DNA of 64,000 bases, from assembly GCA_039630085.1 (NCBI GenBank), contig JBCNVM010000001.1, positions 128,001-192,000 of the forward strand. Direction: 5' to 3'. Both the position numbers and the translations under genes were made by a program. Origin of the DNA: Candidatus Caldarchaeales archaeon (GTDB lineage: Archaea > Thermoproteota > Nitrososphaeria_A > Caldarchaeales > Calditenuaceae). Below are positions 1 through 64,000 of the stretch, piece after piece. The notes beneath the pieces were generated by a model, which saw only the letters and a program-made list of their open reading frames with translations, did no database searches and was not told where the DNA came from. Each line of letters starts with the position of its first letter. Position 1 is the stretch's first letter.

Positions 1-50
1 TGGCCCTCGCATTCGCGGTGACCGCGCTGGTCCTCTTCGCCACCTCCTGA
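1..50 (+). CDS. 3' end of an upstream membrane-protein gene (partial)
   Basis: Hydrophobic reading ...ALAFAVTALVLFATS ending in TGA at 48-50. Confidence 0.45.
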   Translation, partial: ALAFAVTALVLFATS

Positions 51-116
51 CCGGATTCTCCCCCGGAGGCTAACCCTTTATGACCGACCTGACTGGACGT
101 GTGGGCTGACTCCCGC

Positions 117-2000
117 ATGTCGGAGGAACAGGGGACGTACAAGCGGGAAGTGGGGTGGTTCGGTTCCTTCTCGATGGGGTACGGCGACGTCGGGGCCGAC
201 ATCTTCATCGCGCTCGGCGTCACGATGCTCTACGCCGGAGGGGCCGCTCCGCTGGCCTTCCTGATCGGGTCGCTGGCCTACGTCGCGATCGCCCTCTCCT
301 ATGGAGAGCTCGCACCCGCGTACCCGTACGCCGGAGGAGTCCACGTCTACGCGCTGAGGGCCTGGAACACCCTGCTGAGCTTCGTCGCGGGCTGGGCCCT
401 GATGCTGGACTACCTGCTCTGCATCTCCCTCTTCGCGACCGCCTCTGCAGGCTACCTCCACTTCATCTTCCCGGAGCTCGAGGCCCTCTCGCTCGACCTC
501 GGGCCCGTGGAGTTCGGCTCCCTGGGCCTGACCTCGGCGCTGCTCGTCGCCTTCCTCTTGGGCCTCAACTACGTCGGGATCAAGTACTCCGCGGGCCTGA
601 TCTCCTCCATAGTCGCCTTCAGCATAGCGGTCCAAGCCGTCATCTTCCTCGTGGGTTACCTCACCTCCTTCGATTCCGAGCGCTTCGCCGAGCAGGTCAC
701 GAGACTCGGGAGCGGAGACTTCCTGCCCGAAGTCGAGTACGTGCCCTTCTTCGACGCCCACACCAACAACTTCCTCTACGGCGTGACGATCGCGATGGCC
801 TCGTTCATCGGGGTCGAGTCGATCGCCCAGGCCGCGGAGGAGACGAGGGCCCCTCATAGGTGGATCCCGAGGGCCGCGAAGCTCGCGGCGCTCCTCGTGC
901 CCCTCTCCGTTCTCCTGATGAGCGTCCTCGCGATAGGCGTCACGGACGTGCAGACCATCGTCGACTCGATCGAGAACCCGGTGGCCGCCCTCGTGAGCAG
1001 GTTCAGGGTCTTAGGTGAGGAGCTCGCACTGGTCGTCGCGGTCACCGCGATGATCATGTCGCTGGCCTCCTCCAACACGGGCGTGATAGGTGTCTCCAGG
1101 TTGACCGCCTCGATGGGGAAGCTCTCCCTCCTCCCGCACTGGCTCTACAGGCTCCACCCGAGGTTCGGGACGCCGACGAGGACCATCCTGCTCTTCGGAG
1201 GGATCGGGCTGGCCCTCACGCTCCCCGGCGACATACCGCTCCTCGCGAGCCTCTACAACTTCGGCGCCATGATCGGTTACATCATGCTGCTCCTCTCGGT
1301 GATAGCGCTCAGGTACAAGGAGCGGAGCGTCTTCAGGCCCTGGCAGCTGAGGCCCTCCGTCGTCATCAGGTGGAAGGGGAGGGAGCTCGAGGTCCCCGTG
1401 CTGGTTGCGCTCGGGCTGGCCGCGACCACCGCCATCTTCGCCCTCTACCTCCTCCTCCACCCGCTGGGGAGGTTGCTCGGGGCCGTCTGGATGGCGGTCG
1501 GGGTCCTGGGCTACGCCCTCTACCGCAGGAGGGTGCTGGGACTCGCGGTCGTCGACACCAGCGAGCGGGAGATGGTGATCCCTGCCGGATACAGGATGAG
1601 CCTCACGGTCTTCGTCAGGCCCTTCGAGAACCCGGAGACGGTCGTCAGGACGATAACCTCCTACACCGACACGAGGTTCGAGATCAAGCTCGTCAGCGTC
1701 ATCGAGAGGGAGATGGCGGGCGAGGCCGAGCCGGACACGGAGGCCGTGGAGCGCCAGCTCGAGCGGGTCGCCTCCAAGCTGAGGGCGAAGGGTTACTCGG
1801 CGACCTACGAGGTCCAGGTCGGGGACTTCGAGGAGGCGGCGGTCAGGGAGCTGACCTCGGGGACCGCGGACTTCGTCGTCTACTTGGTCAGGGGCTTCGA
1901 GAAGGCCTCGGTCCTGAAGGCCTCAGCCCACAGCGAGAGGATCCATTTGGTGCTCTCCAGATTCCCCGGGAGGGTCGTCCTCCTCAAGAAGACCGTCTGA
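117..2000 (+). CDS. APC-family amino acid permease with C-terminal USP-like cytoplasmic domain
   Basis: About 12 TM segments; GADIF, YGEL..AYPYAGG and FIGVESIAQAAEE motifs; ATG at 117. Confidence 0.88.
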   Translation: MSEEQGTYKREVGWFGSFSMGYGDVGADIFIALGVTMLYAGGAAPLAFLIGSLAYVAIALSYGELAPAYPYAGGVHVYALRAWNTLLSFVAGWALMLDYLLCISLFATASAGYLHFIFPELEALSLDLGPVEFGSLGLTSALLVAFLLGLNYVGIKYSAGLISSIVAFSIAVQAVIFLVGYLTSFDSERFAEQVTRLGSGDFLPEVEYVPFFDAHTNNFLYGVTIAMASFIGVESIAQAAEETRAPHRWIPRAAKLAALLVPLSVLLMSVLAIGVTDVQTIVDSIENPVAALVSRFRVLGEELALVVAVTAMIMSLASSNTGVIGVSRLTASMGKLSLLPHWLYRLHPRFGTPTRTILLFGGIGLALTLPGDIPLLASLYNFGAMIGYIMLLLSVIALRYKERSVFRPWQLRPSVVIRWKGRELEVPVLVALGLAATTAIFALYLLLHPLGRLLGAVWMAVGVLGYALYRRRVLGLAVVDTSEREMVIPAGYRMSLTVFVRPFENPETVVRTITSYTDTRFEIKLVSVIEREMAGEAEPDTEAVERQLERVASKLRAKGYSATYEVQVGDFEEAAVRELTSGTADFVVYLVRGFEKASVLKASAHSERIHLVLSRFPGRVVLLKKTV

Positions 2001-2053
2001 GCCCGAGGGGTCATCCTTAAAGCCAGATCGCACATCCGAGGTGGGACTCGGAA

Positions 2054-2323
2054 TTGGCCGGTGTGAAGGCGCTGGTCCACCTCTTCGTCGAGCCCGGCCG
2101 CCTCGAGGCCGTCGGGGAGGCCCTCTCGAGGTTCGATGAGGTGACGGACGTCTACGAGGTGACCGGGGAGTACGACATCATCGCGATCGTGAACGCCACC
2201 GACGTGACTTCGTTCAGGAGGTTCATCTCGGAGAAATTGCTGACCATTCCCGGGATAAGGAGCGCGGTCTCCTCGATAGTGCTGCACGTCTACAAGAAGG
2301 GCGGGAAGGTCACCTACGAGTGA
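2054..2323 (+). CDS. Lrp/AsnC ligand-binding (RAM) domain protein, no HTH
   Basis: VYEVTGEYDIIAIV motif, 89 aa. Confidence 0.85.
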   Translation: MAGVKALVHLFVEPGRLEAVGEALSRFDEVTDVYEVTGEYDIIAIVNATDVTSFRRFISEKLLTIPGIRSAVSSIVLHVYKKGGKVTYE

Positions 2324-2464
2324 GGTCTCCGCACTTTCAGCCACCTCCCCCTCTTGGCTGATAGCTCGGCGTTCCCTCCGGCGCGGGCGTGAACCCGGAG
2401 TCTACGCGCTCAGAGTCCTTTGGCCTGCGGACCGGGTTCGGTGGGCGTACGAGGTGCCTCTGCC

Positions 2465-4378
2465 ATGGACCTTGAGGTGCGTAGCGGCGTCGGGTGGTCC
2501 AAGGTCACCCCCAAGGTCGTCAGCCTCTCTCATGAAGTCCGGGGCAACCAGCTCGAGTCCCTCGAGTTCACGCTGCTCGACGAGGACGTCTCGGTGGGGC
2601 AACAGGTGCGGTGCCTGCAGGGCGGGGTTCCGAGGTTCGAGGGCGTCGTGGTCAACGTCCGCAAGTCGGTGAGCGGCGACGCTGGTCGGCGGTCGGTCTG
2701 TCAGGCCCTCTCCGAGCTCGTCCTTTGGGACCGACACGTCGTCTTCAGGGAATACGCCGCCGGGACTCGTGCGGGCGCGATCATCAAGGACTTGGCGAGG
2801 CTGGAGAGCGGCGTCGATATCACCAACGTCGACGAGTCAGACACACCGGCCCTTACGGCTCCTTGGGCTGTTCAGAACGAGTCCGCGCTCAAGGTCATGA
2901 CAGCCGTAGCCCGCGGCACCAACTACTATCTCAGGATGCTGCCCGGCCGGAGGTTGTACTTCAAACCAAAGGCTCCTAGCGCGCCCGTGGCCATCATCGA
3001 CAGAAGCATCGTGACCGCGGCCGAGTACAGCGAGGATCGGTGGCGCCTGAGGAACAGAGTGATCGTCGCGGGCGCCGGTGGGCAGGTCCTAGCGGACGTG
3101 AGCGAGGGTGCCGGCGATCTCCCGGTCGTCGTGCACGACCCGTTCCTCACCTCCACCAGTGAGGCTCAGCGCCGTGCCATTGTCAGGTTGGCTCTCAACA
3201 GGGAATACGGCCGGCAGCTCAGGGTCACCTTACGCCGCGATTTCGTCGAGCGGACCCAGATAGACCTCTTCAGCACGGTGAAAGTCGAACTGCCGGAGCT
3301 TGGGCTCTCGGGCGTCGACATGCACGTCGTGGGCATTAGCTACGCGCCTCCGGATCCGTACGTCGTGTTAGAGGTAGGTGGGAGACTCGAGCTTCTCGAG
3401 GACTACCTGAGCGAGGCCGTCGGCGGGGATTTAGCAGCGCGATTCGGTCAAACGGTTTCTGTCGCAGAAGAACTGGCGACAATGAGGTCCACTCTCTACC
3501 ACACCAAGAGGGTCGTCGCGGCCGTCGGCTATAGCTACGTGACCTACGTCAACAAGAGGCCGATCACCGTCCACAGGGGCGCGAACGTCAAGCTCAATGA
3601 GTCAACAGGTGAGGTTGAGCTCGCCTCGGGCAGGACCAACGGCTGGTTCGAGGTCGATTTCTTCCCGCCGTCGGAGCGCTTCGCCCGCTGGGGCGCCATC
3701 AGCTGGGTCTCCAGACCACGAGACGGTAGCATCACGGTCGAGGCGCGGGACGCGTCGGGCTCCGTGCTCCGGAGCATGAGCGACCCCAAGATCGCCGGCT
3801 GGTCACTCGCGAAGAGATTACCGCTCCGCAGGTGGCCCGGGCGAATTCACGGCATGACTAGGTATCCGGCCTACGCCAAGTGGGGCGCTGGCTTGGGCGC
3901 GCGGGCCATGGACGCGCGGATGGGCTACCTGATCGGCTCGTGCGTCCGGCTTGAGCCCACGAGTTACGGAACCACCGGCGAAATATTCTATCCGAGCGCG
4001 AAAAATCTCAACATCGACCTCGCATGGATCAGACGTGTCAATATCTATCTCCATTCCTTTGAAGATAACGTAACGTGTGCCATCCGCCTTCATGAAAGCG
4101 CGAACGCCTATCGAGAGGCTATACTGCCGATACCGCAGGGAGGCGTTTGGAATCTCTACACGATCAACGCCAGCACGCTCCGGACCGTGGGCAATCCGAC
4201 AAAAGTGAATTGGATCAGCATATCATGCGCTTATCCTCTATTGATTGACAGCGACTACGTTTTCCACGAGCTCTGGCATGAGAAGTTGACCGTTCGATTT
4301 AACCTCTCGAGACCGAGCGCGACCGCGGCGAGTCCACAAATATCGCACGTGCTCATTACATACGTTGATAGGTCGTGA
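2465..4378 (+). CDS. Phage tail baseplate hub-like protein (GPD/gp44/Tal-like) with C-terminal beta-sandwich/CBM-like domains
   Basis: N-terminal ~300 aa show hub-type pattern (FEGVVVNV, GAIIKDLA, ESALKVMTAVA, RLYFKPK, RLRNRVIVAG, EAQRRA); C-terminal aromatic beta-rich region; ATG at 2465. Confidence 0.65.
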   Translation: MDLEVRSGVGWSKVTPKVVSLSHEVRGNQLESLEFTLLDEDVSVGQQVRCLQGGVPRFEGVVVNVRKSVSGDAGRRSVCQALSELVLWDRHVVFREYAAGTRAGAIIKDLARLESGVDITNVDESDTPALTAPWAVQNESALKVMTAVARGTNYYLRMLPGRRLYFKPKAPSAPVAIIDRSIVTAAEYSEDRWRLRNRVIVAGAGGQVLADVSEGAGDLPVVVHDPFLTSTSEAQRRAIVRLALNREYGRQLRVTLRRDFVERTQIDLFSTVKVELPELGLSGVDMHVVGISYAPPDPYVVLEVGGRLELLEDYLSEAVGGDLAARFGQTVSVAEELATMRSTLYHTKRVVAAVGYSYVTYVNKRPITVHRGANVKLNESTGEVELASGRTNGWFEVDFFPPSERFARWGAISWVSRPRDGSITVEARDASGSVLRSMSDPKIAGWSLAKRLPLRRWPGRIHGMTRYPAYAKWGAGLGARAMDARMGYLIGSCVRLEPTSYGTTGEIFYPSAKNLNIDLAWIRRVNIYLHSFEDNVTCAIRLHESANAYREAILPIPQGGVWNLYTINASTLRTVGNPTKVNWISISCAYPLLIDSDYVFHELWHEKLTVRFNLSRPSATAASPQISHVLITYVDRS

Positions 4379-4381
4379 GGC

Positions 4382-5449
4382 ATGACAGAGTATCTGATAC
4401 TGAGCAAGGATAGGGCTTTACCGCTGATGTGGGAATTCCAGAGAGTAGTCACGGCGCCCCCACAACAGAGCACATTATCCTTCAATCTGCCACAGAGCGT
4501 TCAAACCCGTTCACCTTCCTCTACTCCCAATTACTTCGAGATAATGGGACTAGGCCAGCATGCATTCGTGTCGTTTACCACACCACAACAACCCACTCCG
4601 CAAAACGTCAAAAGTATAACTCAACCTCGGTTAACAAACGCTAATTTCACCATCCCAGGCGTAGCGGGGTCGGTGCAAGTCGTCCTGGAGCTTTGGACCG
4701 TCGGCAGTAACGGTCTTCCTGCCACGAAGCTACGTGACCTCGCGAGCGGCCCCCCTAATGTAACGTTCTCGGCCGATTTTTCATCGGCGCCCGTGTTGGA
4801 TTGGAACACCACGTATGCCGTCGTGATGCGCCCCACCTCGTTTTCGGCCGGTGCGTGGTTCAGAGTCACCTATGGAGACGCCGGTTCAGCGCCTCTATCC
4901 CCGGGTAACTTCGGCAGGTCGCTGAACGCCGGTTCGTCGTGGACGATTTTCTCCAATCAAGCCAGCGGAAGCGTGGCGATTCAATTCCGTTACGAATTAG
5001 GACCGTGGCGTTTCTTCCTGAACCGTCCAAACGAGGCGGCGAACTATTACATCAGCTTCACGCAAAGCGGACCATCAGGCATCACTTACCTCGGCGACCT
5101 AGTGAACGGTTCTCCCTATACAAACCCGACGTCCATCAGCGGAGAGTTCGAATACACGGTGCTCGCCTCTACCACCTCTGCGATCAGCAATAGTTCAATT
5201 ACGGCTACGCTCCAGTGCGAGCTGAGATATGAGAAGAACCCGATGACGATCGACATGTTCAACGTCGCAGAGGCGTATCTTTCGCGCATCGACTTCCTAG
5301 ACGGCGGGTCAATCCAATTGAACGACAGCCCCGATCAGGTCTTCTCGGGTAACGCGGGCACGTCGCTGACCTTCAACCCGATGGTCCTCGTCTGGGAGGC
5401 GAGGGTCCTCAGCGGAAGGGTGAGGCTCACGATGATGGTGTTCGAGTGA
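4382..5449 (+). CDS. Putative virion receptor-binding/structural protein, S/T/N-rich all-beta
   Basis: Low-GC ORF between hub and chaperone genes; jelly-roll-like VLELWTVGSNGLP...TTYAVV...SLNAGSSWT. Confidence 0.5.
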   Translation: MTEYLILSKDRALPLMWEFQRVVTAPPQQSTLSFNLPQSVQTRSPSSTPNYFEIMGLGQHAFVSFTTPQQPTPQNVKSITQPRLTNANFTIPGVAGSVQVVLELWTVGSNGLPATKLRDLASGPPNVTFSADFSSAPVLDWNTTYAVVMRPTSFSAGAWFRVTYGDAGSAPLSPGNFGRSLNAGSSWTIFSNQASGSVAIQFRYELGPWRFFLNRPNEAANYYISFTQSGPSGITYLGDLVNGSPYTNPTSISGEFEYTVLASTTSAISNSSITATLQCELRYEKNPMTIDMFNVAEAYLSRIDFLDGGSIQLNDSPDQVFSGNAGTSLTFNPMVLVWEARVLSGRVRLTMMVFE

Positions 5450-5868
5450 TGCCGGAGATGCGCGAGATCGACACAGAGTCCGGCCTCCCCGTCGACGTCG
5501 CGAGGAAGCTGAAGGAGCTCGAGGCGAGGGCTCGGGTTGTCAAGCTCGACGCAGAAGGGCGGGTCGTGATCGGCGACGCCCATGACTTCCCGATCGAGGT
5601 GGTCACGGCCGAGCTCACGGTAGTCTCCAAGCGGGAGGTGAAGGAGAACGTGAGGCCCGTGGATGAGAAGGCCCTCGAGGTCCAGCTGCCGGAGCCGAAG
5701 CGGTATGAGATCGGCGGGAAGACCGTGATCGGGTTCCTTGAAGACGAGCTCCCCGAGGTCGTGAGGACCGGAGGGGGCTACAGTCTGACCGCGCTGATGG
5801 CGATCCTAATCCACAAGGTGAACAGGCTCGAAAGGATCGTGCGTCAAATGGAACGCGGGTCTAAGTAA
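5446..5868 (+). CDS. Tail-fibre intramolecular chaperone (peptidase S74/ICD) domain protein
   Basis: S-x4-K dyad in VSKREVKENVRPV, then PKRY, IGFLEDELPEVV and C-terminal coiled coil LMAILIHKVNRLE. Confidence 0.75.
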   Translation: MMPEMREIDTESGLPVDVARKLKELEARARVVKLDAEGRVVIGDAHDFPIEVVTAELTVVSKREVKENVRPVDEKALEVQLPEPKRYEIGGKTVIGFLEDELPEVVRTGGGYSLTALMAILIHKVNRLERIVRQMERGSK

Positions 5869-5946
5869 TTCGCTGCCCATGTCTCACCGTTCATATAGTG
5901 GAACTGCGAACGGAGTTTCGAGACCGACCGAGGTTAGGGGGACGCC

Positions 5947-5980
5947 GCCGGGGTGCCCTAGCCCGGTAGGGGGGTGGCCT
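5947..5980 (+). pseudogene. Truncated 5' half of tRNA-Ser (att-like fragment)
   Basis: GCCGGGGTGCCCTAGCCCGGTAGGGGGGTGGCCT: acceptor strand, D arm and 5' anticodon stem; stops at position 33. Confidence 0.85.
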
Positions 5981-6028
5981 CTTTAGAACTAAAGATACTA
6001 AAATCATCAAATATCCCTAATTGAGCAA

Positions 6029-6036
6029 TTTAAATA
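6029..6036 (+). promoter_or_regulatory. TATA box of tRNA-Ser(GCT)
   Basis: TTTAAATA starting 55 bp upstream of the tRNA. Confidence 0.6.
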
Positions 6037-6083
6037 GTGGGAATGTGAATGATAATAAGCGAGGCTACATGGGTTCGAGTGAT

Positions 6084-6185
6084 GCCGGGGAGCTCCAGCC
6101 AGGTCGGAGGGTGGCCTGCTAAAAGTCGTTGCAGTGAGCCACTGCCCCCTTTGGGGGCTCGAGGGTTCAAATCCCTCCCCCGGCG
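6084..6185 (+). tRNA. tRNA-Ser(GCT) with 15-nt intron at 37/38 (6122-6136)
   Basis: Acceptor GCCGGGG/CCCCGGC, anticodon GCT at 6118-6120, BHB helix CTGC/GCAG, long variable arm, T arm GAGGG-TTCAAAT-CCCTC, G discriminator. Confidence 0.92.
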
Positions 6186-6267
6186 AACCCGAAGAGATCA
6201 TCTAACAACAGCGTATTACTGCAACCGGGTGAAACCAAAGCAGTATCGACAGCATACTGGCCGTCCC

Positions 6268-6897
6268 TTACTTCAGAATCTCGCCGGTCTGAAGGTACCA
6301 AAGCAGAAGGTCTAGGGCCTCGGGTTTGATCCCCAACTCGTCAGCCCAGTTCAGGAATTCGCGCTCGAGCTCGAGATACTTCCTTCTCGTTAGGGACTTC
6401 GGGACGGACTCCAGCCTTCCGGCCCGGACCATCCACCTGAGCACGTGCCGGTCGAGCACAGCCAGGCCCTCGATCCCCACGTTCCTAAGGAAGTGCGAGG
6501 CCTCCTTGAGTCCCATGCCCCATGCCTCCTCGACGAGGACCTCCCGCGCCTCGACCGGGGGGAGCGTCAGCACCTCAACGATCCTCGGCGGGTCTCCGAG
6601 GAGGAGGGGCCTGTTCATCGACAAATATCTCGCCTTCGCGTTGTGGAACCTGACTCCGCGCCTCCTCAGCACCTCCGCGATGGACTTCCGGCTGCCCTTC
6701 AGCAACAGCCCCCTCGACTTGAGCTCCTCGACAGCGACGAGGGCGCTGGAGGCCTTGGACTGAGGCGTGAGGACGCAGAAAGCGAGCTCCTCGAAGAGCC
6801 TCGCGGCATCACGCCTGTCGACGGACCTGAACTCGGCAAGCCTCGCCTCGATCGCACCCCTCACGTCATCGTAGACGGTCAGGAGGAAAGCTCCCAC
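6268..6897 (-). CDS. ogg: 8-oxoguanine DNA glycosylase/AP lyase (archaeal Ogg)
   Basis: ELAFCVLTPQS, RFHNAKA and GMGLKEASHFLRNVG...LDRHVLR motifs; probable GTG start at 6897. Confidence 0.9.
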   Translation of the reverse strand: MGAFLLTVYDDVRGAIEARLAEFRSVDRRDAARLFEELAFCVLTPQSKASSALVAVEELKSRGLLLKGSRKSIAEVLRRRGVRFHNAKARYLSMNRPLLLGDPPRIVEVLTLPPVEAREVLVEEAWGMGLKEASHFLRNVGIEGLAVLDRHVLRWMVRAGRLESVPKSLTRRKYLELEREFLNWADELGIKPEALDLLLWYLQTGEILK

Positions 6898-7018
6898 GTC
6901 GAGCCCTCGGCCAGGAGCAGCGCTGCGCGCGGAGTTCCGACCACTCACTGCCAAGCCCGCACATGAGCGATCGCCTCGGATTTTATCTGAGCCCGAGGAT
7001 CCGCCCTTCCGGAGGCTC

Positions 7019-7852
7019 ATGGCGCGAGACCGGGAGTGGAGGGAACACGTGGACCTCGGGAAGTCGATCGACGTAGGCGGAATCAGGACGTTTTGCGTGG
7101 ACCTCGGTGAGGGGAGTCCTGTGCTGCTACTGCACGGATGGGCCTCGTCGTCTTTCGCGTGGAGGAGGAACTACCGCGCGCTGGCAGAGAGGTTCAGGGT
7201 GATCGCGGTGGACCTGCCGGGCTTCGGCCTCTCCGAGCGGCTCAAGTCCGGTTACGGGCTCTCGCAGGTCACCGAGCATCTCCTGAGTTTCGCTGAGGCC
7301 CTGAAGATCGAGCGGTTCTCTTTGGTGGGGCTCTCCATGGGCGGGGTGATCGCGGCGCAGATCGCACTCACGCGCCCGGACCGAGTGGGCAAGCTCGTGC
7401 TGGTCAACCCGGCCTTCGGGGTCGGGAGGGCAGGGCGGGCGCGCCTCATGGGGACCGTCGCCCGGAGACGCCCCGTCGCGTCGCTGCTGAGAGCGTTGCT
7501 GGTCAACAGGTACACCGTGAGGCGGGTGCTCAGAGACGCCGTCTGGGACGAGGAGGTCGTGAACGACGAGGCGGTCACGGGGTATTACGAGTCGATAAGG
7601 AGCTCGGGGAGGACGCTCCTGGACGCGTTCGAGGTCATTAGGGGCTTCGACCCGACTGCGCTGGAGTCCCTGAGGGTCCCCACGCTCTTCATGCTCGGAG
7701 AGAGGGACAACCTAGTGCCCTGCGTAGGGAACCTCGAGCTCGCGAGGAGGATCGGCTCTGAGGTTTTGTTGGTCCGTGACGCGGGGCATTTGGTTCAGGA
7801 GGAGAGGCCCGAAGCCTTCAACGCGGCCGTGATGGACTTCCTCTCGAGGTGA
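7019..7852 (+). CDS. Alpha/beta hydrolase
   Basis: LLHGW, DLPGFGLS, GLSMGG nucleophile elbow, AGHLVQEE. Confidence 0.9.
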   Translation: MARDREWREHVDLGKSIDVGGIRTFCVDLGEGSPVLLLHGWASSSFAWRRNYRALAERFRVIAVDLPGFGLSERLKSGYGLSQVTEHLLSFAEALKIERFSLVGLSMGGVIAAQIALTRPDRVGKLVLVNPAFGVGRAGRARLMGTVARRRPVASLLRALLVNRYTVRRVLRDAVWDEEVVNDEAVTGYYESIRSSGRTLLDAFEVIRGFDPTALESLRVPTLFMLGERDNLVPCVGNLELARRIGSEVLLVRDAGHLVQEERPEAFNAAVMDFLSR

Positions 7853-7903
7853 CCTGATGCCTCGATATCCTCAATTCTACCCGCGGGGCGGAGCGGTCGG
7901 GGG

Positions 7904-8497
7904 ATGAGCGAGGGCGCGCTGATCGCGATCGAGGGCCTCGACGGCGCCGGGAAGACCGCGACCGCGACGTGGCTCGTGGACCGACTTAGGGAGATGGGGT
8001 ACAGGTCCAGCTACACGAGGGAGCCGACGGACGGGCCCATCGGGAGGCTCCTCAGGGGCGACGCGCTGGGCGACTTCGGCGACCCCCGGATCGACGCCCT
8101 CCTCTTTGCGGCCGACAGGCTATACCACCTCTCCCGAACCATAGAGCCACTGCTGAACGAGGGCTACGTCGTCGTCTCGGACAGGTACGTCCACTCGTCG
8201 ATCGCCTACCAGGGCGCGATGACCGGCGACAGGGCCTGGGTCGAGGAGCTGAACAAGTTCGCGAGGGAACCGGACCTCGCCGTCTACCTCGACGTCGACC
8301 CGGAGACGGGCCTGGGGAGGAAACGGGGCGCCAAGCGGACCAAGTTCGAGAGGCCCGAGGTCCTCGAGAAGGTGAGGAGGCTGTACCTTCAGCTCTGCGA
8401 CGAGGGGAGGCTCGTGCTGGTCGACTCCCGGAGGGACTTGGACTCGGTCAGGGAGGAGGTGCTCAGGGAGGTCGAGAGGGTCCTCCGCGGGCTCTGA
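7904..8497 (+). CDS. tmk: Thymidylate kinase
   Basis: IEGLDGAGKT P-loop, TREP, LLFAADR, SDRYVHSSIAYQG. Confidence 0.95.
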   Translation: MSEGALIAIEGLDGAGKTATATWLVDRLREMGYRSSYTREPTDGPIGRLLRGDALGDFGDPRIDALLFAADRLYHLSRTIEPLLNEGYVVVSDRYVHSSIAYQGAMTGDRAWVEELNKFAREPDLAVYLDVDPETGLGRKRGAKRTKFERPEVLEKVRRLYLQLCDEGRLVLVDSRRDLDSVREEVLREVERVLRGL

Positions 8498-8557
8498 GGG
8501 GTGCCCGGAGGTCCGGCAACAGGTCGTCGCGGAGCGTTTTTTACCGGAGCAGCAGGC

Positions 8558-9577
8558 ATGATACTGGGTGCCGCGTTGGGGGAGTACGGCCCGCTCGTCG
8601 ACTCGTTCGGCAGGGTCGCCAAGAAGCTGAGGATCTCGGTGACCGACAGGTGCAACTTCAGGTGCTCCTTCTGCATGCCTAGGAACCCCATCTGGCTCGA
8701 CAGGAGTGAAGTCCTCACGCTCGAGGAGATCGCGAGGCTGACGGCGATCTTCGTCCGGATGGGCGTCGACAGGGTCAGGCTCTCGGGGGGCGAGCCGCTG
8801 GTGAGGAGGGGCATCGTGGACCTCGTGAGGATGCTGAGGGAGATCGAGGGGCTGAGGAGCCTCGCGATGACCACGAACGGCTACTACCTGGCGGAGCTTG
8901 CGGAGCAGCTCAAGTCCGCGGGCCTCGAGAGCGTCACGGTGAGCCTCCACAGCCTCAAGCCCGAGAGGTACGAGGACGTGATAGGCGTGCGAGGGGTCTT
9001 CAGGAAGGTGGTCGAGGGGGTCCGGAGGGCCCTCGAGGTCGGCATGAGGGTGAAGCTGAACGTCGTGGTGATCAGGGGATGCAACGACGACGAGCTGCTC
9101 GACTTCGCGAGGCTCGCGAGGGAGTCCGGCGTCGTGGTCAGGTTCATCGAGTACATGCCCTTCGACGGCGAGAGGCTCTGGAGGCCCGAGCTCGTCGTGA
9201 GCGGGAGGGAGGTCGTCGAGGCCATCTCGAGGGCGTACCCGCTGGTCCGGGAGCCGAGGGAGCCCGGGTCCACCTCCAAGAATTACAGGTTCGCCGACGG
9301 CTCTCCGGGAGGCATCGGGGTCATCACCTCCATCACGGAGCCCTTCTGCAGCGACTGCGATAGGGTGAGGTTGACGGCCGACGGCAAGATCGTCCCATGT
9401 CTTTTCAGCAAGTCCAGCTACGACGTCAAGCCGCTGTTAAGGGGCGGGGCCTCTGACGAAGAGATCGCCACCTTTATCCGGGAGGCCTTCAGGAGGAAGT
9501 TCGCAGGGGTCGAGGCGATGCTCAGGTCCGGGTCGATGCCCGAGCACGTCAGGGCTATGTACACTGTAGGTGGTTGA
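8558..9577 (+). CDS. moaA: GTP 3',8-cyclase
   Basis: CNFRCSFC, FCSDCDRVRLTADGKIVPCL, C-terminal GG. Confidence 0.95.
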   Translation: MILGAALGEYGPLVDSFGRVAKKLRISVTDRCNFRCSFCMPRNPIWLDRSEVLTLEEIARLTAIFVRMGVDRVRLSGGEPLVRRGIVDLVRMLREIEGLRSLAMTTNGYYLAELAEQLKSAGLESVTVSLHSLKPERYEDVIGVRGVFRKVVEGVRRALEVGMRVKLNVVVIRGCNDDELLDFARLARESGVVVRFIEYMPFDGERLWRPELVVSGREVVEAISRAYPLVREPREPGSTSKNYRFADGSPGGIGVITSITEPFCSDCDRVRLTADGKIVPCLFSKSSYDVKPLLRGGASDEEIATFIREAFRRKFAGVEAMLRSGSMPEHVRAMYTVGG

Positions 9578-10070
9578 GGTGGGGACCGAGGGCGTCCACG
9601 TTCCCAAGCTCACGGTCAGGGACGTGCTCCTCAAGGTCGGGAACGTGATCGACGGCAACCAGACGGTCAGGGAGGCGGCGATGATGATGGACAGGCTGGG
9701 TGTCGGGAGCCTCCTCGTGGAATCGGAGGGGAAGCTGGTCGGCATCGTGACGGAGAGGGACCTGGTCGTGAGGGTGCTGGCGACAGGGCTCGACCACACG
9801 AACACGAGGGTCAGGGACGTGATGTCCTATCCGATCATCGCGGTCTCCCCAGAGACTACCCTGGAGGACGCGGTGATGCTGATGGTCAACAACGGTTTCA
9901 GGAGGCTGCCCGTGATCGACAAGGAGGGAAGGCTGCTCGGCATGGTCACGATCGGCGAGGCCGCGAAGGTCCTGGCCGCAGCCCAGAGGACGGTGACCGG
10001 GCTCTTCGAGCTGCTGCTCAGGGTCGCGAGGCCCGCCGAAGAGAGGACCAGGACTCCGATGTACGGGTAG
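9570..10070 (+). CDS. CBS-pair protein
   Basis: LVGIVTERD and RRLPVID motifs. Confidence 0.88.
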   Translation: MVEVGTEGVHVPKLTVRDVLLKVGNVIDGNQTVREAAMMMDRLGVGSLLVESEGKLVGIVTERDLVVRVLATGLDHTNTRVRDVMSYPIIAVSPETTLEDAVMLMVNNGFRRLPVIDKEGRLLGMVTIGEAAKVLAAAQRTVTGLFELLLRVARPAEERTRTPMYG

Positions 10071-10080
10071 CTCCTCCGTG

Positions 10081-10689
10081 TTACCTGCCCCTGGCCCTAG
10101 AGAACCTCCTCTCGACGTCGTCCCAGTTCACGACGTTCCACCAAGCCTCCACATAACTGGCCCTGTCGTTTTTGTATTGTAAATAATAGGCATGCTCCCA
10201 TACATCGATTGCCAGAAGAATGGGTAACTCTGCTAACAAGTGCAGGTTCTGCTTCTCGATCTGAGTCAGGACGAGCGCGTCGGTCTCCGGGTCGTAGAGG
10301 AGGAGGGCCCAACCGACTCCCTCAACGGTCTTGGCCGCGTCGCTGAAGAGCTTCTTGAAGTTCTCGAAGCTCCCGAACTGCTGGTTGATCTTGTCGGCGA
10401 TCGCTCCACCGGGCTTTCCGCCTCCCTTCCCCGCGGGCGCCATGTTCGGCCAGAAGACCGAGTGGAGCTTGTGGCCGTCGAGGTTGAAGCTCAGGTCCCT
10501 CAGCACGGCCCTGACGTCGACCTGCGCCTCGCCCTTAGCGTGCCTCTCGATCTTCTCGAGGGCGGCGTTGGCTCCGTTGACGTAGGCCTGGTGGTGCTTC
10601 GTGTGGTGCAGCCTCATTATCTCCTCGATGATGTAGGGCTCGAGGGCGTTGTACGCATAGGGCAGCTGGGGGAGCTCGTACTTCTTCAT
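10081..10689 (-). CDS. sod: Fe/Mn superoxide dismutase
   Basis: HHTKHHQAYV, GHKLHSVFW, DVWEHAYYLQY. Confidence 0.97.
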   Translation of the reverse strand: MKKYELPQLPYAYNALEPYIIEEIMRLHHTKHHQAYVNGANAALEKIERHAKGEAQVDVRAVLRDLSFNLDGHKLHSVFWPNMAPAGKGGGKPGGAIADKINQQFGSFENFKKLFSDAAKTVEGVGWALLLYDPETDALVLTQIEKQNLHLLAELPILLAIDVWEHAYYLQYKNDRASYVEAWWNVVNWDDVERRFSRARGR

Positions 10690-10729
10690 CGCGCGACCCC
10701 CTCTCCGCCCGGTAATATAGCGATCGCGG

Positions 10730-12421
10730 CTACACGGGGGTCGTCGGGGCCGCGGCCCTCCCCCTGCTCCTCAGAGCCGCCACGAGGCCTTCGGGCATCT
10801 TGGTGAACGGCGGCGCAGGTTCTCCGATCCCGTGCCCAGGCTCGAGCCTCCCTCCGTCCGTGAGCGCCCTCACGGTCCACCTCTCTCGGGGGACCCTGAA
10901 GGTGAGCCGCAGCTGCTCCGACGCCGCGGGCGCGATCGGCCAGAGGAGCACGGAGACCGCGTAGGCGATCTGCGCCGCCACATAGAGCGTGGACGCCGCG
11001 CGGGCCGGGTCCCTCTTGACCTCCGCCCACGGCTCCCTCGAGCTGATGTAGACGTTGCCCCGCCTCGCGAGCTCCAGCAGCAGGCCCACCGAAGACCTGA
11101 AGCTGTTCCTCTCCATTTCCTCCCCGAACCTCCCCGCGAATTCCGGGACGGTCATCAGTAGCTCCTCGCCCTCCGCGTCGAGCGGCCCCGGCTCGGGCAC
11201 CCTCCCCGAGTAGTACCTGGCGAGGAAGCTCAGGACCCTGTGGACGAAGTTCCCGAGGACGTCGTTGAGCTCGTCGTTGATCACGTCCCTGAAGTGGGTC
11301 GCGGAGAAGTTGGAGTCGGCGGTCTCGGGCCTGATCCTGATCAGGTAGAACCTCCAGTAGTCCGGGTCGAGGATCTCGAGGGCCTCGTCGAGCCAGACGC
11401 CCACGCCGGCGCTCTTCGAGAACTTCTGGCCCTCGTAGGTGAGGTACTCGGTCGCGAGGACGTTCCAGGGCAGGTTGAGCCGGTCGTCGTAGGCCATGAG
11501 GAGCGCGGGGAGGATGATCGTGTGGAAGGGGATGTTGTCCTTCCCGATGAAGTAGACGCTCCTCGCCTCCCTGTCGTACCAGAACTCCCTCCACCTCTCC
11601 CTGTCGCCGGTGAGCTCGGCCCACTCGATGCTGGCGGTGATGTAGCCGAGGACCGCCTCGAACCAGACGTAGATCGTCTTCCCCTCCGCACCCGGGAACG
11701 GCGCGGGTATGCCCCACTTGTTGTCCCTCGTCACCGACCGGGGCTTCAGGCCCTCCGCGAGCCAGCTCAGCGTGAAGTTCCTGACGGAGTCGGGGAACCT
11801 GGGGTTCGAGAGGAACCAAGACTTGACCCTCTCCTCCAGCGCAGGCAGGTCGAGGAACCAGTGGTCGGTGGACCTGACCGCGGGCCCGGAGCCGCATATC
11901 GAGCACCTGGGCTCGACGAGGTTCATCGGGTCGAGGACCCTCCCGCACCGCTCGCACTGGTCACCCCTCGCCCTCTCGTAGCCGCAGTGGGGGCACTTCC
12001 CGGTCACGAACCTGTCCGGGAGGAAGATCCTGCAGGACGGACAGTAGAGCTGCTGGACCGACTCCCTGAAGACGTAGCCCCTGTCGTAGAGCTCCGCGAA
12101 GAACCTCCGGGTGAACTCGATGTGGTGCCTCGAGTGCGTCCTCGAGTAGTTGTCGAAGGCGATCCTGAACCTCCCGAAGAGGTCCTTCACGAGCTCGTGC
12201 ATCCTGTCGGTCATCTCCTGCGGGGAGACGCCATCCTTCACCGCTTGGAGCTCGATCGGCGTGCCGTGCTCGTCGGAGCCGCTCACGAAGAGCACCTGGT
12301 CTCCCTTGGAACGCATGTACCTCGCGAAGACGTCAGCGGAGAGCTCGGAGCCTATCAGCGTCCCCAGATGGGGGACCGAGTTGATGTAGGGCCAGGCTCC
12401 GCAGACGATCCACTTCGCGAG
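10730..12421 (-). CDS. metG: Methionyl-tRNA synthetase (start codon non-canonical or uncertain)
   Basis: AWPYIN..PHLG, GSDEHGTPI, Zn knuckles, YVWFEA, GKDNIPFH, KFSKS; frame extends past 12316 to an in-frame TGA at 12428-12430. Confidence 0.93.
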   Translation of the reverse strand, partial: LAKWIVCGAWPYINSVPHLGTLIGSELSADVFARYMRSKGDQVLFVSGSDEHGTPIELQAVKDGVSPQEMTDRMHELVKDLFGRFRIAFDNYSRTHSRHHIEFTRRFFAELYDRGYVFRESVQQLYCPSCRIFLPDRFVTGKCPHCGYERARGDQCERCGRVLDPMNLVEPRCSICGSGPAVRSTDHWFLDLPALEERVKSWFLSNPRFPDSVRNFTLSWLAEGLKPRSVTRDNKWGIPAPFPGAEGKTIYVWFEAVLGYITASIEWAELTGDRERWREFWYDREARSVYFIGKDNIPFHTIILPALLMAYDDRLNLPWNVLATEYLTYEGQKFSKSAGVGVWLDEALEILDPDYWRFYLIRIRPETADSNFSATHFRDVINDELNDVLGNFVHRVLSFLARYYSGRVPEPGPLDAEGEELLMTVPEFAGRFGEEMERNSFRSSVGLLLELARRGNVYISSREPWAEVKRDPARAASTLYVAAQIAYAVSVLLWPIAPAASEQLRLTFRVPRERWTVRALTDGGRLEPGHGIGEPAPPFTKMPEGLVAALRSRGRAAAPTTPV

Positions 12422-12464
12422 CGCCCTTCACCTCCACCGGACCGCTACTTCCCGCCCTCGAGCT

Positions 12465-12713
12465 TTAGCCTTTGCCCTGCCTGGTCTTCAGGATCACGTA
12501 GAGCCTCCCCAGCTTGGCCGCGCCGGACTCGAGCCTGACCTCGACGTAGGGCCTCTCCCTCCGGCCGAAGACGTTCGAGACGTACCCGACCCTGCCCTGC
12601 CCCTCCGCGTAGACCGGCGCCCCGATCTCCGGGACCTCCCTCGCCCTGAGGACGACCGAGTCCTTCAGGCGGCGGACGACGTCGCCCAGCGTCACGACCC
12701 TCTCCCTGCTCAC
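12465..12713 (-). CDS. gar1: H/ACA RNP Gar1/Naf1-like protein
   Basis: P.IGAPVY...VGYVSNVFGR.ERPYVEV; usual rps8e-srp19-gar1 order. Confidence 0.8.
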   Translation of the reverse strand: MSRERVVTLGDVVRRLKDSVVLRAREVPEIGAPVYAEGQGRVGYVSNVFGRRERPYVEVRLESGAAKLGRLYVILKTRQGKG

Positions 12714-12988
12714 CCTCTCATCCTCTCCGCGAGCCGCAGGAGGACCTCGCCCTTACTGACGCCCTTCGGGGGTCTCACTAGCACCGCCGACCCCGGCCTC
12801 CACCAGAACGCCGGGTGCCTGAGTTCAAGCTTCTCGGCCTCCCAGCCCAGCGACGCAGCGGCCCTCAGGACGTCTTCTTGGGTCGGGTTCTTCCTCGCGA
12901 GCCTCGTGGGGACCCTGCGGCCCTCGGACCTGCTCAGCTCCCTGTTGAAGTAGTGCGTCCAGACGACGTACCCGTCCTTCCTGATCAT
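12710..12988 (-). CDS. srp19: Signal recognition particle 19 kDa protein
   Basis: VVWTHYFN..LSRSEGRRVP. Confidence 0.92.
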   Translation of the reverse strand: MIRKDGYVVWTHYFNRELSRSEGRRVPTRLARKNPTQEDVLRAAASLGWEAEKLELRHPAFWWRPGSAVLVRPPKGVSKGEVLLRLAERMRG

Positions 12989-13374
12989 GACGACTTAGGC
13001 TGGACCAAGACCGCGTTGATGACGCCGTCAGCGGACGGCTTCGAGGTGACCCTTGCCACGCCCAGCGGGGTGTCTATCAGCGCGCCCCGAGTCAGGACGC
13101 CCATCCTCGTGAAGTCCGGGTTTGCAGGGTTCTGGACGACCTTCAGTATCTCGGCCCTGACGGTCTTGGACCCGTCGAAGACGTTGGCGTACCTCGCGTG
13201 CCTCACCCTGACCTTTGTGTTCCCTCCCCTCGCCCTCTCGACCAGCCTCTCCTCCTCGCCGACCGTCGGCAGCAGCGGGTCCCTTCCCCTCTCATACCTC
13301 CTCCTCTTCCTGTGGACGCCCTTCTTACCTCCCGTCTTCTTACGCTTGTGGAGGTCGCCGTGCCAGACCGTCAT
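12985..13374 (-). CDS. rps8e: 30S ribosomal protein S8e
   Basis: HKRKKTGGK, RARGGNTK, ARVTSKPSADGVINAVL. Confidence 0.97.
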   Translation of the reverse strand: MTVWHGDLHKRKKTGGKKGVHRKRRRYERGRDPLLPTVGEEERLVERARGGNTKVRVRHARYANVFDGSKTVRAEILKVVQNPANPDFTRMGVLTRGALIDTPLGVARVTSKPSADGVINAVLVQPKSS

Positions 13375-13501
13375 CCTCCGACCGCATCAATCGTCCACCA
13401 AATAAAGCTCCGCGGCCTCCTGAGGCTTCACCGGGTTCTGGACTTCGTCGAGCTGAGGTTCCAAGCCGGCTTGCGGCGAAGAGCTGGGCAGCGACCGCCC
13501 C

Positions 13502-13723
13502 GTGGAGCTGGAGTCTTACTCCGACTCGGTCCAGGGGAACGTCGCGTCGATCAGGGAGGCGCTCCAGCCCCCGGAGGGGGTCGATGACCAAGGGCCCGAG
13601 ATCGTGGACCCTGAGCCGGAGGACGGCAGGCTCGAGGCGCAGGTCGATGACAACTTCAGTCGGACCGCGTTCGCGGTTCTTGAGGCCTCTGCCGAGCTGA
13701 ACGCGGGCGGTCGAGGTTCATAA
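13502..13723 (+). CDS. Hypothetical protein, possibly a decayed paralogue of the next gene
   Basis: RLEAQVDDNFSRTAFAVL resembles RIDANFKWTVGLV of 13751-14245. Confidence 0.3.
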   Translation: MELESYSDSVQGNVASIREALQPPEGVDDQGPEIVDPEPEDGRLEAQVDDNFSRTAFAVLEASAELNAGGRGS

Positions 13724-13750
13724 CAGCTTAATTACCGGTCGCCGACCATT

Positions 13751-14245
13751 GTGCTCGGGTTGACGGTTGGTTACGACCTCGAGGCGCGCCTCGACGCTGT
13801 CGAGAGGGATGTCGTTGCGGTGCTCGTGCGCCTTGAGAACATCGACGAGAGGCTGAGGCTCATCGAAAGGAACGTCGACGAGAAGCTCAAGCTAACGGAA
13901 GAGAAGATCAACAAGAGGCTGGAGGTCGTCGAAGGGAGGTTGGACGACGTAGGGGGAAGATTGGAGGCCGTCGAGAGGAGAATAGGGGTCGTCGAGAACA
14001 GGATGGAGGCCGTCGAGAGGGGCCTAGACGCCGTCGAGAAGAGGCTCGACGTTGTTGAGAGGAGGCTCGATGCCGTCGAGAAGAGGCTCGATCTCGTCGA
14101 GAAGGGGCTAGGGCGCGTCGAGATCAGGCTCGATTCCCTCGTGGACAGGATCGACGCCAACTTCAAGTGGACCGTGGGGCTAGTGGTCGGGGGCTTCGTC
14201 GCGGTGATATCGACCTCGGTCCTCCTGAGGCTCCTCCTCGGGTGA
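13751..14245 (+). CDS. Membrane-anchored coiled-coil protein (DUF1640/CCDC90-like architecture)
   Basis: LDAVEKR-type heptads followed by a C-terminal TM helix. Confidence 0.75.
   Translation: MLGLTVGYDLEARLDAVERDVVAVLVRLENIDERLRLIERNVDEKLKLTEEKINKRLEVVEGRLDDVGGRLEAVERRIGVVENRMEAVERGLDAVEKRLDVVERRLDAVEKRLDLVEKGLGRVEIRLDSLVDRIDANFKWTVGLVVGGFVAVISTSVLLRLLLG
13919..14128 (+). repeat. Degenerate 21-bp coding tandem repeat, about 10 units
   Basis: Units like ctcgatgccgtcgagaagagg encode the heptads. Confidence 0.7.
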
Positions 14246-14309
14246 GAACCTCCCCGAGCGTCGGTCATCCTCTATATCCGCGGCGCGTCTCGGCCTGCAG
14301 GGGCAGGAC

Positions 14310-15254
14310 TTGAACGAGCTGAGGCCCTCCGACGACCTGCGCGAGCTCCTCTCGCGGATACCGGACCTCGAGCTGGAGGAGTTCGTCGAGGCATCTGTCA
14401 GGCCGCTTCCCGAGGCCTTCAGGGTGAACACGCTCAAGATGGGCGAGGACCGGTGCGTCGGGCTACTCCGTGAGATGGGGTGGAGGCTCGAGAGGGTCCC
14501 GTGGGCGAGGCACGCATACAGGCTGATCGAGTGCGAGGAGGGTGAGCCCGGGGGGACGCTGGCCCACAGCCTCGGCCTGATCTACCTCCAGGGCCCCATC
14601 TCGATGGTCCCTGCGGAGGCCCTCGACCCGAGGCCCGGCGAGAAGGTCCTGGACCTCTGCGCGGCTCCGGGGAGCAAGTCGACCCAGATCGCGCAGCTGA
14701 TGGAGAACAGGGGGGTGCTGGTGGCCAACGACGCCTCCTCCGAGAGGATTAAGCCGCTGATCGCGAACCTGCAGAGGTGGGGGGTCTACAACTGCGTGGT
14801 CACCCTCAAGGACGGCAGGTTCTTCGGGAAGAGGGCGAGGGGCCTCTTCGAGAGGACGCTCTGCGACGTCCCCTGCAGCTCGTTGGGCGTTGTGATGAAG
14901 GACTGGTCGGCCGCGAGGACCTACTCCCACGGCAGGTCCGAGAGGCTCGCGAGGCTCCAGCTCTCCCTGCTCCTCGCGGCTTACGACGCGACCGCGCCCG
15001 GAGGCCTCACAGTCTACTCCACCTGTACGGTCCACCCGCTGGAGAACGAGGCGGTCGTCTCGGAGTTCCTCTCGCTGAGGGGGGACGCGGAGGTGGTCGA
15101 GTTCAGGCTCGAGGGCCTGAAGGGGCGGAGGCCGCTGGAGGAGTGGGAGGGCAGGAGGTTCGACCCGATGGTCTCGAGGTGCTTCAAGTGTTACCCGCAG
15201 GACAACGGCGCCGAGGGCTTCTTCGTCGCGCTGATCAGGAAGGGAAGCGGATGA
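14310..15254 (+). CDS. RsmB/NOP2-family RNA m5C methyltransferase
   Basis: VLDLCAAPGSKSTQ, DVPCS, YSTCT..P.ENE. Confidence 0.93.
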   Translation: MNELRPSDDLRELLSRIPDLELEEFVEASVRPLPEAFRVNTLKMGEDRCVGLLREMGWRLERVPWARHAYRLIECEEGEPGGTLAHSLGLIYLQGPISMVPAEALDPRPGEKVLDLCAAPGSKSTQIAQLMENRGVLVANDASSERIKPLIANLQRWGVYNCVVTLKDGRFFGKRARGLFERTLCDVPCSSLGVVMKDWSAARTYSHGRSERLARLQLSLLLAAYDATAPGGLTVYSTCTVHPLENEAVVSEFLSLRGDAEVVEFRLEGLKGRRPLEEWEGRRFDPMVSRCFKCYPQDNGAEGFFVALIRKGSG

Positions 15255-15724
15255 GGGCCGAAGTTCTCGACAGGTCCCAGCGGAAGAGGGTCGAGGAGGC
15301 GCTTAGGGCGGAGTTCGGGGTGGAGGAGGGCCTCGCCGAGGAGCTCGTCGTCCTCTCCAGCTCTGAAGGGAGGGTCAGGGTCGCGACACCCGAGGCGCTC
15401 GAGGTGGCCAGGTCTCTAGGGAGGTTCGAGAGCGTGGGGCTCTACGTCCTGAAGCTGACGAAGTTCGGCGCCTACCTCTCCCTCGAGGGCTCCCAGCTGC
15501 TGGGGGACAGGATCAGGAGGAACGTCGTCGAGGTCGGGAGGGACCAGCTGAGGGCCTGGATGAGGGGCGATCCGATCCCTCTCGAGTCCGTGAAGGGCCC
15601 TGTCGAGGGGCAGTTCGCGGTCGTGAGGTGGGGCGACGTCTACGCGGGGAGCGGGAAGGTCTCGAGGGACGGGAGGATCCACCCGCAAATACCTAAGCAC
15701 AGGAGGCTGCTTGGGGTTGAGTGA
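15251..15724 (+). CDS. PUA/NIP7-like partner of the methyltransferase (RsmF C-terminal-like)
   Basis: LSLEGSQLLG...WMRGDPI...YAGSGK; ATG overlaps the upstream stop. Confidence 0.7.
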   Translation: MRAEVLDRSQRKRVEEALRAEFGVEEGLAEELVVLSSSEGRVRVATPEALEVARSLGRFESVGLYVLKLTKFGAYLSLEGSQLLGDRIRRNVVEVGRDQLRAWMRGDPIPLESVKGPVEGQFAVVRWGDVYAGSGKVSRDGRIHPQIPKHRRLLGVE

Positions 15725-16484
15725 GGGGACGGCCCTCGGCGAGGAGATCCTGAGGAGGCTAAGGTCCGCGCACGGCATCGACTCGCGGGAGTTCGTCTCG
15801 AAGTTCGTCGCCTCGGTCACCGGCTCGCCCTTCAGGGCGCTGGTCGCGACGATCCTCTCGCAGAACTCGACCGACAGGGCCGCGATCGGGGCCTACAGGT
15901 CTTTGGACGAGCTCGTGGGCGTTGACCCCTACAGGCTCGCGGCAACGGACCTCAGGCGCATCAGGAGGGCGATAAGGTCCGCAGGACTCGCGGAGACCAA
16001 GTCGAGGGCGATAAAGTCGCTGGCGGAGTACGCGTCCTCTTCCGGCGACCCGGACCTGAAGCACCTCCTCTCGCGGGGACCCGATGAGGCCCGCAGGGTC
16101 CTCACGTCTTTCAGGGGGATAGGCCCGAAGACCGCCGACGTCGTTCTGGCCACGTTCGGCGTATCCGACACGGTCCCGGTCGACACCCACGTGAGGAGGG
16201 TCGCCGCGAGGCTCGGCCTGGCCAGGGAGGGAGCGGGCTACGAGGAGGTGAGGAGGGCCCTGGACTCGACGTTCCCGCCCTCGACCCGCCACGAGGCCCA
16301 CCTCCTTCTGATCGCACACGGCCGCAGGGTGTGCAGGAGCAGGAGGCCGCTCTGCGAGGAGTGCGTCCTCGGAGACCTCTGCGCCTTCCGGTTGAAGGGG
16401 CTGAAGCGCGGACAGGGGTCGAAGGCCGGCCGACGCCGCGGCGAGGCGGGAGGACAGGTTAATCACCGGACCGCTTCGAGGTGA
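15711..16484 (+). CDS. nth: Endonuclease III
   Basis: LVATILSQN, HhH GIGPKTADVVL, PVDTHV, C-x6-C-x2-C-x5-C. Confidence 0.92.
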   Translation: MGLSEGTALGEEILRRLRSAHGIDSREFVSKFVASVTGSPFRALVATILSQNSTDRAAIGAYRSLDELVGVDPYRLAATDLRRIRRAIRSAGLAETKSRAIKSLAEYASSSGDPDLKHLLSRGPDEARRVLTSFRGIGPKTADVVLATFGVSDTVPVDTHVRRVAARLGLAREGAGYEEVRRALDSTFPPSTRHEAHLLLIAHGRRVCRSRRPLCEECVLGDLCAFRLKGLKRGQGSKAGRRRGEAGGQVNHRTASR

Positions 16485-16488
16485 CGCG

Positions 16489-16680
16489 ATGCCGGAGGAG
16501 TCGGTGGAGCGGGAGGCCTTCGCGAGGATGATCGCCCTAATCGGTCCGGTCGAGGACCTGAAGTACCTGATCAGAGCGCTGGAGTGGCTGAGGTCCGCGG
16601 CGGAGAGGCTGGACCGGTACCTCGGGCCCGACGACCCCCTGCCGGTTCACGGGCAGGTGCCGAGGCATGGGAGTCCGTGA
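16489..16680 (+). CDS. Small protein upstream of amidase (GatC/AtzG-like partner)
   Basis: 63 aa, helical, overlaps the amidase start. Confidence 0.5.
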   Translation: MPEESVEREAFARMIALIGPVEDLKYLIRALEWLRSAAERLDRYLGPDDPLPVHGQVPRHGSP

Positions 16681-18037
16681 GCTGGGCTTAGTCGAGGCCG
16701 CGGCGCTCGTGAGGCGGGGCGATCTGGACCCCGAGGACCTCTACGGGGAGTGCCTCGAGGCGATCAGGAGGCTTAACGGAAGGCTCAGGGCCTTCGTCGC
16801 GGTCTTCGACCCCCCGCTGAGGTCGAAGGGGAGGCGAGGGCCGCTGGCCGGCGCTCCGGTCTCGGTCAAGGACCTCTTCCACGTTAGAGGACATCCGACT
16901 ACCGCGGGCTCGGTCGCCTTCAAGGACAACGTGGCAGGCTACAGCTCGACCGTCGTCGAGAGGGTCCTGAGGGCCTCCGGCGCGATAGTGGGGAAGACCA
17001 ACCTCCACGAGCTGACCTTCGGGATAACAGGCCACAACCCGCACTTCGGGACCGCGGTGAACCCCTGGAGCGAGGGGCGCGTCGCCGGCGGGTCGACGAG
17101 CGGTGGCGCGGTCTCGGTGGCTGCGGGGATGTGCCTGGCGGCGATCGGGACTGACACGGGCGGCTCGATAAGGGTGCCGGCGGCGCTCTGCGGCCTAGTC
17201 GGGTACAAGCCGAGCTACGGGCTGATCAGCAGGCACGGCGTCCTCCCGCTGAGCTGGACGCTCGACACGGTGGGCGTGATCGCGAAGTCGGTGGCTGACG
17301 CGGCCTTCCTCGCGTCGCTCCTGATCGGGCCCGACGGGAAAGACCTCAGCGTCTCCGTGCCCAAGGGCTTCGGGGTTTACCCCCTGAGGGGCCAGAGCCT
17401 GAGGAGGGCGAGGATCGGCGTTCCGAGGAGGTATTTCTGCGAGCTGCTCTCGGAGGACGTGAGGAGGTCCTTCGAGGGCCTCGTCTCCCGCCTCGATTCG
17501 GAGGGCGCCTCGGTCTCCGAGGTCGAGGTGTCGAACGTCGAGCTGATGAGCTCGGCTAGGAGCGTGATCACCCACGCGGAGGCGGCCGCGACCTACGGCA
17601 GGCTGCTGAAGGAGAGGCCCCACGACGTCGGTCAAGACCTCAAGGAGCGCCTGATCCAGGGCCTCTCGACGCCCGCGCCGCTCTACGTGAACGCCCTCAG
17701 GTCGATGCCCAAGCTGATCGGCGAGTTCAGGAGGGCCCTGAAGGGGCTCGACGCCCTGCTGCTCCCCACAACCGCTGTGACCGCTCCGAGGATCGACCAG
17801 AGCTCGGTCGAGGTCGACGGCCGAATCCTCGACGTGAGGGCCGCGCTCCTGAGGAACGTCGAGCCCTTCAACCTGGTCGGCGCTCCGGCGGTCTCGGTTC
17901 CCTGCGGCCTCTCGAGGGAAGGGCTCCCCATGGGCGTGCAGGTCGTCGGAGACGTCCACTCGGACCGCAGGCTGCTCTCTCTCGCGGCCTCGATTGAGCG
18001 CCTCACCGGTGGCGTGAAGCTGCCGGACGTCCCCTGA
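16667..18037 (+). CDS. Amidase-signature enzyme
   Basis: SVKD, GGSTSGG, GTDTGGSIRVPA. Confidence 0.92.
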   Translation: MGVRELGLVEAAALVRRGDLDPEDLYGECLEAIRRLNGRLRAFVAVFDPPLRSKGRRGPLAGAPVSVKDLFHVRGHPTTAGSVAFKDNVAGYSSTVVERVLRASGAIVGKTNLHELTFGITGHNPHFGTAVNPWSEGRVAGGSTSGGAVSVAAGMCLAAIGTDTGGSIRVPAALCGLVGYKPSYGLISRHGVLPLSWTLDTVGVIAKSVADAAFLASLLIGPDGKDLSVSVPKGFGVYPLRGQSLRRARIGVPRRYFCELLSEDVRRSFEGLVSRLDSEGASVSEVEVSNVELMSSARSVITHAEAAATYGRLLKERPHDVGQDLKERLIQGLSTPAPLYVNALRSMPKLIGEFRRALKGLDALLLPTTAVTAPRIDQSSVEVDGRILDVRAALLRNVEPFNLVGAPAVSVPCGLSREGLPMGVQVVGDVHSDRRLLSLAASIERLTGGVKLPDVP

Positions 18038-18076
18038 CCCACCAGAGAGGGCCGCTCGGCGCTCTCCGGGGTGACG

Positions 18077-19399
18077 TCAGGCGGGCATAGGCTTGATAGC
18101 CCTGATCTCGAGCATCGCCTCGAGCACCCTCCGCGTCCTCTCGACGATGTCCCTGGCCCTGACCAGCTCGTCCTCGTAAGTGGTCGGGGACCTTGCGAGC
18201 CTCGAGTCAGAGAGCTGCCTGGCGACGGCCGCCGCGACCCTCGGGAAGACCTCCCACTCCTCCATCGTCGGGATGATGTACTCCTCGTGGGTTCCCTTCT
18301 CCTCGGCGCACTTCGCGAGCTCGACGGCCGCGGCTATCGCGGTGTCGTAAGTTATGCCCCTGGACCTGACGTCGAGGGCGCCCCTGAAGACCGCCGGGAA
18401 GACGAGGCTGTTGTTTACCTGGTTCGGGAAGTCGCTCCTGCCGGTCGCGACGATCGCCGCTCCGGCCTCCTTCGCCTCCCAGGGCCATATCTCCGGCACC
18501 GGGTTCGCCAGCGCGAAGACGACCGGGTCCTTGGCCATCGCCTTGACGTGCTCCTTCTTGACGATGCCGGGGCCGGGCCTCGAGGCTGCTATCAGGACGT
18601 CGGCGTCGACTACCGCCTCGTCCAGGCCTCCCTTCACCCTGTCCTTGTTGGTCTTGATCGCGAGCTCGTACTTCCACCTGTTCTTCAGCATCAGAGAGTC
18701 CACGTCGTCCCTCTCGGGGTGCAGCACGCCCTTGGTGTCGATGAGTATCATGTTCCCCGGGTTGAAGCCGTACCGCTCGAGGAGGAAGGCGGTCGCTATG
18801 TTCGCGGCTCCGGCGCCCAGTAGGACGATGCGGGTACCCTTGACGGGCCTGCCGGTGAGCTTGAGGGCGTTGATGAGCGCAGCCAGCGTCGACGCGGCCG
18901 TCCCGAGCTGGTCGTCGTGCCATACGGGGACCTCGAGCTCGGCCATCAGCCTCTCGAGGATGTAGAAGCACTCCGGGGAGGAGATGTCCTCGAGGTTGAA
19001 CCCTCCGAAGGCCGGCTCGAGTGACTTGACGATCTCGATGAACTTCTCGGGGGTCTCGGCCCTCACGGGCAGCGGGAACGCATCGACTCCTCCGAGGAAC
19101 TTGAAGATGAGCGCCTTCCCCTCCATCACGGGCAGGGAGGCTTCGGGCCCCACGTTGCCCAGTCCCAAAACCCTGCTGCCGTTGGTGATGACCGCTATCG
19201 TGTTCCAGCGGTTCGTCAGGTGGAAGGACTCGTCCTTGTTCCTCTCGATCGCCCTCGAGACCTCCGCGACCCCGGGCGTGTACCAGATCGCGAAGTCCTT
19301 CAGGGACCTGACGGGGACCTTGGGAATCGTCTCGACCTTCCCGCCGTAATACCTCGAGTACTTCACGGCCAGCTCGCCGAGGCTCTCCGTACCGCTCAA
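18077..19399 (-). CDS. NAD(P)-dependent malic enzyme
   Basis: YTPGVA, PVMEGKA, NLEDI, HDDQLGT, GAGAA, TGRSDFPNQVNN. Confidence 0.95.
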   Translation of the reverse strand: MSGTESLGELAVKYSRYYGGKVETIPKVPVRSLKDFAIWYTPGVAEVSRAIERNKDESFHLTNRWNTIAVITNGSRVLGLGNVGPEASLPVMEGKALIFKFLGGVDAFPLPVRAETPEKFIEIVKSLEPAFGGFNLEDISSPECFYILERLMAELEVPVWHDDQLGTAASTLAALINALKLTGRPVKGTRIVLLGAGAANIATAFLLERYGFNPGNMILIDTKGVLHPERDDVDSLMLKNRWKYELAIKTNKDRVKGGLDEAVVDADVLIAASRPGPGIVKKEHVKAMAKDPVVFALANPVPEIWPWEAKEAGAAIVATGRSDFPNQVNNSLVFPAVFRGALDVRSRGITYDTAIAAAVELAKCAEEKGTHEEYIIPTMEEWEVFPRVAAAVARQLSDSRLARSPTTYEDELVRARDIVERTRRVLEAMLEIRAIKPMPA

Positions 19400-19537
19400 C
19401 CCCGACCCACTTAGAACCGCCTCGGATTATAAGTGTGAGGCTCGACTAGTTCGGCAATACTGACGTATGCTTTCGGGAAGCTCGACCGGGGCCGCCCGTG
19501 AGCGATTCATATCCGATCGGTCGGAGAGGGTAGAGGG

Positions 19538-20098
19538 TTGCCGTTATTCGACAGGCGGAGGAAGAGGCTCGAGAAGGTCGACAGGGTGGTTGCAGGCCTG
19601 TCGATCCTCAGGGACAGGCTCGACAGGAGGATCAGGGAGATGAACCGGCGACAGCGCCAGCTCTTCGAGCAGGTCGTCGCCGCGAAGTCGGAGGGCGACG
19701 ACGAGAGGGCCCTGATCTACGCGAGCGAGCTGAAGCAGTTGAGGGCGATGATGAACCTCACGATCAGGAACGAGCTGATTATAGAGGCGGTGATGAACAG
19801 GCTGAGCGCGGTCAGGGACCTGGAGGACCTCAGGAACTACGTCGCGCCGATAAGGTCCCTGGTCTCCTCGATCGCACCAGACGTCAGGGGGATCCTGCCG
19901 GAGGTCAGCGTCCACGTCCACAGGGTCCAGTCAGACCTCGAGGACCTCTCGCTGGAGATGGGGAGCGTCCCGAACGTGGTCCTCAGGCCCATCGAGCCCG
20001 ACGAGGAGGAGGTGCGGAGGATACTGGAGGAGGCGAGCGAGATCGCGAAGAGGAGGCTGAGGGACTCGACGCCGGAGCCGCCCTCAAGGGCCCTCTAG
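19538..20098 (+). CDS. Snf7/ESCRT-III (CdvB-like) protein
   Basis: RALIYASELKQLR helix; EEVRRILEEA...PEPP C-terminus. Confidence 0.8.
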   Translation: MPLFDRRRKRLEKVDRVVAGLSILRDRLDRRIREMNRRQRQLFEQVVAAKSEGDDERALIYASELKQLRAMMNLTIRNELIIEAVMNRLSAVRDLEDLRNYVAPIRSLVSSIAPDVRGILPEVSVHVHRVQSDLEDLSLEMGSVPNVVLRPIEPDEEEVRRILEEASEIAKRRLRDSTPEPPSRAL

Positions 20099-20565
20099 CC
20101 TATCCTTTCCAGAACCCGCTTGATCTCCTCGTAGTCGGGCTCCTTGAGCGGGTCCTCGGAGACCCAGGAGTACCTCACGACCCCCTGCCTGTCGAGGACG
20201 AAGACCGACCTCTTCGCCGCGGAGTACCCCTTCATCCCCGCGAAGTCCTCGTGGACCCCTCCGTACATCCTGGAGACCTGCCGGGCGTAGTCGGAGAGGA
20301 GCGGGTAGTTCAGGTTGTTGTACTGCGCGAAGGCCTTCAGGGCGAACGGGTCGTTGACGGAGATCCCGATCACAACCGCGTCGAGCTCGTTGAACCTGCT
20401 CATCCCGTCCCTGAAGGTGCACATCTCCTTGGTGCAGACCGACGTGAAGGCTCCCGGGAAGAAGGCCAGCACCACCTTCTTTCCCCTGAACTCGCTGAGC
20501 CTCCTCGGCTTCCTGTCCTGGTCGAGCAGCTCGAAGTCCGGCGCCTGCTCACCGACCTTGACCAT
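20095..20565 (-). CDS. Peroxiredoxin (BCP/PrxQ-like)
   Basis: FFPGAFTSVCTKEMC. Confidence 0.93.
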   Translation of the reverse strand: MVKVGEQAPDFELLDQDRKPRRLSEFRGKKVVLAFFPGAFTSVCTKEMCTFRDGMSRFNELDAVVIGISVNDPFALKAFAQYNNLNYPLLSDYARQVSRMYGGVHEDFAGMKGYSAAKRSVFVLDRQGVVRYSWVSEDPLKEPDYEEIKRVLERIG

Positions 20566-20618
20566 GTCAACTCCCGCGGAGGCTCGCAGGATATAATTCT
20601 CACACGACGACTCGGACT

Positions 20619-21338
20619 TCAGCCCTTCAGTCCCAAGTAGAGCCTCCCGAGCTCCCTGCTCTCGAGGAGCTCCCTCGCGGGGCCGTCGAATACCAGCCTC
20701 CCGCTCACGAGGAGCTGCGCCCTGTCGCCGTACTCGAGGGCCCTGAGGGCGTTCTGCTCCACTAGGAGGACGGTGATGCCGTGTTCGTCCCTCAGCTCCG
20801 CTATCTTGTCGAGGACCATCTTCGCGACCTTCGGGGCCAGGTTCGCGGTGGGCTCGTCGAAGAGCATCACCTTCGGCCTCCTGACCAGCGCGACCGCCAT
20901 CGCGAGCATTTGCCGCTCGCCGCCGCTCAGGGTGCCGGCCCTCCTCTTCCAGTACCTCTCGAGGACCGGGAAAGAGGCCATCGCCTCCTCGATCCTCTCG
21001 CGGGCCTCCTCCCTGTCCAGACCGTAGGTCGCCATCATGAGGTTCTCCCTGACGGCGAGGTTCGCGAAGACGTTGTCGGTCTGCGGGAGGTATGCTATCC
21101 CGAGCCTCGCGACCTGGTGCGACGGCCTTCCCGTGATGTCGATGCCGTCGAAGATCACCTTCCCCGAGAAGACCTTCGTGAACCCGAAGATCGTCCTGAG
21201 GAGGGTGGACTTCCCGGAGCCGTTGGGGCCGACTATCGAGGTGATCAGCTTCGGGGAGTAGGAGGCGGTCACGCCGAAGAGGACGTGGAGTGGGCCGTAT
21301 CCGGCCTCGAGTTCCCTCAGCTCGATCATCTCACCCAC
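20619..21338 (-). CDS. livF: Branched-chain amino acid ABC transporter ATPase
   Basis: GPNGSGKST, LSGGERQML, VEQN. Confidence 0.9.
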   Translation of the reverse strand: MGEMIELRELEAGYGPLHVLFGVTASYSPKLITSIVGPNGSGKSTLLRTIFGFTKVFSGKVIFDGIDITGRPSHQVARLGIAYLPQTDNVFANLAVRENLMMATYGLDREEARERIEEAMASFPVLERYWKRRAGTLSGGERQMLAMAVALVRRPKVMLFDEPTANLAPKVAKMVLDKIAELRDEHGITVLLVEQNALRALEYGDRAQLLVSGRLVFDGPARELLESRELGRLYLGLKG

Positions 21339-22095
21339 CCAGGTAGGACTCGATCACCTTAGTGTCCGTGAGGACCTCCTCCGGCTTGCCCTCGGCGATG
21401 ACCTTGCCGTTGAACATCGCGTAGCACCAGTCGGCGTACTTCATCGCGATCTCCAGCCTGTGCTCCACGATCAGGAAGGTGACGCCCAGGCTCTCCTTGA
21501 TCCTGACGAGGTTCGCGAATATCTCCTCGGCCAACGCGGGGTTCACCCCAGCCGCCGGCTCGTCGAGGAGGAGGACCCGGGCTCCGCTCATGAGGGCCCT
21601 CGCGATCTCGAGGAGCTTCATCTGACCGCCGCTGAGCTTGAAGGCCTCGGCGTCCCACAGGTGGTCGAGCCTGACGAGGTTCAGTATCTCGTAGGCCCTC
21701 CTCACCGACTCCTCCTCGTGCCTGACCCAGGACCTCCTCCTGGTGATGAAGGAGAGGGGGCCCTCGCCCGGGTGGGAGCCGTCGGCGACGAGGACGTTCT
21801 CGAGCACGCTCATCCTCAGGAAGGGCTGGGGTATCTGCCAGGTCCTCAGGACGCCCAGCCTGTAGATCTCGTGCGGCTGAAGCCCCGTGATGTCCCGCTC
21901 GTTCAGTAGGATCCTGCCCGCATCCGGCTTGAGCACTCCGGAGATCACGTTGATGAGGGTCGTCTTGCCGGAGCCGTTGGGGCCCACCAGCAGGGACGTC
22001 GTCGCGGGCCTAACCTCCATGTCGACCCCGTCCAGCGCCCTCAGGCCTCCGAAGGTCTTCACCACGCCGATTACCCTAATGCCGGCTCCCCGCAT
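21331..22095 (-). CDS. livG: Branched-chain amino acid ABC transporter ATPase
   Basis: FGGLRAL, GPNGSGKTT, DEPAAG, IVEH. Confidence 0.9.
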   Translation of the reverse strand: MRGAGIRVIGVVKTFGGLRALDGVDMEVRPATTSLLVGPNGSGKTTLINVISGVLKPDAGRILLNERDITGLQPHEIYRLGVLRTWQIPQPFLRMSVLENVLVADGSHPGEGPLSFITRRRSWVRHEEESVRRAYEILNLVRLDHLWDAEAFKLSGGQMKLLEIARALMSGARVLLLDEPAAGVNPALAEEIFANLVRIKESLGVTFLIVEHRLEIAMKYADWCYAMFNGKVIAEGKPEEVLTDTKVIESYLGG

Positions 22096-22120
22096 GAGTT
22101 CCTCTGTTTTGACGATCGTG

Positions 22121-22140
22121 AAAATGGGGTAAAAATAGGT
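22121..22140 (-). terminator. Oligo-T terminator after the substrate-binding gene
   Basis: Minus strand ACCTATTTTTACCCCATTTT shortly after the stop codon. Confidence 0.5.
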
Positions 22141-22158
22141 TCGCGCTTTAGGGATGGC

Positions 22159-23553
22159 TTACGGGGTGAAGCCCGGCGTCCAGCTGAACGCTCCGGTCGC
22201 GAAGCTGTACGTCCCGGCCTTGACCCAGTCGAACTTGTCTCCCACCCTCGACACGATCCATATGCCGTAGTCTGCACCTGCCAGGTCTCCTGCAGCGTTG
22301 AGGATCATGGGACCGACCGCGCCGTAATAGTTCCTCGCTACGCTCGGAAGGACCCTCCTTATCAGGTCTGCGTCAACCCTATCGACCTGCAACAGCGCGA
22401 GCGTGTACACCCAGAGCTGATCGTATGCGGCGTAAGCGTACGCGTCTGGTTCCCTGCCCAGCCTCTGCTTCACGTGGTTCGTTACGCGCTGAGTCTTATC
22501 GTTCTCGGCCGGCGCGAATATGGGGTTGAGCCACTTCACCCTTACGGCGAAGTCCCGTGCCTTCGGGTCCTGTAGTATCTCGGCCAGCTGAGCTGTTCCG
22601 TCGCTCCCGAACCACTTGACCCTCGCGAGCTCGGGGTAGTCCGCGGCCGTCGAGAGGAACGCCACGGCCTCACCGAACGCTACGTACTCGATCATTATCT
22701 TCTCGGGCGCGACGCCCTGTCCGGTCAGCTGTCTGACGGTCGCCACGAGCGAAGCCACCTCGGCTGAGAACTCCTTCTTCTCCGGCGCGTACCTTATCCC
22801 GCCGGTGCCCTCGCCGAAGACCCTGAGGCCGAGCTTCCTAGCCTCCTCGCTGGAGGTCCTGTAGAGGCCGTCGCCCCATGCGTCGCCCCTCCAGACGTAG
22901 ATGATGTGGGTCACTCCCAGCTCCTTCGCGAGCCTAGGACCTATCGGGCCTTGGATCGTGTCGTCGGGGCATCCCCTGAAGACGAAGTCGTCGGGGATCG
23001 CGAGGTCTGGCGCCGTCGAGGACTGGCTGAAGAGCAGCAGCTTGTTGGCGTCGACGTAGGACTTGATCCTCCTGATCTCGGCGCTGGTCTGGGGCCCGAT
23101 GTAAAGGACTATGCCCCTGGCGGCCAGGCTCTTCAGCTTCGCGTCCGCAGTCTCGGGCTTGGTCTCCGTGTCCTCGACGACGACCTTTATCGTGAAGCCG
23201 GCGCCCACCGACTTGAGGTATTCGTTGACTTCCCTCTCCGCCAGCTCGAGGGCGACCCTGCTGTTCTCTCCGAAGGAGGCGAGGTCGCCGGTCAGCGGGA
23301 GCAGCGCACCTATCTGGATCTCGCCCCTCAGCCCGGCCGGCGCGGTCACGGTTCGGACTTCGGTCCTTACCTCGGTCCTGACAGCGGTCATCGTCTGAAC
23401 CACCGTCCTGAACTCGGTCTTCGCCACCTCCCTCGGCGGCGTTACGGCCGGTCCTAGGGCGAAGGCGCCGACGACCAAGCCGACGATCAGCAGAGCGACG
23501 GCGAGCCCGGCAGCGGCACCCGTTGACATCCCGATGGACCTTGTCCTTCGCAT
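22159..23553 (-). CDS. LivJ/K-type ABC substrate-binding protein with N-terminal anchor and Thr/Val-rich linker
   Basis: IGALLPLTGDLA, STAPDL, AYAAYD. Confidence 0.9.
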   Translation of the reverse strand: MRRTRSIGMSTGAAAGLAVALLIVGLVVGAFALGPAVTPPREVAKTEFRTVVQTMTAVRTEVRTEVRTVTAPAGLRGEIQIGALLPLTGDLASFGENSRVALELAEREVNEYLKSVGAGFTIKVVVEDTETKPETADAKLKSLAARGIVLYIGPQTSAEIRRIKSYVDANKLLLFSQSSTAPDLAIPDDFVFRGCPDDTIQGPIGPRLAKELGVTHIIYVWRGDAWGDGLYRTSSEEARKLGLRVFGEGTGGIRYAPEKKEFSAEVASLVATVRQLTGQGVAPEKIMIEYVAFGEAVAFLSTAADYPELARVKWFGSDGTAQLAEILQDPKARDFAVRVKWLNPIFAPAENDKTQRVTNHVKQRLGREPDAYAYAAYDQLWVYTLALLQVDRVDADLIRRVLPSVARNYYGAVGPMILNAAGDLAGADYGIWIVSRVGDKFDWVKAGTYSFATGAFSWTPGFTP

Positions 23554-23661
23554 TGCAGCAGTTCGACCACTTCGGCTGCATTTAAATTTTCATCAAAACT
23601 TTAAGGTCGATCGATTCTCGCTCACGGACCTTTATCTCGAGCCTCGCGGTGGATCTCATCC

Positions 23662-24594
23662 GTGCTGGACCCGCTGGCGAGGGACGCGGTGATCTACGCG
23701 AGCACGCTCTCGATGCTCAGCCTAGGCCTTACCCTCACGTACCTGACTACGAAGGTCCCCAACTTCGCCCACGGAAGCCTCGCGACGATAGGGTCCTACA
23801 CGCTCCTCACCTTCACCTCGGTCCTCCGCACGAACGCCTACTACTCGCTCCCCGCGGCCTTCGCCCTCTCCGGGGGCGCTGCGGCCGCCCTCTACCTCAT
23901 GGCCCTGAGGCCGCTGATCAGGAGGGGTGCGAGCTTCGTCCACCAGATGATCGCGACCATCGCCTTCGAGCTGGTCCTGCTCGCGTCCCTCAACATCTAC
24001 GCCGACGTGCTCACGAGGACGTTCAGGGTCACGTCGAGGGACGTCCTGCTCCGGAGGTTCGACGTCCAGATCGAGGGCGTCGGGCCGGGGGTCCTGCCGG
24101 CCTCTGTCCTGATGGTCGCGGTGACGCTGACCTCCCTCGTCCTGCTGCTCCACCGGACTAGGTTCGGGGTCGCGATGAGGGCGGCCATCGAGAACCCGAT
24201 GCTCGCGGGGTCGCTGGGGGTGAACGTCCAGCTCGTCTACCTATTCTCCTGGTTCCTCGCAGGGGGACTCGCGGGCGTCTCGGGCGTCCTTCTCGGACTC
24301 TGGTACCAGCAGGACCCGGCGTACGGGTCTAGGCTCCTCGTCAGCGTCTTCGCCTCGAGCATCCTCGGAGGCCTCTCCAGCATCTACGGCGCCGTCCTCG
24401 GCGGCTACGTGGTGGGCCTGGTGGAGGTCTACGGGATCTTCCTCGCGTCGCGGGTCTGGCCTTGGATTCTGCCCTACAGGATCGTCTTCCCGCTCCTCAT
24501 CATGAGCGTCACGCTGCTGGTCTTCCCGAGGGGGCTCGCGGGAGTTCAGCTCCCCTCGGCGCTGTTCAAGTTCAGGAGGGCGGAGGTGCGGTGA
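23662..24594 (+). CDS. livH: Branched-chain amino acid ABC permease
   Basis: NFAHG, TRFGVAMRA, ILGGLSSIYGA. Confidence 0.9.
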   Translation: MLDPLARDAVIYASTLSMLSLGLTLTYLTTKVPNFAHGSLATIGSYTLLTFTSVLRTNAYYSLPAAFALSGGAAAALYLMALRPLIRRGASFVHQMIATIAFELVLLASLNIYADVLTRTFRVTSRDVLLRRFDVQIEGVGPGVLPASVLMVAVTLTSLVLLLHRTRFGVAMRAAIENPMLAGSLGVNVQLVYLFSWFLAGGLAGVSGVLLGLWYQQDPAYGSRLLVSVFASSILGGLSSIYGAVLGGYVVGLVEVYGIFLASRVWPWILPYRIVFPLLIMSVTLLVFPRGLAGVQLPSALFKFRRAEVR

Positions 24595-24598
24595 GGCC

Positions 24599-25750
24599 TT
24601 GATCGACCCCGAGTCGCTGAGGCTCGCGTACATCTTCGCGGTGGACCTCCTGGCGTTCTTGGGAGTCTACCTGATCGTCAACCTCACGCTCGAGCTGGAG
24701 TACGGGAAGGCTGGAATACCGAACTTCGGGAAGGTCCTGAGCGTCGCGGGCGGAGCCTTCGTCGCGGGCGCGGTCCCCGGCAGGGTCCTCGCGGCGGCGT
24801 ACAACATGTTCGCGGGAGCCAACGCGATAACGCATCCCGTCGTCGCGGAGTGCGTGAGGGGCCTCGCGCCCCAGAAGCCCGCGATCCTGACTAGGATGGA
24901 CTACATCGAGGACAACGTCGTGATAGCGACCTGCCTCCAGAGCGGTGTGCTCTCCCAGGACCCCCTCCTCTCGATCGGCGTCCTCGTGATGACGCTGCTC
25001 CTCGCGGCGTCGGTCGGCGCGGTCCTCGGGCTAGTCGCCTCCTACCCCGCCCTCAGGCTCAGGGAGGACTACCTCGCGATGACGCTTCTGGCGTTCGGGG
25101 AGTTCCTCACCGCGGTGGGCTACTACAACAGGGAGATCATCGGCGGCACCCTCGGGATTCAGGTGATAGACCCGTTCTCTTGGGCGGGAGCGGGTATGAG
25201 GTTCACGGTCGCTACGCTCGCGATCGTCCTCGTGGCGGTCCTCGTAGCCCTGTACGTCAGGGGTGTCGGCCGCTCCCCCTTCGGGAGGGTCCTGAGGGCG
25301 ATGAGGGACCAGGAGCTCGCGGCGGAGGTGCTAGGGAAGGACACGGTCTACTACAAGCGGACCTTACTCATGATCAGCTCTGCGATCTCGGCCGTCGCAG
25401 GGGCGCTATGGGCCTTCTACAGCGGCGGGATCATCGCGACGGCCTTCGACAGGGTGACCTGGACCTTCCTCCCTTGGGTCATGGTGATACTGGGAGGCGC
25501 GGGGAACTACCTCGGCGTGGCCCTAGGGACCGGCGTCTACTGGTCCGCGAGGAAGCTCATCGACCAGTACAAGATGGCCCTGGAGCCAGTTCTGCCCTTC
25601 AGCGTCATCTGGTTCGACAGGCTGGCCTTCGGCGTGCTGCTGATCGTCCTGCTGATCGTGAGGCCGAAGGGCCTTATACCCGAGAGGCCGACATACGCGC
25701 TCAAGAAGTCCACGATAAGGAGGATCATCGAGTCGGTCAAGGCTAAGTAG
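24599..25750 (+). CDS. livM: Branched-chain amino acid ABC permease
   Basis: LRLREDYLAMTLLAF, SPFGRVLRAMRD. Confidence 0.9.
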   Translation: MIDPESLRLAYIFAVDLLAFLGVYLIVNLTLELEYGKAGIPNFGKVLSVAGGAFVAGAVPGRVLAAAYNMFAGANAITHPVVAECVRGLAPQKPAILTRMDYIEDNVVIATCLQSGVLSQDPLLSIGVLVMTLLLAASVGAVLGLVASYPALRLREDYLAMTLLAFGEFLTAVGYYNREIIGGTLGIQVIDPFSWAGAGMRFTVATLAIVLVAVLVALYVRGVGRSPFGRVLRAMRDQELAAEVLGKDTVYYKRTLLMISSAISAVAGALWAFYSGGIIATAFDRVTWTFLPWVMVILGGAGNYLGVALGTGVYWSARKLIDQYKMALEPVLPFSVIWFDRLAFGVLLIVLLIVRPKGLIPERPTYALKKSTIRRIIESVKAK

Positions 25751-25783
25751 GCACCGGTGGCGAGGCACAGGGGTCGGTGAGAA

Positions 25784-26968
25784 GTGGTGAGGAAGATCCA
25801 GAACCTCGTGATCGGAGGGGGTTCGACGGGCACCGCGATCGTGCATTACCTCTCGCTCGCCGAAGGGAAGGGCGTCAGGCTGATCGAGAGGGGGAGGATA
25901 GGCTGGGGCCAGACAGGGTACTCGACCGCGATCGTCAGGCTCCACTACAGCAACGAGGTCGTCGCGAGGATGGCCCTCGTCAGCCTCGGGGTCTTCGAGA
26001 GGTTCGAGGAGCTGGTGGGAGGGAACTGCGGCCTCAGGAGGGTCGGGTTCGTCCTAGCGGTACCCGAGTCGATGAGGTCAGGGCTCTCGAGGAACGTGGC
26101 GATGCTCAGGTCGATCGGCGTGGAGACCTGGGAGCTCGAACCGGATGAGCTGAAGGGCGTCCTGCCCCATGTCGATGTCTCGGGGATCGCCGCCGCGGCC
26201 TATGAGCCGATGTCGGGCTTCGCCGACCCCGTCTCGACCGCCCAGTCCTTCGCCGAGTCCGCGCGGAGGAACGGTGCTGAGGTCTCCGAGGGCGAGGAGG
26301 CCCTCAAGGTCGTCGCGGAGGGAGGAGAGGTCATCAGGGTGGTAACGAACAGGGACGAGTACGCGCCCGAGACCCTGATAGCGGCTACTGGAGTCTGGAC
26401 GAACTCGCTCTTCGGGCCCGCGGGCAGGAGGCTCCCGATCAGGGTCCTGAAGGAGGAGATAGGCGTCTTCACGAGGCCCGACGACTTCAGGGGGGAGCAC
26501 CCGGTCTTCGCCGACCTGAGCCCAGAGCTCTTCTTCTACATGCGTCCCCACGGCGAGCGGGAGACCTACGTCGGGACCATCGAGCCCCCCGGCGAGAGGG
26601 AGTCGTCGCCGGAGGAGGGCGGAGGCTCGATCGGCAGGGAGACGTTCCTCTGGTACCACGAGAGGATCTCCAAGAGGTTCCCCGCCTTCCTCAGGTCTCC
26701 CTTCGCGCCCCGCGGCTGGACGGGCCTCTACGACGTCACGCCGGACTGGCACCCGATCATAGGGAGGGACCCGGAGCTCCGGAACCTGATCTGGGCGGTC
26801 GGGCTGAGCGGCCACGGCTTCAAGCTCGCGCCGGCGATCGGCATGGCGGTGAGGGACATCGCGCTGGGGAGGAGGCCGGAGCTCTTCGAAGAGGACTTCT
26901 TCTCCGTCGAGAGGTTCCGGAGGGGAAGGCCGATCACGACCACGTACGGCATAGGCGTCGTCTCCTGA
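25784..26968 (+). CDS. FAD-dependent oxidoreductase (DAO/sarcosine oxidase beta family)
   Basis: VIGGGSTG, YDVTPDWHPIIG, GLSGHGFKLAP. Confidence 0.9.
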   Translation: MVRKIQNLVIGGGSTGTAIVHYLSLAEGKGVRLIERGRIGWGQTGYSTAIVRLHYSNEVVARMALVSLGVFERFEELVGGNCGLRRVGFVLAVPESMRSGLSRNVAMLRSIGVETWELEPDELKGVLPHVDVSGIAAAAYEPMSGFADPVSTAQSFAESARRNGAEVSEGEEALKVVAEGGEVIRVVTNRDEYAPETLIAATGVWTNSLFGPAGRRLPIRVLKEEIGVFTRPDDFRGEHPVFADLSPELFFYMRPHGERETYVGTIEPPGERESSPEEGGGSIGRETFLWYHERISKRFPAFLRSPFAPRGWTGLYDVTPDWHPIIGRDPELRNLIWAVGLSGHGFKLAPAIGMAVRDIALGRRPELFEEDFFSVERFRRGRPITTTYGIGVVS

Positions 26969-26974
26969 GAGGTC

Positions 26975-27844
26975 ATGGCCCGCCCGAGGCATCTGGTCCA
27001 GGCCGCCCTCGCCGGGGTCTTCTTCGGCACCTCTTCGATATTCGTCAGGCTGATGCCGGACCTGAGCGCCTCCTCGATCGCGTTCTACAGGCTCGGGCTC
27101 GCGTCGCTCTTCCTCGCGGCCGCGATGCTCGCCTTCGGGAGAGGGCAGGGGCTCACGTCAGGTCACTCCGCGAGGCTCCCGGTCCTCGGGTTCCTCCTGG
27201 GGCTTCACGTCGTCCTCTTCACCGCCTCCGTCAAGTCCACGACGATCCTCAACGCCGCCACGCTCGTCAACACGACGCCCGTATGGGCCCTCCTGCTCTC
27301 CGCGGTCGTATGGCGTCACCTCCCCGGCACGAGGGCCGTCGCGGGGACGGTGGTCGCGTTGGTCGGGGTCGCCGCGATCACGGCCTTCCAGTACGCCTAC
27401 TCGCCGGAGCACCTGGTCGGGGACCTGATGGCCGTGGCCTCCGCGTGGGCCTGGGCCTTCTACCTGAGCCTCGCCAGGCCCGTCAGACAGCTCTCCGACC
27501 CCCTGCTCCTCATGCCGACCGTTTACGGCGTCGCCTCGCTCACCGCGCTCGTAGGGTCTGCGGTCGTCGGCGACGGGGTCAGGGCGCCGTTCGTGGCGGA
27601 GGTGCCCGCGCTGCTGGGCCAGGCCCTCATCCCGACAGCCATCGGCCACACCCTCCAGCTCTCCTCCCTCAAGTCCCTCACGGCCCACCAGGCCGCCACC
27701 CTTGCGCTGCTGGAGCCCGTCGTCGCGACAACGCTCGGAGCGATGATCTTCTCTGAGGTTCCCAGGCCGGAGTTCTTCGCCGGCGCGGCCCTCGTCTGCG
27801 CGGGCATTTATATAGTGGTATCGGGCCAAGAGAGTTCCTCCTGA
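26975..27844 (+). CDS. DMT/EamA transporter
   Basis: About 10 TM segments in two EamA repeats; LLEPVVAT. Confidence 0.88.
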   Translation: MARPRHLVQAALAGVFFGTSSIFVRLMPDLSASSIAFYRLGLASLFLAAAMLAFGRGQGLTSGHSARLPVLGFLLGLHVVLFTASVKSTTILNAATLVNTTPVWALLLSAVVWRHLPGTRAVAGTVVALVGVAAITAFQYAYSPEHLVGDLMAVASAWAWAFYLSLARPVRQLSDPLLLMPTVYGVASLTALVGSAVVGDGVRAPFVAEVPALLGQALIPTAIGHTLQLSSLKSLTAHQAATLALLEPVVATTLGAMIFSEVPRPEFFAGAALVCAGIYIVVSGQESSS

Positions 27845-27906
27845 AGTGCGTCGACAATTCAATTTTTATTCAAGTTGTTTATATCTGGATGCAACGGTAG
27901 TGCAAA

Positions 27907-28167
27907 ATGAGCTCGGAGCAGGTGCTCGAGGTCGTGCAGCTGGACAGGTCGGTGAGGAAGTACTGGAGGATAAAGGTGCCCAGGAGGATTGCGGCGGGTG
28001 CGACCGAGGCGGTCTTCGAGGTCGGTGGAGAGCGGTGGGGCGTTCCCCTGGACAGGTACGGGAGGGTATACGTCCCAACCGTGCTCAGGAAGGACGTGGA
28101 GAAGTCCAAGTCGGTCGTGATCAGGCGGGAGGGCAGGGTGGTAGTACTGAAGCCGAGGCCCTTCTGA
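27907..28167 (+). CDS. AbrB/MraZ-like swapped-hairpin DNA-binding protein
   Basis: LDRYGRVYVP..LR motif plus a degenerate N-terminal copy; TTTATA upstream. Confidence 0.6.
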   Translation: MSSEQVLEVVQLDRSVRKYWRIKVPRRIAAGATEAVFEVGGERWGVPLDRYGRVYVPTVLRKDVEKSKSVVIRREGRVVVLKPRPF

Positions 28168-28172
28168 GCCCT

Positions 28173-28367
28173 TCAGCGCAGCAGCTTCCCCGAGGCGTAG
28201 AGCGCGATTATCAGGCCCTGCCAGAGCAGCGTCAGGACCAGCCAGACCAGCACCCAAGACCTCCCGATTCCGTCGGAGAGGTAGTTGAGCAGCGCGAAGA
28301 GTATCACGGGGACCGAGAGGGCTGCGGCCAGCTCCGTCGCCTTCACGAAGACGTTCGCGCTGCTCAA
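28173..28367 (-). CDS. Small two-TM hypothetical protein
   Basis: 64 aa, two hydrophobic helices. Confidence 0.6.
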   Translation of the reverse strand: MSSANVFVKATELAAALSVPVILFALLNYLSDGIGRSWVLVWLVLTLLWQGLIIALYASGKLLR

Positions 28368-28383
28368 GGCTTCCCCGGCCGGA

Positions 28384-28650
28384 TCAGAAGGCCCTCCTCC
28401 GCACCTCGCTGAGCGCGTCCCTGTGGGCCCTCCTCATCCTCAACATGTCGGACTTGACCTCGGTCATCTCCTCCCGGAGCTCCTCCCGCATCTCCTTGGT
28501 CCTCGAGAGCTCGTCCCTCGAGGCCTCCTTCAGCTCCGACCTCACCCTCCTCGAGAGCTCGACCCTCTCCTCGATCTCCCTCGGCCTCGTCGACCTGCTC
28601 CAGAACCCGCGGACCCTGAGCTTGGTCTCGACAGGTATCAAGACCCTCAC
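28384..28650 (-). CDS. Hypothetical coiled-coil protein
   Basis: E/R-rich helix, host-like codon usage. Confidence 0.6.
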   Translation of the reverse strand: MRVLIPVETKLRVRGFWSRSTRPREIEERVELSRRVRSELKEASRDELSRTKEMREELREEMTEVKSDMLRMRRAHRDALSEVRRRAF

Positions 28651-28653
28651 GCC

Positions 28654-28830
28654 CTAGATCGGCGCGAACCTGGTCAGCAGCACCACGGCCGCGATCAGCA
28701 GGGCTCCGGCGATCAGGACGACCTCCGGCCTAACCTTGACGCCCTTTCCCTCCTCCTCGAAGAACCTCAGGAGACCTGCGCCGGTCGCGGGCATCGGGGC
28801 CTCCCTGCGCCTCCTCCTGGACGACGACAT
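28654..28830 (-). CDS. secG: Preprotein translocase subunit Sec61beta (absent from the ORF track)
   Basis: MSSSRRRRREAPMPATGAGLLRFFEEEGKGVKVRPEVVLIAG..., 58 aa. Confidence 0.9.
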   Translation of the reverse strand: MSSSRRRRREAPMPATGAGLLRFFEEEGKGVKVRPEVVLIAGALLIAAVVLLTRFAPI

Positions 28831-28856
28831 CGGGCCGAAGAGGTCCGGACGAAGAT

Positions 28857-29639
28857 TTAGGTGCTGCGGGCCCGGGCCCTCGCGGCCCTCTCTCTCCTCC
28901 GCTGGGGCCTCTCCTCCGCTGACCAGAAGAACGGAGGGTCGGTCAGGTTCACGATCCTCCCGTAGAAGAACTTCATGTCGGAGACGTGCCCGGTGAACTC
29001 GATCCTCTCCCCTCCTCCGGACGCGATGTACCTCAGGAAGCCTCCCTCGTGGGGACCGGGGCTCTCGACGTACGCGAAGACCGGGAGCGCGTTCGCCTCG
29101 TAGTAGTCGTAGAACGGGAGGAGGACGCCGTAGACGTTCGAGCCATTGGCCCTGAAGCTGAGGATCGGGGGCTGGTGGCTGTCGTAGGAGGCGACCATCA
29201 GCAGCCTCATCAGCGAGGGCAGGTCCGAGACCCGCGTCAGCACGGGAGCCTCGAGGTCCGGGACGCTCCTCCCCTCGAGGGCCTCGACGAGGATCGCGGG
29301 AGGCTCGGCGACCTCGACGATCGGGGCGTAGAGGAACCTGGGGTCGTCGTTGGAGTCCGAAAGCCTCAGCTCCTCCCTGTCGATGTTCCTGTAGGCGACG
29401 TAGGATCCTCTGTCTAGGTCTTCCCGGACCTTGACGTAGAAGAACAGCGGGAGGCTGTTCCGCCAGTACGGGACCGAGAAGAGCGTTCCTATCACGGGAC
29501 CCTCGCTCGACTCGATGCGCCAGAAGAGCGCCTGGGCCTCAGGGTTGTAGAGCGCGAGCCTCGCGAGGTTCACTAGGTCGACTACCCTCACCGTGACCGG
29601 CGGCTTAAGCCTCAACGCGTCGTTCAGCACCCCCATCAT
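28857..29639 (-). CDS. Hypothetical protein made of two tandem ~110-aa homologous domains
   Basis: RV.DL..L.RL...LP.F.YV...Y..IV...PP occurs twice. Confidence 0.75.
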   Translation of the reverse strand: MMGVLNDALRLKPPVTVRVVDLVNLARLALYNPEAQALFWRIESSEGPVIGTLFSVPYWRNSLPLFFYVKVREDLDRGSYVAYRNIDREELRLSDSNDDPRFLYAPIVEVAEPPAILVEALEGRSVPDLEAPVLTRVSDLPSLMRLLMVASYDSHQPPILSFRANGSNVYGVLLPFYDYYEANALPVFAYVESPGPHEGGFLRYIASGGGERIEFTGHVSDMKFFYGRIVNLTDPPFFWSAEERPQRRRERAARARARST

Positions 29640-29774
29640 CCCGACGTCCGCGCTCTGCTTATAAGCTTCCCTCCTGAGCGACATCGGGGCGGGCCTTCGC
29701 CGTCAGCGAGTTTTAGGGGCCCGGGTCCACCGGAAGCGAGAATATCGTGGAATTGTCCGTGGAGTCCGCAGGCC

Positions 29775-31238
29775 TCAGCCCCTCAGACGGACGAACTGCG
29801 CGGCCTCCTGCGCCGCGCCCAGGAACGGAGCGGGGTAGACGCCTATGACGATCGCGGCGACCGCGAGGATAAGCAGGGCGAGGAGCATCGGGAAGGCCGA
29901 CTCCCTGACCGAGCTCTGGCCGCCCGAGGGCCCCTTAAGGAACAGCGTCTGGACGACCCTCATGTGGTACATCGCGCCTATCAGGACGTTCACGATCATC
30001 ACGACCGCGAAGGGCCAGAGGGGCGTCTGGAAGGCTGCGGCGATGATGACGTACTCGCTGACGAAGGCGTTCAGCCCCGGCATGCCCGCGAGGCTCAGAG
30101 CCCCGACGGTGTAGGTCACGCCGCTCAGGGGCATCATCTTCCCGGCTCCCGCCAGCTCCTCGAGGCTCCTGGTGTGGAGCGCGTGGATGAACGAGCCGGC
30201 CGCGAGGAAGAGGAGGGCCTTCGCGATCGCGTGGTTGAGGAGGTGCAGGATCGCCCCGACCGCTCCCAGCTGGTTGCCCAGCGATATCCCGAAGACGATG
30301 TAGCCGATGTTGGCGATGCTGCTGAAGGCCAGGAGCCTCTTGATGTCCTCCTGGAGGGCAGCCATCAGGTTGCCGACGGTCATCGTCACCAACGAGAGCA
30401 GCAGGAGGCCCAGCTGCCACCCGTAGGTCTCGGTGGGGAAGACGTTGAGGAGCAATCGGAGCAGCGCGTACACCCCGGTCTTGATCACGACGCCCGACAG
30501 GAGGGCGCTGACCGGAGAAGGAGCCGCGGGGTGAGCGTCGGGGAGCCAGAAGTGGAACGGAGCCATTGCCACGTTGACCCCGAGGCCCGTGAGGACCAGC
30601 GCGGCCGCGATGACCGTCCACGTCTCGGAGGCGATCGGTCCGGACGCGAGCGACGACCTGAGCCCGGCGAAGGTCAACTCGCCCGTGAGGCCGTAGAGGA
30701 GCGAGATCCCGAAGAGCAGGGCCGCAGACCCGGTGGAGCTCATGATCAGGTACTTCAGGGACGCCTCTACCGCCTCCCACTCCCTGTAGTTGAAGGCGAC
30801 CAGTAGGTAGGAGGCGACGCTCATGACCTCCCAGAAGACGAAGAACGCGATCACGTCGCCGGCGTAGAAGACGCCGAGCATCCCCATCGCGAGGAGCACG
30901 ACCAGCGTGTAGAACTCCGTGTGCCTCTCCGCGACGTAGCTGACAGCGTAGACCGACGAGAGCAGCGAGACCCCCAGTACGACGAGGGCCACGAAGTTCG
31001 AGAACCTGTCGAGGAGGATCACCGAAGTGGCCGGAGACGGCGCGACGCTGATGCTGGCGGTTATCCCCGCGTTGAACTGGGCGAGCGTGATGTAGAATGA
31101 AGCCGCGAAGGCGGCAGAAGAGGCCACGCAACCTCCCAGCCTAGCGCCCTCCCTCCCGAGGGTAGCGCCGATGATTGGCACGGCGAACGCGGCGTACAGC
31201 AGCACCTCGAGCTGGTCAGGGAGCGGTAGCAGCCACAT
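29775..31238 (-). CDS. Proton-conducting antiporter-like subunit (MrpD/NuoN family)
   Basis: FFVFWEVMS, PFHFWLPDAHPAAP, KRLLAFSS, NHAIAKALLF; ATG at 31238. Confidence 0.9.
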   Translation of the reverse strand: MWLLPLPDQLEVLLYAAFAVPIIGATLGREGARLGGCVASSAAFAASFYITLAQFNAGITASISVAPSPATSVILLDRFSNFVALVVLGVSLLSSVYAVSYVAERHTEFYTLVVLLAMGMLGVFYAGDVIAFFVFWEVMSVASYLLVAFNYREWEAVEASLKYLIMSSTGSAALLFGISLLYGLTGELTFAGLRSSLASGPIASETWTVIAAALVLTGLGVNVAMAPFHFWLPDAHPAAPSPVSALLSGVVIKTGVYALLRLLLNVFPTETYGWQLGLLLLSLVTMTVGNLMAALQEDIKRLLAFSSIANIGYIVFGISLGNQLGAVGAILHLLNHAIAKALLFLAAGSFIHALHTRSLEELAGAGKMMPLSGVTYTVGALSLAGMPGLNAFVSEYVIIAAAFQTPLWPFAVVMIVNVLIGAMYHMRVVQTLFLKGPSGGQSSVRESAFPMLLALLILAVAAIVIGVYPAPFLGAAQEAAQFVRLRG

Positions 31239-31352
31239 TCGCCGTCCCACGATCCGGCTCCTTAATATAACATAATCCGGCGGGGCTGAGGGGATCCGGA
31301 TTCCGCCTGACTCATCTAAATAACTCCCGATAGGCGAAAAGGACGGGGCGGT

Positions 31353-32378
31353 TTGCTGGCACGCGGGGTCCACGCGGCGCTCCTGGCGCTGCCGCCGGAG
31401 CTCTCCCACCGGCTCGGCCTCGGTTTCCTGAGGTTCGTCAGGAGGGTCGAAGTCCCGGACGGAAGGCTTCGGGTGAGGACGAAGTTCGGCGAGCTCGCGA
31501 ACCCCGTCGGCCTAGCGGCTGGCTTCGACAAGACCGGCGCCCACCTCGCGGACCTCGAGAAGCTGGGGTTCGGCTATCTGGTCGCGGGGACATTCACGAG
31601 GGAACCGAGGAAGGGGAACCCCAGGCCGAGACTCGTCAGGCTAAGGTCGGAGGGCGCGCTCCTGAACGCGATGGGCTTCCCAAACCCCGGGATGGACGCC
31701 GCGCTCGAGAGCCTGAGGAGGTCGAGGCCCTCGAGGGCGCCGGTGGTGGTGAGCGTCAGCGGCGTCAGGCTCGAGGACATGACCTACTGTTACGAGAGGG
31801 CCCAGGAGGTCGCGGACGCGGTCGAGGTCAACGTCTCGTCGCCGAACACGCCAGCCCTCCGGGAGTACCTGAAGGGCAGCGCCTTCAAGGACCTCTGCCA
31901 CGCGATCGCGCCGGTCAAGAGGAGGCCGACCTACCTGAAGGTTCCCCCTCCGGTTCAGGAAATCTGGGACGCGGTCCTCTCGGCGCTCAGGGCGTGGGTC
32001 GACGCGGGGTTCGAGGGCGTGACCGCGATCAACACGCTGCTGGTCCGGGACGGGAGGCTCTCGACGGGCTTCGGGGGGCTGAGCGGGAGGCCGCTGCTGG
32101 AGCTGACCTTCCGGGCCGTCTCGAGCATCAGGAGCGAGTTCGGCGAGGCCCTCGAGGTCAACGCGGTCGGAGGCGTCTTCTCGGGCAGGGACGCCCTCGG
32201 GCTGCTGGCGCGCGGCGCCACGACCGTTCAGCTCTACACCGCCCTCGTCTACAGGGGGCCCTTCGTCGTCCGGGAAATACTCCGAGAGGTGGTCGAGGAG
32301 CTCGAGAAGTCGGGATGCGGCGGCCTCGAGGAGCTCAGGGGATCCGTCGCTCTGGGCCGGGATCAGTCGCACCCGTGA
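31353..32378 (+). CDS. pyrD: Dihydroorotate dehydrogenase (family 2-like)
   Basis: NPVGLAAGFDK, GNPRPRL, NVSSPNTP, GGLSG. Confidence 0.92.
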   Translation: MLARGVHAALLALPPELSHRLGLGFLRFVRRVEVPDGRLRVRTKFGELANPVGLAAGFDKTGAHLADLEKLGFGYLVAGTFTREPRKGNPRPRLVRLRSEGALLNAMGFPNPGMDAALESLRRSRPSRAPVVVSVSGVRLEDMTYCYERAQEVADAVEVNVSSPNTPALREYLKGSAFKDLCHAIAPVKRRPTYLKVPPPVQEIWDAVLSALRAWVDAGFEGVTAINTLLVRDGRLSTGFGGLSGRPLLELTFRAVSSIRSEFGEALEVNAVGGVFSGRDALGLLARGATTVQLYTALVYRGPFVVREILREVVEELEKSGCGGLEELRGSVALGRDQSHP

Positions 32379-32421
32379 GGAACACAAACTTTTTTACCGA
32401 TCAGTTTCGCAAAGGAACAGG

Positions 32422-33342
32422 TTGAGCCCGCTGGGGGGAGGGAAGAAGGCTCCTGAAGAGCTAGCGGAGCTCAGGGCGATGATACAGGAGCTCCTCAACC
32501 GCCTCGACGGCGTGAGCTCCGAGCTCTTAAGCGTTAAGGAGCAGCTGGAGGCAGCTCTGCGGAGGGATGAGAACCAGCTCGTCGCCCTCCAAGAGAGGCT
32601 GACCAGGACCGCGGTGGAGGAGCTCCGCTCGATGAAGGAGGACCTGAACCAGCTCTTCAGGCTCGAGGCGGGCGTTATAGTCCTGAACCTCGAGAAGGTC
32701 GTCGACGAGCTGAGGAACAACCTCCTCTTGGTGAAGAAGGTCCAGGAGTACCAGGACAGAATGGAAGAGTACCTGAAGATGCAGCTGAGCAGTGCCGACG
32801 AGCTCGAGCGGGCCAGGAACCTCCTCGAGGAGGAGAGGGAGGCTCTGAAGGCGGAGCTCGCGAGGCTCACTGCCCTCAGGGAGGCAACGCTCAGGGCCAA
32901 GCAGGAGCTCGAGGAGCGCGAGCGGAGGATAGGCGACTACGTGGCCCGGATAACGGAGCTCGAGGCCAGGAAGTCCGAGCTGGAGGGTAAGGTCAGGCAG
33001 CTCGAGGAGAGGTACTTGAGGGCGCTCGAGGAGGCCTCTTCCAGGATCGAGAGGGCCTTCTCCGACCTCGACAGGCGGTTCAGGGTCAGGGAGGCGAGGC
33101 TCATGAGGCTCTCAAGGCTGGAGGAGTCGAAGAGGGAGGAGCTCTCCAAGCTCGAGGTGGAGCGTTCCGTCCTCATGTCCTACAACGAGCAGTTCGCGAG
33201 GCTCGTGGAGGAGATCAAGAGGCTCGAGGCCAAGAAGGAGGCCCTCGAGTCGGAGATCAAGAGGCTCGAGGCCAACAGGAAGTACTACATGGAGGTCGAC
33301 GAGTCCGGCGTGGAGGAGGACGTAATAAGGGGGAGCCGCTAG
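32422..33342 (+). CDS. Long coiled-coil hypothetical protein
   Basis: 306 aa, almost entirely E/L/R/K heptads, no ATPase motif. Confidence 0.8.
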   Translation: MSPLGGGKKAPEELAELRAMIQELLNRLDGVSSELLSVKEQLEAALRRDENQLVALQERLTRTAVEELRSMKEDLNQLFRLEAGVIVLNLEKVVDELRNNLLLVKKVQEYQDRMEEYLKMQLSSADELERARNLLEEEREALKAELARLTALREATLRAKQELEERERRIGDYVARITELEARKSELEGKVRQLEERYLRALEEASSRIERAFSDLDRRFRVREARLMRLSRLEESKREELSKLEVERSVLMSYNEQFARLVEEIKRLEAKKEALESEIKRLEANRKYYMEVDESGVEEDVIRGSR

Positions 33343-33734
33343 CCGACCCTCTTCGAGATCTTCTCAAGCAGGTCCACTGCGTAGGCCAGCAGGTCAAGCT
33401 GCTCGCTCATCTCGACCAGCGCCTCCTCGAGCCTCCTCACCCTCTCTTGGAGCGAGCGGATCTCCTGGAGGACGGCCGACCTTAGGTCCTCGTCGACGGA
33501 GGTTGGCCTCTGCGCCAGCGACGAGACGACCGACTCCAGCCTCCCGACGCGTCCCTCGACTCCGCCGAGCCTCTGCTCGTGGTCATCGAGGTACCTCTCC
33601 ACCTCGCCGAAGTAGTCGTCGTGTTCCTTGAGGGCCCTCAGGACGCCCTTCAGCGTGGGGACGCTGCCGTGCGGGGTCTCGATGTAGTCGATCTGGATCC
33701 TGTCCTCGACCTCCCGGTCCTCGGCCTCGCTCAT
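33339..33734 (-). CDS. Coiled-coil hypothetical protein
   Basis: 131 aa, short beta hairpin (IETPHGSVPT) then coiled coils. Confidence 0.75.
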   Translation of the reverse strand: MSEAEDREVEDRIQIDYIETPHGSVPTLKGVLRALKEHDDYFGEVERYLDDHEQRLGGVEGRVGRLESVVSSLAQRPTSVDEDLRSAVLQEIRSLQERVRRLEEALVEMSEQLDLLAYAVDLLEKISKRVG

Positions 33735-33934
33735 CCCGCGTTCCGATCCTTCCGGCCGTAATTAAGGGCTCCCGTATGTGACCCGACGGCCGATGGTCTT
33801 CTCGTCTCCGTCTTGGCCGGTCGCTCCGCGTCTCAGAGGGTCGGGGCGCTCAAGACCAGCTTGTCCTGTTACCTCCGCGTCCCTCACGAATAGCTCTTGG
33901 AGGGTTCAGAGAGCCGGATTTCCCGGATCTCGGT

Positions 33935-33976
33935 CAAGTATCAGGGGTGATACCTAGGTATCAGTGGTGATACTTG
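33935..33976. promoter_or_regulatory. Double palindromic operator
   Basis: CAA-GTATCA GGGG TGATAC-CTAG-GTATCA GTGG TGATAC-TTG. Confidence 0.8.
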
Positions 33977-34270
33977 CCCTTCGATGTCCTGCCCAAGACC
34001 AACAGGGAAGACATATTCGGAAGGGAGAAGGAACTCTCGAGGGTCTTCCTGAGGTCAAGCTACCGAAGGCTGATCCTGTGGGGCATCGGGAAGGGCAACC
34101 ACAGGTGGGTCGAGATCAAGCGGGCCGTTGAGACCTAGTCGGGAGCCCACGTGACCAACGCTCAGCTCACCAAGCTGCTCTGCTCCCTCGGTAAGTTGGG
34201 CTTGGTCGAGAAGGTCGGGGACTCGTACGTCCTCTCCGACCCGCTGATCGCTAGGGCGGTGGGACTCTAG
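33974..34270 (+). pseudogene. Internally deleted archaeal ATPase (AAA+/wHTH) pseudogene
   Basis: MPFDVLPKTNREDIFGREKEL fused in frame to a C-terminal wHTH (RWVEIK...LVEKVGDSYVLSDPLI); no Walker motifs; internal TAG at 34136-34138. Confidence 0.8.
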
Positions 34271-34273
34271 CCC

Positions 34274-35314
34274 TCAGAACTCGACCATCACCTTTAGCGC
34301 CTTCCTCGCCGCGAAGAGCTCGAACCCCCTCGGAACCTCTTCAAGGGTCACGCGGTGGGTGATCACGACGCTCGGGTCTATCCTGTTGCGCGCGATGTAC
34401 GCGAGGAGCGTCTCGCCGTTCCTTATCGCGTCCCCTATCGAGAAGACGAGCCTCTTCTCCGTGAGCCAGAGCATCCCCGAAGGTATTGCGTACTCGTGGA
34501 GGTGGTACCCGACGACCGAGATCGTTCCCTTCCGCCTCGCGGCCTCGATCGCTGTCATCAGCGGCTCGACGGACCTCCCGACCGCCTCCACTACTATGTC
34601 CGCCCCCACGCCGTCAGTCATCCTCCTCACCTCCTCCGCGACGTCGACCTCGGCGGCGTTGAGCGTCGAGAGCCCGAGGCCCTCCGCCACCGCGAGCCTC
34701 TCCTTGACCGCGTCGACCATCACGACCTCCGACGCGCCCAGCAGACGCGCGAAGATCCCCGAGTAGAGCCCGACCGCACCGCAGCCTATCACGACCGCGA
34801 AGTCGCCCGGCCTCATGCCCCCTCCGACGATCGCCTCGTAGCCCGTGGCGAGGCTGTCGCCCACCGTGACCAGCTTCGCGTCGGGCACGCCCTCCGGGGC
34901 CCGCAGCAGGACCGTGTCGGCGTAGGGCACCCTCACGAGCTCCGCGAAGGCGCCGTCGAGGGTCTCGCCGTAGACCGGGCCCATCCCGTAGATGTTCACG
35001 TTCGCGCACTGCGTGTAATGTCCGCGCCTGCAAAACCAACAGGTGCCGTCGGCGATCCAGCAGGAGGAGATCACCCGGTCGCCGGGCCTGAACCTCCTGA
35101 CCGCGGGCCCTACCTCCTCGACTACCCCCATGAACTCGTGGCCCATCACGCTGCCCGGCACCGAGGTCAGCTCTCCCCTGTAGAGGTGGAGGTCTGTGCC
35201 GCAGATGCACGCGGAGGTCGGCCTGACCAGGGCGTCGGTCTCGCTCCGGAGCCTCGGCCTCTCGACCTCCTCGACCCTGATGTCGCCGGGCCCGTACCAC
35301 CTCGCGGCCCTCAT
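34274..35314 (-). CDS. Zn-dependent alcohol dehydrogenase (MDR, FDH-like)
   Basis: CICGTDLH, GHEFMG, structural Zn cysteines, GCGAVG. Confidence 0.92.
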   Translation of the reverse strand: MRAARWYGPGDIRVEEVERPRLRSETDALVRPTSACICGTDLHLYRGELTSVPGSVMGHEFMGVVEEVGPAVRRFRPGDRVISSCWIADGTCWFCRRGHYTQCANVNIYGMGPVYGETLDGAFAELVRVPYADTVLLRAPEGVPDAKLVTVGDSLATGYEAIVGGGMRPGDFAVVIGCGAVGLYSGIFARLLGASEVVMVDAVKERLAVAEGLGLSTLNAAEVDVAEEVRRMTDGVGADIVVEAVGRSVEPLMTAIEAARRKGTISVVGYHLHEYAIPSGMLWLTEKRLVFSIGDAIRNGETLLAYIARNRIDPSVVITHRVTLEEVPRGFELFAARKALKVMVEF

Positions 35315-35324
35315 GCCCGACCCC

Positions 35325-35768
35325 TCAGGCGAGGAACTCCGTCGGGACCTTCTTGATCGCGTTGACGAAGGCCGCAGCCGCGGCCGCGTTCGAGAGGAGC
35401 TTGGCGACGTTCCCCTTGACCCTGAGCTGGCCGGTCATCACGGCCAGGGTCGGGCTGAGCTTCCCCTGGGCGACCTTCTTCATGTTCTCGTAGCTCCCGA
35501 CGATCACGATAGGCGCGGGCTTCTCGTCCGCGGTCCTGACGATCTCGAACTGCCTGCACTTCCCCCGGTGGAGGTCCAGCCAGGCTCCTATCTGCTCGGC
35601 CCCGAAGTACTCCCTGACGGCGGGCGGGAGGTTCGTCATCAGGAGCGTTATGGGGTCCTCCCAGTCCTTCGCAGCTGAGTTGTACTCGGGATCCCCGTTC
35701 AGGACCTCTACGAAGCGCTCGAACCACTCCCTAGAACCGAAGACGAACCTCCGCTGCTCCGACGACAA
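35325..35768 (-). CDS. SCP2 sterol/lipid-binding domain protein
   Basis: GKLSPTLAVMTGQLRVKGNVAKL. Confidence 0.85.
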   Translation of the reverse strand: MSSEQRRFVFGSREWFERFVEVLNGDPEYNSAAKDWEDPITLLMTNLPPAVREYFGAEQIGAWLDLHRGKCRQFEIVRTADEKPAPIVIVGSYENMKKVAQGKLSPTLAVMTGQLRVKGNVAKLLSNAAAAAAFVNAIKKVPTEFLA

Positions 35769-35904
35769 GCCAACGCGTAATCCCGTCTCGGTTCATTTAA
35801 GCGTTCGAGGCCGATCGGCGCGAGAGCGGCCGTCCCTCGGGGCGGGGCCCCTCCCGGTCCGCGCCTCAAGGGTCTTTAGGAGCCGAAGGGCCGGAGTCCC
35901 GGGC

Positions 35905-37065
35905 TTGGGTCAACGGGAGCTCCCTAAGGTCGGCGACGTGATGAGCAGGCGGTTCGAGGCGGTCCAGGCCGACGATCCCCTGATCAGGGTCGCGAGCGTC
36001 TTCGCGGAGAAGGACGTCGACGTGGTTCTCGTGCTCTCGGGCGACCAGCTCGTGGGGCTGATCACGGAGAGGGTCCTCCTCAGGCCGAAGCTCAACCTAC
36101 AGCAGGTCAAGGCTAGGACCTTCGCGATCCCGGTGCCGAGGCTGAGGCCGGAGGACGGCGTCGCGAGGGCAGCCAAGCTGATGATGGAGAACAACATCAA
36201 GGCCCTCCCGGTGGTGGAGGACGGCTCCAGGCCCGTGGGGGTCGTCGGGGTCTTCGACCTCCTCGAGGGGTGCAGGGAGCTGCTCAGGGGCTACAAGGTC
36301 AGGCAGGTGATGACCGAGGACCCGATTACGGTTGGGGCCGACGAGAGCGTCGGCAGGGCCGTAGCCCTGATGAGGGACGAAGGCATCTCCAGGCTCCCGG
36401 TTGTCCAGGACGGAAGGCTGGTGGGAATAGTCACGCTCCACGACCTCATCGTGAAGGTCCTAGGGCCGAGGTACAGGTCGACCGTTGGCGAGGTCCTCGG
36501 CGAGAAGGTGCCGACGCTGGGGACGAGGGTGAGGGACGTCATGAACAGCCCCGTGATCACCTGCTCCCCCAACGACGAGCTCCTCGAGACCGTGGAGAAG
36601 ATGAGGCACTACGACGTCTCGTGCGTCGTGGTGACGGAGGGCCAGAGGGTCGTCGGGATACTGACGAGGACCGACGCGCTGGAGCCCCTCGCCTCGATGG
36701 GTGAGGAGGTAGCCGGCGTCCACGTCCAGGTGACGTTCAAGCTGGCGAACGCGCCCAGCGAGCAGGAGAAGTCGAGCGTCCTCGAGTCGGTGAGCTCGTT
36801 CGTGAAGAGGTACGGGAGCACGATCGGCGTCGGCACGATCACCCTCCACTTCAAGGAGCACAAGGAGAAGCACGGCGACGTCCACCTGATCCACTGCAGG
36901 GCGAGGCTCAACACGGACAGGTACAGGATAGTCGCGGTGGGGGAGGGATGGACGCTGACGCTGGCCGCGAGGGCCGCGCTCCACAGGATCGAGAGGCAGC
37001 TCACGGTCAGCAAGGAGCTCGAGGCCCGGTACGACTGGCTGACGGACCTGGCGGAGAGGTATTGA
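35905..37065 (+). CDS. 4xCBS protein with C-terminal HPF/RaiA-like domain (ribosome hibernation factor candidate)
   Basis: Two CBS pairs, then a beta-alpha-beta3-alpha domain ending AVGEGWTLTLAARAALHRIERQL; TTG at 35905. Confidence 0.8.
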   Translation: MGQRELPKVGDVMSRRFEAVQADDPLIRVASVFAEKDVDVVLVLSGDQLVGLITERVLLRPKLNLQQVKARTFAIPVPRLRPEDGVARAAKLMMENNIKALPVVEDGSRPVGVVGVFDLLEGCRELLRGYKVRQVMTEDPITVGADESVGRAVALMRDEGISRLPVVQDGRLVGIVTLHDLIVKVLGPRYRSTVGEVLGEKVPTLGTRVRDVMNSPVITCSPNDELLETVEKMRHYDVSCVVVTEGQRVVGILTRTDALEPLASMGEEVAGVHVQVTFKLANAPSEQEKSSVLESVSSFVKRYGSTIGVGTITLHFKEHKEKHGDVHLIHCRARLNTDRYRIVAVGEGWTLTLAARAALHRIERQLTVSKELEARYDWLTDLAERY

Positions 37066-37571
37066 GGATCGCGGCTCCCGAGGGAGGGGAGGGCAAGGCT
37101 GCGGTCGGAGCGATCTTCGACCCCGAGGGTGGAGTGCTGGTCGTGAAGAGGGCCGCGAGGGCCGACGATCCCTGGTCCGGCCAGTGGGCCCTGCCCGGGG
37201 GGAGGTGGACGTGGGGAGACCTGGACCTCTGGGAGACCGCGAGGAGGGAGGTGCTCGAGGAGACTGGCATCGACATCGAGGCGCTGGAGCCGATCGGGTG
37301 GTTCGGGCCGGTATCGCCGATGAACAGGCCCGAGCTGAGGGTCCACGTCGTCGCCCTGAGGGCCGGTTCGAGGCCTAAGGTCAGGTTGAGCGAGGAGCTC
37401 GTCGACTTCAGGTGGGTCAGGCCCTCCTCGATGAGGAGGTCCACGGTCAGGGTCCTGACTTCGTTCGGCGAGAGGGAGGTGGAGGCGCTAGTGGAGGGGG
37501 ATGTCCTGGTCTGGGGCCTCACCTACCGGATCCTCGGAATGCTGCTCTCGTCGGGCGTCGCGGTGGGCTGA
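37062..37571 (+). CDS. Nudix hydrolase (CoA pyrophosphatase-like)
   Basis: DPWSGQWALPGG...ARREVLEETG, VWGLTYRIL. Confidence 0.88.
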   Translation: MRIAAPEGGEGKAAVGAIFDPEGGVLVVKRAARADDPWSGQWALPGGRWTWGDLDLWETARREVLEETGIDIEALEPIGWFGPVSPMNRPELRVHVVALRAGSRPKVRLSEELVDFRWVRPSSMRRSTVRVLTSFGEREVEALVEGDVLVWGLTYRILGMLLSSGVAVG

Positions 37572-37578
37572 GGCCGCC

Positions 37579-38256
37579 TCACGGGTCCAGCTCGGCGCGG
37601 CCGACCAAGAGCCTCCCCGAGTAACCGTCCCAGGTGCTCGTCCATTCGAGGAGCTTCAGCCTCTCCCTGAAGGTCGGCGCCCAGAGGACCAGCGTCTCGT
37701 AGTCGCCTCCCTCGCCGTCGGGGTCGAACCCGAACCTCTCCGACCGGGCCAGGAGCTCCCTCAGCGCCTCCGAGTCGATCCTCCTGCCTATCCAGCTTCT
37801 GTCGAGGCCGTGCGCGGAGACCGAGGAGACGACGACCTCGTAGCCCCTCCTCACCGCCTCTCCGACGACCGATCCCGGGGGCATTCCCCAGTTTGGGGCG
37901 ACGTGTTCGAGCCCGACCTCCGCCAGCATCGCGTCCATCCTCGACTTCTGGTAAGCGCTCCTGATCACCCCCGTTACCACCCCCTCTAACCCCAGAGGCC
38001 CCGCGAGCCTCGAGAGGAACTCCCCGAGGGCCTCGACCTCCCTCTCCTTCCCCGGCGGGACCTTGACGAACCTCTGCGGCAGGCCCATAGAGCGGGCCTG
38101 TAGCGGCGTGACCTCCAGGCAGACGTCGTGGAAGGCGTAGGAGTGGGGCTCTGGCAGGACCGTGACCAGCTCGACGACCTCGTGTCCCGCGGCCAGCGCC
38201 TTCTCGAGGGCCAGCGTCGAGTCCTTGCCTCCGGTGAAGAGCGCGACGACCCGCAA
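37579..38256 (-). CDS. dph6: Diphthine--ammonia ligase (PP-loop)
   Basis: LFTGGKDS, DPDGEGGDYETLV. Confidence 0.85.
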   Translation of the reverse strand: MRVVALFTGGKDSTLALEKALAAGHEVVELVTVLPEPHSYAFHDVCLEVTPLQARSMGLPQRFVKVPPGKEREVEALGEFLSRLAGPLGLEGVVTGVIRSAYQKSRMDAMLAEVGLEHVAPNWGMPPGSVVGEAVRRGYEVVVSSVSAHGLDRSWIGRRIDSEALRELLARSERFGFDPDGEGGDYETLVLWAPTFRERLKLLEWTSTWDGYSGRLLVGRAELDP

Positions 38257-38335
38257 CCCACCCGAGTCCCCTCTCCGCCGAGATAACGTTAGCAGCCGTT
38301 GCAGGCTTAAGTGCGAGCTGCTATTGGTCGCTGGG

Positions 38336-40834
38336 ATGAGGACGTATCCCTACGCGAGGCCCGGAAGGGACTTCGCCTATCCGGAGTACGGCTCGGTCTA
38401 CCCGCAGGACCGCGGCTACGCGGTCAAGCACGTCAGGCTTGAGCTCCGGATCGACTTCGATGGCAGGAAGCTCTTCGGCGAAGAGGAGATCACGGTCGTG
38501 AGGAACGGCGAGAGGCCGGGCCCGATCGTCTTGGACGCGTGCGAGCTCGAGATCAGGAGCGTCACGGTCGACGGCGCCGAGGTCCCATGGCACTACGACG
38601 GGAACTCGCTCTCGGTCGAGGTGCCTGGGAGGGAGGCGAAGATCAGGGTCAGCTACGTCGCGGTCCCGAGGAAGGGCTTCCACTTCGTCGGCCCGGACCA
38701 GGCCAACCCCGACAGGCCTCCCCACTGCTGGAGCCAGGGCGAGACCGACTACAACAGGTACTGGATGGTCCTCTACGACCACCCTTCGGTGAAGCAGACC
38801 TCCGAGCTGATCGTCCGTGTCCCGAGGGGGATGGTCGCGGTCTCCAACGGCGACCTGGTGAGGCACGAGACCCTCGACGGCGAGGAGGTCTGGCACTACA
38901 GGATGGACGTGCCCCACTCCGCGTACCTGATCAGCGTCGCGGCGGGTCATTTCGAGGTCATCGAGGAGGAGCACAGGGGCGTGAAGCTCCAGTACTTCGT
39001 CCCGAGGGGGTGGAAGGACAGGGCACACCTTTCCTTCGGGAAGACCGCGAAGATCGTCGACTTCCTCAGCGAGTACCTCGGATACCCGTACCCGTACAGG
39101 AAGTACGCCCAGGTTGCGGTCAGCGAGTTCATCTTCGGGGGGATGGAGAACACGACGGCCACGACGCTCACCGACCTGACCCTCCACGACGAGAAGGCCC
39201 ACGAGGAGTTCTCCAGCGACCCGCTAGTTGCCCACGAGCTCGTCCACCAGTGGTTCGGGGACCTGGTGACCTGCAGGGACTGGCCCCACATCTGGCTGAA
39301 CGAGAGCTTCGCCACCTACCTCGAGAACCTCTTCGTCCTCCACGACAAGGGCAGGGACGAGTTCGTCTACGAGGTCCTCAGGGACATGGACGCGTACCTC
39401 CAGGAGTACAGGGACAAGTACGCGAGGCCGATCGTCTCGAGGGTCTACAGGTACCCGACGGAGCTCTTCGACGGCCACTCCTACCCGAAGGGGGCCCTCG
39501 TCCTCAACGCGCTCAGGGGACTGATAGGCGACGGGGCGTTCAGGAGGGCGCTGGGCGAGTTCCTGAGGAGGTACGCGTATAGGGTGGTCGACACGGAGGA
39601 CTTCAGGAAGGTCGTTGAGGAGGTCTCCGGGAGGAACCTCGAGCTCTTCTTCGAGCAGTACGTCTACAACGCAGGGCACCCGGTCCTCTCGGTGGAGGAG
39701 GAGTACGACCAGCCGACTGGGACGCTGAAGCTCAGGTTCAAGCAGACGCAGGGCGAGGACTCGCTCCCCGAGTACTGGATACCGCTGAAGGTCCTAGTGA
39801 GGCTGAAGGGAGGGTACAGGGAGTTCAGGGTGGAGCTCAGGTCGAAGGAGGAGGTCGTGGCACTTCCGGTCCCGGAGAGGCCCGAGTGGGTCTGCATCGA
39901 CCCGCACCTCGAGTCGTTCGCGGTCCTCGAGAGGAAGCTCGGCGACGAGGTTTGGATCAGGATCCTCAGGGAGGACGAGCACACTTACTGCAGGCTCCTC
40001 GCGGCGAGGGCCCTTGGCAGGATAGGGAGCGCGAAGTCGATCGAGGCCCTCCACCAGGTCCTCACCGACGGCGAGGCCTTCTGGGGGCTCGCGGCCGAGG
40101 CTGCGAAGGCCTTGGGCGCGACGAGGAGCGAGATGGCGAAGGAGCGACTCCTCTCGGCGCTGAGGACGGTCAGGAGGCCGAAGGTGAGGACCGCGGTCTG
40201 CGAGGCCCTCTCGAACTTCAGGGGCAGGGACGTTGCGGAGGCCCTGAGGTTGGTCCTCGGGGACGCGAACGAGGGCTACTACACGAGGCAGGCTGCGGCC
40301 ACGTCGCTGGGCAAGGCGGGGGACGAGTCGGACATCGACGAGCTGACCGCTCACCTAGAGGACCCCTCGCACAACAACGCGATCACGATCGGTTGCCTGA
40401 GGGGCATGTCGGAGATCGGGGGCGAGAGGGCCCTCGAGGTCGTAATGAGGTACACGATGCGCGACAAGCCCAGCCACGTGAGGGCCGCGGCCGCTTCGCT
40501 CCTCGGCAGGTTCCCGGGGAGGAGGGAGGTGATCAGGAGGCTCGAGGAGCTCGCGTCCGACGAGAGCTACAGGGTGAGGAGGGCAGTTGTGGCGGCCTGC
40601 GCCGAGCTGGTCACGCCGAAGGTCCTCCCGATACTGAACAGGCTCGCTGAGTCGGACCCGTACGAGATGGTCAGGAGGGACGCGAGGGACGCCGCGGAGA
40701 GGGTCAGGAAGTCCCTCGAGCGCGGGACCGAGTACAAGGTCCTCAGGGAGGAGCTGGAGAAGGTGAGGGAGGAGAACAGGAGGCTCGTCGATAGGATGGC
40801 CGCGCTCTCGAGGCTCGTCGAGCTGAAGGGCTGA
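38336..40834 (+). CDS. M1 aminopeptidase with HEAT repeats and C-terminal coiled coil
   Basis: GGMEN, HELVHQW-x18-E, SYPKG; ATG at 38336. Confidence 0.93.
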   Translation: MRTYPYARPGRDFAYPEYGSVYPQDRGYAVKHVRLELRIDFDGRKLFGEEEITVVRNGERPGPIVLDACELEIRSVTVDGAEVPWHYDGNSLSVEVPGREAKIRVSYVAVPRKGFHFVGPDQANPDRPPHCWSQGETDYNRYWMVLYDHPSVKQTSELIVRVPRGMVAVSNGDLVRHETLDGEEVWHYRMDVPHSAYLISVAAGHFEVIEEEHRGVKLQYFVPRGWKDRAHLSFGKTAKIVDFLSEYLGYPYPYRKYAQVAVSEFIFGGMENTTATTLTDLTLHDEKAHEEFSSDPLVAHELVHQWFGDLVTCRDWPHIWLNESFATYLENLFVLHDKGRDEFVYEVLRDMDAYLQEYRDKYARPIVSRVYRYPTELFDGHSYPKGALVLNALRGLIGDGAFRRALGEFLRRYAYRVVDTEDFRKVVEEVSGRNLELFFEQYVYNAGHPVLSVEEEYDQPTGTLKLRFKQTQGEDSLPEYWIPLKVLVRLKGGYREFRVELRSKEEVVALPVPERPEWVCIDPHLESFAVLERKLGDEVWIRILREDEHTYCRLLAARALGRIGSAKSIEALHQVLTDGEAFWGLAAEAAKALGATRSEMAKERLLSALRTVRRPKVRTAVCEALSNFRGRDVAEALRLVLGDANEGYYTRQAAATSLGKAGDESDIDELTAHLEDPSHNNAITIGCLRGMSEIGGERALEVVMRYTMRDKPSHVRAAAASLLGRFPGRREVIRRLEELASDESYRVRRAVVAACAELVTPKVLPILNRLAESDPYEMVRRDARDAAERVRKSLERGTEYKVLREELEKVREENRRLVDRMAALSRLVELKG

Positions 40835-40839
40835 AGGGC

Positions 40840-41148
40840 TCACCGGTCGATCGGGATCCTGTTGACGGCGCCGCAGTTGCCGCACGTGACCACCACGCAC
40901 CTCGTCCTACCCCTCTTCACCCTGAACCTGGAGCCCTCCGTGAACCTGTAGAGCGAGATGCACCTCCTGCAGATCAGCCTCGAGTACCTCCTCGGCATCC
41001 CGGTCCTCGTCCTCCTGCAGAGCTCGACCGCGTGTCTGACCGCGGCCCTCCTCAGGACCTCGTCGTCGGTGCGCAGGGCCAGCTCCATCAGCCTCTCGAC
41101 CTCCCTCAGGACCGTTCTGCTCCGCTCCCTCGCCGCGTCCCTGGTCAA
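40840..41148 (-). CDS. rpp21: RNase P protein Rpp21
   Basis: ICRRC...VVVTCGNCG.V.R.P. Confidence 0.8.
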   Translation of the reverse strand: MTRDAARERSRTVLREVERLMELALRTDDEVLRRAAVRHAVELCRRTRTGMPRRYSRLICRRCISLYRFTEGSRFRVKRGRTRCVVVTCGNCGAVNRIPIDR

Positions 41149-41208
41149 GCCCGCCGGTCCACCGCGACCGCGCCTCCGCTTTATTAGGACCCGGGGCCTC
41201 GGACTCCC

Positions 41209-41394
41209 GTGCCGAGCGTCAGGGTGATAATTCTGCCGAGCTGCACGTCCTGCAACAGGTCGATAACGCCCGAGGAGAAAGCCGTGAGGTTCCCGTGCCC
41301 GTCGTGCAACAGGGTGACCATCTGGAGGTGCGAGGTCTGCAGGGAGCTCTCGAGGACCTACGTCTGTCCAGTCTGCGGCTTCGAGGGTCCGTGA
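41209..41394 (+). CDS. Small Zn-ribbon protein typically found upstream of aEF-1beta
   Basis: Four CxxC motifs, ends CPVCGFEGP. Confidence 0.88.
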   Translation: MPSVRVIILPSCTSCNRSITPEEKAVRFPCPSCNRVTIWRCEVCRELSRTYVCPVCGFEGP

Positions 41395-41396
41395 CC

Positions 41397-41666
41397 ATGG
41401 GCCGGGTGCTCTACGTCGTAAGGGTCATGCCCGCCGACGACCAAGTCGACCTCGAAGGGCTTCTGGACGCGATAAGGGACTCCGCGCCCGAGGGGGTGAT
41501 CGTGAGGAGCGCTAGGAAGGAGAGCGTCGCCTTCGGGCTCGAGAGCCTGCTGATCGCCTTCTCGCTCCCGGAGAGGGAGGGGGTGACCGACCAGCTCGAG
41601 GACTTCCTGAGGTCCCTCGAGGGCGTCGGGGAGGTGACGGTGGAGGCCCTATCGAGGGAGGGCTGA
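41397..41666 (+). CDS. ef1b: Elongation factor 1-beta
   Basis: RVMPAD, ESVAFGLESL; ATG at 41397. Confidence 0.88.
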   Translation: MGRVLYVVRVMPADDQVDLEGLLDAIRDSAPEGVIVRSARKESVAFGLESLLIAFSLPEREGVTDQLEDFLRSLEGVGEVTVEALSREG

Positions 41667-42521
41667 CTACCTCCTCATGCGCTCGATCGTCTTCTCGACC
41701 ATCATCCCCGCCAAGTCGAAGCCCGTGACCCTGACGGTGTTCCTGAACTCGACGACCGCGTTCACCTCGCTGACGTAGAGCCTCCCGTCCGGAGACTCCA
41801 TCAGGTCGACCCCGAGAATTCCGCCGCCCATCGCGTCGCCGGCCCTTATCGTCAGGTCCACCAGCTCCCCGGTGAGCTCCGCGGGCTCGGCCCTGCCTCC
41901 GAGCGCCGTGTTGGTCTTCCACCTGCTGCTGTACCGGTAGATCGCGACCGGGACCTCTCCCCAGACGTAAAAGGCCCTGATGTCCCTCCCGGGCTTGTTC
42001 ACGAACTCCTGGATGTAGTGGACCTTGAAGTAGGGAGATGGCATCGACTCCCTGAAGTCGATGATGTCGAGCAGGTCGTCCTCGCTCAGGGCCCTCGCCA
42101 TCATCCTGCCCCAGCTCCCGAAGATCGGCTTCACGACCACCGGATACCCGAGCTCCCTAGCGGCCTCTACCGCCTTCTGCCTCGAGAAGGCCACGCAGGT
42201 CCTCGGGACTGGGACGCCGTTCGCCGAGAGCCTGATCGTCGTCACCAGCTTGTCGCCGCAGTCCCTGATCACATCGTAACGGTTGACCACCTCGACCCCC
42301 TCGCCCTCTAAGAGCGCCGCGCTGGAGAGGGCCCTGTAGAAGCTCACGCACCTCTCGAAGGCGAAGTCGACGCCGTCGGCGAAGCCCGCGGAGGAGTCCT
42401 CGACCTTCACGACCATCGAGGGCACGTAGAGCGGCACTAGCTCGTGGCCCCTCCTCCTAATCGCCTCGACGATCTGCCTCTCCTCGTCCCGGACGACGTC
42501 GTAGGCTATTCCTATCCTCAA
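41667..42521 (-). CDS. lysX: Alpha-aminoadipate--LysW ligase (ATP-grasp)
   Basis: KPIFGSWGR, RWKTNTALG, EVNAVVEFRNT (LysX-type signature). Confidence 0.88.
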   Translation of the reverse strand: MRIGIAYDVVRDEERQIVEAIRRRGHELVPLYVPSMVVKVEDSSAGFADGVDFAFERCVSFYRALSSAALLEGEGVEVVNRYDVIRDCGDKLVTTIRLSANGVPVPRTCVAFSRQKAVEAARELGYPVVVKPIFGSWGRMMARALSEDDLLDIIDFRESMPSPYFKVHYIQEFVNKPGRDIRAFYVWGEVPVAIYRYSSRWKTNTALGGRAEPAELTGELVDLTIRAGDAMGGGILGVDLMESPDGRLYVSEVNAVVEFRNTVRVTGFDLAGMMVEKTIERMRR

Positions 42522-42536
42522 GCCCCGCTTACCCTT

Positions 42537-42710
42537 CTACTCTCCCCAGTCCTCCGCGACCTCCTCGGCCATCTTCAGCCTCGGCCTCTCGCCTTCGAGG
42601 TAGTACTCCAGCTGTGCGCCGCAGGACCCGCACTCGAAGAGCTCGCCCTCGAGGGCGTCGTCGGGCACCTCCACCTTCCCGTCGCAGACCGGACAGCTGA
42701 GCGACCTCAC
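42537..42710 (-). CDS. lysW: Amino-group carrier protein LysW (absent from the ORF track)
   Basis: CPVC...CGSC and C-terminal EDWGE, 57 aa. Confidence 0.95.
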   Translation of the reverse strand: MRSLSCPVCDGKVEVPDDALEGELFECGSCGAQLEYYLEGERPRLKMAEEVAEDWGE

Positions 42711-42858
42711 GCCACGACCACCTCGCGCGGTCTCGACACGTCCCGCTCATAAACGTAATGTCCTTCCGATATCCGCTAATCTTCAGCGCAGAGACCCGAG
42801 GGACCCACGTATGTATGGTACGAATACCACACTGAATTTCCGAATAACGTCAGAGCGT

Positions 42859-44163
42859 TCAGAACCTAAGGACGAGGCCCTTCTTCTCGAGGCTAATGGC
42901 CTCGAAGGGGATGGAGAGCTCCCTCGCGATCCTGTACGCCTCCGCGATCTCCTGAGCCGTCGGGTACCGGGCTATGTCGGAGAGCCTCGGGTCGAACTCG
43001 GGCGACGTCGGGTCGGCGAAGCAGTCGGGGTGGTACTGGTCCATGACGTTAACGAGGGTACCGGGCATATTCCTGGCGATCCACTCTAGGACCGGCCTCG
43101 TGCAGCACTCGACGTGGTTGGGCATCACGAGGTGCCTTATCACGATGTCCTCGCCCCACTCGTAGATCGCCCTGTGGTTCGCGGTCACGGTCTCCCAGTA
43201 CCAGGGAGTCCTCGCGAGCCTTATCGAGCACTTGTCGTTCCCGAACTTGAAGTCCGGGAGCCAGATGTCCACAAGCTCCCTGAGCAGCTCGAGCGTCTCC
43301 GGCGTCATGTACATGTTCGAGTTCCAGAGGATCGGGACGTTGAACTCGCCGTCGATCGAGTACCTCTCCCTCGGGAGCCTCCTCCACCTCAGGTAGTCGG
43401 GCTTCATCAGCCACATGTAAGCGAGGTCCTCCTTCTCCGGGACGACCTTCCCTAGCATCGATATCGCCTCGACGATCGTGTGGAGGTGGACGGTGGGCTC
43501 GCCGCCGACGAGATTGACGTTGTGGCAGCCCTCGACCCTCAGCTCCCACATCATCTTCGCGAGGAGCTCCGGCGTCACGTCGAGGCCGTTGTCCTTGTCC
43601 TTGCTGATGTCGCCGTTCTGGCAGAACCCGCACCTCATGTTGCAGGAGGTGAAGAAGACGGTCCCCGAGCCGAAGGTTCCCCTGATCGGGAGCTCCTCGC
43701 CGAGGTGGTGAAAGTAGCTGCTGACCTTCGAGGTCCTCGCGAGCATGCAGGTCCCGAGCTTCCCTCCCGAGACCCTGTCGACCCTGCACCTCCACCTGCA
43801 GAAGGTGCAGGACCTTAGCGTCCTCCTCACGATCTCGACCTTCAGGTCCATCAGCGACGGCGAGGCCTCCTCCAAGTCCCTCAGCCTAAGCACGCCCTCC
43901 CTCACCTCCCTCTGGAGAGACCTGAACTCCTCAGCCCGCCTCCTGTGCTCCCTCCAGAGCTCCTCGGTCGTCGACTCGGGCCCGAACTCCGCCGGTATCC
44001 TCCTGCAGATCAGGTACTTCGCCGGGAGCTCGTTGTTCGCGACCCTGTAGTACCAGTCGAGCCTCTCCCTTACCTCCTCTAGCTCCCAGATCCAAAGCGA
44101 TTGAAACGCCATTCCTTCCGGTCCTGCTACGCGTTCGTCCAATAAAGGAATTTCCTGCCCCAC
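42859..44163 (-). CDS. Radical SAM protein, PflX family
   Basis: CTFCRWRC, GSGTVFFTSCNMRCGFCQN, RHLVMPNH. Confidence 0.88.
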   Translation of the reverse strand: MGQEIPLLDERVAGPEGMAFQSLWIWELEEVRERLDWYYRVANNELPAKYLICRRIPAEFGPESTTEELWREHRRRAEEFRSLQREVREGVLRLRDLEEASPSLMDLKVEIVRRTLRSCTFCRWRCRVDRVSGGKLGTCMLARTSKVSSYFHHLGEELPIRGTFGSGTVFFTSCNMRCGFCQNGDISKDKDNGLDVTPELLAKMMWELRVEGCHNVNLVGGEPTVHLHTIVEAISMLGKVVPEKEDLAYMWLMKPDYLRWRRLPRERYSIDGEFNVPILWNSNMYMTPETLELLRELVDIWLPDFKFGNDKCSIRLARTPWYWETVTANHRAIYEWGEDIVIRHLVMPNHVECCTRPVLEWIARNMPGTLVNVMDQYHPDCFADPTSPEFDPRLSDIARYPTAQEIAEAYRIARELSIPFEAISLEKKGLVLRF

Positions 44164-44280
44164 TAATATGTCAACGACTCCGAGCCCCGATGAGGGGCGG
44201 CTCTTCTCGTTTATCCAAAGCCCTCATTAGCGTATTGATCAATTGTCTCTCTATTCCCTCAACCGACCACTGTCCAATTG

Positions 44281-44335
44281 TGTAGACGATTGTATATTAT
44301 TGTATGTAGCATATTACAAGAATTACGTTTAATAA
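44281..44335 (+). promoter_or_regulatory. AT-rich promoter with phased TGTA repeats and TATA box
   Basis: TGTAGACGAT TGTATATTAT TGTATGTAGC; TTGTA-N10-TACAA at 44300-44319; TTTAATAA near 44328. Confidence 0.55.
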
Positions 44336-44372
44336 TGCACTAAGTGTAATTTTTGTTGAGGGGAAGGGGGAA

Positions 44373-45872
44373 ATGTCCCAAGGTCAGACCCTCAGCAGGA
44401 GAGCTTTCCTCCAGGGTCTGGCCGCAGGGGTCGTTGTCGGCGGTGTGGGCGTAGGTGGGACGCTGACGGCACTGCGAATGGCTGAGCCCGTTTACTGGAA
44501 GATGCCGGAGAGGTGGGACCTCGAGGCGGACGTCGTGATAGCGGGGTTCGGCGTGGCCGGCGCGTCCGCGGCGATCGAGGCGGCCGAGAACAAGGCCTCG
44601 GTCCTAGTCCTCGACAAGTCCCCGACGCCGGGTGGCAACAGCGTGATGTCCGGCGGCAACATGGGGGTCATTAACTCCTCGGCCCAGAGGGAGAAGAACC
44701 TCGTCATGGAGGTGGCCGCCTGGAACCGCAGCGTCACCCGCGTGATGAAGGAGACGCACTGGGAGCAGGTCTTCCCGACGGAGAGGGACATGAAGTACAT
44801 GGAGAACTGCGGCAAGGAGGTCGGAGACTGGCTGAGGAACTTCGGCATCGAGTACGAGCTGGTCATCCCGACGCTCATTAGGAACAAGGGCGGAGGTCCC
44901 GGCCTGACATCGACGCTCCAGAAGGCCGCCCGGGAGAAGGGAGCTAGGGTCGAGACGGAGTTCAAGGTCACCCAGCTCGTGGCGAGGCCCGACAACAACA
45001 TGGTTCTGGGCGTAGTCGGAGAGAAGGGAGGGAGCAGGCTGTTCGTTAAGGCGAGGAGGGGCGTTGTGCTCGCCACAGGGCCGTTCTCAGCCAACAAGGA
45101 AATGCTCAAGCTCCACAGCCCGATCGGATATCACGCGCTCCCGATCACGGCGGCGGTCAGCACGGGCGAGGGTCTGATGATGGCTCAGGCGCTGGGAGCG
45201 GCGGTCGCGAACCTCCACCACATCAGCGGGTTCCCGGCGATACCCAAGGTCAACGCTAGGTTCAGACCACAGGGGATCTCGGCGATCTTCGTCAACGAGA
45301 AGGGCTACAGGTTCGTGAACGAGGCGGAGCACTTCGAAGTCCTGAACGACAGGATCTTCTACCAGCCGGGGCACCGCGCGTGGCTGATCACGGACAGCGA
45401 GCAGCTGAAGAAGAGCACCGGCAAGGGGATCAGCACTGCCCTCTCCGAGGACCTGGCCAAGGAGGTCGAGCAGGGGATAGTGATCAGGGCGCCGACCCTG
45501 GAGGCACTAGCGGACGCAATCAAGGTCCACAAGGAGAACTTCCTGAGGACGGTCAGGACCTGGAACGAGTGGGCCAAGACGACCAAGCGCGACCTTGACT
45601 TCGGGAGGGCCGACTCGCCGGCGTTCACCTTCTCGCCGATAGAGAACCCGCCCTTCTACGCGGTGGAGCTGGTCCCGAGCATCTCGGGGACCAACGGAGG
45701 CCTAGTCGCGGACGGGGAGTCCAGGGTCATCAACGTCCACGGCAAGCCAATACCTCGCCTCTACGCAGCTGGTGACATCGTCGCGGGAGGCTTAATCTCG
45801 CACCTCGGCGAGGCCATATTCTTCGGGAGGATCGCCGGGAGGAACGCCGCAAGGGAGCAACCTTGGGCCTAA
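44373..45872 (+). CDS. Tat-exported FAD oxidoreductase (flavocytochrome c/fumarate reductase flavoprotein family)
   Basis: SRRAFL Tat motif, GFGVAG, VVLATG, RFVNE, TNGGL, LYAAG. Confidence 0.88.
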   Translation: MSQGQTLSRRAFLQGLAAGVVVGGVGVGGTLTALRMAEPVYWKMPERWDLEADVVIAGFGVAGASAAIEAAENKASVLVLDKSPTPGGNSVMSGGNMGVINSSAQREKNLVMEVAAWNRSVTRVMKETHWEQVFPTERDMKYMENCGKEVGDWLRNFGIEYELVIPTLIRNKGGGPGLTSTLQKAAREKGARVETEFKVTQLVARPDNNMVLGVVGEKGGSRLFVKARRGVVLATGPFSANKEMLKLHSPIGYHALPITAAVSTGEGLMMAQALGAAVANLHHISGFPAIPKVNARFRPQGISAIFVNEKGYRFVNEAEHFEVLNDRIFYQPGHRAWLITDSEQLKKSTGKGISTALSEDLAKEVEQGIVIRAPTLEALADAIKVHKENFLRTVRTWNEWAKTTKRDLDFGRADSPAFTFSPIENPPFYAVELVPSISGTNGGLVADGESRVINVHGKPIPRLYAAGDIVAGGLISHLGEAIFFGRIAGRNAAREQPWA

Positions 45873-47350
45873 ATCCCCGTAAACAAGCATCGTTTTTTTA
45901 TTTTGTCCTTAATGTAACACTAGTGCTATTCATAGTATCGCATGGACTTCTGTACGGAGCTTCAGCACAACAGACCGTCATCAAGGCCTATAGGGCTGAG
46001 GTGGTGCCGCAGATAGACGGCGTCGTGACGGAGGGCGAATGGGACGACGTTCCCCTCTTCAGGGAGACCGTGACGAGGGCGCGGATCGCCTTCAAGCACG
46101 ACGGCCAGAACCTCTACTTCCTCGCTGTCTACGAGGACGCGAGCCCGAAGCCGATCGACTATTACGCGTTGGAGTTCGATCCGGACGGCGACCAAGCGCA
46201 CATGGGCAGCGAGGAGGTCCCGGACTACGGGATAATCGTCAGCGCGGTCTACGGGGAGAACCACGCGAGGGAGGCGGTCCTGCCGGGTGCGGTCAAGCCG
46301 ATACTCTACGAGGACCTGGGGCTGAGGACGACGGCCGTCGCGAGGATGTCCTACCGGGAGGGCAAGTTCGTCGTCGAGCTGAAGCGGCCCTTCTCCAAGG
46401 ACGAGAGGGGAATGATGGAGCTCTCGGTGGGTAAGTCGATCGGCATAGGGTTCGCGGTGGGAGAGTTCGGGATGGGGATAGACCACAGGGCCACCGACAT
46501 GTCGACGTACGTGCTCGCGATCGTCGACGAGCGGTACGCTGGCGAGCCGATCGCGGAGGCCTTCGACCTCTACGGGCTCGTTTACACGTACGGGCCCTAC
46601 GCCTGGCTCGCGGCCCTGGCCGGCGTCGTGGCCCACTTCGGCAGGAGGAGGGCCTGGAGGGCCCCGAACTACGAGCGGTGGACGTTCCTCGAGAGGCACC
46701 ACTGGTCCGCGAGGCTCTCCCACTGGATCAGGGTGGCCGTGCTCGCGGTCATGATAGTCACGGGGTGGGGCATCACGGTCAAGCAGGCGCCCCTCGGGGC
46801 CCTGACCAGGGACGTCCACATCTGGGTCGCATTCGTGATCCTGTTGGCGGACCTCCCGCTTCACATCTACTCGATGGCCAGGGGCGAGTACAGGCACCTC
46901 CTGATGATCAACAGGGACGACATCGAGGTGACGATCACGATAGCCAAGAACTTCCTCGGGCTGACGAGGGCCTACCCGCCGCACGCCGTCTACGACCTCG
47001 AGTCAGGGGACTACTACATGGGGAGGAAGTACTGCTCCCTGCAGAAGCCGCTCGGCTGGTTCTACTTCGCCTCGATGCTCCTCATGGGCCTGACAGGGTT
47101 CGCGCTGGCCTACCCGTCGCTGTTCCCGTGGGTCTTCGCGCTGATGGGGGGAGGGCTGAACGTGAGGGCCGTGCATCTGCTTCTGTTCTACCTCTTCACG
47201 GCCGTCTTCTTCGTCCACGTCTACCTCTCGCTGATCCCTGCTAACTGGAACAGGCTCAGGGCGATCGTGCTGGGGAGCTGCAGGGTGCCGGTGCTAACGG
47301 CCAAAGAGGCTAAGGCCCTCGAGGAGGTCGCGGAGGTTCCCAGATCCTGA
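45863..47350 (+). CDS. DOMON-like heme-binding domain fused to di-heme cytochrome b (FdnI/Ni-hydrogenase cyt b type)
   Basis: Signal peptide; PQIDG...EW, DGQNLYF, VVELKRP; TM histidines RLSHW, DVHIW, PLHIY, AVHLL, FVHVY. Confidence 0.78.
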   Translation: MGLNPRKQASFFYFVLNVTLVLFIVSHGLLYGASAQQTVIKAYRAEVVPQIDGVVTEGEWDDVPLFRETVTRARIAFKHDGQNLYFLAVYEDASPKPIDYYALEFDPDGDQAHMGSEEVPDYGIIVSAVYGENHAREAVLPGAVKPILYEDLGLRTTAVARMSYREGKFVVELKRPFSKDERGMMELSVGKSIGIGFAVGEFGMGIDHRATDMSTYVLAIVDERYAGEPIAEAFDLYGLVYTYGPYAWLAALAGVVAHFGRRRAWRAPNYERWTFLERHHWSARLSHWIRVAVLAVMIVTGWGITVKQAPLGALTRDVHIWVAFVILLADLPLHIYSMARGEYRHLLMINRDDIEVTITIAKNFLGLTRAYPPHAVYDLESGDYYMGRKYCSLQKPLGWFYFASMLLMGLTGFALAYPSLFPWVFALMGGGLNVRAVHLLLFYLFTAVFFVHVYLSLIPANWNRLRAIVLGSCRVPVLTAKEAKALEEVAEVPRS

Positions 47351-47423
47351 GGAGAAGGGCTCCCCCTGATGACCCTCGCCGTTCTCCTCTTTCCCGCAGA
47401 TACGGGAGCGGTGACCCTTCGGC

Positions 47424-48506
47424 TCAGCGCAGCCTCTTACCCTCGATGAACTCCTCGACCATCTCCCTCGCGACGTGGTCAGGGTACTGGACCGGCGGGG
47501 ACTTCATCAGGTAGGCTGAGGGCGAGTAGAGGACGCCTCCGACGCCCCTGTCCATCGCGAGCTTCACGCACCTGATCGCGTCGACAGCGACGCCCGCCGC
47601 GTTCGGCGAGTCCCAGACCTCGAGCCTGACCTCGACGGTGATCGGCGCGTCTCCGAAGAGCCTCCCCTCGAGCCTGATGTAGGCGACCTTCCTGTCCTGG
47701 AGCCATGGCACGTAGTCGCTCGGCCCTATGTGGACGCTCCCCCCGTCGACGGGCCGTCCGGACATCACGGAGGTCACGGCGCCGGTCTTGGACCTCTTCT
47801 TCGACGAGAGCCTCTCCCTCTCGAGCATGTTCAGGAAGTCCGTGTTCCCTCCGAAGTTCAGCTGATACGTCCTGTCGACGACCGCGCCCCTGTCGCCGAA
47901 GAGGGTCACGAGGGACCTGTGGAGGATCGTCGCACCAACCTGGCTCTTGATGTCGTCCCCGACGATCGGGACCCTCCTCCTCTCGAACTCCGACTGCCAG
48001 GCGGGGTCGCTCGCGATGAAGACCGGGATCGCGTTCACCATTCCGGCCCCTGCCTCGAGGGCCGACCTCGCGTAGAACCTAGTGGCCTCCTCGCTCCCGA
48101 CGGGGAGGTAGTTGATCAGCACATCTGCTCCGGCGCTCTTCAGCGCGTCCGCCACGTCGACCGGCCTTCCGGGGTGCTCGGGGACCTCGTCCCTCAGGTA
48201 CCTCCCGAGGCCGTCCAGCGTCGGGCCCCTCATCACCTCGACGCCCAGCTTCGGGACCTCCGCGAACCTCAGCGTGTTGTTGGGAGGGGAGAAGATCGCC
48301 TCTGAGAGGTCCTTCCCGACCTTCCTCGCGTCGACGTCGAAGGCCGCGACGAACTCTATGTCGCCCACGTGATATCCCCCGAGCCTGACGTGCATCAGCC
48401 CCGGGACCCGCTCGCCGTCATCGGCGTTCGCGTAATAGTGGACTCCTTGTACGAGGGCCGAGGCGCAGTTGCCCACGCCGGCTATAGCGACCCTGACCTT
48501 CGGCAC
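47424..48506 (-). CDS. ino1: Inositol-3-phosphate synthase
   Basis: [34 protein letters not shown]. Confidence 0.95.
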
Positions 48507-48543
48507 AGTTTTATGCCCATAAAATACTATTTAGCCCTTAACC

Positions 48544-48918
48544 TCATCTCGAAGGCCCGGAGTCGGAGCGGCCGGTGAGCGCGTCGGCCACATCCCTTAG
48601 GAAACTCAGGGCGGACTCCAGCTCGGACATGCCCCTCTCGGTCAGCTCGTAGTAGACCCTGGCGCCGCCGGTCCTGCTCCGCTCGACCCTGCTGGAGGTG
48701 ATGAGCCCTTCCCGCTCGAGCCTGTAGAGGACCACGTAGCAGGTGACCCTGCTCGGCCTGAACCCGAACCTCCCCTCGATCAGGTCCACGAACTCGTAGC
48801 CGTACCTCGGCCCCTCTCTCAGTACCGCGAGGACGTAGAGCCAGAGGTTCTCGAGGGTGAGCTTCCTGACCAGCCTCCTCCCGGCCCTCGACCTCGGGGA
48901 CCACTCGGGACGCCTCAA
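48544..48918 (-). CDS. PadR-family transcriptional regulator
   Basis: PRYGYE, YVVLYRLEREGLI, YYELTERG. Confidence 0.85.
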   Translation of the reverse strand: MRRPEWSPRSRAGRRLVRKLTLENLWLYVLAVLREGPRYGYEFVDLIEGRFGFRPSRVTCYVVLYRLEREGLITSSRVERSRTGGARVYYELTERGMSELESALSFLRDVADALTGRSDSGPSR

Positions 48919-48974
48919 GACCTGACGGAGTTCGGGCCAGCGGGCTATTGTGTATTGCACGCGACCCCGAGCAC

Positions 48975-50657
48975 GTGACCGCGGAAAGTCCTAATCCGAG
49001 GGAGTCGGTCGAGGGCGTGTTCAGCGAGCTCTGGCTCAGCACCGGAAGGAACTACTTCACTGAGGACAGGCCGCTCCAGCTCCTCCTGAAGCACGTCGGG
49101 TTCAAGGGGGACCCGAACCTTGAGCGGCTCGGGCACTACGTCTCGACCGAGATGATGGAGGCGAGCCACTGGATCGACCGTTTCGCCAGGCCGACCCTGA
49201 GGAAGTGGAGCGCGACGGGCCGCGAGGTCGACGCGGTGCAGGTATCGCCGGAGCACCTGAGGACGGTCTACGACCTGCTGGGCTTCGGGGTCGTCTCGAA
49301 AGCCCTCGGCGGGGAGAGGGACCTGACTTACCACTTCGTCTCGGGCTACGTGATCTCGGACGCAGGGTTCTTCTGCACGATCACCCTGACGATGCAGACG
49401 GCCTGCGGGCTGATGAAGTACGGCGACGGCGAGACGAGGTCCCGGTTCCTCCCGAACTTCCTGAGGAGGGAGAGGCCTTGGACGGGAGCGACCTTCTACA
49501 CCGAGGTCCAGGCGGGGAGCGACCTGGGGAACATCGAGACCGTCGCGGAGGCTAGGGGCGGGAGGTGGCTCCTCAGGGGCCTGAAGTACTTCGCGAGCAA
49601 CGTGGGCCTTGCTGACGCGGCGATCATCACGGCCAAGCCTCTTCCGGCCGTGAGCGGGCCGAGGGGCGTCGCGGCGTTCTTCGCGCCTGCGAGGAAGGAG
49701 GACGGCTCGCCGAACTGGAGGGTCATCAGGCTGAAGGAGAAGCTGGGGACGGTCACGGTCCCGACCGGCGAGGTCGAGCTCAGGGACGCGGAGGCCTACC
49801 AGCTCGGGGATCAGGGCCAGGGGATCTACGTCGCGCTCGAAATACTCACGGTGGCGAGGATAGACAACGCGATCGCGGGGCTTGGCCTCGCGAGGAAGGC
49901 GCTCTGGGAGGCCGCGCTCTACGGCAGCCAGAGGAGGGCGTTCGGGAGGAGGCTCGTCGAGCACCCGCTCTACCTGAGGGACCTCGTCGAGATGGAGTCG
50001 AGGCTTCAGGCGAACCTCCTGCTCTCCCTGATCGCTGCGAAGGCCTTCAGTGAGGCCTCCGCTGAACGTCCTCCCTACTCCCAGGACTATCACAGGGCGA
50101 GGCTTCTGAGCCACGTCACCAAGAACATGGCCGCGTGGGCCTCGATCGAGCTGACGAGGTACGCGATGGAGCTTATGGGCGGCATAGGGTTCCTCGAGGA
50201 GTTCCCGATGGCGAAGGTCCACAGGGACTCCTTGGTGACCGCGATCTGGGAGGGGACCAGCAACGTCCAGTCGCTGGACATGGCGGAGGTCCTCTTCAGG
50301 AAGGGGCTCGCCGAGCGGCTGATGGAGGAGCTGGCCGCGGGGATCTCCAGTGTGGAGGACGGGGAGGCTAGGGTCGCCCTCGTAGCGCTCCTCGAGGGAG
50401 AGGTCAAGCGGGCCGTGGCAGCGGCGGCCTCGGACGGCGTCGAACACCACTCGAAGCACCTCCTCGAGAGGCTCGGGAGCCTGATCGCGGCCCTCCACTA
50501 CCAGAGGTGGGCCGAGGAGACCTCGAAGGAGACCGGTGAGGACTGGCCGCTCGCGATGAGCAGGGTCTTCCTCGAGAGCTGGGTCCGCAGGAGGGACATC
50601 CCTTCGGACTTGGTCAGGAGGGCGAGCGAGGGCGTCAGCTGGATGTTCGGCTCGTAA
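48975..50657 (+). CDS. Acyl-CoA dehydrogenase (AidB-like)
   Basis: TEVQAGSDL, GLKYFAS, LKEKLGT, IWEGTSNV. Confidence 0.9.
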   Translation: MTAESPNPRESVEGVFSELWLSTGRNYFTEDRPLQLLLKHVGFKGDPNLERLGHYVSTEMMEASHWIDRFARPTLRKWSATGREVDAVQVSPEHLRTVYDLLGFGVVSKALGGERDLTYHFVSGYVISDAGFFCTITLTMQTACGLMKYGDGETRSRFLPNFLRRERPWTGATFYTEVQAGSDLGNIETVAEARGGRWLLRGLKYFASNVGLADAAIITAKPLPAVSGPRGVAAFFAPARKEDGSPNWRVIRLKEKLGTVTVPTGEVELRDAEAYQLGDQGQGIYVALEILTVARIDNAIAGLGLARKALWEAALYGSQRRAFGRRLVEHPLYLRDLVEMESRLQANLLLSLIAAKAFSEASAERPPYSQDYHRARLLSHVTKNMAAWASIELTRYAMELMGGIGFLEEFPMAKVHRDSLVTAIWEGTSNVQSLDMAEVLFRKGLAERLMEELAAGISSVEDGEARVALVALLEGEVKRAVAAAASDGVEHHSKHLLERLGSLIAALHYQRWAEETSKETGEDWPLAMSRVFLESWVRRRDIPSDLVRRASEGVSWMFGS

Positions 50658-50853
50658 TACATGATCCCTGAGTTTGTAGAAGAAGCGGGCTACAGTTCGC
50701 GACGCTGCACACCCCCCTCCACGGAATCCTTGAAGGTTCACGCGTGACTCGGGGACTGAGGGCCACGCAGGCCCTCGCCTCGCGTCCGTCGCGGAAGCTT
50801 CGGGCCTCACATGGTATAAATCCCGGAGGCCGGGTGGTGCCGAGGCGCGGGAC

Positions 50854-51120
50854 ATGTCCGAGGAGCCGATCGACATGATAGTGATCGGGTTCGACGAGCT
50901 CGACAGGGCCCTCGTCTCGCCGACCTCGGGCTCGGGCGACATCGACCTTCCGTCGCTCGTGGGGAAGGAGGTCGTCTACCTCGACTACAACGGCAACCCG
51001 TGGAAGGGAAGGGTCGTAGAGGCCGCGGAGGACGTGCTGACCGTCGAGTTCGAGGCGACAAAAGAGGGGAAGGAGGTTCCGGGGCTAGGCCAAGGGAGCC
51101 TCGTAAGGGTAATCCCGTGA
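50854..51120 (+). CDS. Small acidic beta-barrel protein, possibly L35Ae(eL33)-like fold
   Basis: LVGKEVVY...G...KGRVV...VLTVEF...PGLGQGSLVRV; TATAAA upstream. Confidence 0.55.
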   Translation: MSEEPIDMIVIGFDELDRALVSPTSGSGDIDLPSLVGKEVVYLDYNGNPWKGRVVEAAEDVLTVEFEATKEGKEVPGLGQGSLVRVIP

Positions 51121-51123
51121 GGT

Positions 51124-52539
<1,416 letters not shown>

Positions 52540-52596
52540 GTCCGCGGTCCCTACTGCGCAGCTCCACGAGAAAACCGTTTTACCGGCCGGACCGCC

Positions 52597-53478
52597 TCAG
52601 GGAGCCCTCCTCCCCACCACGACGCCCATCTCCCCGACCCACCTGACCACGAAGCCCGAGGCCCTCATCCTCCTCATCACGCCGACGTGGACCCTCTTCC
52701 CCGACCTCGAGCCGGGGTGGCCGACGTAGTGGACGATCCTCCCGCCGGGCCTCAGGACCCTCGCGAGCTCCCGGTAGAACTCCTCCGAGTAGAGCTCCCC
52801 GGCCAGCGAGAACCTCGGCGGGTCGTGGATCACCGCGTCGAAGTGCGCGCTCGGGAGGTTCCTGACGACCTCGGCGACGTCCCCGAGGATCAGCTCCGAG
52901 CTGCCCGACGAGAGGCCCTCCGACCAGGGGTTCAGCTCCGCGATCGAGAGGACGTTCGGGTCGACCTCGACCGTGACCACCCGCGCGGCGCCCCTCCTCA
53001 GCGCCTCGACCGCCGTGTAGCCGAGCCCCGTGCAGGTGTCGAGGACCGTCCTCCCCTTCAGCGCCCCCAGACGGCCCACCTTCGAGGATGCGTCCTCGGT
53101 GGGGGAGACGCCAGCGACCCTGTGCATGTGGATCCCGTCGACCTCGAGCGTCGGAGCCCTTCCCCTCCCGCAGTTCACCAGCTTGTAGTACCTCCCTGCC
53201 CTCGCCTCGACAGGCACGAGGCCGTCGGCCGTCGCCGCGAAGACAGTCCGCTCGTCCTCCGCGACCTCCTCCAGCTCCTCCCTCCGGACCAGCAGGGGCC
53301 CTATCCGAGCGCCCTCGGCCGTCAGCTCCAGCGCGACCCTCGAGACCCAGAGGTCCAGGCTCGTCGTGACGGTCGGCCGGCCCCGCCCGAGCGCCTCCAG
53401 CAGGTCGACCGCGACCTCAGATGTGATCAGGGGAAGCCTCCTGGGCCTGAACTCCCATCGCTCCCAGGGCATCCGCAC
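52597..53478 (-). CDS. Archaeal SAM-dependent methyltransferase (COG2521-like)
   Basis: DGIHMH, LDTCTGLGYTA, HDPPRFSLAGELYS. Confidence 0.88.
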   Translation of the reverse strand: MRMPWERWEFRPRRLPLITSEVAVDLLEALGRGRPTVTTSLDLWVSRVALELTAEGARIGPLLVRREELEEVAEDERTVFAATADGLVPVEARAGRYYKLVNCGRGRAPTLEVDGIHMHRVAGVSPTEDASSKVGRLGALKGRTVLDTCTGLGYTAVEALRRGAARVVTVEVDPNVLSIAELNPWSEGLSSGSSELILGDVAEVVRNLPSAHFDAVIHDPPRFSLAGELYSEEFYRELARVLRPGGRIVHYVGHPGSRSGKRVHVGVMRRMRASGFVVRWVGEMGVVVGRRAP

Positions 53479-53527
53479 AGTTACATCGGGCAGGCCGGGG
53501 ATAGAGTTGAGCCTCCGTCCGGAGGGG

Positions 53528-54340
53528 TCAAAGGGCCCTCGAGAGCCTCCTGAGCTGTTCCGGCGACGGGTCGACGAGCCACCCGACGACCAGTCCGAAT
53601 CCCATCTCCCCGAGCCTGCCGATCCCGGCCCTAACCTCCTCCGGCCGCCCGAAGACCGTCAGCTCCCTCAGCCCCGCCTCGAGCTCCTGCCCGTCCGCGT
53701 CCCTGTACCTCGGCCTCCTCGAAACGTAAGACCTCATCCTCGACATCGCGGCCTCTGAGGGGTCGCCGACGAAGAGCGGGACGTAGACCGCGACCCTCTC
53801 CCAGATCCTGCCGAAGGCCTCGGCCCAGAGGCGCGAGTCGGCGTCCATCAGGACGAAGGGCACGACCGACCTGATCCAGCCCAGCGAGAGAACGGCCCTC
53901 TCGACGCGCTCGGTCCCGACCATCAGCTCCCTCTCGCGCCCGTTCAGTTCCGCCGCCTCGGTTGCGTAGGACCTCAGGAGCGCACCCGCTCCGGACCGCG
54001 GACCTCCTCCGTCGAGGTAGGCCGGGTGTCCCGCGACGAGGCAGAGCCCGAGGCCCGGCGACTCCGCGATGAGCCTGAGCAGACCCTCGAACCTCTCCCT
54101 CGCGTCCCGCCTCCTCACCGGGACCGTCACGACGAGCCTCGTCGAGTCCGCCTCCTCCGCCAGCATCCCGATCGACCCGAGCGAGAGGTCGTCGACCTCC
54201 CTCTCCGAGTCCAGCACGAGGTGGCTCAGCCCCAAGTCCTTGGAGAGCCTCAGGAGGGAGAGGGCGCTCCGGAGCTTCGACTCCTCGTCGTCACCGAGCG
54301 AGCTGGGCTTCAGGGCGATGCCGACTTGGAAGGCGCCCAC
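53528..54340 (-). CDS. Hypothetical TIM-barrel protein, degenerate luciferase-like monooxygenase fold
   Basis: LLRLSKDLGLSHLVL and VFGRPEEVRAGIGRLGEMGF resemble LLM ends. Confidence 0.5.
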   Translation of the reverse strand: MGAFQVGIALKPSSLGDDEESKLRSALSLLRLSKDLGLSHLVLDSEREVDDLSLGSIGMLAEEADSTRLVVTVPVRRRDARERFEGLLRLIAESPGLGLCLVAGHPAYLDGGGPRSGAGALLRSYATEAAELNGRERELMVGTERVERAVLSLGWIRSVVPFVLMDADSRLWAEAFGRIWERVAVYVPLFVGDPSEAAMSRMRSYVSRRPRYRDADGQELEAGLRELTVFGRPEEVRAGIGRLGEMGFGLVVGWLVDPSPEQLRRLSRAL

Positions 54341-54465
54341 CCATCTCGGGGCCTCCAGCTCTCGGGTCTGATTTATCCGTTTACCCGGCCGGAGGCGGTC
54401 GGTCCGTGGGGCCGCGGACTTCTCCCGGACAAGGTCTATCACGAGGGCAGAGCACCTTAGGGCCG

Positions 54466-55149
54466 ATGGCGAGGCTCAAGTGGTTGGGCCACGCCGCGTG
54501 GCTCATCGAGCTCGACGGGAAGAAGGTGCTGATCGACCCGTTCATCTCCCAGAACCCCGTGGCGCCGGTGAAGCTGGACCAGCTCGAGAGGGTCGACTAC
54601 GTCGTCGTGACGCACGACCACTTCGACCACGTCGGCGACGCCTTCGAGGTCTGCAAGATGTTCGACGCGCTCTTCGTCGGGATCTACGAGCTAAAGGTCA
54701 AGGCGGAACAGAACGGCGTGAGGAGGACCTTCGGGGCGAACGTCGGAGGGACCTTCAACGCCGACGGCCTCAGGGTCACCCTGACACCGGCCATCCACTC
54801 CGGGAACCCGACGGGTGTCGTCCTGCACGGCGAGGAGGCCGTGATCTACCACGCGGGCGACACCGCGCTCTTCGGCGACATGAGGCTGATCGGCCAGCTC
54901 TACCGGCCCGACGTAGCCCTGCTACCCATAGGCTCGCTCTTCACGATGGGCCCGGTCGAGGCGGCGGTCGCTGCCTCCCTGATCAGGCCTAAGGTCATCG
55001 TACCGATGCACTACAACACCTTCGACGCGATCAGGCAGGACCCGAGGGAGTTCGAGAGGCTGGTGAGGGCCAGGGCGAAGGGAGTGAAGGTGGTTGTCCT
55101 GAGCCCCGGCGAGGCCTACGAGTACTCTAGGAAGAGGGCCAAGAGGTGA
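54466..55149 (+). CDS. Metallo-beta-lactamase-fold hydrolase (UPF0173)
   Basis: WLGHA, THDHFDH, YHAGDT, PMHYNTF. Confidence 0.92.
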   Translation: MARLKWLGHAAWLIELDGKKVLIDPFISQNPVAPVKLDQLERVDYVVVTHDHFDHVGDAFEVCKMFDALFVGIYELKVKAEQNGVRRTFGANVGGTFNADGLRVTLTPAIHSGNPTGVVLHGEEAVIYHAGDTALFGDMRLIGQLYRPDVALLPIGSLFTMGPVEAAVAASLIRPKVIVPMHYNTFDAIRQDPREFERLVRARAKGVKVVVLSPGEAYEYSRKRAKR

Positions 55150-55158
55150 GCCGAGCGG

Positions 55159-56151
55159 TCAGGAGCCTCCCGAGAGGACCCTCGAGAACTCCTCCGGCGA
55201 GATGTTGCCACCGGTTAGCATCAGGACCACCTTCCTCCCGGAGATCTCCCGCCTCAGCTTGAACGCCGCCGCCGTCGCAGCTGCGCCCGCGAGCTCCGCG
55301 ACCTGCCTCACCGACCAGTAGAGGGCCCTGATCGCCTCCTCCATCTCCCCGTCGCTCACGACCACGACGTCCTTCAGCGCCCCCCCGAGGATCTCGAAGG
55401 GCACCTTGTACGTCCTCGCGACCGCCAGCCCCTCCGCCTTGGTCGAGACGCCGGGGAGGTTCACGAGCTCCCCCGACTTGAAGGACCTGTAGAAGGCGTC
55501 CGCGCCCTCAGCCTGAACGCCGTAGATCTCGATGCTCGGGTCGACGGACCTGTAGACCGAGACCGCGCCTATCGCGCCCGTCCCGCCGCCGATCGGGTTG
55601 ACGACCACCTCAACGTCAGGTAACTGCTCGAGCACCTCGAGGTGCATCGTAGCGACGCCGACGTGCAGCAGCCTCTCCTCGATCGCGTGGACGTAGAAGT
55701 ACCCCAGCTCCCGAGCGAGCTCCTCGGCGTACTCGGCGGCCTCGTCGTAGTAGGACCCGTACCTTATCACCTCGGCCCCGAGCTCCTCCACCGCCTCGAC
55801 CTTCACCCTCGAGACCCAGGAGGGCATCACCACCTTCACCGGGACGCCGAAGATGGACCCGGCGTAGGCGATCGACTGGGCGTGGTTCCCCATCGACGCG
55901 GTAACGACCCCCTTCAGTCCCCTCTCGCTCATCGTCCGCATGAAGTGGATCCCTCCCCGGACCTTGAAGGAGAAGGTCGGGTTGAGGTTCTCGAGCTTGA
56001 CGTAGACATCGGCTCCCAGCGCCCTCGAGAGCCTCCTCGAGCTGACCAGCGGCGTCTCGTTGAGGTACCTCCTGAGCTCCCTCTTGGCCCTGATGACCTC
56101 TCCCAGAGGTGGAGGCTCGGGCTTGGGTCCGTGTCCGGGGAGCGAAGTCAA
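55159..56151 (-). CDS. PLP-dependent threonine/serine dehydratase
   Basis: KLENLNPTFSFKVRG, SMGNHAQ, PIGGG, TGGN. Confidence 0.9.
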   Translation of the reverse strand: MTSLPGHGPKPEPPPLGEVIRAKRELRRYLNETPLVSSRRLSRALGADVYVKLENLNPTFSFKVRGGIHFMRTMSERGLKGVVTASMGNHAQSIAYAGSIFGVPVKVVMPSWVSRVKVEAVEELGAEVIRYGSYYDEAAEYAEELARELGYFYVHAIEERLLHVGVATMHLEVLEQLPDVEVVVNPIGGGTGAIGAVSVYRSVDPSIEIYGVQAEGADAFYRSFKSGELVNLPGVSTKAEGLAVARTYKVPFEILGGALKDVVVVSDGEMEEAIRALYWSVRQVAELAGAAATAAAFKLRREISGRKVVLMLTGGNISPEEFSRVLSGGS

Positions 56152-57161
56152 GGCTTCAGGATTATCTTCCCGAAGTGCTCCGACGCCTCCATCCTCCTGT
56201 GGGCCTCCCGGGCCTCCTCCAGCCTGAAGACCCTGTCGATCAGCGCCCTGAGCCTCCCCTCTGAGAAGAGCCTGAGGAGCCTGAGCAGGTCCGGCTTGCT
56301 GCCAACTCCCGCGCCGATCACGTGGTGCCTCCTGTTGTAGAGCGCCCTGATGTCGATACCCACGTCCTGGCCCGTCGTCGCACCAACCGTCACGAGCCTC
56401 CCCTTCAGCCCCAGCGACCTGAGCGCGGTCTGCCAGAAGTCCTTCCCCGCGTGCTCGAAGACGACGTCGACTCCCCTCCCGTTGGTGAGCTCCATCACCT
56501 CCTTCACCACGTCAGACTTCCTCCTGTTGATCACGTGGTCAGCCCCGACCTTGAAGGCCGCCTCGACCTTATCGTCGCTCCCGACCGTCGCGATAACCCT
56601 GCAGCCGTGGAGCTTCGCGATCTGAATAGCCGCGTAACCGACGCCGCTACCCGCCCCCACCACTAACACCGTGTCTGTCGGCCTGATCGCCGCGGCCCTG
56701 ACCAGCGCGTCCCACGACGTCAGGAAGTTGACCGGAATCGAGGCGGCCTCCTCGAACGACAAGTTGAACGGGATTTCGACGAGCGCCCTGCTCGGGACCG
56801 AGACCATCTCCGCGTAACCTCCCCACCTGTGCTGCCCGACCCGCTCCATCTTAGGGCAGAGGTTCTCCTCACCTGCCGCGCAGAGCTCACACCTCCCGCA
56901 CCCGACGTTCGGGTAGACCAGCACCCTGTCGCCAGGCCTGAACGCTCCCGACGGGTCTTCCAGTACCGTCCCAGCGACGTCGACTCCGAGGACGAGCGGG
57001 AGCTTCGTCGGGTAGAGGCCAGACCTGAGCCAGACGTCTATCCTGTTGACGCCGGTCGCCTCGACCCTGACCACCGCCTCGCCGGGCCTCCGGGGCAGCT
57101 CGACCTCCTTCGTCTCGAGGACCTCCGGACCTCCGGGCCTCTCGAAGACCGAAGCCTTCAC
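56148..57161 (-). CDS. Zn-binding MDR oxidoreductase (quinone reductase-like)
   Basis: GVNRIDVW, CGRCELC...C, GAGSGVG, FGKIIL. Confidence 0.9.
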   Translation of the reverse strand: MKASVFERPGGPEVLETKEVELPRRPGEAVVRVEATGVNRIDVWLRSGLYPTKLPLVLGVDVAGTVLEDPSGAFRPGDRVLVYPNVGCGRCELCAAGEENLCPKMERVGQHRWGGYAEMVSVPSRALVEIPFNLSFEEAASIPVNFLTSWDALVRAAAIRPTDTVLVVGAGSGVGYAAIQIAKLHGCRVIATVGSDDKVEAAFKVGADHVINRRKSDVVKEVMELTNGRGVDVVFEHAGKDFWQTALRSLGLKGRLVTVGATTGQDVGIDIRALYNRRHHVIGAGVGSKPDLLRLLRLFSEGRLRALIDRVFRLEEAREAHRRMEASEHFGKIILKP

Positions 57162-57201
57162 GTTGTTTCGCGTTACCAAGAGGATTTAAGGTGACCGGTG
57201 G

Positions 57202-57287
57202 CTTTCGGTCCTCTTCGTGAGGTTCAGAGTTCTTAGCCCGTTTAAACGCCTGAAGAACTTCGACTTTCAATCCTCTTCGTGAGGTTC
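57202..57287 (-). CRISPR. Orphan mini-CRISPR array: two 24-bp repeats and one 38-nt spacer
   Basis: Minus-strand repeat GAACCTCACGAAGAGGATTGAAAG (57264-57287) and degenerate copy ...GGACCGAAAG (57202-57225); ATTGAAAG end typical of archaeal repeats. Confidence 0.85.
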
Positions 57288-57420
57288 CGGAGAGGCGAGC
57301 CCAATTTCCCCTCTCCGAGCCTCGGCGAGCCAATCCCCGTCTGGGATTCTGCGATGGTGCGCCTTCTGCGGCGCGGTATAAAAAGTGAAAAACGACAATT
57401 TAAACGTAACTCACCCAACG
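57288..57420 (-). promoter_or_regulatory. CRISPR leader with TATA box
   Basis: Non-coding region next to the intact repeat; minus-strand TTTTTATA about 90 bp upstream of it. Confidence 0.55.
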
Positions 57421-57469
57421 TCTCCCTCACCATCGGGGCAGGTGCTCCCTCCGCTCGCGTTCAGGTTTT

Positions 57470-58231
57470 ATGCCGCCGGAGAGAACGGCCGCCGAGAGGG
57501 GCCGCGGCTTGCTCGGCCGCGATTCCAGACCCGACAGGAAGGTAAGGGCGGTCCTCTTCGACCTCTTCGGGACGCTTGTCCCCAGGTACCCGGTAGAGGG
57601 GCACAGGGAGAGCCTGAGGAGGATGGGCGAGGTCCTTGGCGTGGACTGGACGAGGTTCGCCGAGGCTTGGGTCTCGAGGCTCGAGGAGCGGATCAGGGGC
57701 TCGTGCAGGGAGGTCGGGGAGTGCATCAGGAGGGTCCTCGAGGAGATCGGCGCGGAGGCAGAGGACCGGAGGCTCTCCGAGGCCGCGAGGATAAGGCTCG
57801 AGTTCGTGAGGTCCTGCGTCGTGCCCTTCGGGGACGTGGAGCCCTCGATCAGGGAGCTGAGGTCGATGGGCCTGAGGATCGGCATCCTCTCCAACTCCTC
57901 CCCCGAGGTCCCCGGGATCTGGAGGTCCCTCGAGGTCTCGAGGCTCGTCGACGTCCACGTCTTCTCCTGCGAGGTGGGGATCGCGAAGCCCGACCCGAGG
58001 GCCTTCCGCATCGCGTCCAGCATGCTCGGCGTCAACCCAGAGGAGGTGGTCTTCGTCAGCGACGGCCCCCTCGCGGAGCTTGAGGAGGCGAGGAGGGTGG
58101 GGATGCGGTCCGTGATGATCGACAGGTACGGGACTCCCGTCGGGTGGGACGGAGAGGTCGTGAGGGACCTCAGGGAGCTCGTGGAGAAGATGAGGGGAAA
58201 GCCCGGAGTCAGTCCAAGAGGTTCGTCTTAG
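57470..58231 (+). CDS. HAD-family hydrolase
   Basis: LFDLFGTL, ILSN, KPDPRAF, FVSD. Confidence 0.88.
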   Translation: MPPERTAAERGRGLLGRDSRPDRKVRAVLFDLFGTLVPRYPVEGHRESLRRMGEVLGVDWTRFAEAWVSRLEERIRGSCREVGECIRRVLEEIGAEAEDRRLSEAARIRLEFVRSCVVPFGDVEPSIRELRSMGLRIGILSNSSPEVPGIWRSLEVSRLVDVHVFSCEVGIAKPDPRAFRIASSMLGVNPEEVVFVSDGPLAELEEARRVGMRSVMIDRYGTPVGWDGEVVRDLRELVEKMRGKPGVSPRGSS

Positions 58232-59292
58232 CCTCCCAGCTCTTCGAGCAGCCTCTCGATGTCCTCCGAGGCGCCCTCCGACCCGACCCTCGCGATCGGC
58301 GCCTTTTGCTCCTCCCTGGCCGGCGTCCTGAGCAGTGGCGCGACGGGACCCCTCACGTATGCTCCTCCCGCGAGTATCAGCGAGACGTGGAGCGTCGAGC
58401 CGTACCTCCTGTCGACCCTCGCTCCCCAGATCACCAAGCCCTCCTCGCCCATCAGCTCCGAGACGATCTCTCCAGGCCTCGTGGCGTCCTTCAGCTTCAT
58501 GTCCTCTCCGCCGCTGACGTGGACGATCGCCGCGCTTATTCCGTCGATGGTCCCCTCGAGTAGCGGCGACTGGAGCGCGTTGAAGGTCGCCTCCTCGGCC
58601 CTGTTCGGGGAGCTGCTCTTCCCCAGCCCGATCGTCGCGATCCTCCCCCTGCTCACGACCGCCTTGAAGTCCTCGAAGTCGATGTTGATCAGGCTCGGCT
58701 TGACCAGGGACTCGGAGATGCTGAGGACCATGTTGTGGATCACCTCGTCAGCGACCGCGAAGGCCGAGTTCAGGTCGTACTGCGGATAGAGGTCGAGGAG
58801 CCTGTTGTTGTCGATGATCACGACTGTGTTACAGACCTTCTGGAGCTCGTCGAGCCCCCTCATCGCGACCCTCCTCCTCACCGCGCCCTCGAACCTGAAC
58901 GGCAGCGTCACCACTCCCACCACGATCGAGCCCTGGTCCATCGCGGCCTTCGCCACCAGAGGCGCGGCTCCGGTCCCGGTCCCGCCCCCGAGCCCCGCGG
59001 TCACGAAGACCAAGTCCGCTCCGTCGAGCGCGGCCCTGATCTCGTCGAGGGACTCCTCCGCCGCAAGCCTTCCCATCTCGGGGTTCCCTCCGGTCCCGTG
59101 CCTCCTCGAGACGGTCGGGCCCAGCAGGATCTTCTGGTGCGACTTGATCAGGTCCAAGTGCTGCTTGTCGGTGTTCGCGGCTATGGTATAGACGTCCGAT
59201 ATGCCGACGTCCATCAGCCTGTGTACCGCGTTCGAGCCCGCGCCCCCGACGCCTATCAGCTTGATCCTGATCGCCGACTCGAGCTCACTCAA
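58228..59292 (-). CDS. ftsZ: Cell division protein FtsZ
   Basis: GVGGAGSN, NTD.QHL, GLGGGTGTG, PFRFEG, INIDFEDF. Confidence 0.96.
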   Translation of the reverse strand: MSELESAIRIKLIGVGGAGSNAVHRLMDVGISDVYTIAANTDKQHLDLIKSHQKILLGPTVSRRHGTGGNPEMGRLAAEESLDEIRAALDGADLVFVTAGLGGGTGTGAAPLVAKAAMDQGSIVVGVVTLPFRFEGAVRRRVAMRGLDELQKVCNTVVIIDNNRLLDLYPQYDLNSAFAVADEVIHNMVLSISESLVKPSLINIDFEDFKAVVSRGRIATIGLGKSSSPNRAEEATFNALQSPLLEGTIDGISAAIVHVSGGEDMKLKDATRPGEIVSELMGEEGLVIWGARVDRRYGSTLHVSLILAGGAYVRGPVAPLLRTPAREEQKAPIARVGSEGASEDIERLLEELGG

Positions 59293-59434
59293 CCCCGAAC
59301 TTCGCCTCCGTCCTGATGAAGTCCCTTACCGCCATCCTGATGGCCTCCGCCCTGTTCGGATACCTCTTCGCCTTCACCAGCGCGTCGATCGCGTCAATGT
59401 ACGCCTCCGGCAGGTGAACGGTCACCACGCGCAC
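59285..59434 (-). CDS. cdrS: Ribbon-helix-helix regulator, CdrS-like
   Basis: VVTVHLP...YPNRAEAIRMAVRDFI, overlapping the ftsZ start. Confidence 0.78.
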   Translation of the reverse strand: MRVVTVHLPEAYIDAIDALVKAKRYPNRAEAIRMAVRDFIRTEAKFGVE

Positions 59435-59617
59435 CCTCCCATCACCTCGAGGGGTCGTGTGAAGGTGAATCCGAGAAAAGCGTTTCAACGATCGGCTCAA
59501 ATACGATTAGCGAGCGATTTCCAGTACTTCCGCTCTTCCGTTCCATCTTTTGATAATCCGCTCCCACTTTCGGGCCACATCCTTCTCAGTCCATGAGAAC
59601 GCTGCGAACCGGCCGTT

Positions 59618-60043
59618 ATGGCCAATAGAATTATGACTTCGACGAACGCGCGTTCACCGAGAGTGAGGAGAGCTCGCGGACCTGAACTCGTCGAGTCGGA
59701 GTGGTCGGAGATCCAGGCGCTGGTCGATGAGCTGAACCAGCTCGGAAAGGCCGTGCTCGTCGAGGGGAGGACGGACGCGGAGGCGCTGAGGTCCGCGGGC
59801 GTGAAGTGCGAAGTCCTAACGCTCTCCGAGTTCGATGAGCAGGTCGTCAGGGGAGAATTGAGCGAAGTCGTCGTCCTGACGGACCTCGACCGGGAGGGAG
59901 AGGCTCACCTGAGGAGGCTTACGCGCAGACATGGCGGATCCGTCAAGCTGTTAACGGGCCAGAGGGAGAGATTGAGGAGGACCTTGAGGTACAGGCGCGG
60001 GATGAGGAGCGTCTCCGAGCTCTTCAGGCCTCCAAGGAGCTGA
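59618..60043 (+). CDS. Small TOPRIM-domain protein
   Basis: VLVEGRTD, LTDLDREG. Confidence 0.85.
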   Translation: MANRIMTSTNARSPRVRRARGPELVESEWSEIQALVDELNQLGKAVLVEGRTDAEALRSAGVKCEVLTLSEFDEQVVRGELSEVVVLTDLDREGEAHLRRLTRRHGGSVKLLTGQRERLRRTLRYRRGMRSVSELFRPPRS

Positions 60044-61229
60044 GGAAGGCCTCGGCCGCGCCTCCGACGTCCGGCCTTCTCCCCGTCAGGTCCCCGACCG
60101 CCATCCCGATCGCAGCGATCGTGGGGAGCAGGTACCTCGCCGTCGCGGTGACGCCCATGTGCCCTACCCTGACAGCGCTCCCGTAGGAGCTCCCGAGTCC
60201 GTTGGCCAGCATGATGCCGTACCGCTCGAGCACGACGTCGATCAGCTCCTCCGCCCTTCCCCTCAGGTTATCCGGGAGGACGAGGCTCGTGACCGTGGGC
60301 GCCGCGATGTCCTCGGACTCGGCCATCGGCCTGAGGCCCATCGCGGACGCGGCCCTCCTGAACGCCCTCGAGGCCCTCACGTGTCTCCTCTCCCTCTCCT
60401 CCAGGCCCTCCTCGAGCGCGACCTCCGCGGCCTCGATGAACGCGAGGACCGCGTACGGGTTGATCGTCGTCGAGTACGGATGCCCGTCGGGGCCCCAGAG
60501 GTCGTGGTACCGCTTGAAGACCTTCGGGTTCGCGATCCAGCCCTCGTCGTCGGCGAACCTCTCGAGCGAGTTCCATATCTCCTCCCTGACGTAAAGCGGC
60601 GTCGCGCCGGGAACGCTGTTGAGGCACTTGTTCGGGTGGCCGACGCAGACGTCGATCCCCAAGTCCTCGACTCCGATGGGCAGGGCGCCGTAGGAAGCTA
60701 TCGCGTCGCAGACGAACTGCAAGCCGTGCTCCCTCGCGATCCTCGCGAGCTCCCCGGTGTTGTGGATCACGCCGGTCGCGGTCTCGACGTGGACCGACAG
60801 GAGGCACCTCGCGTCGCGGTTGCGCTTGACCGCGTCCTCGACCTGCTCCGGGGAAGGGACGCCCCCCTCGGGCGCCTCGACCACGACGGCCCTGCCGCCG
60901 ATCGACCTGACCAGCTCCGCCAGCCTGTAGCCCCAGAAGCCGCTCGCGAGCACGACAGCCTTCTCTCCCCTCCTGAGGACCGCCCTCGTCCCGAGCTCAA
61001 GAGCGAGCGACCCGGGCCCCGGCACGATCAACGTCCTCCCCCTTCTCGCGCCGAAGAGCTCCGCGGCCAGCCCGATCGCCCTCTCTATCTTCTCCTTCCA
61101 GACCTCGCCGTAGTGGGGGTAAGACCTCTCGACCGCGGCCCTCCTGACCCTCGGGTGGAGCTCTGTCGGTCCGGGTATTAATAGGACTACATCTGAGCTC
61201 CAGAGGCCTCTCGCCCTGTTCGCGGCCAT
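60024..61229 (-). CDS. Class V aminotransferase (alanine--glyoxylate/serine--pyruvate type)
   Basis: LLIPGPT, VHVETATG, DAIASYG, PNKCL, RVGHMG. Confidence 0.9.
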   Translation of the reverse strand: MAANRARGLWSSDVVLLIPGPTELHPRVRRAAVERSYPHYGEVWKEKIERAIGLAAELFGARRGRTLIVPGPGSLALELGTRAVLRRGEKAVVLASGFWGYRLAELVRSIGGRAVVVEAPEGGVPSPEQVEDAVKRNRDARCLLSVHVETATGVIHNTGELARIAREHGLQFVCDAIASYGALPIGVEDLGIDVCVGHPNKCLNSVPGATPLYVREEIWNSLERFADDEGWIANPKVFKRYHDLWGPDGHPYSTTINPYAVLAFIEAAEVALEEGLEERERRHVRASRAFRRAASAMGLRPMAESEDIAAPTVTSLVLPDNLRGRAEELIDVVLERYGIMLANGLGSSYGSAVRVGHMGVTATARYLLPTIAAIGMAVGDLTGRRPDVGGAAEAFLSSLEA

Positions 61230-61272
61230 CGCTTCCACCGCCTCCTCCGAGCGTTCTCATTAGTGTTGTCTG

Positions 61273-61367
61273 CGGGCCCGCCGGGACTTGAACCCGGGAC
61301 CTCTGGCTCTCCCCACCGATGACCTCTTGCCGAAGGCCAGCGCTCCGTCCTGCTGAGCTACGGGCCC
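61273..61367 (-). tRNA. tRNA-Arg(TCG) with 21-nt intron at 37/38 (61309-61329)
   Basis: GGGCCCG/CGGGCCC acceptor, CTGGC/GCCAG stem, anticodon TCG at 61333-61331, TTCAAGT T loop. Confidence 0.92.
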
Positions 61368-61521
61368 TCCAGACTCTGTCCCCGCGCCGGTACAAATAAC
61401 CGAACCGCCTCGGGCCGCCGAGCTCACCTCGCCCGGGCTCCTCGACGGACGCCGTCCGCCGGTCGCCATCTGATCGCCGTTGCCCGACAAAGATAAATGA
61501 CGGTCCGAGCGTTCTCAACGC

Positions 61522-62916
61522 ATGAGCGGAAGGCAGTCCGGACAGGGCAAGCTGACGCCGCTGACGGCCGTCCTGATCGTTCTGGTCCTCGTCCTGGGAG
61601 GCGCCGCGGGTTACTTCGCGACTACCCAGCCGACCGTCACCAAGACCGAGGTCAGGACCGTGACCGCACCGGGGGCCGCGCAGACCCTGACGGTCCTCTC
61701 GACGGTGACCCGGACCGTTCCGACGACGATCGTCACCACCGCTGTCGTCACTGCGGCTCCGACTCGGATTGAGTACACGATAGGGTTCGCGATGGCGGTG
61801 AGCGGTCCTTACGCGGTCGACGGTCCCGTGCGGAGGGACGGAGGGATCCTCGCGATCGAGCACATCAACTCCTACCTCGAGTCGATAGGCTCGCCGGTGA
61901 GGTTCAAGTTCGTCCACGACGACACGAAGGGCACCGGGGCCGACGCCCTGAAGGTGATCCAGTCGATGTACGCGGCCGGGATCAGGGTGGTCGTGGGACC
62001 CTTCGCGTCCGGCGAAGTCAGGGGGATCATGGACTTCGTCAACACCAACAAGATGGTCGTGATCAGCCCCTCCTCAACCAGTCCACTCCTCGCGGCCTCG
62101 GACTACGTCTTCAGGGTCGTCCCGACCGACCTCTTCCAGGCCGAGGTCCTCGCACAGGTGATGAGCAGGGACGGGATCAAGAAGGTCGCCGTCATCTCGA
62201 GGAACGACGACTACGGCAGGGGCCTCACCGAGGCCTTCGAGAGGGTCTTCACGACCCAGTACGGCGGGACGGTCAGGAAGCTCCTCTACACGGTCGGCCA
62301 GCCCGACTACGCCTCTGAAGTCTCCTCGCTCAGCTCGATCGTCGCGGAGCTTGGCGTGAGTCCCGAGACCGCCGTCCTGATCATCGCCTTCGAGGACGAC
62401 GGCCTCAACATCCTCGGACACGCGAGGCTCGACGCGAGGCTGTCGAGGGTCAGGTGGTACGGCTCCGAGACCCTCAGGAGGCCAGCGGCCTACCTCCCGG
62501 CCCCTGAGGGCAGGGCGTCGCCGGACGTAGCCAAGTTCCTCGCCGACGTGAAGCTCACCGGCGTCTTCGCCTCGCCGAGGGGAGGTCCTCTCGCAGCGAA
62601 GTTCGAGAGCGACTACAGGTCCAAGTTCGGGAGGGAGCCCTCACCGTACGCATACTTCACCTACGACGCCGTCTGGGTCGCAGCGCTCGCGATCCTCTAC
62701 GCGGGGAAGTACGACGCCGACGCAGTCAGGGCGGCGCTCCCGATCGTCGGGGAGAGGTACATGGGCGTGACGGGCTACAAGGCCTTCGACCCGAGCGGGG
62801 ACGCGCTGGGGTCCGACTACACGATATGGCAGTACAGGATGGTCGAGGGCAAGTACAGGTTCGCCGACATCGGGACCTGGAGGTACCCGGCCAGGGTCAT
62901 CGAGTACTTCGGGTAG
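61522..62916 (+). CDS. LivJ/K-type ABC substrate-binding protein with Thr-rich linker
   Basis: SPSSTSP.L, FRVVPTD, NDDYGRG, YFTYDAV. Confidence 0.9.
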   Translation: MSGRQSGQGKLTPLTAVLIVLVLVLGGAAGYFATTQPTVTKTEVRTVTAPGAAQTLTVLSTVTRTVPTTIVTTAVVTAAPTRIEYTIGFAMAVSGPYAVDGPVRRDGGILAIEHINSYLESIGSPVRFKFVHDDTKGTGADALKVIQSMYAAGIRVVVGPFASGEVRGIMDFVNTNKMVVISPSSTSPLLAASDYVFRVVPTDLFQAEVLAQVMSRDGIKKVAVISRNDDYGRGLTEAFERVFTTQYGGTVRKLLYTVGQPDYASEVSSLSSIVAELGVSPETAVLIIAFEDDGLNILGHARLDARLSRVRWYGSETLRRPAAYLPAPEGRASPDVAKFLADVKLTGVFASPRGGPLAAKFESDYRSKFGREPSPYAYFTYDAVWVAALAILYAGKYDADAVRAALPIVGERYMGVTGYKAFDPSGDALGSDYTIWQYRMVEGKYRFADIGTWRYPARVIEYFG

Positions 62917-62921
62917 GGCCT

Positions 62922-63683
62922 TTGAGCCTTGAGGTAAGGGACCTCACCAAGCGGTTCGGCGGGCTGGTTGCCGTAAACCGCGTCTCTTTTTCCGTCGATA
63001 GGGGGGAGCTAGTCGGACTTATCGGCCCCAACGGATCGGGGAAGACCACGCTCTTCAACCTGATCGCCGGGGTTCTGAAGCCCGACGAGGGCGAGATAAT
63101 CTTCGAGGGCGAGAGGATCGACGGCCTAAGGCCCGACGAGGTCTTCAGGAAGGGTGTAATCAGGAGCTTCCAGATCCCAAGGACGTTCTGGCACGTGACC
63201 GTCGCGGAGAACCTCGCCCTTCCAGCTCACCCCCAAGTGGGCGAGAGGCCTCACGCCGCTCCCTTCAGGAGGCTCTGGAGGCGCCAGGAGTTGGAGGTCG
63301 CCCGGAGGGTCTCTGAGGTCGCCGAGTTCCTCAAGCTCGACGCCGTCCACAGGAACTGGGGCTCGGAGATCTCGGGAGGCCAGATGAAGCTCACCGAAAT
63401 AGGCAGGTCCATGATGTCCGGAGGGAAGCTGGTCCTCCTCGACGAGCCAGCGGCCGGCGTTGCGGTCCCGCTCGCTCACGAGATCTTCAGGCACATTCAG
63501 GCGATCAACAGGTCCTCGTTAACTACCTTCATTATAATAGAACACAAGCTGGACGTTCTGCTGGAATACGTGCGGAGGGTCTTAGTTATGCACGAAGGTC
63601 GCATAATATACGACGGGGATCCGACGGGAGCGGTCAGGGACAGGAGGGTGGTGGAGGCCTACCTCGGCACGGAGGCGAGCTGA
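62922..63683 (+). CDS. livG: Branched-chain amino acid ABC transporter ATPase
   Basis: FGGLVAV, GPNGSGKTT, DEPAAG, IIEH; TTG at 62922. Confidence 0.9.
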   Translation: MSLEVRDLTKRFGGLVAVNRVSFSVDRGELVGLIGPNGSGKTTLFNLIAGVLKPDEGEIIFEGERIDGLRPDEVFRKGVIRSFQIPRTFWHVTVAENLALPAHPQVGERPHAAPFRRLWRRQELEVARRVSEVAEFLKLDAVHRNWGSEISGGQMKLTEIGRSMMSGGKLVLLDEPAAGVAVPLAHEIFRHIQAINRSSLTTFIIIEHKLDVLLEYVRRVLVMHEGRIIYDGDPTGAVRDRRVVEAYLGTEAS

Positions 63684-63686
63684 GGG

Positions 63687-64000
63687 TTGCTGGAGCTTAG
63701 GAGCGTCACGGCGGGCTACGGCAGGCTTCCGATCGTAACCGAGGTGGACGTCTCCGTGAAGGAGGGCGAGACGGTGGCGATCATAGGCCCCAACGGCTCC
63801 GGGAAGAGCACGCTCGCCAAGACCGTGGTCGGCCTCACCAACGTCTTCGGGGGGTCGGTAGTCTTCGACGGGCAGGACATAACGCGCCGCCCGCCCTCCG
63901 AGAGGGTCAGGATGGGGATCGCCTACCTCCCTCAGACCAACAACGTCTTCCCGGACATGACTGTCCTCGAGAACCTCGAGATGGGAGGGTACGCGCTGTC
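63687..64000 (+). CDS. livF: Branched-chain amino acid ABC transporter ATPase (runs off window end)
   Basis: LELRSVTAGYG, GPNGSGKST, YLPQTNNVF. Confidence 0.88.
   Translation, partial: MLELRSVTAGYGRLPIVTEVDVSVKEGETVAIIGPNGSGKSTLAKTVVGLTNVFGGSVVFDGQDITRRPPSERVRMGIAYLPQTNNVFPDMTVLENLEMGGYAL

Follow-up and report, generated by a model that had tools for sequence, protein, structure and literature searches.

A siphovirus-like tail-tip module in a Caldarchaeales genome, probable exchangeable targeting locus of a dispersed, GTA-resembling head-tail element

The window analysed here, a 64,000-nucleotide stretch of the Caldarchaeales genome G000 (a hot-spring archaeon; 66 contigs, 89.9% complete), contains three same-strand ORFs that are translationally coupled and together occupy positions 2465-5868 (Table 1). 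ORF1 and ORF2 are separated by a 3-nt gap and the ATG of ORF3 is overlapped by the stop codon of ORF2 (TGATG). Housekeeping genes lie on both sides, with an amino-acid permease and AsnC upstream and Ogg, a hydrolase, Tmk, MoaA, SOD and MetRS downstream, and the module is placed about 130 kb from both ends of a 269-kb contig. A Pfam scan covered 62 of the 71 window ORFs of at least 70 aa (the remaining nine are 71-102 aa long) and no integrase, capsid, terminase, sheath or tube protein was found among the 62. When 58 head-tail proteins from relatives were used as tblastn queries, the window gave no match outside the module. The initial annotation, made from the window alone, had described three coupled ORFs between housekeeping genes with no other head-tail gene in the window, and this description stands. 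No tRNA or Rfam family was detected within window positions 1-14000, and there is therefore no tRNA-type integration site next to the module.

Table 1. Features of the tail-tip module and its upstream region, with positions in the window.
Feature	Position	Strand	Basis or remark
Upstream intergenic region of ORF1	2324..2464	+	about 140 nt, GC-rich
ORF1, baseplate hub / tail-tip protein, 637 aa	2465..4378	+	fold match; gene order in relatives
Hub domains of gp27/gp44/gpD type, ORF1 residues 1-330	2465..3454	+	Foldseek
Beta-sandwich extension, ORF1 residues 355-637	3527..4375	+	predicted model
ORF2, all-beta peripheral tail-tip protein, candidate receptor-binding protein, 355 aa	4382..5449	+	predicted model, gene order
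Lectin/CBM-like jelly-roll domain, ORF2 residues 39-203	4496..4990	+	VIA-align
ORF3, 140 aa (139 from ATG at 5449), N-terminal docking motif, short coiled coil and C-terminal S74-type intramolecular chaperone domain	5446..5868	+	alignment, n=11
Codons Ser61...Lys66 of ORF3, predicted self-cleavage dyad	5626..5643	+	alignment, n=11

The region upstream of ORF1 (2324-2464) has no AT-rich TATA-like box. Conserved blocks within it are common to G000 and G003, and in part to G004 and G006, and it may hold a promoter or a 5' leader. In four to five species a CAG...GAAATTCC-like block precedes the tube and portal genes by about 30 nt. In G004 and G006 the hub gene is preceded by CTGAAATTC, with other sequence at that place in G000 and G003. 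A shared promoter motif was dropped because G000 and G003 differ upstream of the hub gene and the loose pattern has 226 sites genome-wide. Three DNA runs from one study, possibly of the source sample, were compared with the window, and one run was without cover at about 4501-5100. A junction from 1864 to 5510 in contigs of the DNA runs was disregarded, being a single case with only 20 letters on one side and 80% likeness.

The start ATG of ORF1 at 2465 agrees with the N-termini of its homologues, although the open frame extends back to a TTG at 2420. The predicted model (mean pLDDT 85.1) gave 221 matches at E<=1e-3 in a Foldseek search against the PDB, the best of those listed being the HFTV1 tail chain 9h4p_BD (E 5.4e-21). 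Residues 1-330 matched Mu gp44 (1wru; E 6.1e-15, TM by target 0.72) and MuSo2 (3cdd; E 8e-16), both at a TM by target of 0.70-0.73, and the alignments to 3cdd, 1wru and 9ki1_G (E 1e-14 to 1e-15, TM by target 0.66-0.73) extended over about 330 columns. The model therefore has the fold of a gp27/gp44/gpD-type baseplate hub over some 330 residues, which are also the most conserved portion of the hub family. Against Pfam YQBQ (PF24032) ORF1 scored 14.4 bits (E 0.026), short of the curated cut-off of 27, with 21.8 bits for the homologue in locus L020, and it matched the 'tail protein' family phrog_1887 at E 1.4e-4. Many of the 106 hub homologues found bear a precomputed PF24032 (PF24032.2) label; the hub-family profile had no sequence match in the PDB. 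The hub gene is placed after the tape-measure gene in the loci L013, L015 and L017-L022 of relatives, but not in G000, where the tape-measure gene is on another contig. After a linker (residues 331-354, pLDDT <50), residues 355-637 are beta-rich with a pLDDT mostly above 85 and are less conserved than residues 1-330. Hub homologues carry extra domains at this C-terminal region (Laminin_G_3, DUF2341 or PF06439), and an ESM Atlas search of the hub C-terminus returned only sub-threshold leads, to CBM_4_9-like folds with a TM of about 0.5. The extension probably binds a ligand. ORF1 had been annotated as hub-like with beta-sandwich extensions, and the fold matches to tail proteins and the beta-rich C-terminal part bear out both halves of that description.

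The model of ORF2 (pLDDT 89.9, pTM 0.75) consists of 28 strands and one short helix, in line with its earlier description as an all-beta protein. VIA-align matched ORF2 to a phi812 baseplate chain (9euf_0; Z 12.6, residues 22-282), a Cwp84 lectin-like domain (Z 11.6), the Bxb1 tail tip (Z 8.9), the carbohydrate-binding domain of the cyanophage A-1(L) short tail fibre (Z 7.3) and the families CBM32, CBM61 and CBM15 (Z 6-7). Its neighbours in BFVD are phage tail proteins with E-values of 8e-7 to 1e-4 and low TM, and the ORF2-family profile had no sequence match in the PDB. The family is rare, with 15 representatives among 1.84 billion at E<=1e-3, and the gene is always located between the homologues of the hub and ORF3. 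Conservation peaks at residues 1-25 and 276-355 with a minimum between them. ORF2 of G006 is a divergent member of the family (profile E 4e-90, 26% identity).

Across the 11 aligned homologues of ORF3, Ser61 never varies and at least 90% have Lys66. In endosialidase-type S74 domains (endosialidase, T5 fibre) the catalytic Ser and Lys are five residues apart, which is also the spacing of Ser61 and Lys66. Pfam Peptidase_S74 (PF13884) was matched by two of the 11 homologues (best E 2.4e-5), with no match at E<=1 for the window copy, and the PDB tail spike 6eu4 aligns weakly with ORF3 at the Ser...Lys block (E 0.048). The corresponding gene in G007, a genome of the sister genus, codes for 99 aa with the same N-terminal motif and coiled coil and without the chaperone domain. 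From its sequence ORF3 is a putative trimeric mini-fibre. Of its former label, an S74-type chaperone protein, the S74-type domain is kept as a prediction, with its Ser/Lys block; ORF3 is, however, not a free chaperone, because a docking motif and a coiled coil precede that domain.

The isolation ascribed to the module holds within the window but not genome-wide, as other head-tail genes of G000 are located on the contigs C5 and C45. C5 carries portal, p346, scaffold and capsid genes on one strand and tube, p103, gp10-like and tape-measure genes on the other, and C45 carries the terminase and an ATPase/GNAT gene on one strand and connector genes on the other. The genome-wide search for tube, capsid and tape-measure genes placed a tube (PF18906, E 1e-21), a tape measure (14 PHROG matches, 11 of them to tape-measure families, E down to 1e-11) and a probable capsid gene on C5, together with the gp10-like gene (E 1.1e-9). 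The capsid-like (phrog_2522, E 1.8e-4), portal (PF04860, E 1.2e-5) and scaffold-like (phrog_673, E 6e-5) calls are weak matches under curated cut-offs. TerL on C45 matched phrog_2 (E 4e-44), and a Mu gp36-like connector was also identified there. Genes for a distal tail protein, a small terminase or lysis were not recognised. Among the ORFs with family matches in the three loci and their flanks, integrase and replication genes were absent beside the head-tail genes. The module would serve a head-bearing particle and not a tailocin, which had been among the options considered.

Complete head-tail clusters in relatives end with homologues of ORF1, ORF2 and ORF3. In G007, homologues from all three loci lie inside one stretch of about 17.6 kb (identities TerL 43%, tube 30%, tape measure 36%, hub 50%, ORF2 31%, portal 29%, ATPase/GNAT 45%), which includes a capsid-like gene. 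The order in locus L020 is S78 protease, HK97 capsid, adaptor, S8 protease, tube (PF18906), gp10-like, tape measure, hub, a 538-aa protein, ORF3 homologue and TerL.

Within the genus, all three loci were present together in only four of seven genomes (G000, G003, G004, G006), where each locus lies between the same housekeeping genes, and gene order inside each locus was kept in four species. TerL was found in 7/7 genomes, the tube in 6/7 and the hub in 5/7. The locus was already in place before at least four species diverged (flank dS 0.2-1.1), and G000 and G004 retain open frames, both of which speak against the recent provirus remnant proposed in the initial annotation. The intact frames noted there apply to these two genomes but not to G003, in which the hub frame is interrupted near residue 126-135 (an intact, 94-98% identical protein occurs in another assembly), nor to G006, whose hub is split among ORFs of 488, 199 and 143 aa. 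In G001 (91% complete, 3 contigs) the hub, ORF2, ORF3 and TerL are kept and the tape measure is present as a C-terminal fragment only; neither a tube (PF18906), a Phage_capsid (PF05065) nor the G000-type capsid was found. G002 (84% complete) and G005 (66% complete) contain head and tube genes with no hub found, and the neighbourhood of Ogg is rearranged in these two genomes and in G001. Across the order, 38 of 76 genomes have a member of the hub family, a patchy distribution.

The distances between loci are minimum values because G000 is assembled in 66 contigs. This metagenome-style assembly, together with breaks inside the locus in the G003 assemblies, would agree with an active inducible provirus whose isolation is an assembly artefact. 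Such a provirus is very improbable given the position of the module amid housekeeping genes and far from both contig ends, the same flanks in G003, G004 and G006, the location of TerL and hub on separate contigs of the three-contig G001, with a minimum distance of about 0.4 Mb, and the lack of an integrase among the 62 window ORFs scanned.

The structural genes are under purifying selection. Pairwise NG86 estimates of dN/dS between G000 and G003 were 0.11 for the capsid, 0.13 for the portal, 0.20 for the tube, 0.27 for the tape measure, 0.11 for TerL, 0.21-0.23 for the hub and 0.31 for ORF3, with 0.01-0.26 for flanking genes. On C5, dS between these genomes was 0.25-0.27 for capsid, portal, tube and tape measure and 0.18-0.27 for the flanks. 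In an independent pair, G004 and G006, dN/dS was 0.16 for TerL, 0.17 for the tape measure, 0.16 for the tube and 0.13 for the portal. Between G000 and G004, dS was saturated for ORF1-3 and the ratio is undefined, and ORF2 had no pair with unsaturated dS. Ratios of 0.11-0.31 in two species pairs, the genes on C5 and C45 and the shared flanks all support the second option of the initial annotation, a satellite locus with its other parts elsewhere.

An older provirus could also have been fragmented by rearrangement, its pieces now decaying slowly without present function. The loss of tube, capsid and portal genes and of the 5' part of the tape-measure gene from G001 would suit such inert leftovers, as would the broken hubs of G003 and G006, the genomes in which no hub was found and the patchy distribution in the order. 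We nevertheless regard this explanation as unlikely. Neutral decay at such distance should give many stops and frameshifts, yet frames are open across dS 0.25-0.7 and beyond, the dN/dS ratios are low in both species pairs and do not exceed those of the housekeeping flanks, GC3 of the head, tube and packaging genes (0.89-0.95) is host-like and order within the loci is maintained.

The head, tube and packaging genes are vertically inherited, as judged from their sites and divergence, with TerL and tape-measure identity matrices that resemble those of flanking genes. The tail-tip genes do not follow this pattern. Between G004 and G006 identity is 55% for the hub, 30% for ORF2 and 44% for ORF3, yet 88% for TerL and 86% for the adjacent permease, and ORF3 of G000 is nearer to that of G006 (66%) than to that of G004 (42%). 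GC3 was 0.81 for ORF1 residues 1-330, 0.74 for residues 355-637, 0.61 for the last 138 residues and 0.67 for ORF2. This divergence off the host tree, with a drop of GC3 to 0.61-0.67, indicates allele replacement at a fixed site and points to tail-tip genes that were replaced in place and did not co-diverge with the host.

A module independent of C5 and C45, acting as a surface adhesin, an anti-virus receptor decoy or a spare targeting cassette for infecting related viruses, would account for this uncoupling of phylogeny and GC3 from TerL and the tape measure, for an intact module in G001 in which no tube or capsid gene was found, and for the mosaic pairing of related hubs with A-type and B-type tail genes on IMG/VR contigs. 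It is nonetheless quite unlikely, as the hub gene is directly downstream of, or at most three genes from, the tape measure in eight loci with viral genes upstream (G007, G009, G010, G014, G024, G036, G037, G038), the hub fold is that of a tail-tube plug, no export signal or membrane anchor was noticed in an informal look, and the module co-occurs with head and tube genes in the four genomes with syntenic loci.

We consider it probable that the window holds the exchangeable targeting locus of a GTA-resembling head-tail element that has several loci and is inherited vertically, with ORF1-3 as a siphovirus-like distal tail tip. ORF1 would then be a trimeric hub that closes the tube, with the beta-sandwich attached at its C-terminus. 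ORF2 would be a peripheral protein whose lectin/CBM-like domain probably binds a cell-surface glycan, and ORF3 a short trimeric fibre docking via its conserved N-terminal motif, with an S74 domain predicted to assist folding and then self-cleave at Ser61. The head-tail element is no longer a single provirus, its genes being spread in this genus over three chromosomal loci and inherited with the host. The C5, C45 and window loci may still build one particle, the window locus determining which cells it binds, and this particle would serve the host by GTA-like DNA transfer or as a killer or other particle. Since the history of the tail-tip genes is unlike that of the tape measure and TerL, that they would fit the C5 tail is deduced from how the genes are ordered in G007 and other relatives. 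With the genes dispersed over separate contigs, self-packaging as one unit appears implausible. A bolder proposal, which we regard as plausible but short of probable, is that this genus of Caldarchaeales ('Aigarchaeota') keeps a working GTA-like particle encoded at three or more loci, and that the window is its fixed-site targeting locus, repeatedly re-equipped, from related viruses or elements, with new alleles for the hub tip, receptor binding and the fibre.

Particles derived from tailed viruses and kept by cells are well studied in Alphaproteobacteria, and in Nitrososphaeria-related archaea such domesticated particles have so far only been suggested. The suggestion becomes testable here because the element is immobile as a whole, purifying selection acts on parts that co-diverge with the host, and the recognition locus is exchange-prone with a separate history. 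If the bolder proposal is true, TACK/Thermoproteota would have their first domesticated head-tail system that is spread over several loci and has evolutionary evidence, convergent with RcGTA. Any particles made would allow gene exchange or cell killing in the high-temperature communities of these uncultured archaea, and the window locus would reveal the surface structures that are targeted. For provirus predictors, the caution is that a three-gene 'orphan' tail module can belong to a dispersed system.

The fold of ORF1 residues 1-330 is shared with Mu gp44, P2 gpD, T4 gp27, XkdQ/YqbQ and the HFTV1 tail-tip chain, as is, in relatives, the position after the tape measure. ORF1 differs from these known hubs in an extra beta-sandwich extension of about 280 residues and a YQBQ score below the cut-off. 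ORF3 resembles S74 domains (PF13884; endosialidases, tail spikes, fibres) in the Ser-x4-Lys block followed by a helix-rich C-terminal segment. An S74 domain usually terminates a long spike or fibre, whereas only about 60 residues precede the predicted cleavage site in ORF3 (about 110 in other genera).

VTA is a phage-like transfer particle of the euryarchaeon Methanococcus voltae. It is named as an archaeal GTA in one report (PMC5797428), and its likeness to the present element, by description only, is that of a phage-like transfer particle of an archaeon, with a euryarchaeal host as the difference. Nitrososphaeria-related archaea carry a Caudovirales-type morphogenesis module without recognisable att sites or replication genes, CalSub-Pro being one example (Krupovic et al., 2019, PMC6563490; Abby et al., 2018, PMC5797428). 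For these Thaumarchaeota and Aigarchaeota elements the authors call GTA-like domestication 'a distinct possibility', and a GTA-like origin has already been suggested in print for a related Caldarchaeales element. Clusters of the content described there, with an S78 protease directly upstream of an HK97 capsid, a tape measure and TerL, hold homologues of ORF1 and ORF3. As described there, the CalSub-Pro type consists of single contiguous clusters in single genomes without tests of selection or synteny, whereas here the genes occupy three loci with descent and selection measured. TerL of G000 is only 25-28% identical to that of the CalSub-Pro-like cluster type, and our literature search found no published description of a split architecture.

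A parallel in organisation is with RcGTA of Rhodobacter capsulatus and other alphaproteobacterial GTAs, which are likewise siphovirus-derived head-tail particles encoded at dispersed, host-inherited loci (Hynes et al., 2016, PMC5026251). The pattern of a separate, exchange-prone recognition locus beside co-diverging parts is also reported for RcGTA. Packaging of host DNA, particles and host regulation are demonstrated for RcGTA, whereas the archaeal element, in a different domain of host and without sequence kinship to RcGTA beyond shared folds, is known from its genes.

The hub (ORF1), the all-beta protein (ORF2) and the S74-type protein (ORF3) form a compact tail-tip module in which ORF1 and ORF2 are separated by 3 nt and the ATG of ORF3 is overlapped by the stop codon of ORF2. 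An amino-acid permease and an AsnC-type regulator lie upstream, and a convergent Ogg glycosylase, a hydrolase, thymidylate kinase, MoaA, SOD and MetRS downstream; these flanking identities and the shared direction of the three ORFs confirm the initial annotation of a three-gene module among housekeeping genes. The module had also been described as isolated, which holds within the window, where a Pfam scan of 62 of the 71 ORFs of at least 70 aa (the nine left out measuring 71-102 aa) returned no integrase, capsid, terminase, sheath or tube gene, but not genome-wide, as further loci were located on two other contigs of the same genome (C5 and C45). Names of homologues assign the organism to the Aigarchaeota/Caldarchaeales. 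We consider it likely that the module encodes the tail tip of a head-tail element that is inherited vertically and whose genes are spread over three or more loci.

Position and content of the three loci in the window's genome (G000)
Feature	Position	Orientation	Content
ORF1 (hub)	window 2465-4378	co-directional with ORF2, ORF3	637 aa
ORF2 (all-beta)	window 4382-5449	co-directional with ORF1, ORF3	355 aa
ORF3 (S74-type)	window 5446-5868	co-directional with ORF1, ORF2	140 aa; 139 from ATG at 5449
Second locus	C5 15888-23323 (extracted locus L023 7889-15324)	both strands	found by tblastn and family scans
C5, tube strand		one strand	tape measure 531 aa; gp10-like 139 aa; p103; tube 307 aa (PF18906, E 1e-21); 64-aa repressor-like gene
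C5, portal strand		other strand	portal 414 aa (PF04860, E 1.2e-5, below cut-off); p346; scaffold-like 153 aa; capsid-like 329 aa (phrog_2522, E 1.8e-4)
Third locus	C45 65029-70230 (extracted locus L024 7030-12231)		TerL 437 aa (phrog_2, E 4e-44); ABC-ATPase/GNAT fusion 506 aa
C45, small genes		divergent to TerL and ATPase/GNAT	include Mu gp36-like connector

The spacer 3' of ORF3 (window 5869-6315) has a GC content of 0.56 against 0.64 genome-wide and an AT-rich end. This end contains a TTTAAATA box some 10 nt upstream of an 88-aa ORF (6049-6315), whose sequence runs into the end of Ogg; this ORF had no Pfam or PHROG match, and the spacer of G004, another genome of the genus, is too short for it. 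Elsewhere in the window, a Snf7-like (ESCRT-III) protein (a weak match) and FtsZ were noted at 19538-20098 and 58231-59292.

Sequence matches of ORF1 were weak (YQBQ, E 0.026; phrog_1887 'tail protein', E 1.4e-4). A structure model built with 50 homologues as input (pLDDT 85.1) resembled baseplate hubs over residues 1-330, namely a tail chain of HFTV1 (E 5.4e-21) and Mu gp44 and MuSo2 (E about 1e-15, TM by target 0.70-0.73), followed by a low-confidence helix (331-354) and a beta-rich extension (355-637), in line with the hub-like protein with beta-sandwich extensions first proposed. Some homologues carry additional Laminin_G_3, DUF2341 or PF06439 domains at the C-terminal end. ORF2 was likewise modelled as all-beta, as annotated (pLDDT 89.9, pTM 0.75). 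Its residues 39-203 resembled lectin-like or carbohydrate-binding modules and phage tail-tip domains, with matches to the Cwp84 lectin-like domain (Z 11.6), the Bxb1 tail tip (Z 8.9) and several CBMs (Z 6-7), and a phi812 baseplate chain could be aligned to residues 22-282 (Z 12.6). Foldseek neighbours of ORF2 in BFVD were tail proteins of phages, with low TM. Few relatives of ORF2 exist (15 representatives among 1.84 billion at E<=1e-3), and the family is more conserved at both ends than in the middle.

Alignment of ORF3 with 10 homologues revealed an N-terminal motif with invariant D9, G13 and L14, then a coiled coil that varies in length, Ser61 (invariant), Lys66 (nearly invariant) and a conserved C-terminal segment. 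The Ser-x4-Lys spacing is presumably that of the catalytic dyad in endosialidase-type chaperone domains. Peptidase_S74 was matched by two of the 11 family members (best E 2.4e-5), with no match for the window copy, and the Ser/Lys block was aligned with a tail spike of solved structure (E 0.048). In G007, a genome of the sister genus, the gene occupying this place shares the N-terminal motif and also has a coiled coil, but lacks the chaperone domain. From the family alignment and this shorter version, ORF3 is read as a mini-fibre that would carry its own folding domain, rather than a free chaperone.

The further loci were found by searching G000 by tblastn with 58 cluster proteins, followed by family scans. 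Of the genes that the initial annotation had proposed to look for, tube, tape measure and a capsid-like gene were located on C5; TerL lies on C45. Flanking the C5 locus are LigT and a P-type ATPase at one end and cytochrome bd oxidase at the other; the C45 locus is flanked by OTCase and aspartate-semialdehyde dehydrogenase. The ATPase/GNAT gene also accompanies the element in other genomes (extracted loci L021 16749-17960, L018 14-1225, L015 14000-15592) with 45-55% identity. Conserved blocks were observed about 30 nt before the start codons of tube (C5 ~19234; CAG...GAAATTCC) and portal (C5 ~19575; GTGAATTCC / ATGAAGTTCC), at orthologous sites in G002-G006, and CTGAAATTC lies upstream of the hub in G004 and G006; these blocks may represent a shared promoter element.

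All three loci are flanked by the same housekeeping genes in G000, G003, G004 and G006. TerL and the tape measure (one copy truncated) were present in all seven genomes of the genus, the tube and capsid-like genes in six each and the hub in five. Between G000 and G003, dN/dS was 0.11 for capsid and TerL, 0.13 for portal, 0.20 for tube, 0.27 for tape measure, 0.21-0.23 for hub and 0.31 for ORF3, with 0.01-0.26 for flanking genes. On C5, dS of capsid, portal, tube and tape measure (0.25-0.27) equalled that of the flanks (0.18-0.27), and in an independent pair (G004-G006) TerL, tape measure, tube and portal had dN/dS values of 0.13-0.17. GC3 of the head, tube and packaging genes was host-like (0.89-0.95), and identity matrices of TerL and tape measure grouped the genomes as the flanking genes did (G000+G003, G004+G006, G001+G002).

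The tail tip has a different history. Between G004 and G006, the adjacent permease was 86% and TerL 88% identical, compared to 55% for hub residues 1-460, 30% for ORF2 and 44% for ORF3, and dN was 0.38-0.90 for the tail-tip genes vs 0.06-0.08 for their neighbours. ORF3 of G000 is 66% identical to that of G006 vs 42% to that of G004. GC3 in G000 changes from 0.81 at the hub N-terminus to 0.61 in its last 138 residues, 0.67 in ORF2 and 0.86 in ORF3. In G006 the hub is divided among three ORFs (488, 199 and 143 aa; L036 6370-8905) that are tightly coupled, the middle one showing no detectable similarity to the hub family; either the tip has been rebuilt or the gene is broken. Taken together, these divergent identities, dN values, GC3 shifts and the G006 architecture indicate a tail-tip site that is fixed and alleles that are exchanged.

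The hub was detected in 21 of 41 sampled relatives and ORF3 in 14; by family profile, the hub occurred in 38 of 76 genomes of the order, 21 of 43 high-quality genomes and 12 of 15 genera. In seven relatives a compact head-tail cluster is ended by hub, ORF2-position protein and ORF3. At L020 the order is S78 protease, HK97 capsid, adaptor, S8 protease, tube, gp10-like, tape measure, hub, a 538-aa protein, ORF3 homologue and TerL. Clusters of three genomes in two genera (L013 in G024, L020 in G038, L022 in G036) share a downstream flank of aldo/keto reductase, ABC-2 permease, ABC ATPase and PadR, with capsid identity of 74% and hub identity of about 42%; on these grounds the contiguous type, too, seems to be inherited vertically and to have a tail tip that changes fast. 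The S8 (subtilisin-family) protease gene occupies an unusual location between connector and tube genes (L020 3346-4263), with homologues in L013, L017-L019, L021 and L022. The flank genes of the cluster are separated in G038 (L020 15466-17261), but not in G024, by an RloB-like gene and an AAA_21/AAA_15 ATPase gene, a combination characteristic of defence systems. In G007, homologues of genes from all three G000 loci lie within about 17.6 kb (TerL, p185, tube, p91, tape measure, hub, ORF2, p99, portal, ATPase/GNAT and capsid-like gene), which is most simply explained by a single ancestral cluster whose genes became dispersed in the genus of the window. Four IMG/VR contigs (L037-L040) encode relatives of the hub (best-segment identity 41-61%), with tube, portal and gp10 nearest the G000 type and tape measure and hub nearest the contiguous type, demonstrating mosaicism among elements.

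Whether the element still makes particles for its host appears evenly balanced when judged from its genes. Against a working system count the weak capsid and portal assignments in G000, and the failure to recognise a distal tail protein, small terminase or lysis gene in the element. The hub was not found in G002 (84% complete) or G005 (66%) despite head and tube genes, and the G003 hub has a frame break, with an intact 632-aa protein (94-98% identical) in another assembly. G001 (91% complete, 3 contigs) keeps TerL and an intact tail-tip module despite losses: its tape measure is reduced to the C-terminal 329 residues beside LigT and the P-type ATPase (C2, L041 13608-14597), the tube-to-capsid genes are absent and no tube or capsid gene was found there. 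That such particles would be gene transfer agents is the boldest reading, which we rate as less likely than not.

Domestication was suggested in 2018 (PMC5797428) and 2019 (PMC6563490) for contiguous elements. Prophage regions in Caldarchaeales MAGs were reported in 2023 and four head-tail families were named for Caldarchaeales in a 2025 preprint (bioRxiv 10.1101/2025.08.23.671958), the main text of which contains neither 'GTA' nor 'domesticat'. In the literature searched, no split element with several loci was found described for these archaea; supplementary tables (PMC6563490, 10.1101/2025.08.23.671958) may list the loci as proviruses or MGEs. The contiguous type of the relatives has the gene content described for CalSub-Pro, a published head-tail 'provirus' without att sites or replication genes for which GTA-like domestication was raised (Krupovic et al., PMC6563490). 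The dispersed type compares with RcGTA, the gene transfer agent of Rhodobacter capsulatus, whose five loci, according to Hynes et al. (PMC5026251), are not all of one evolutionary history, two of them having undergone frequent, probably virus-mediated, transfer.
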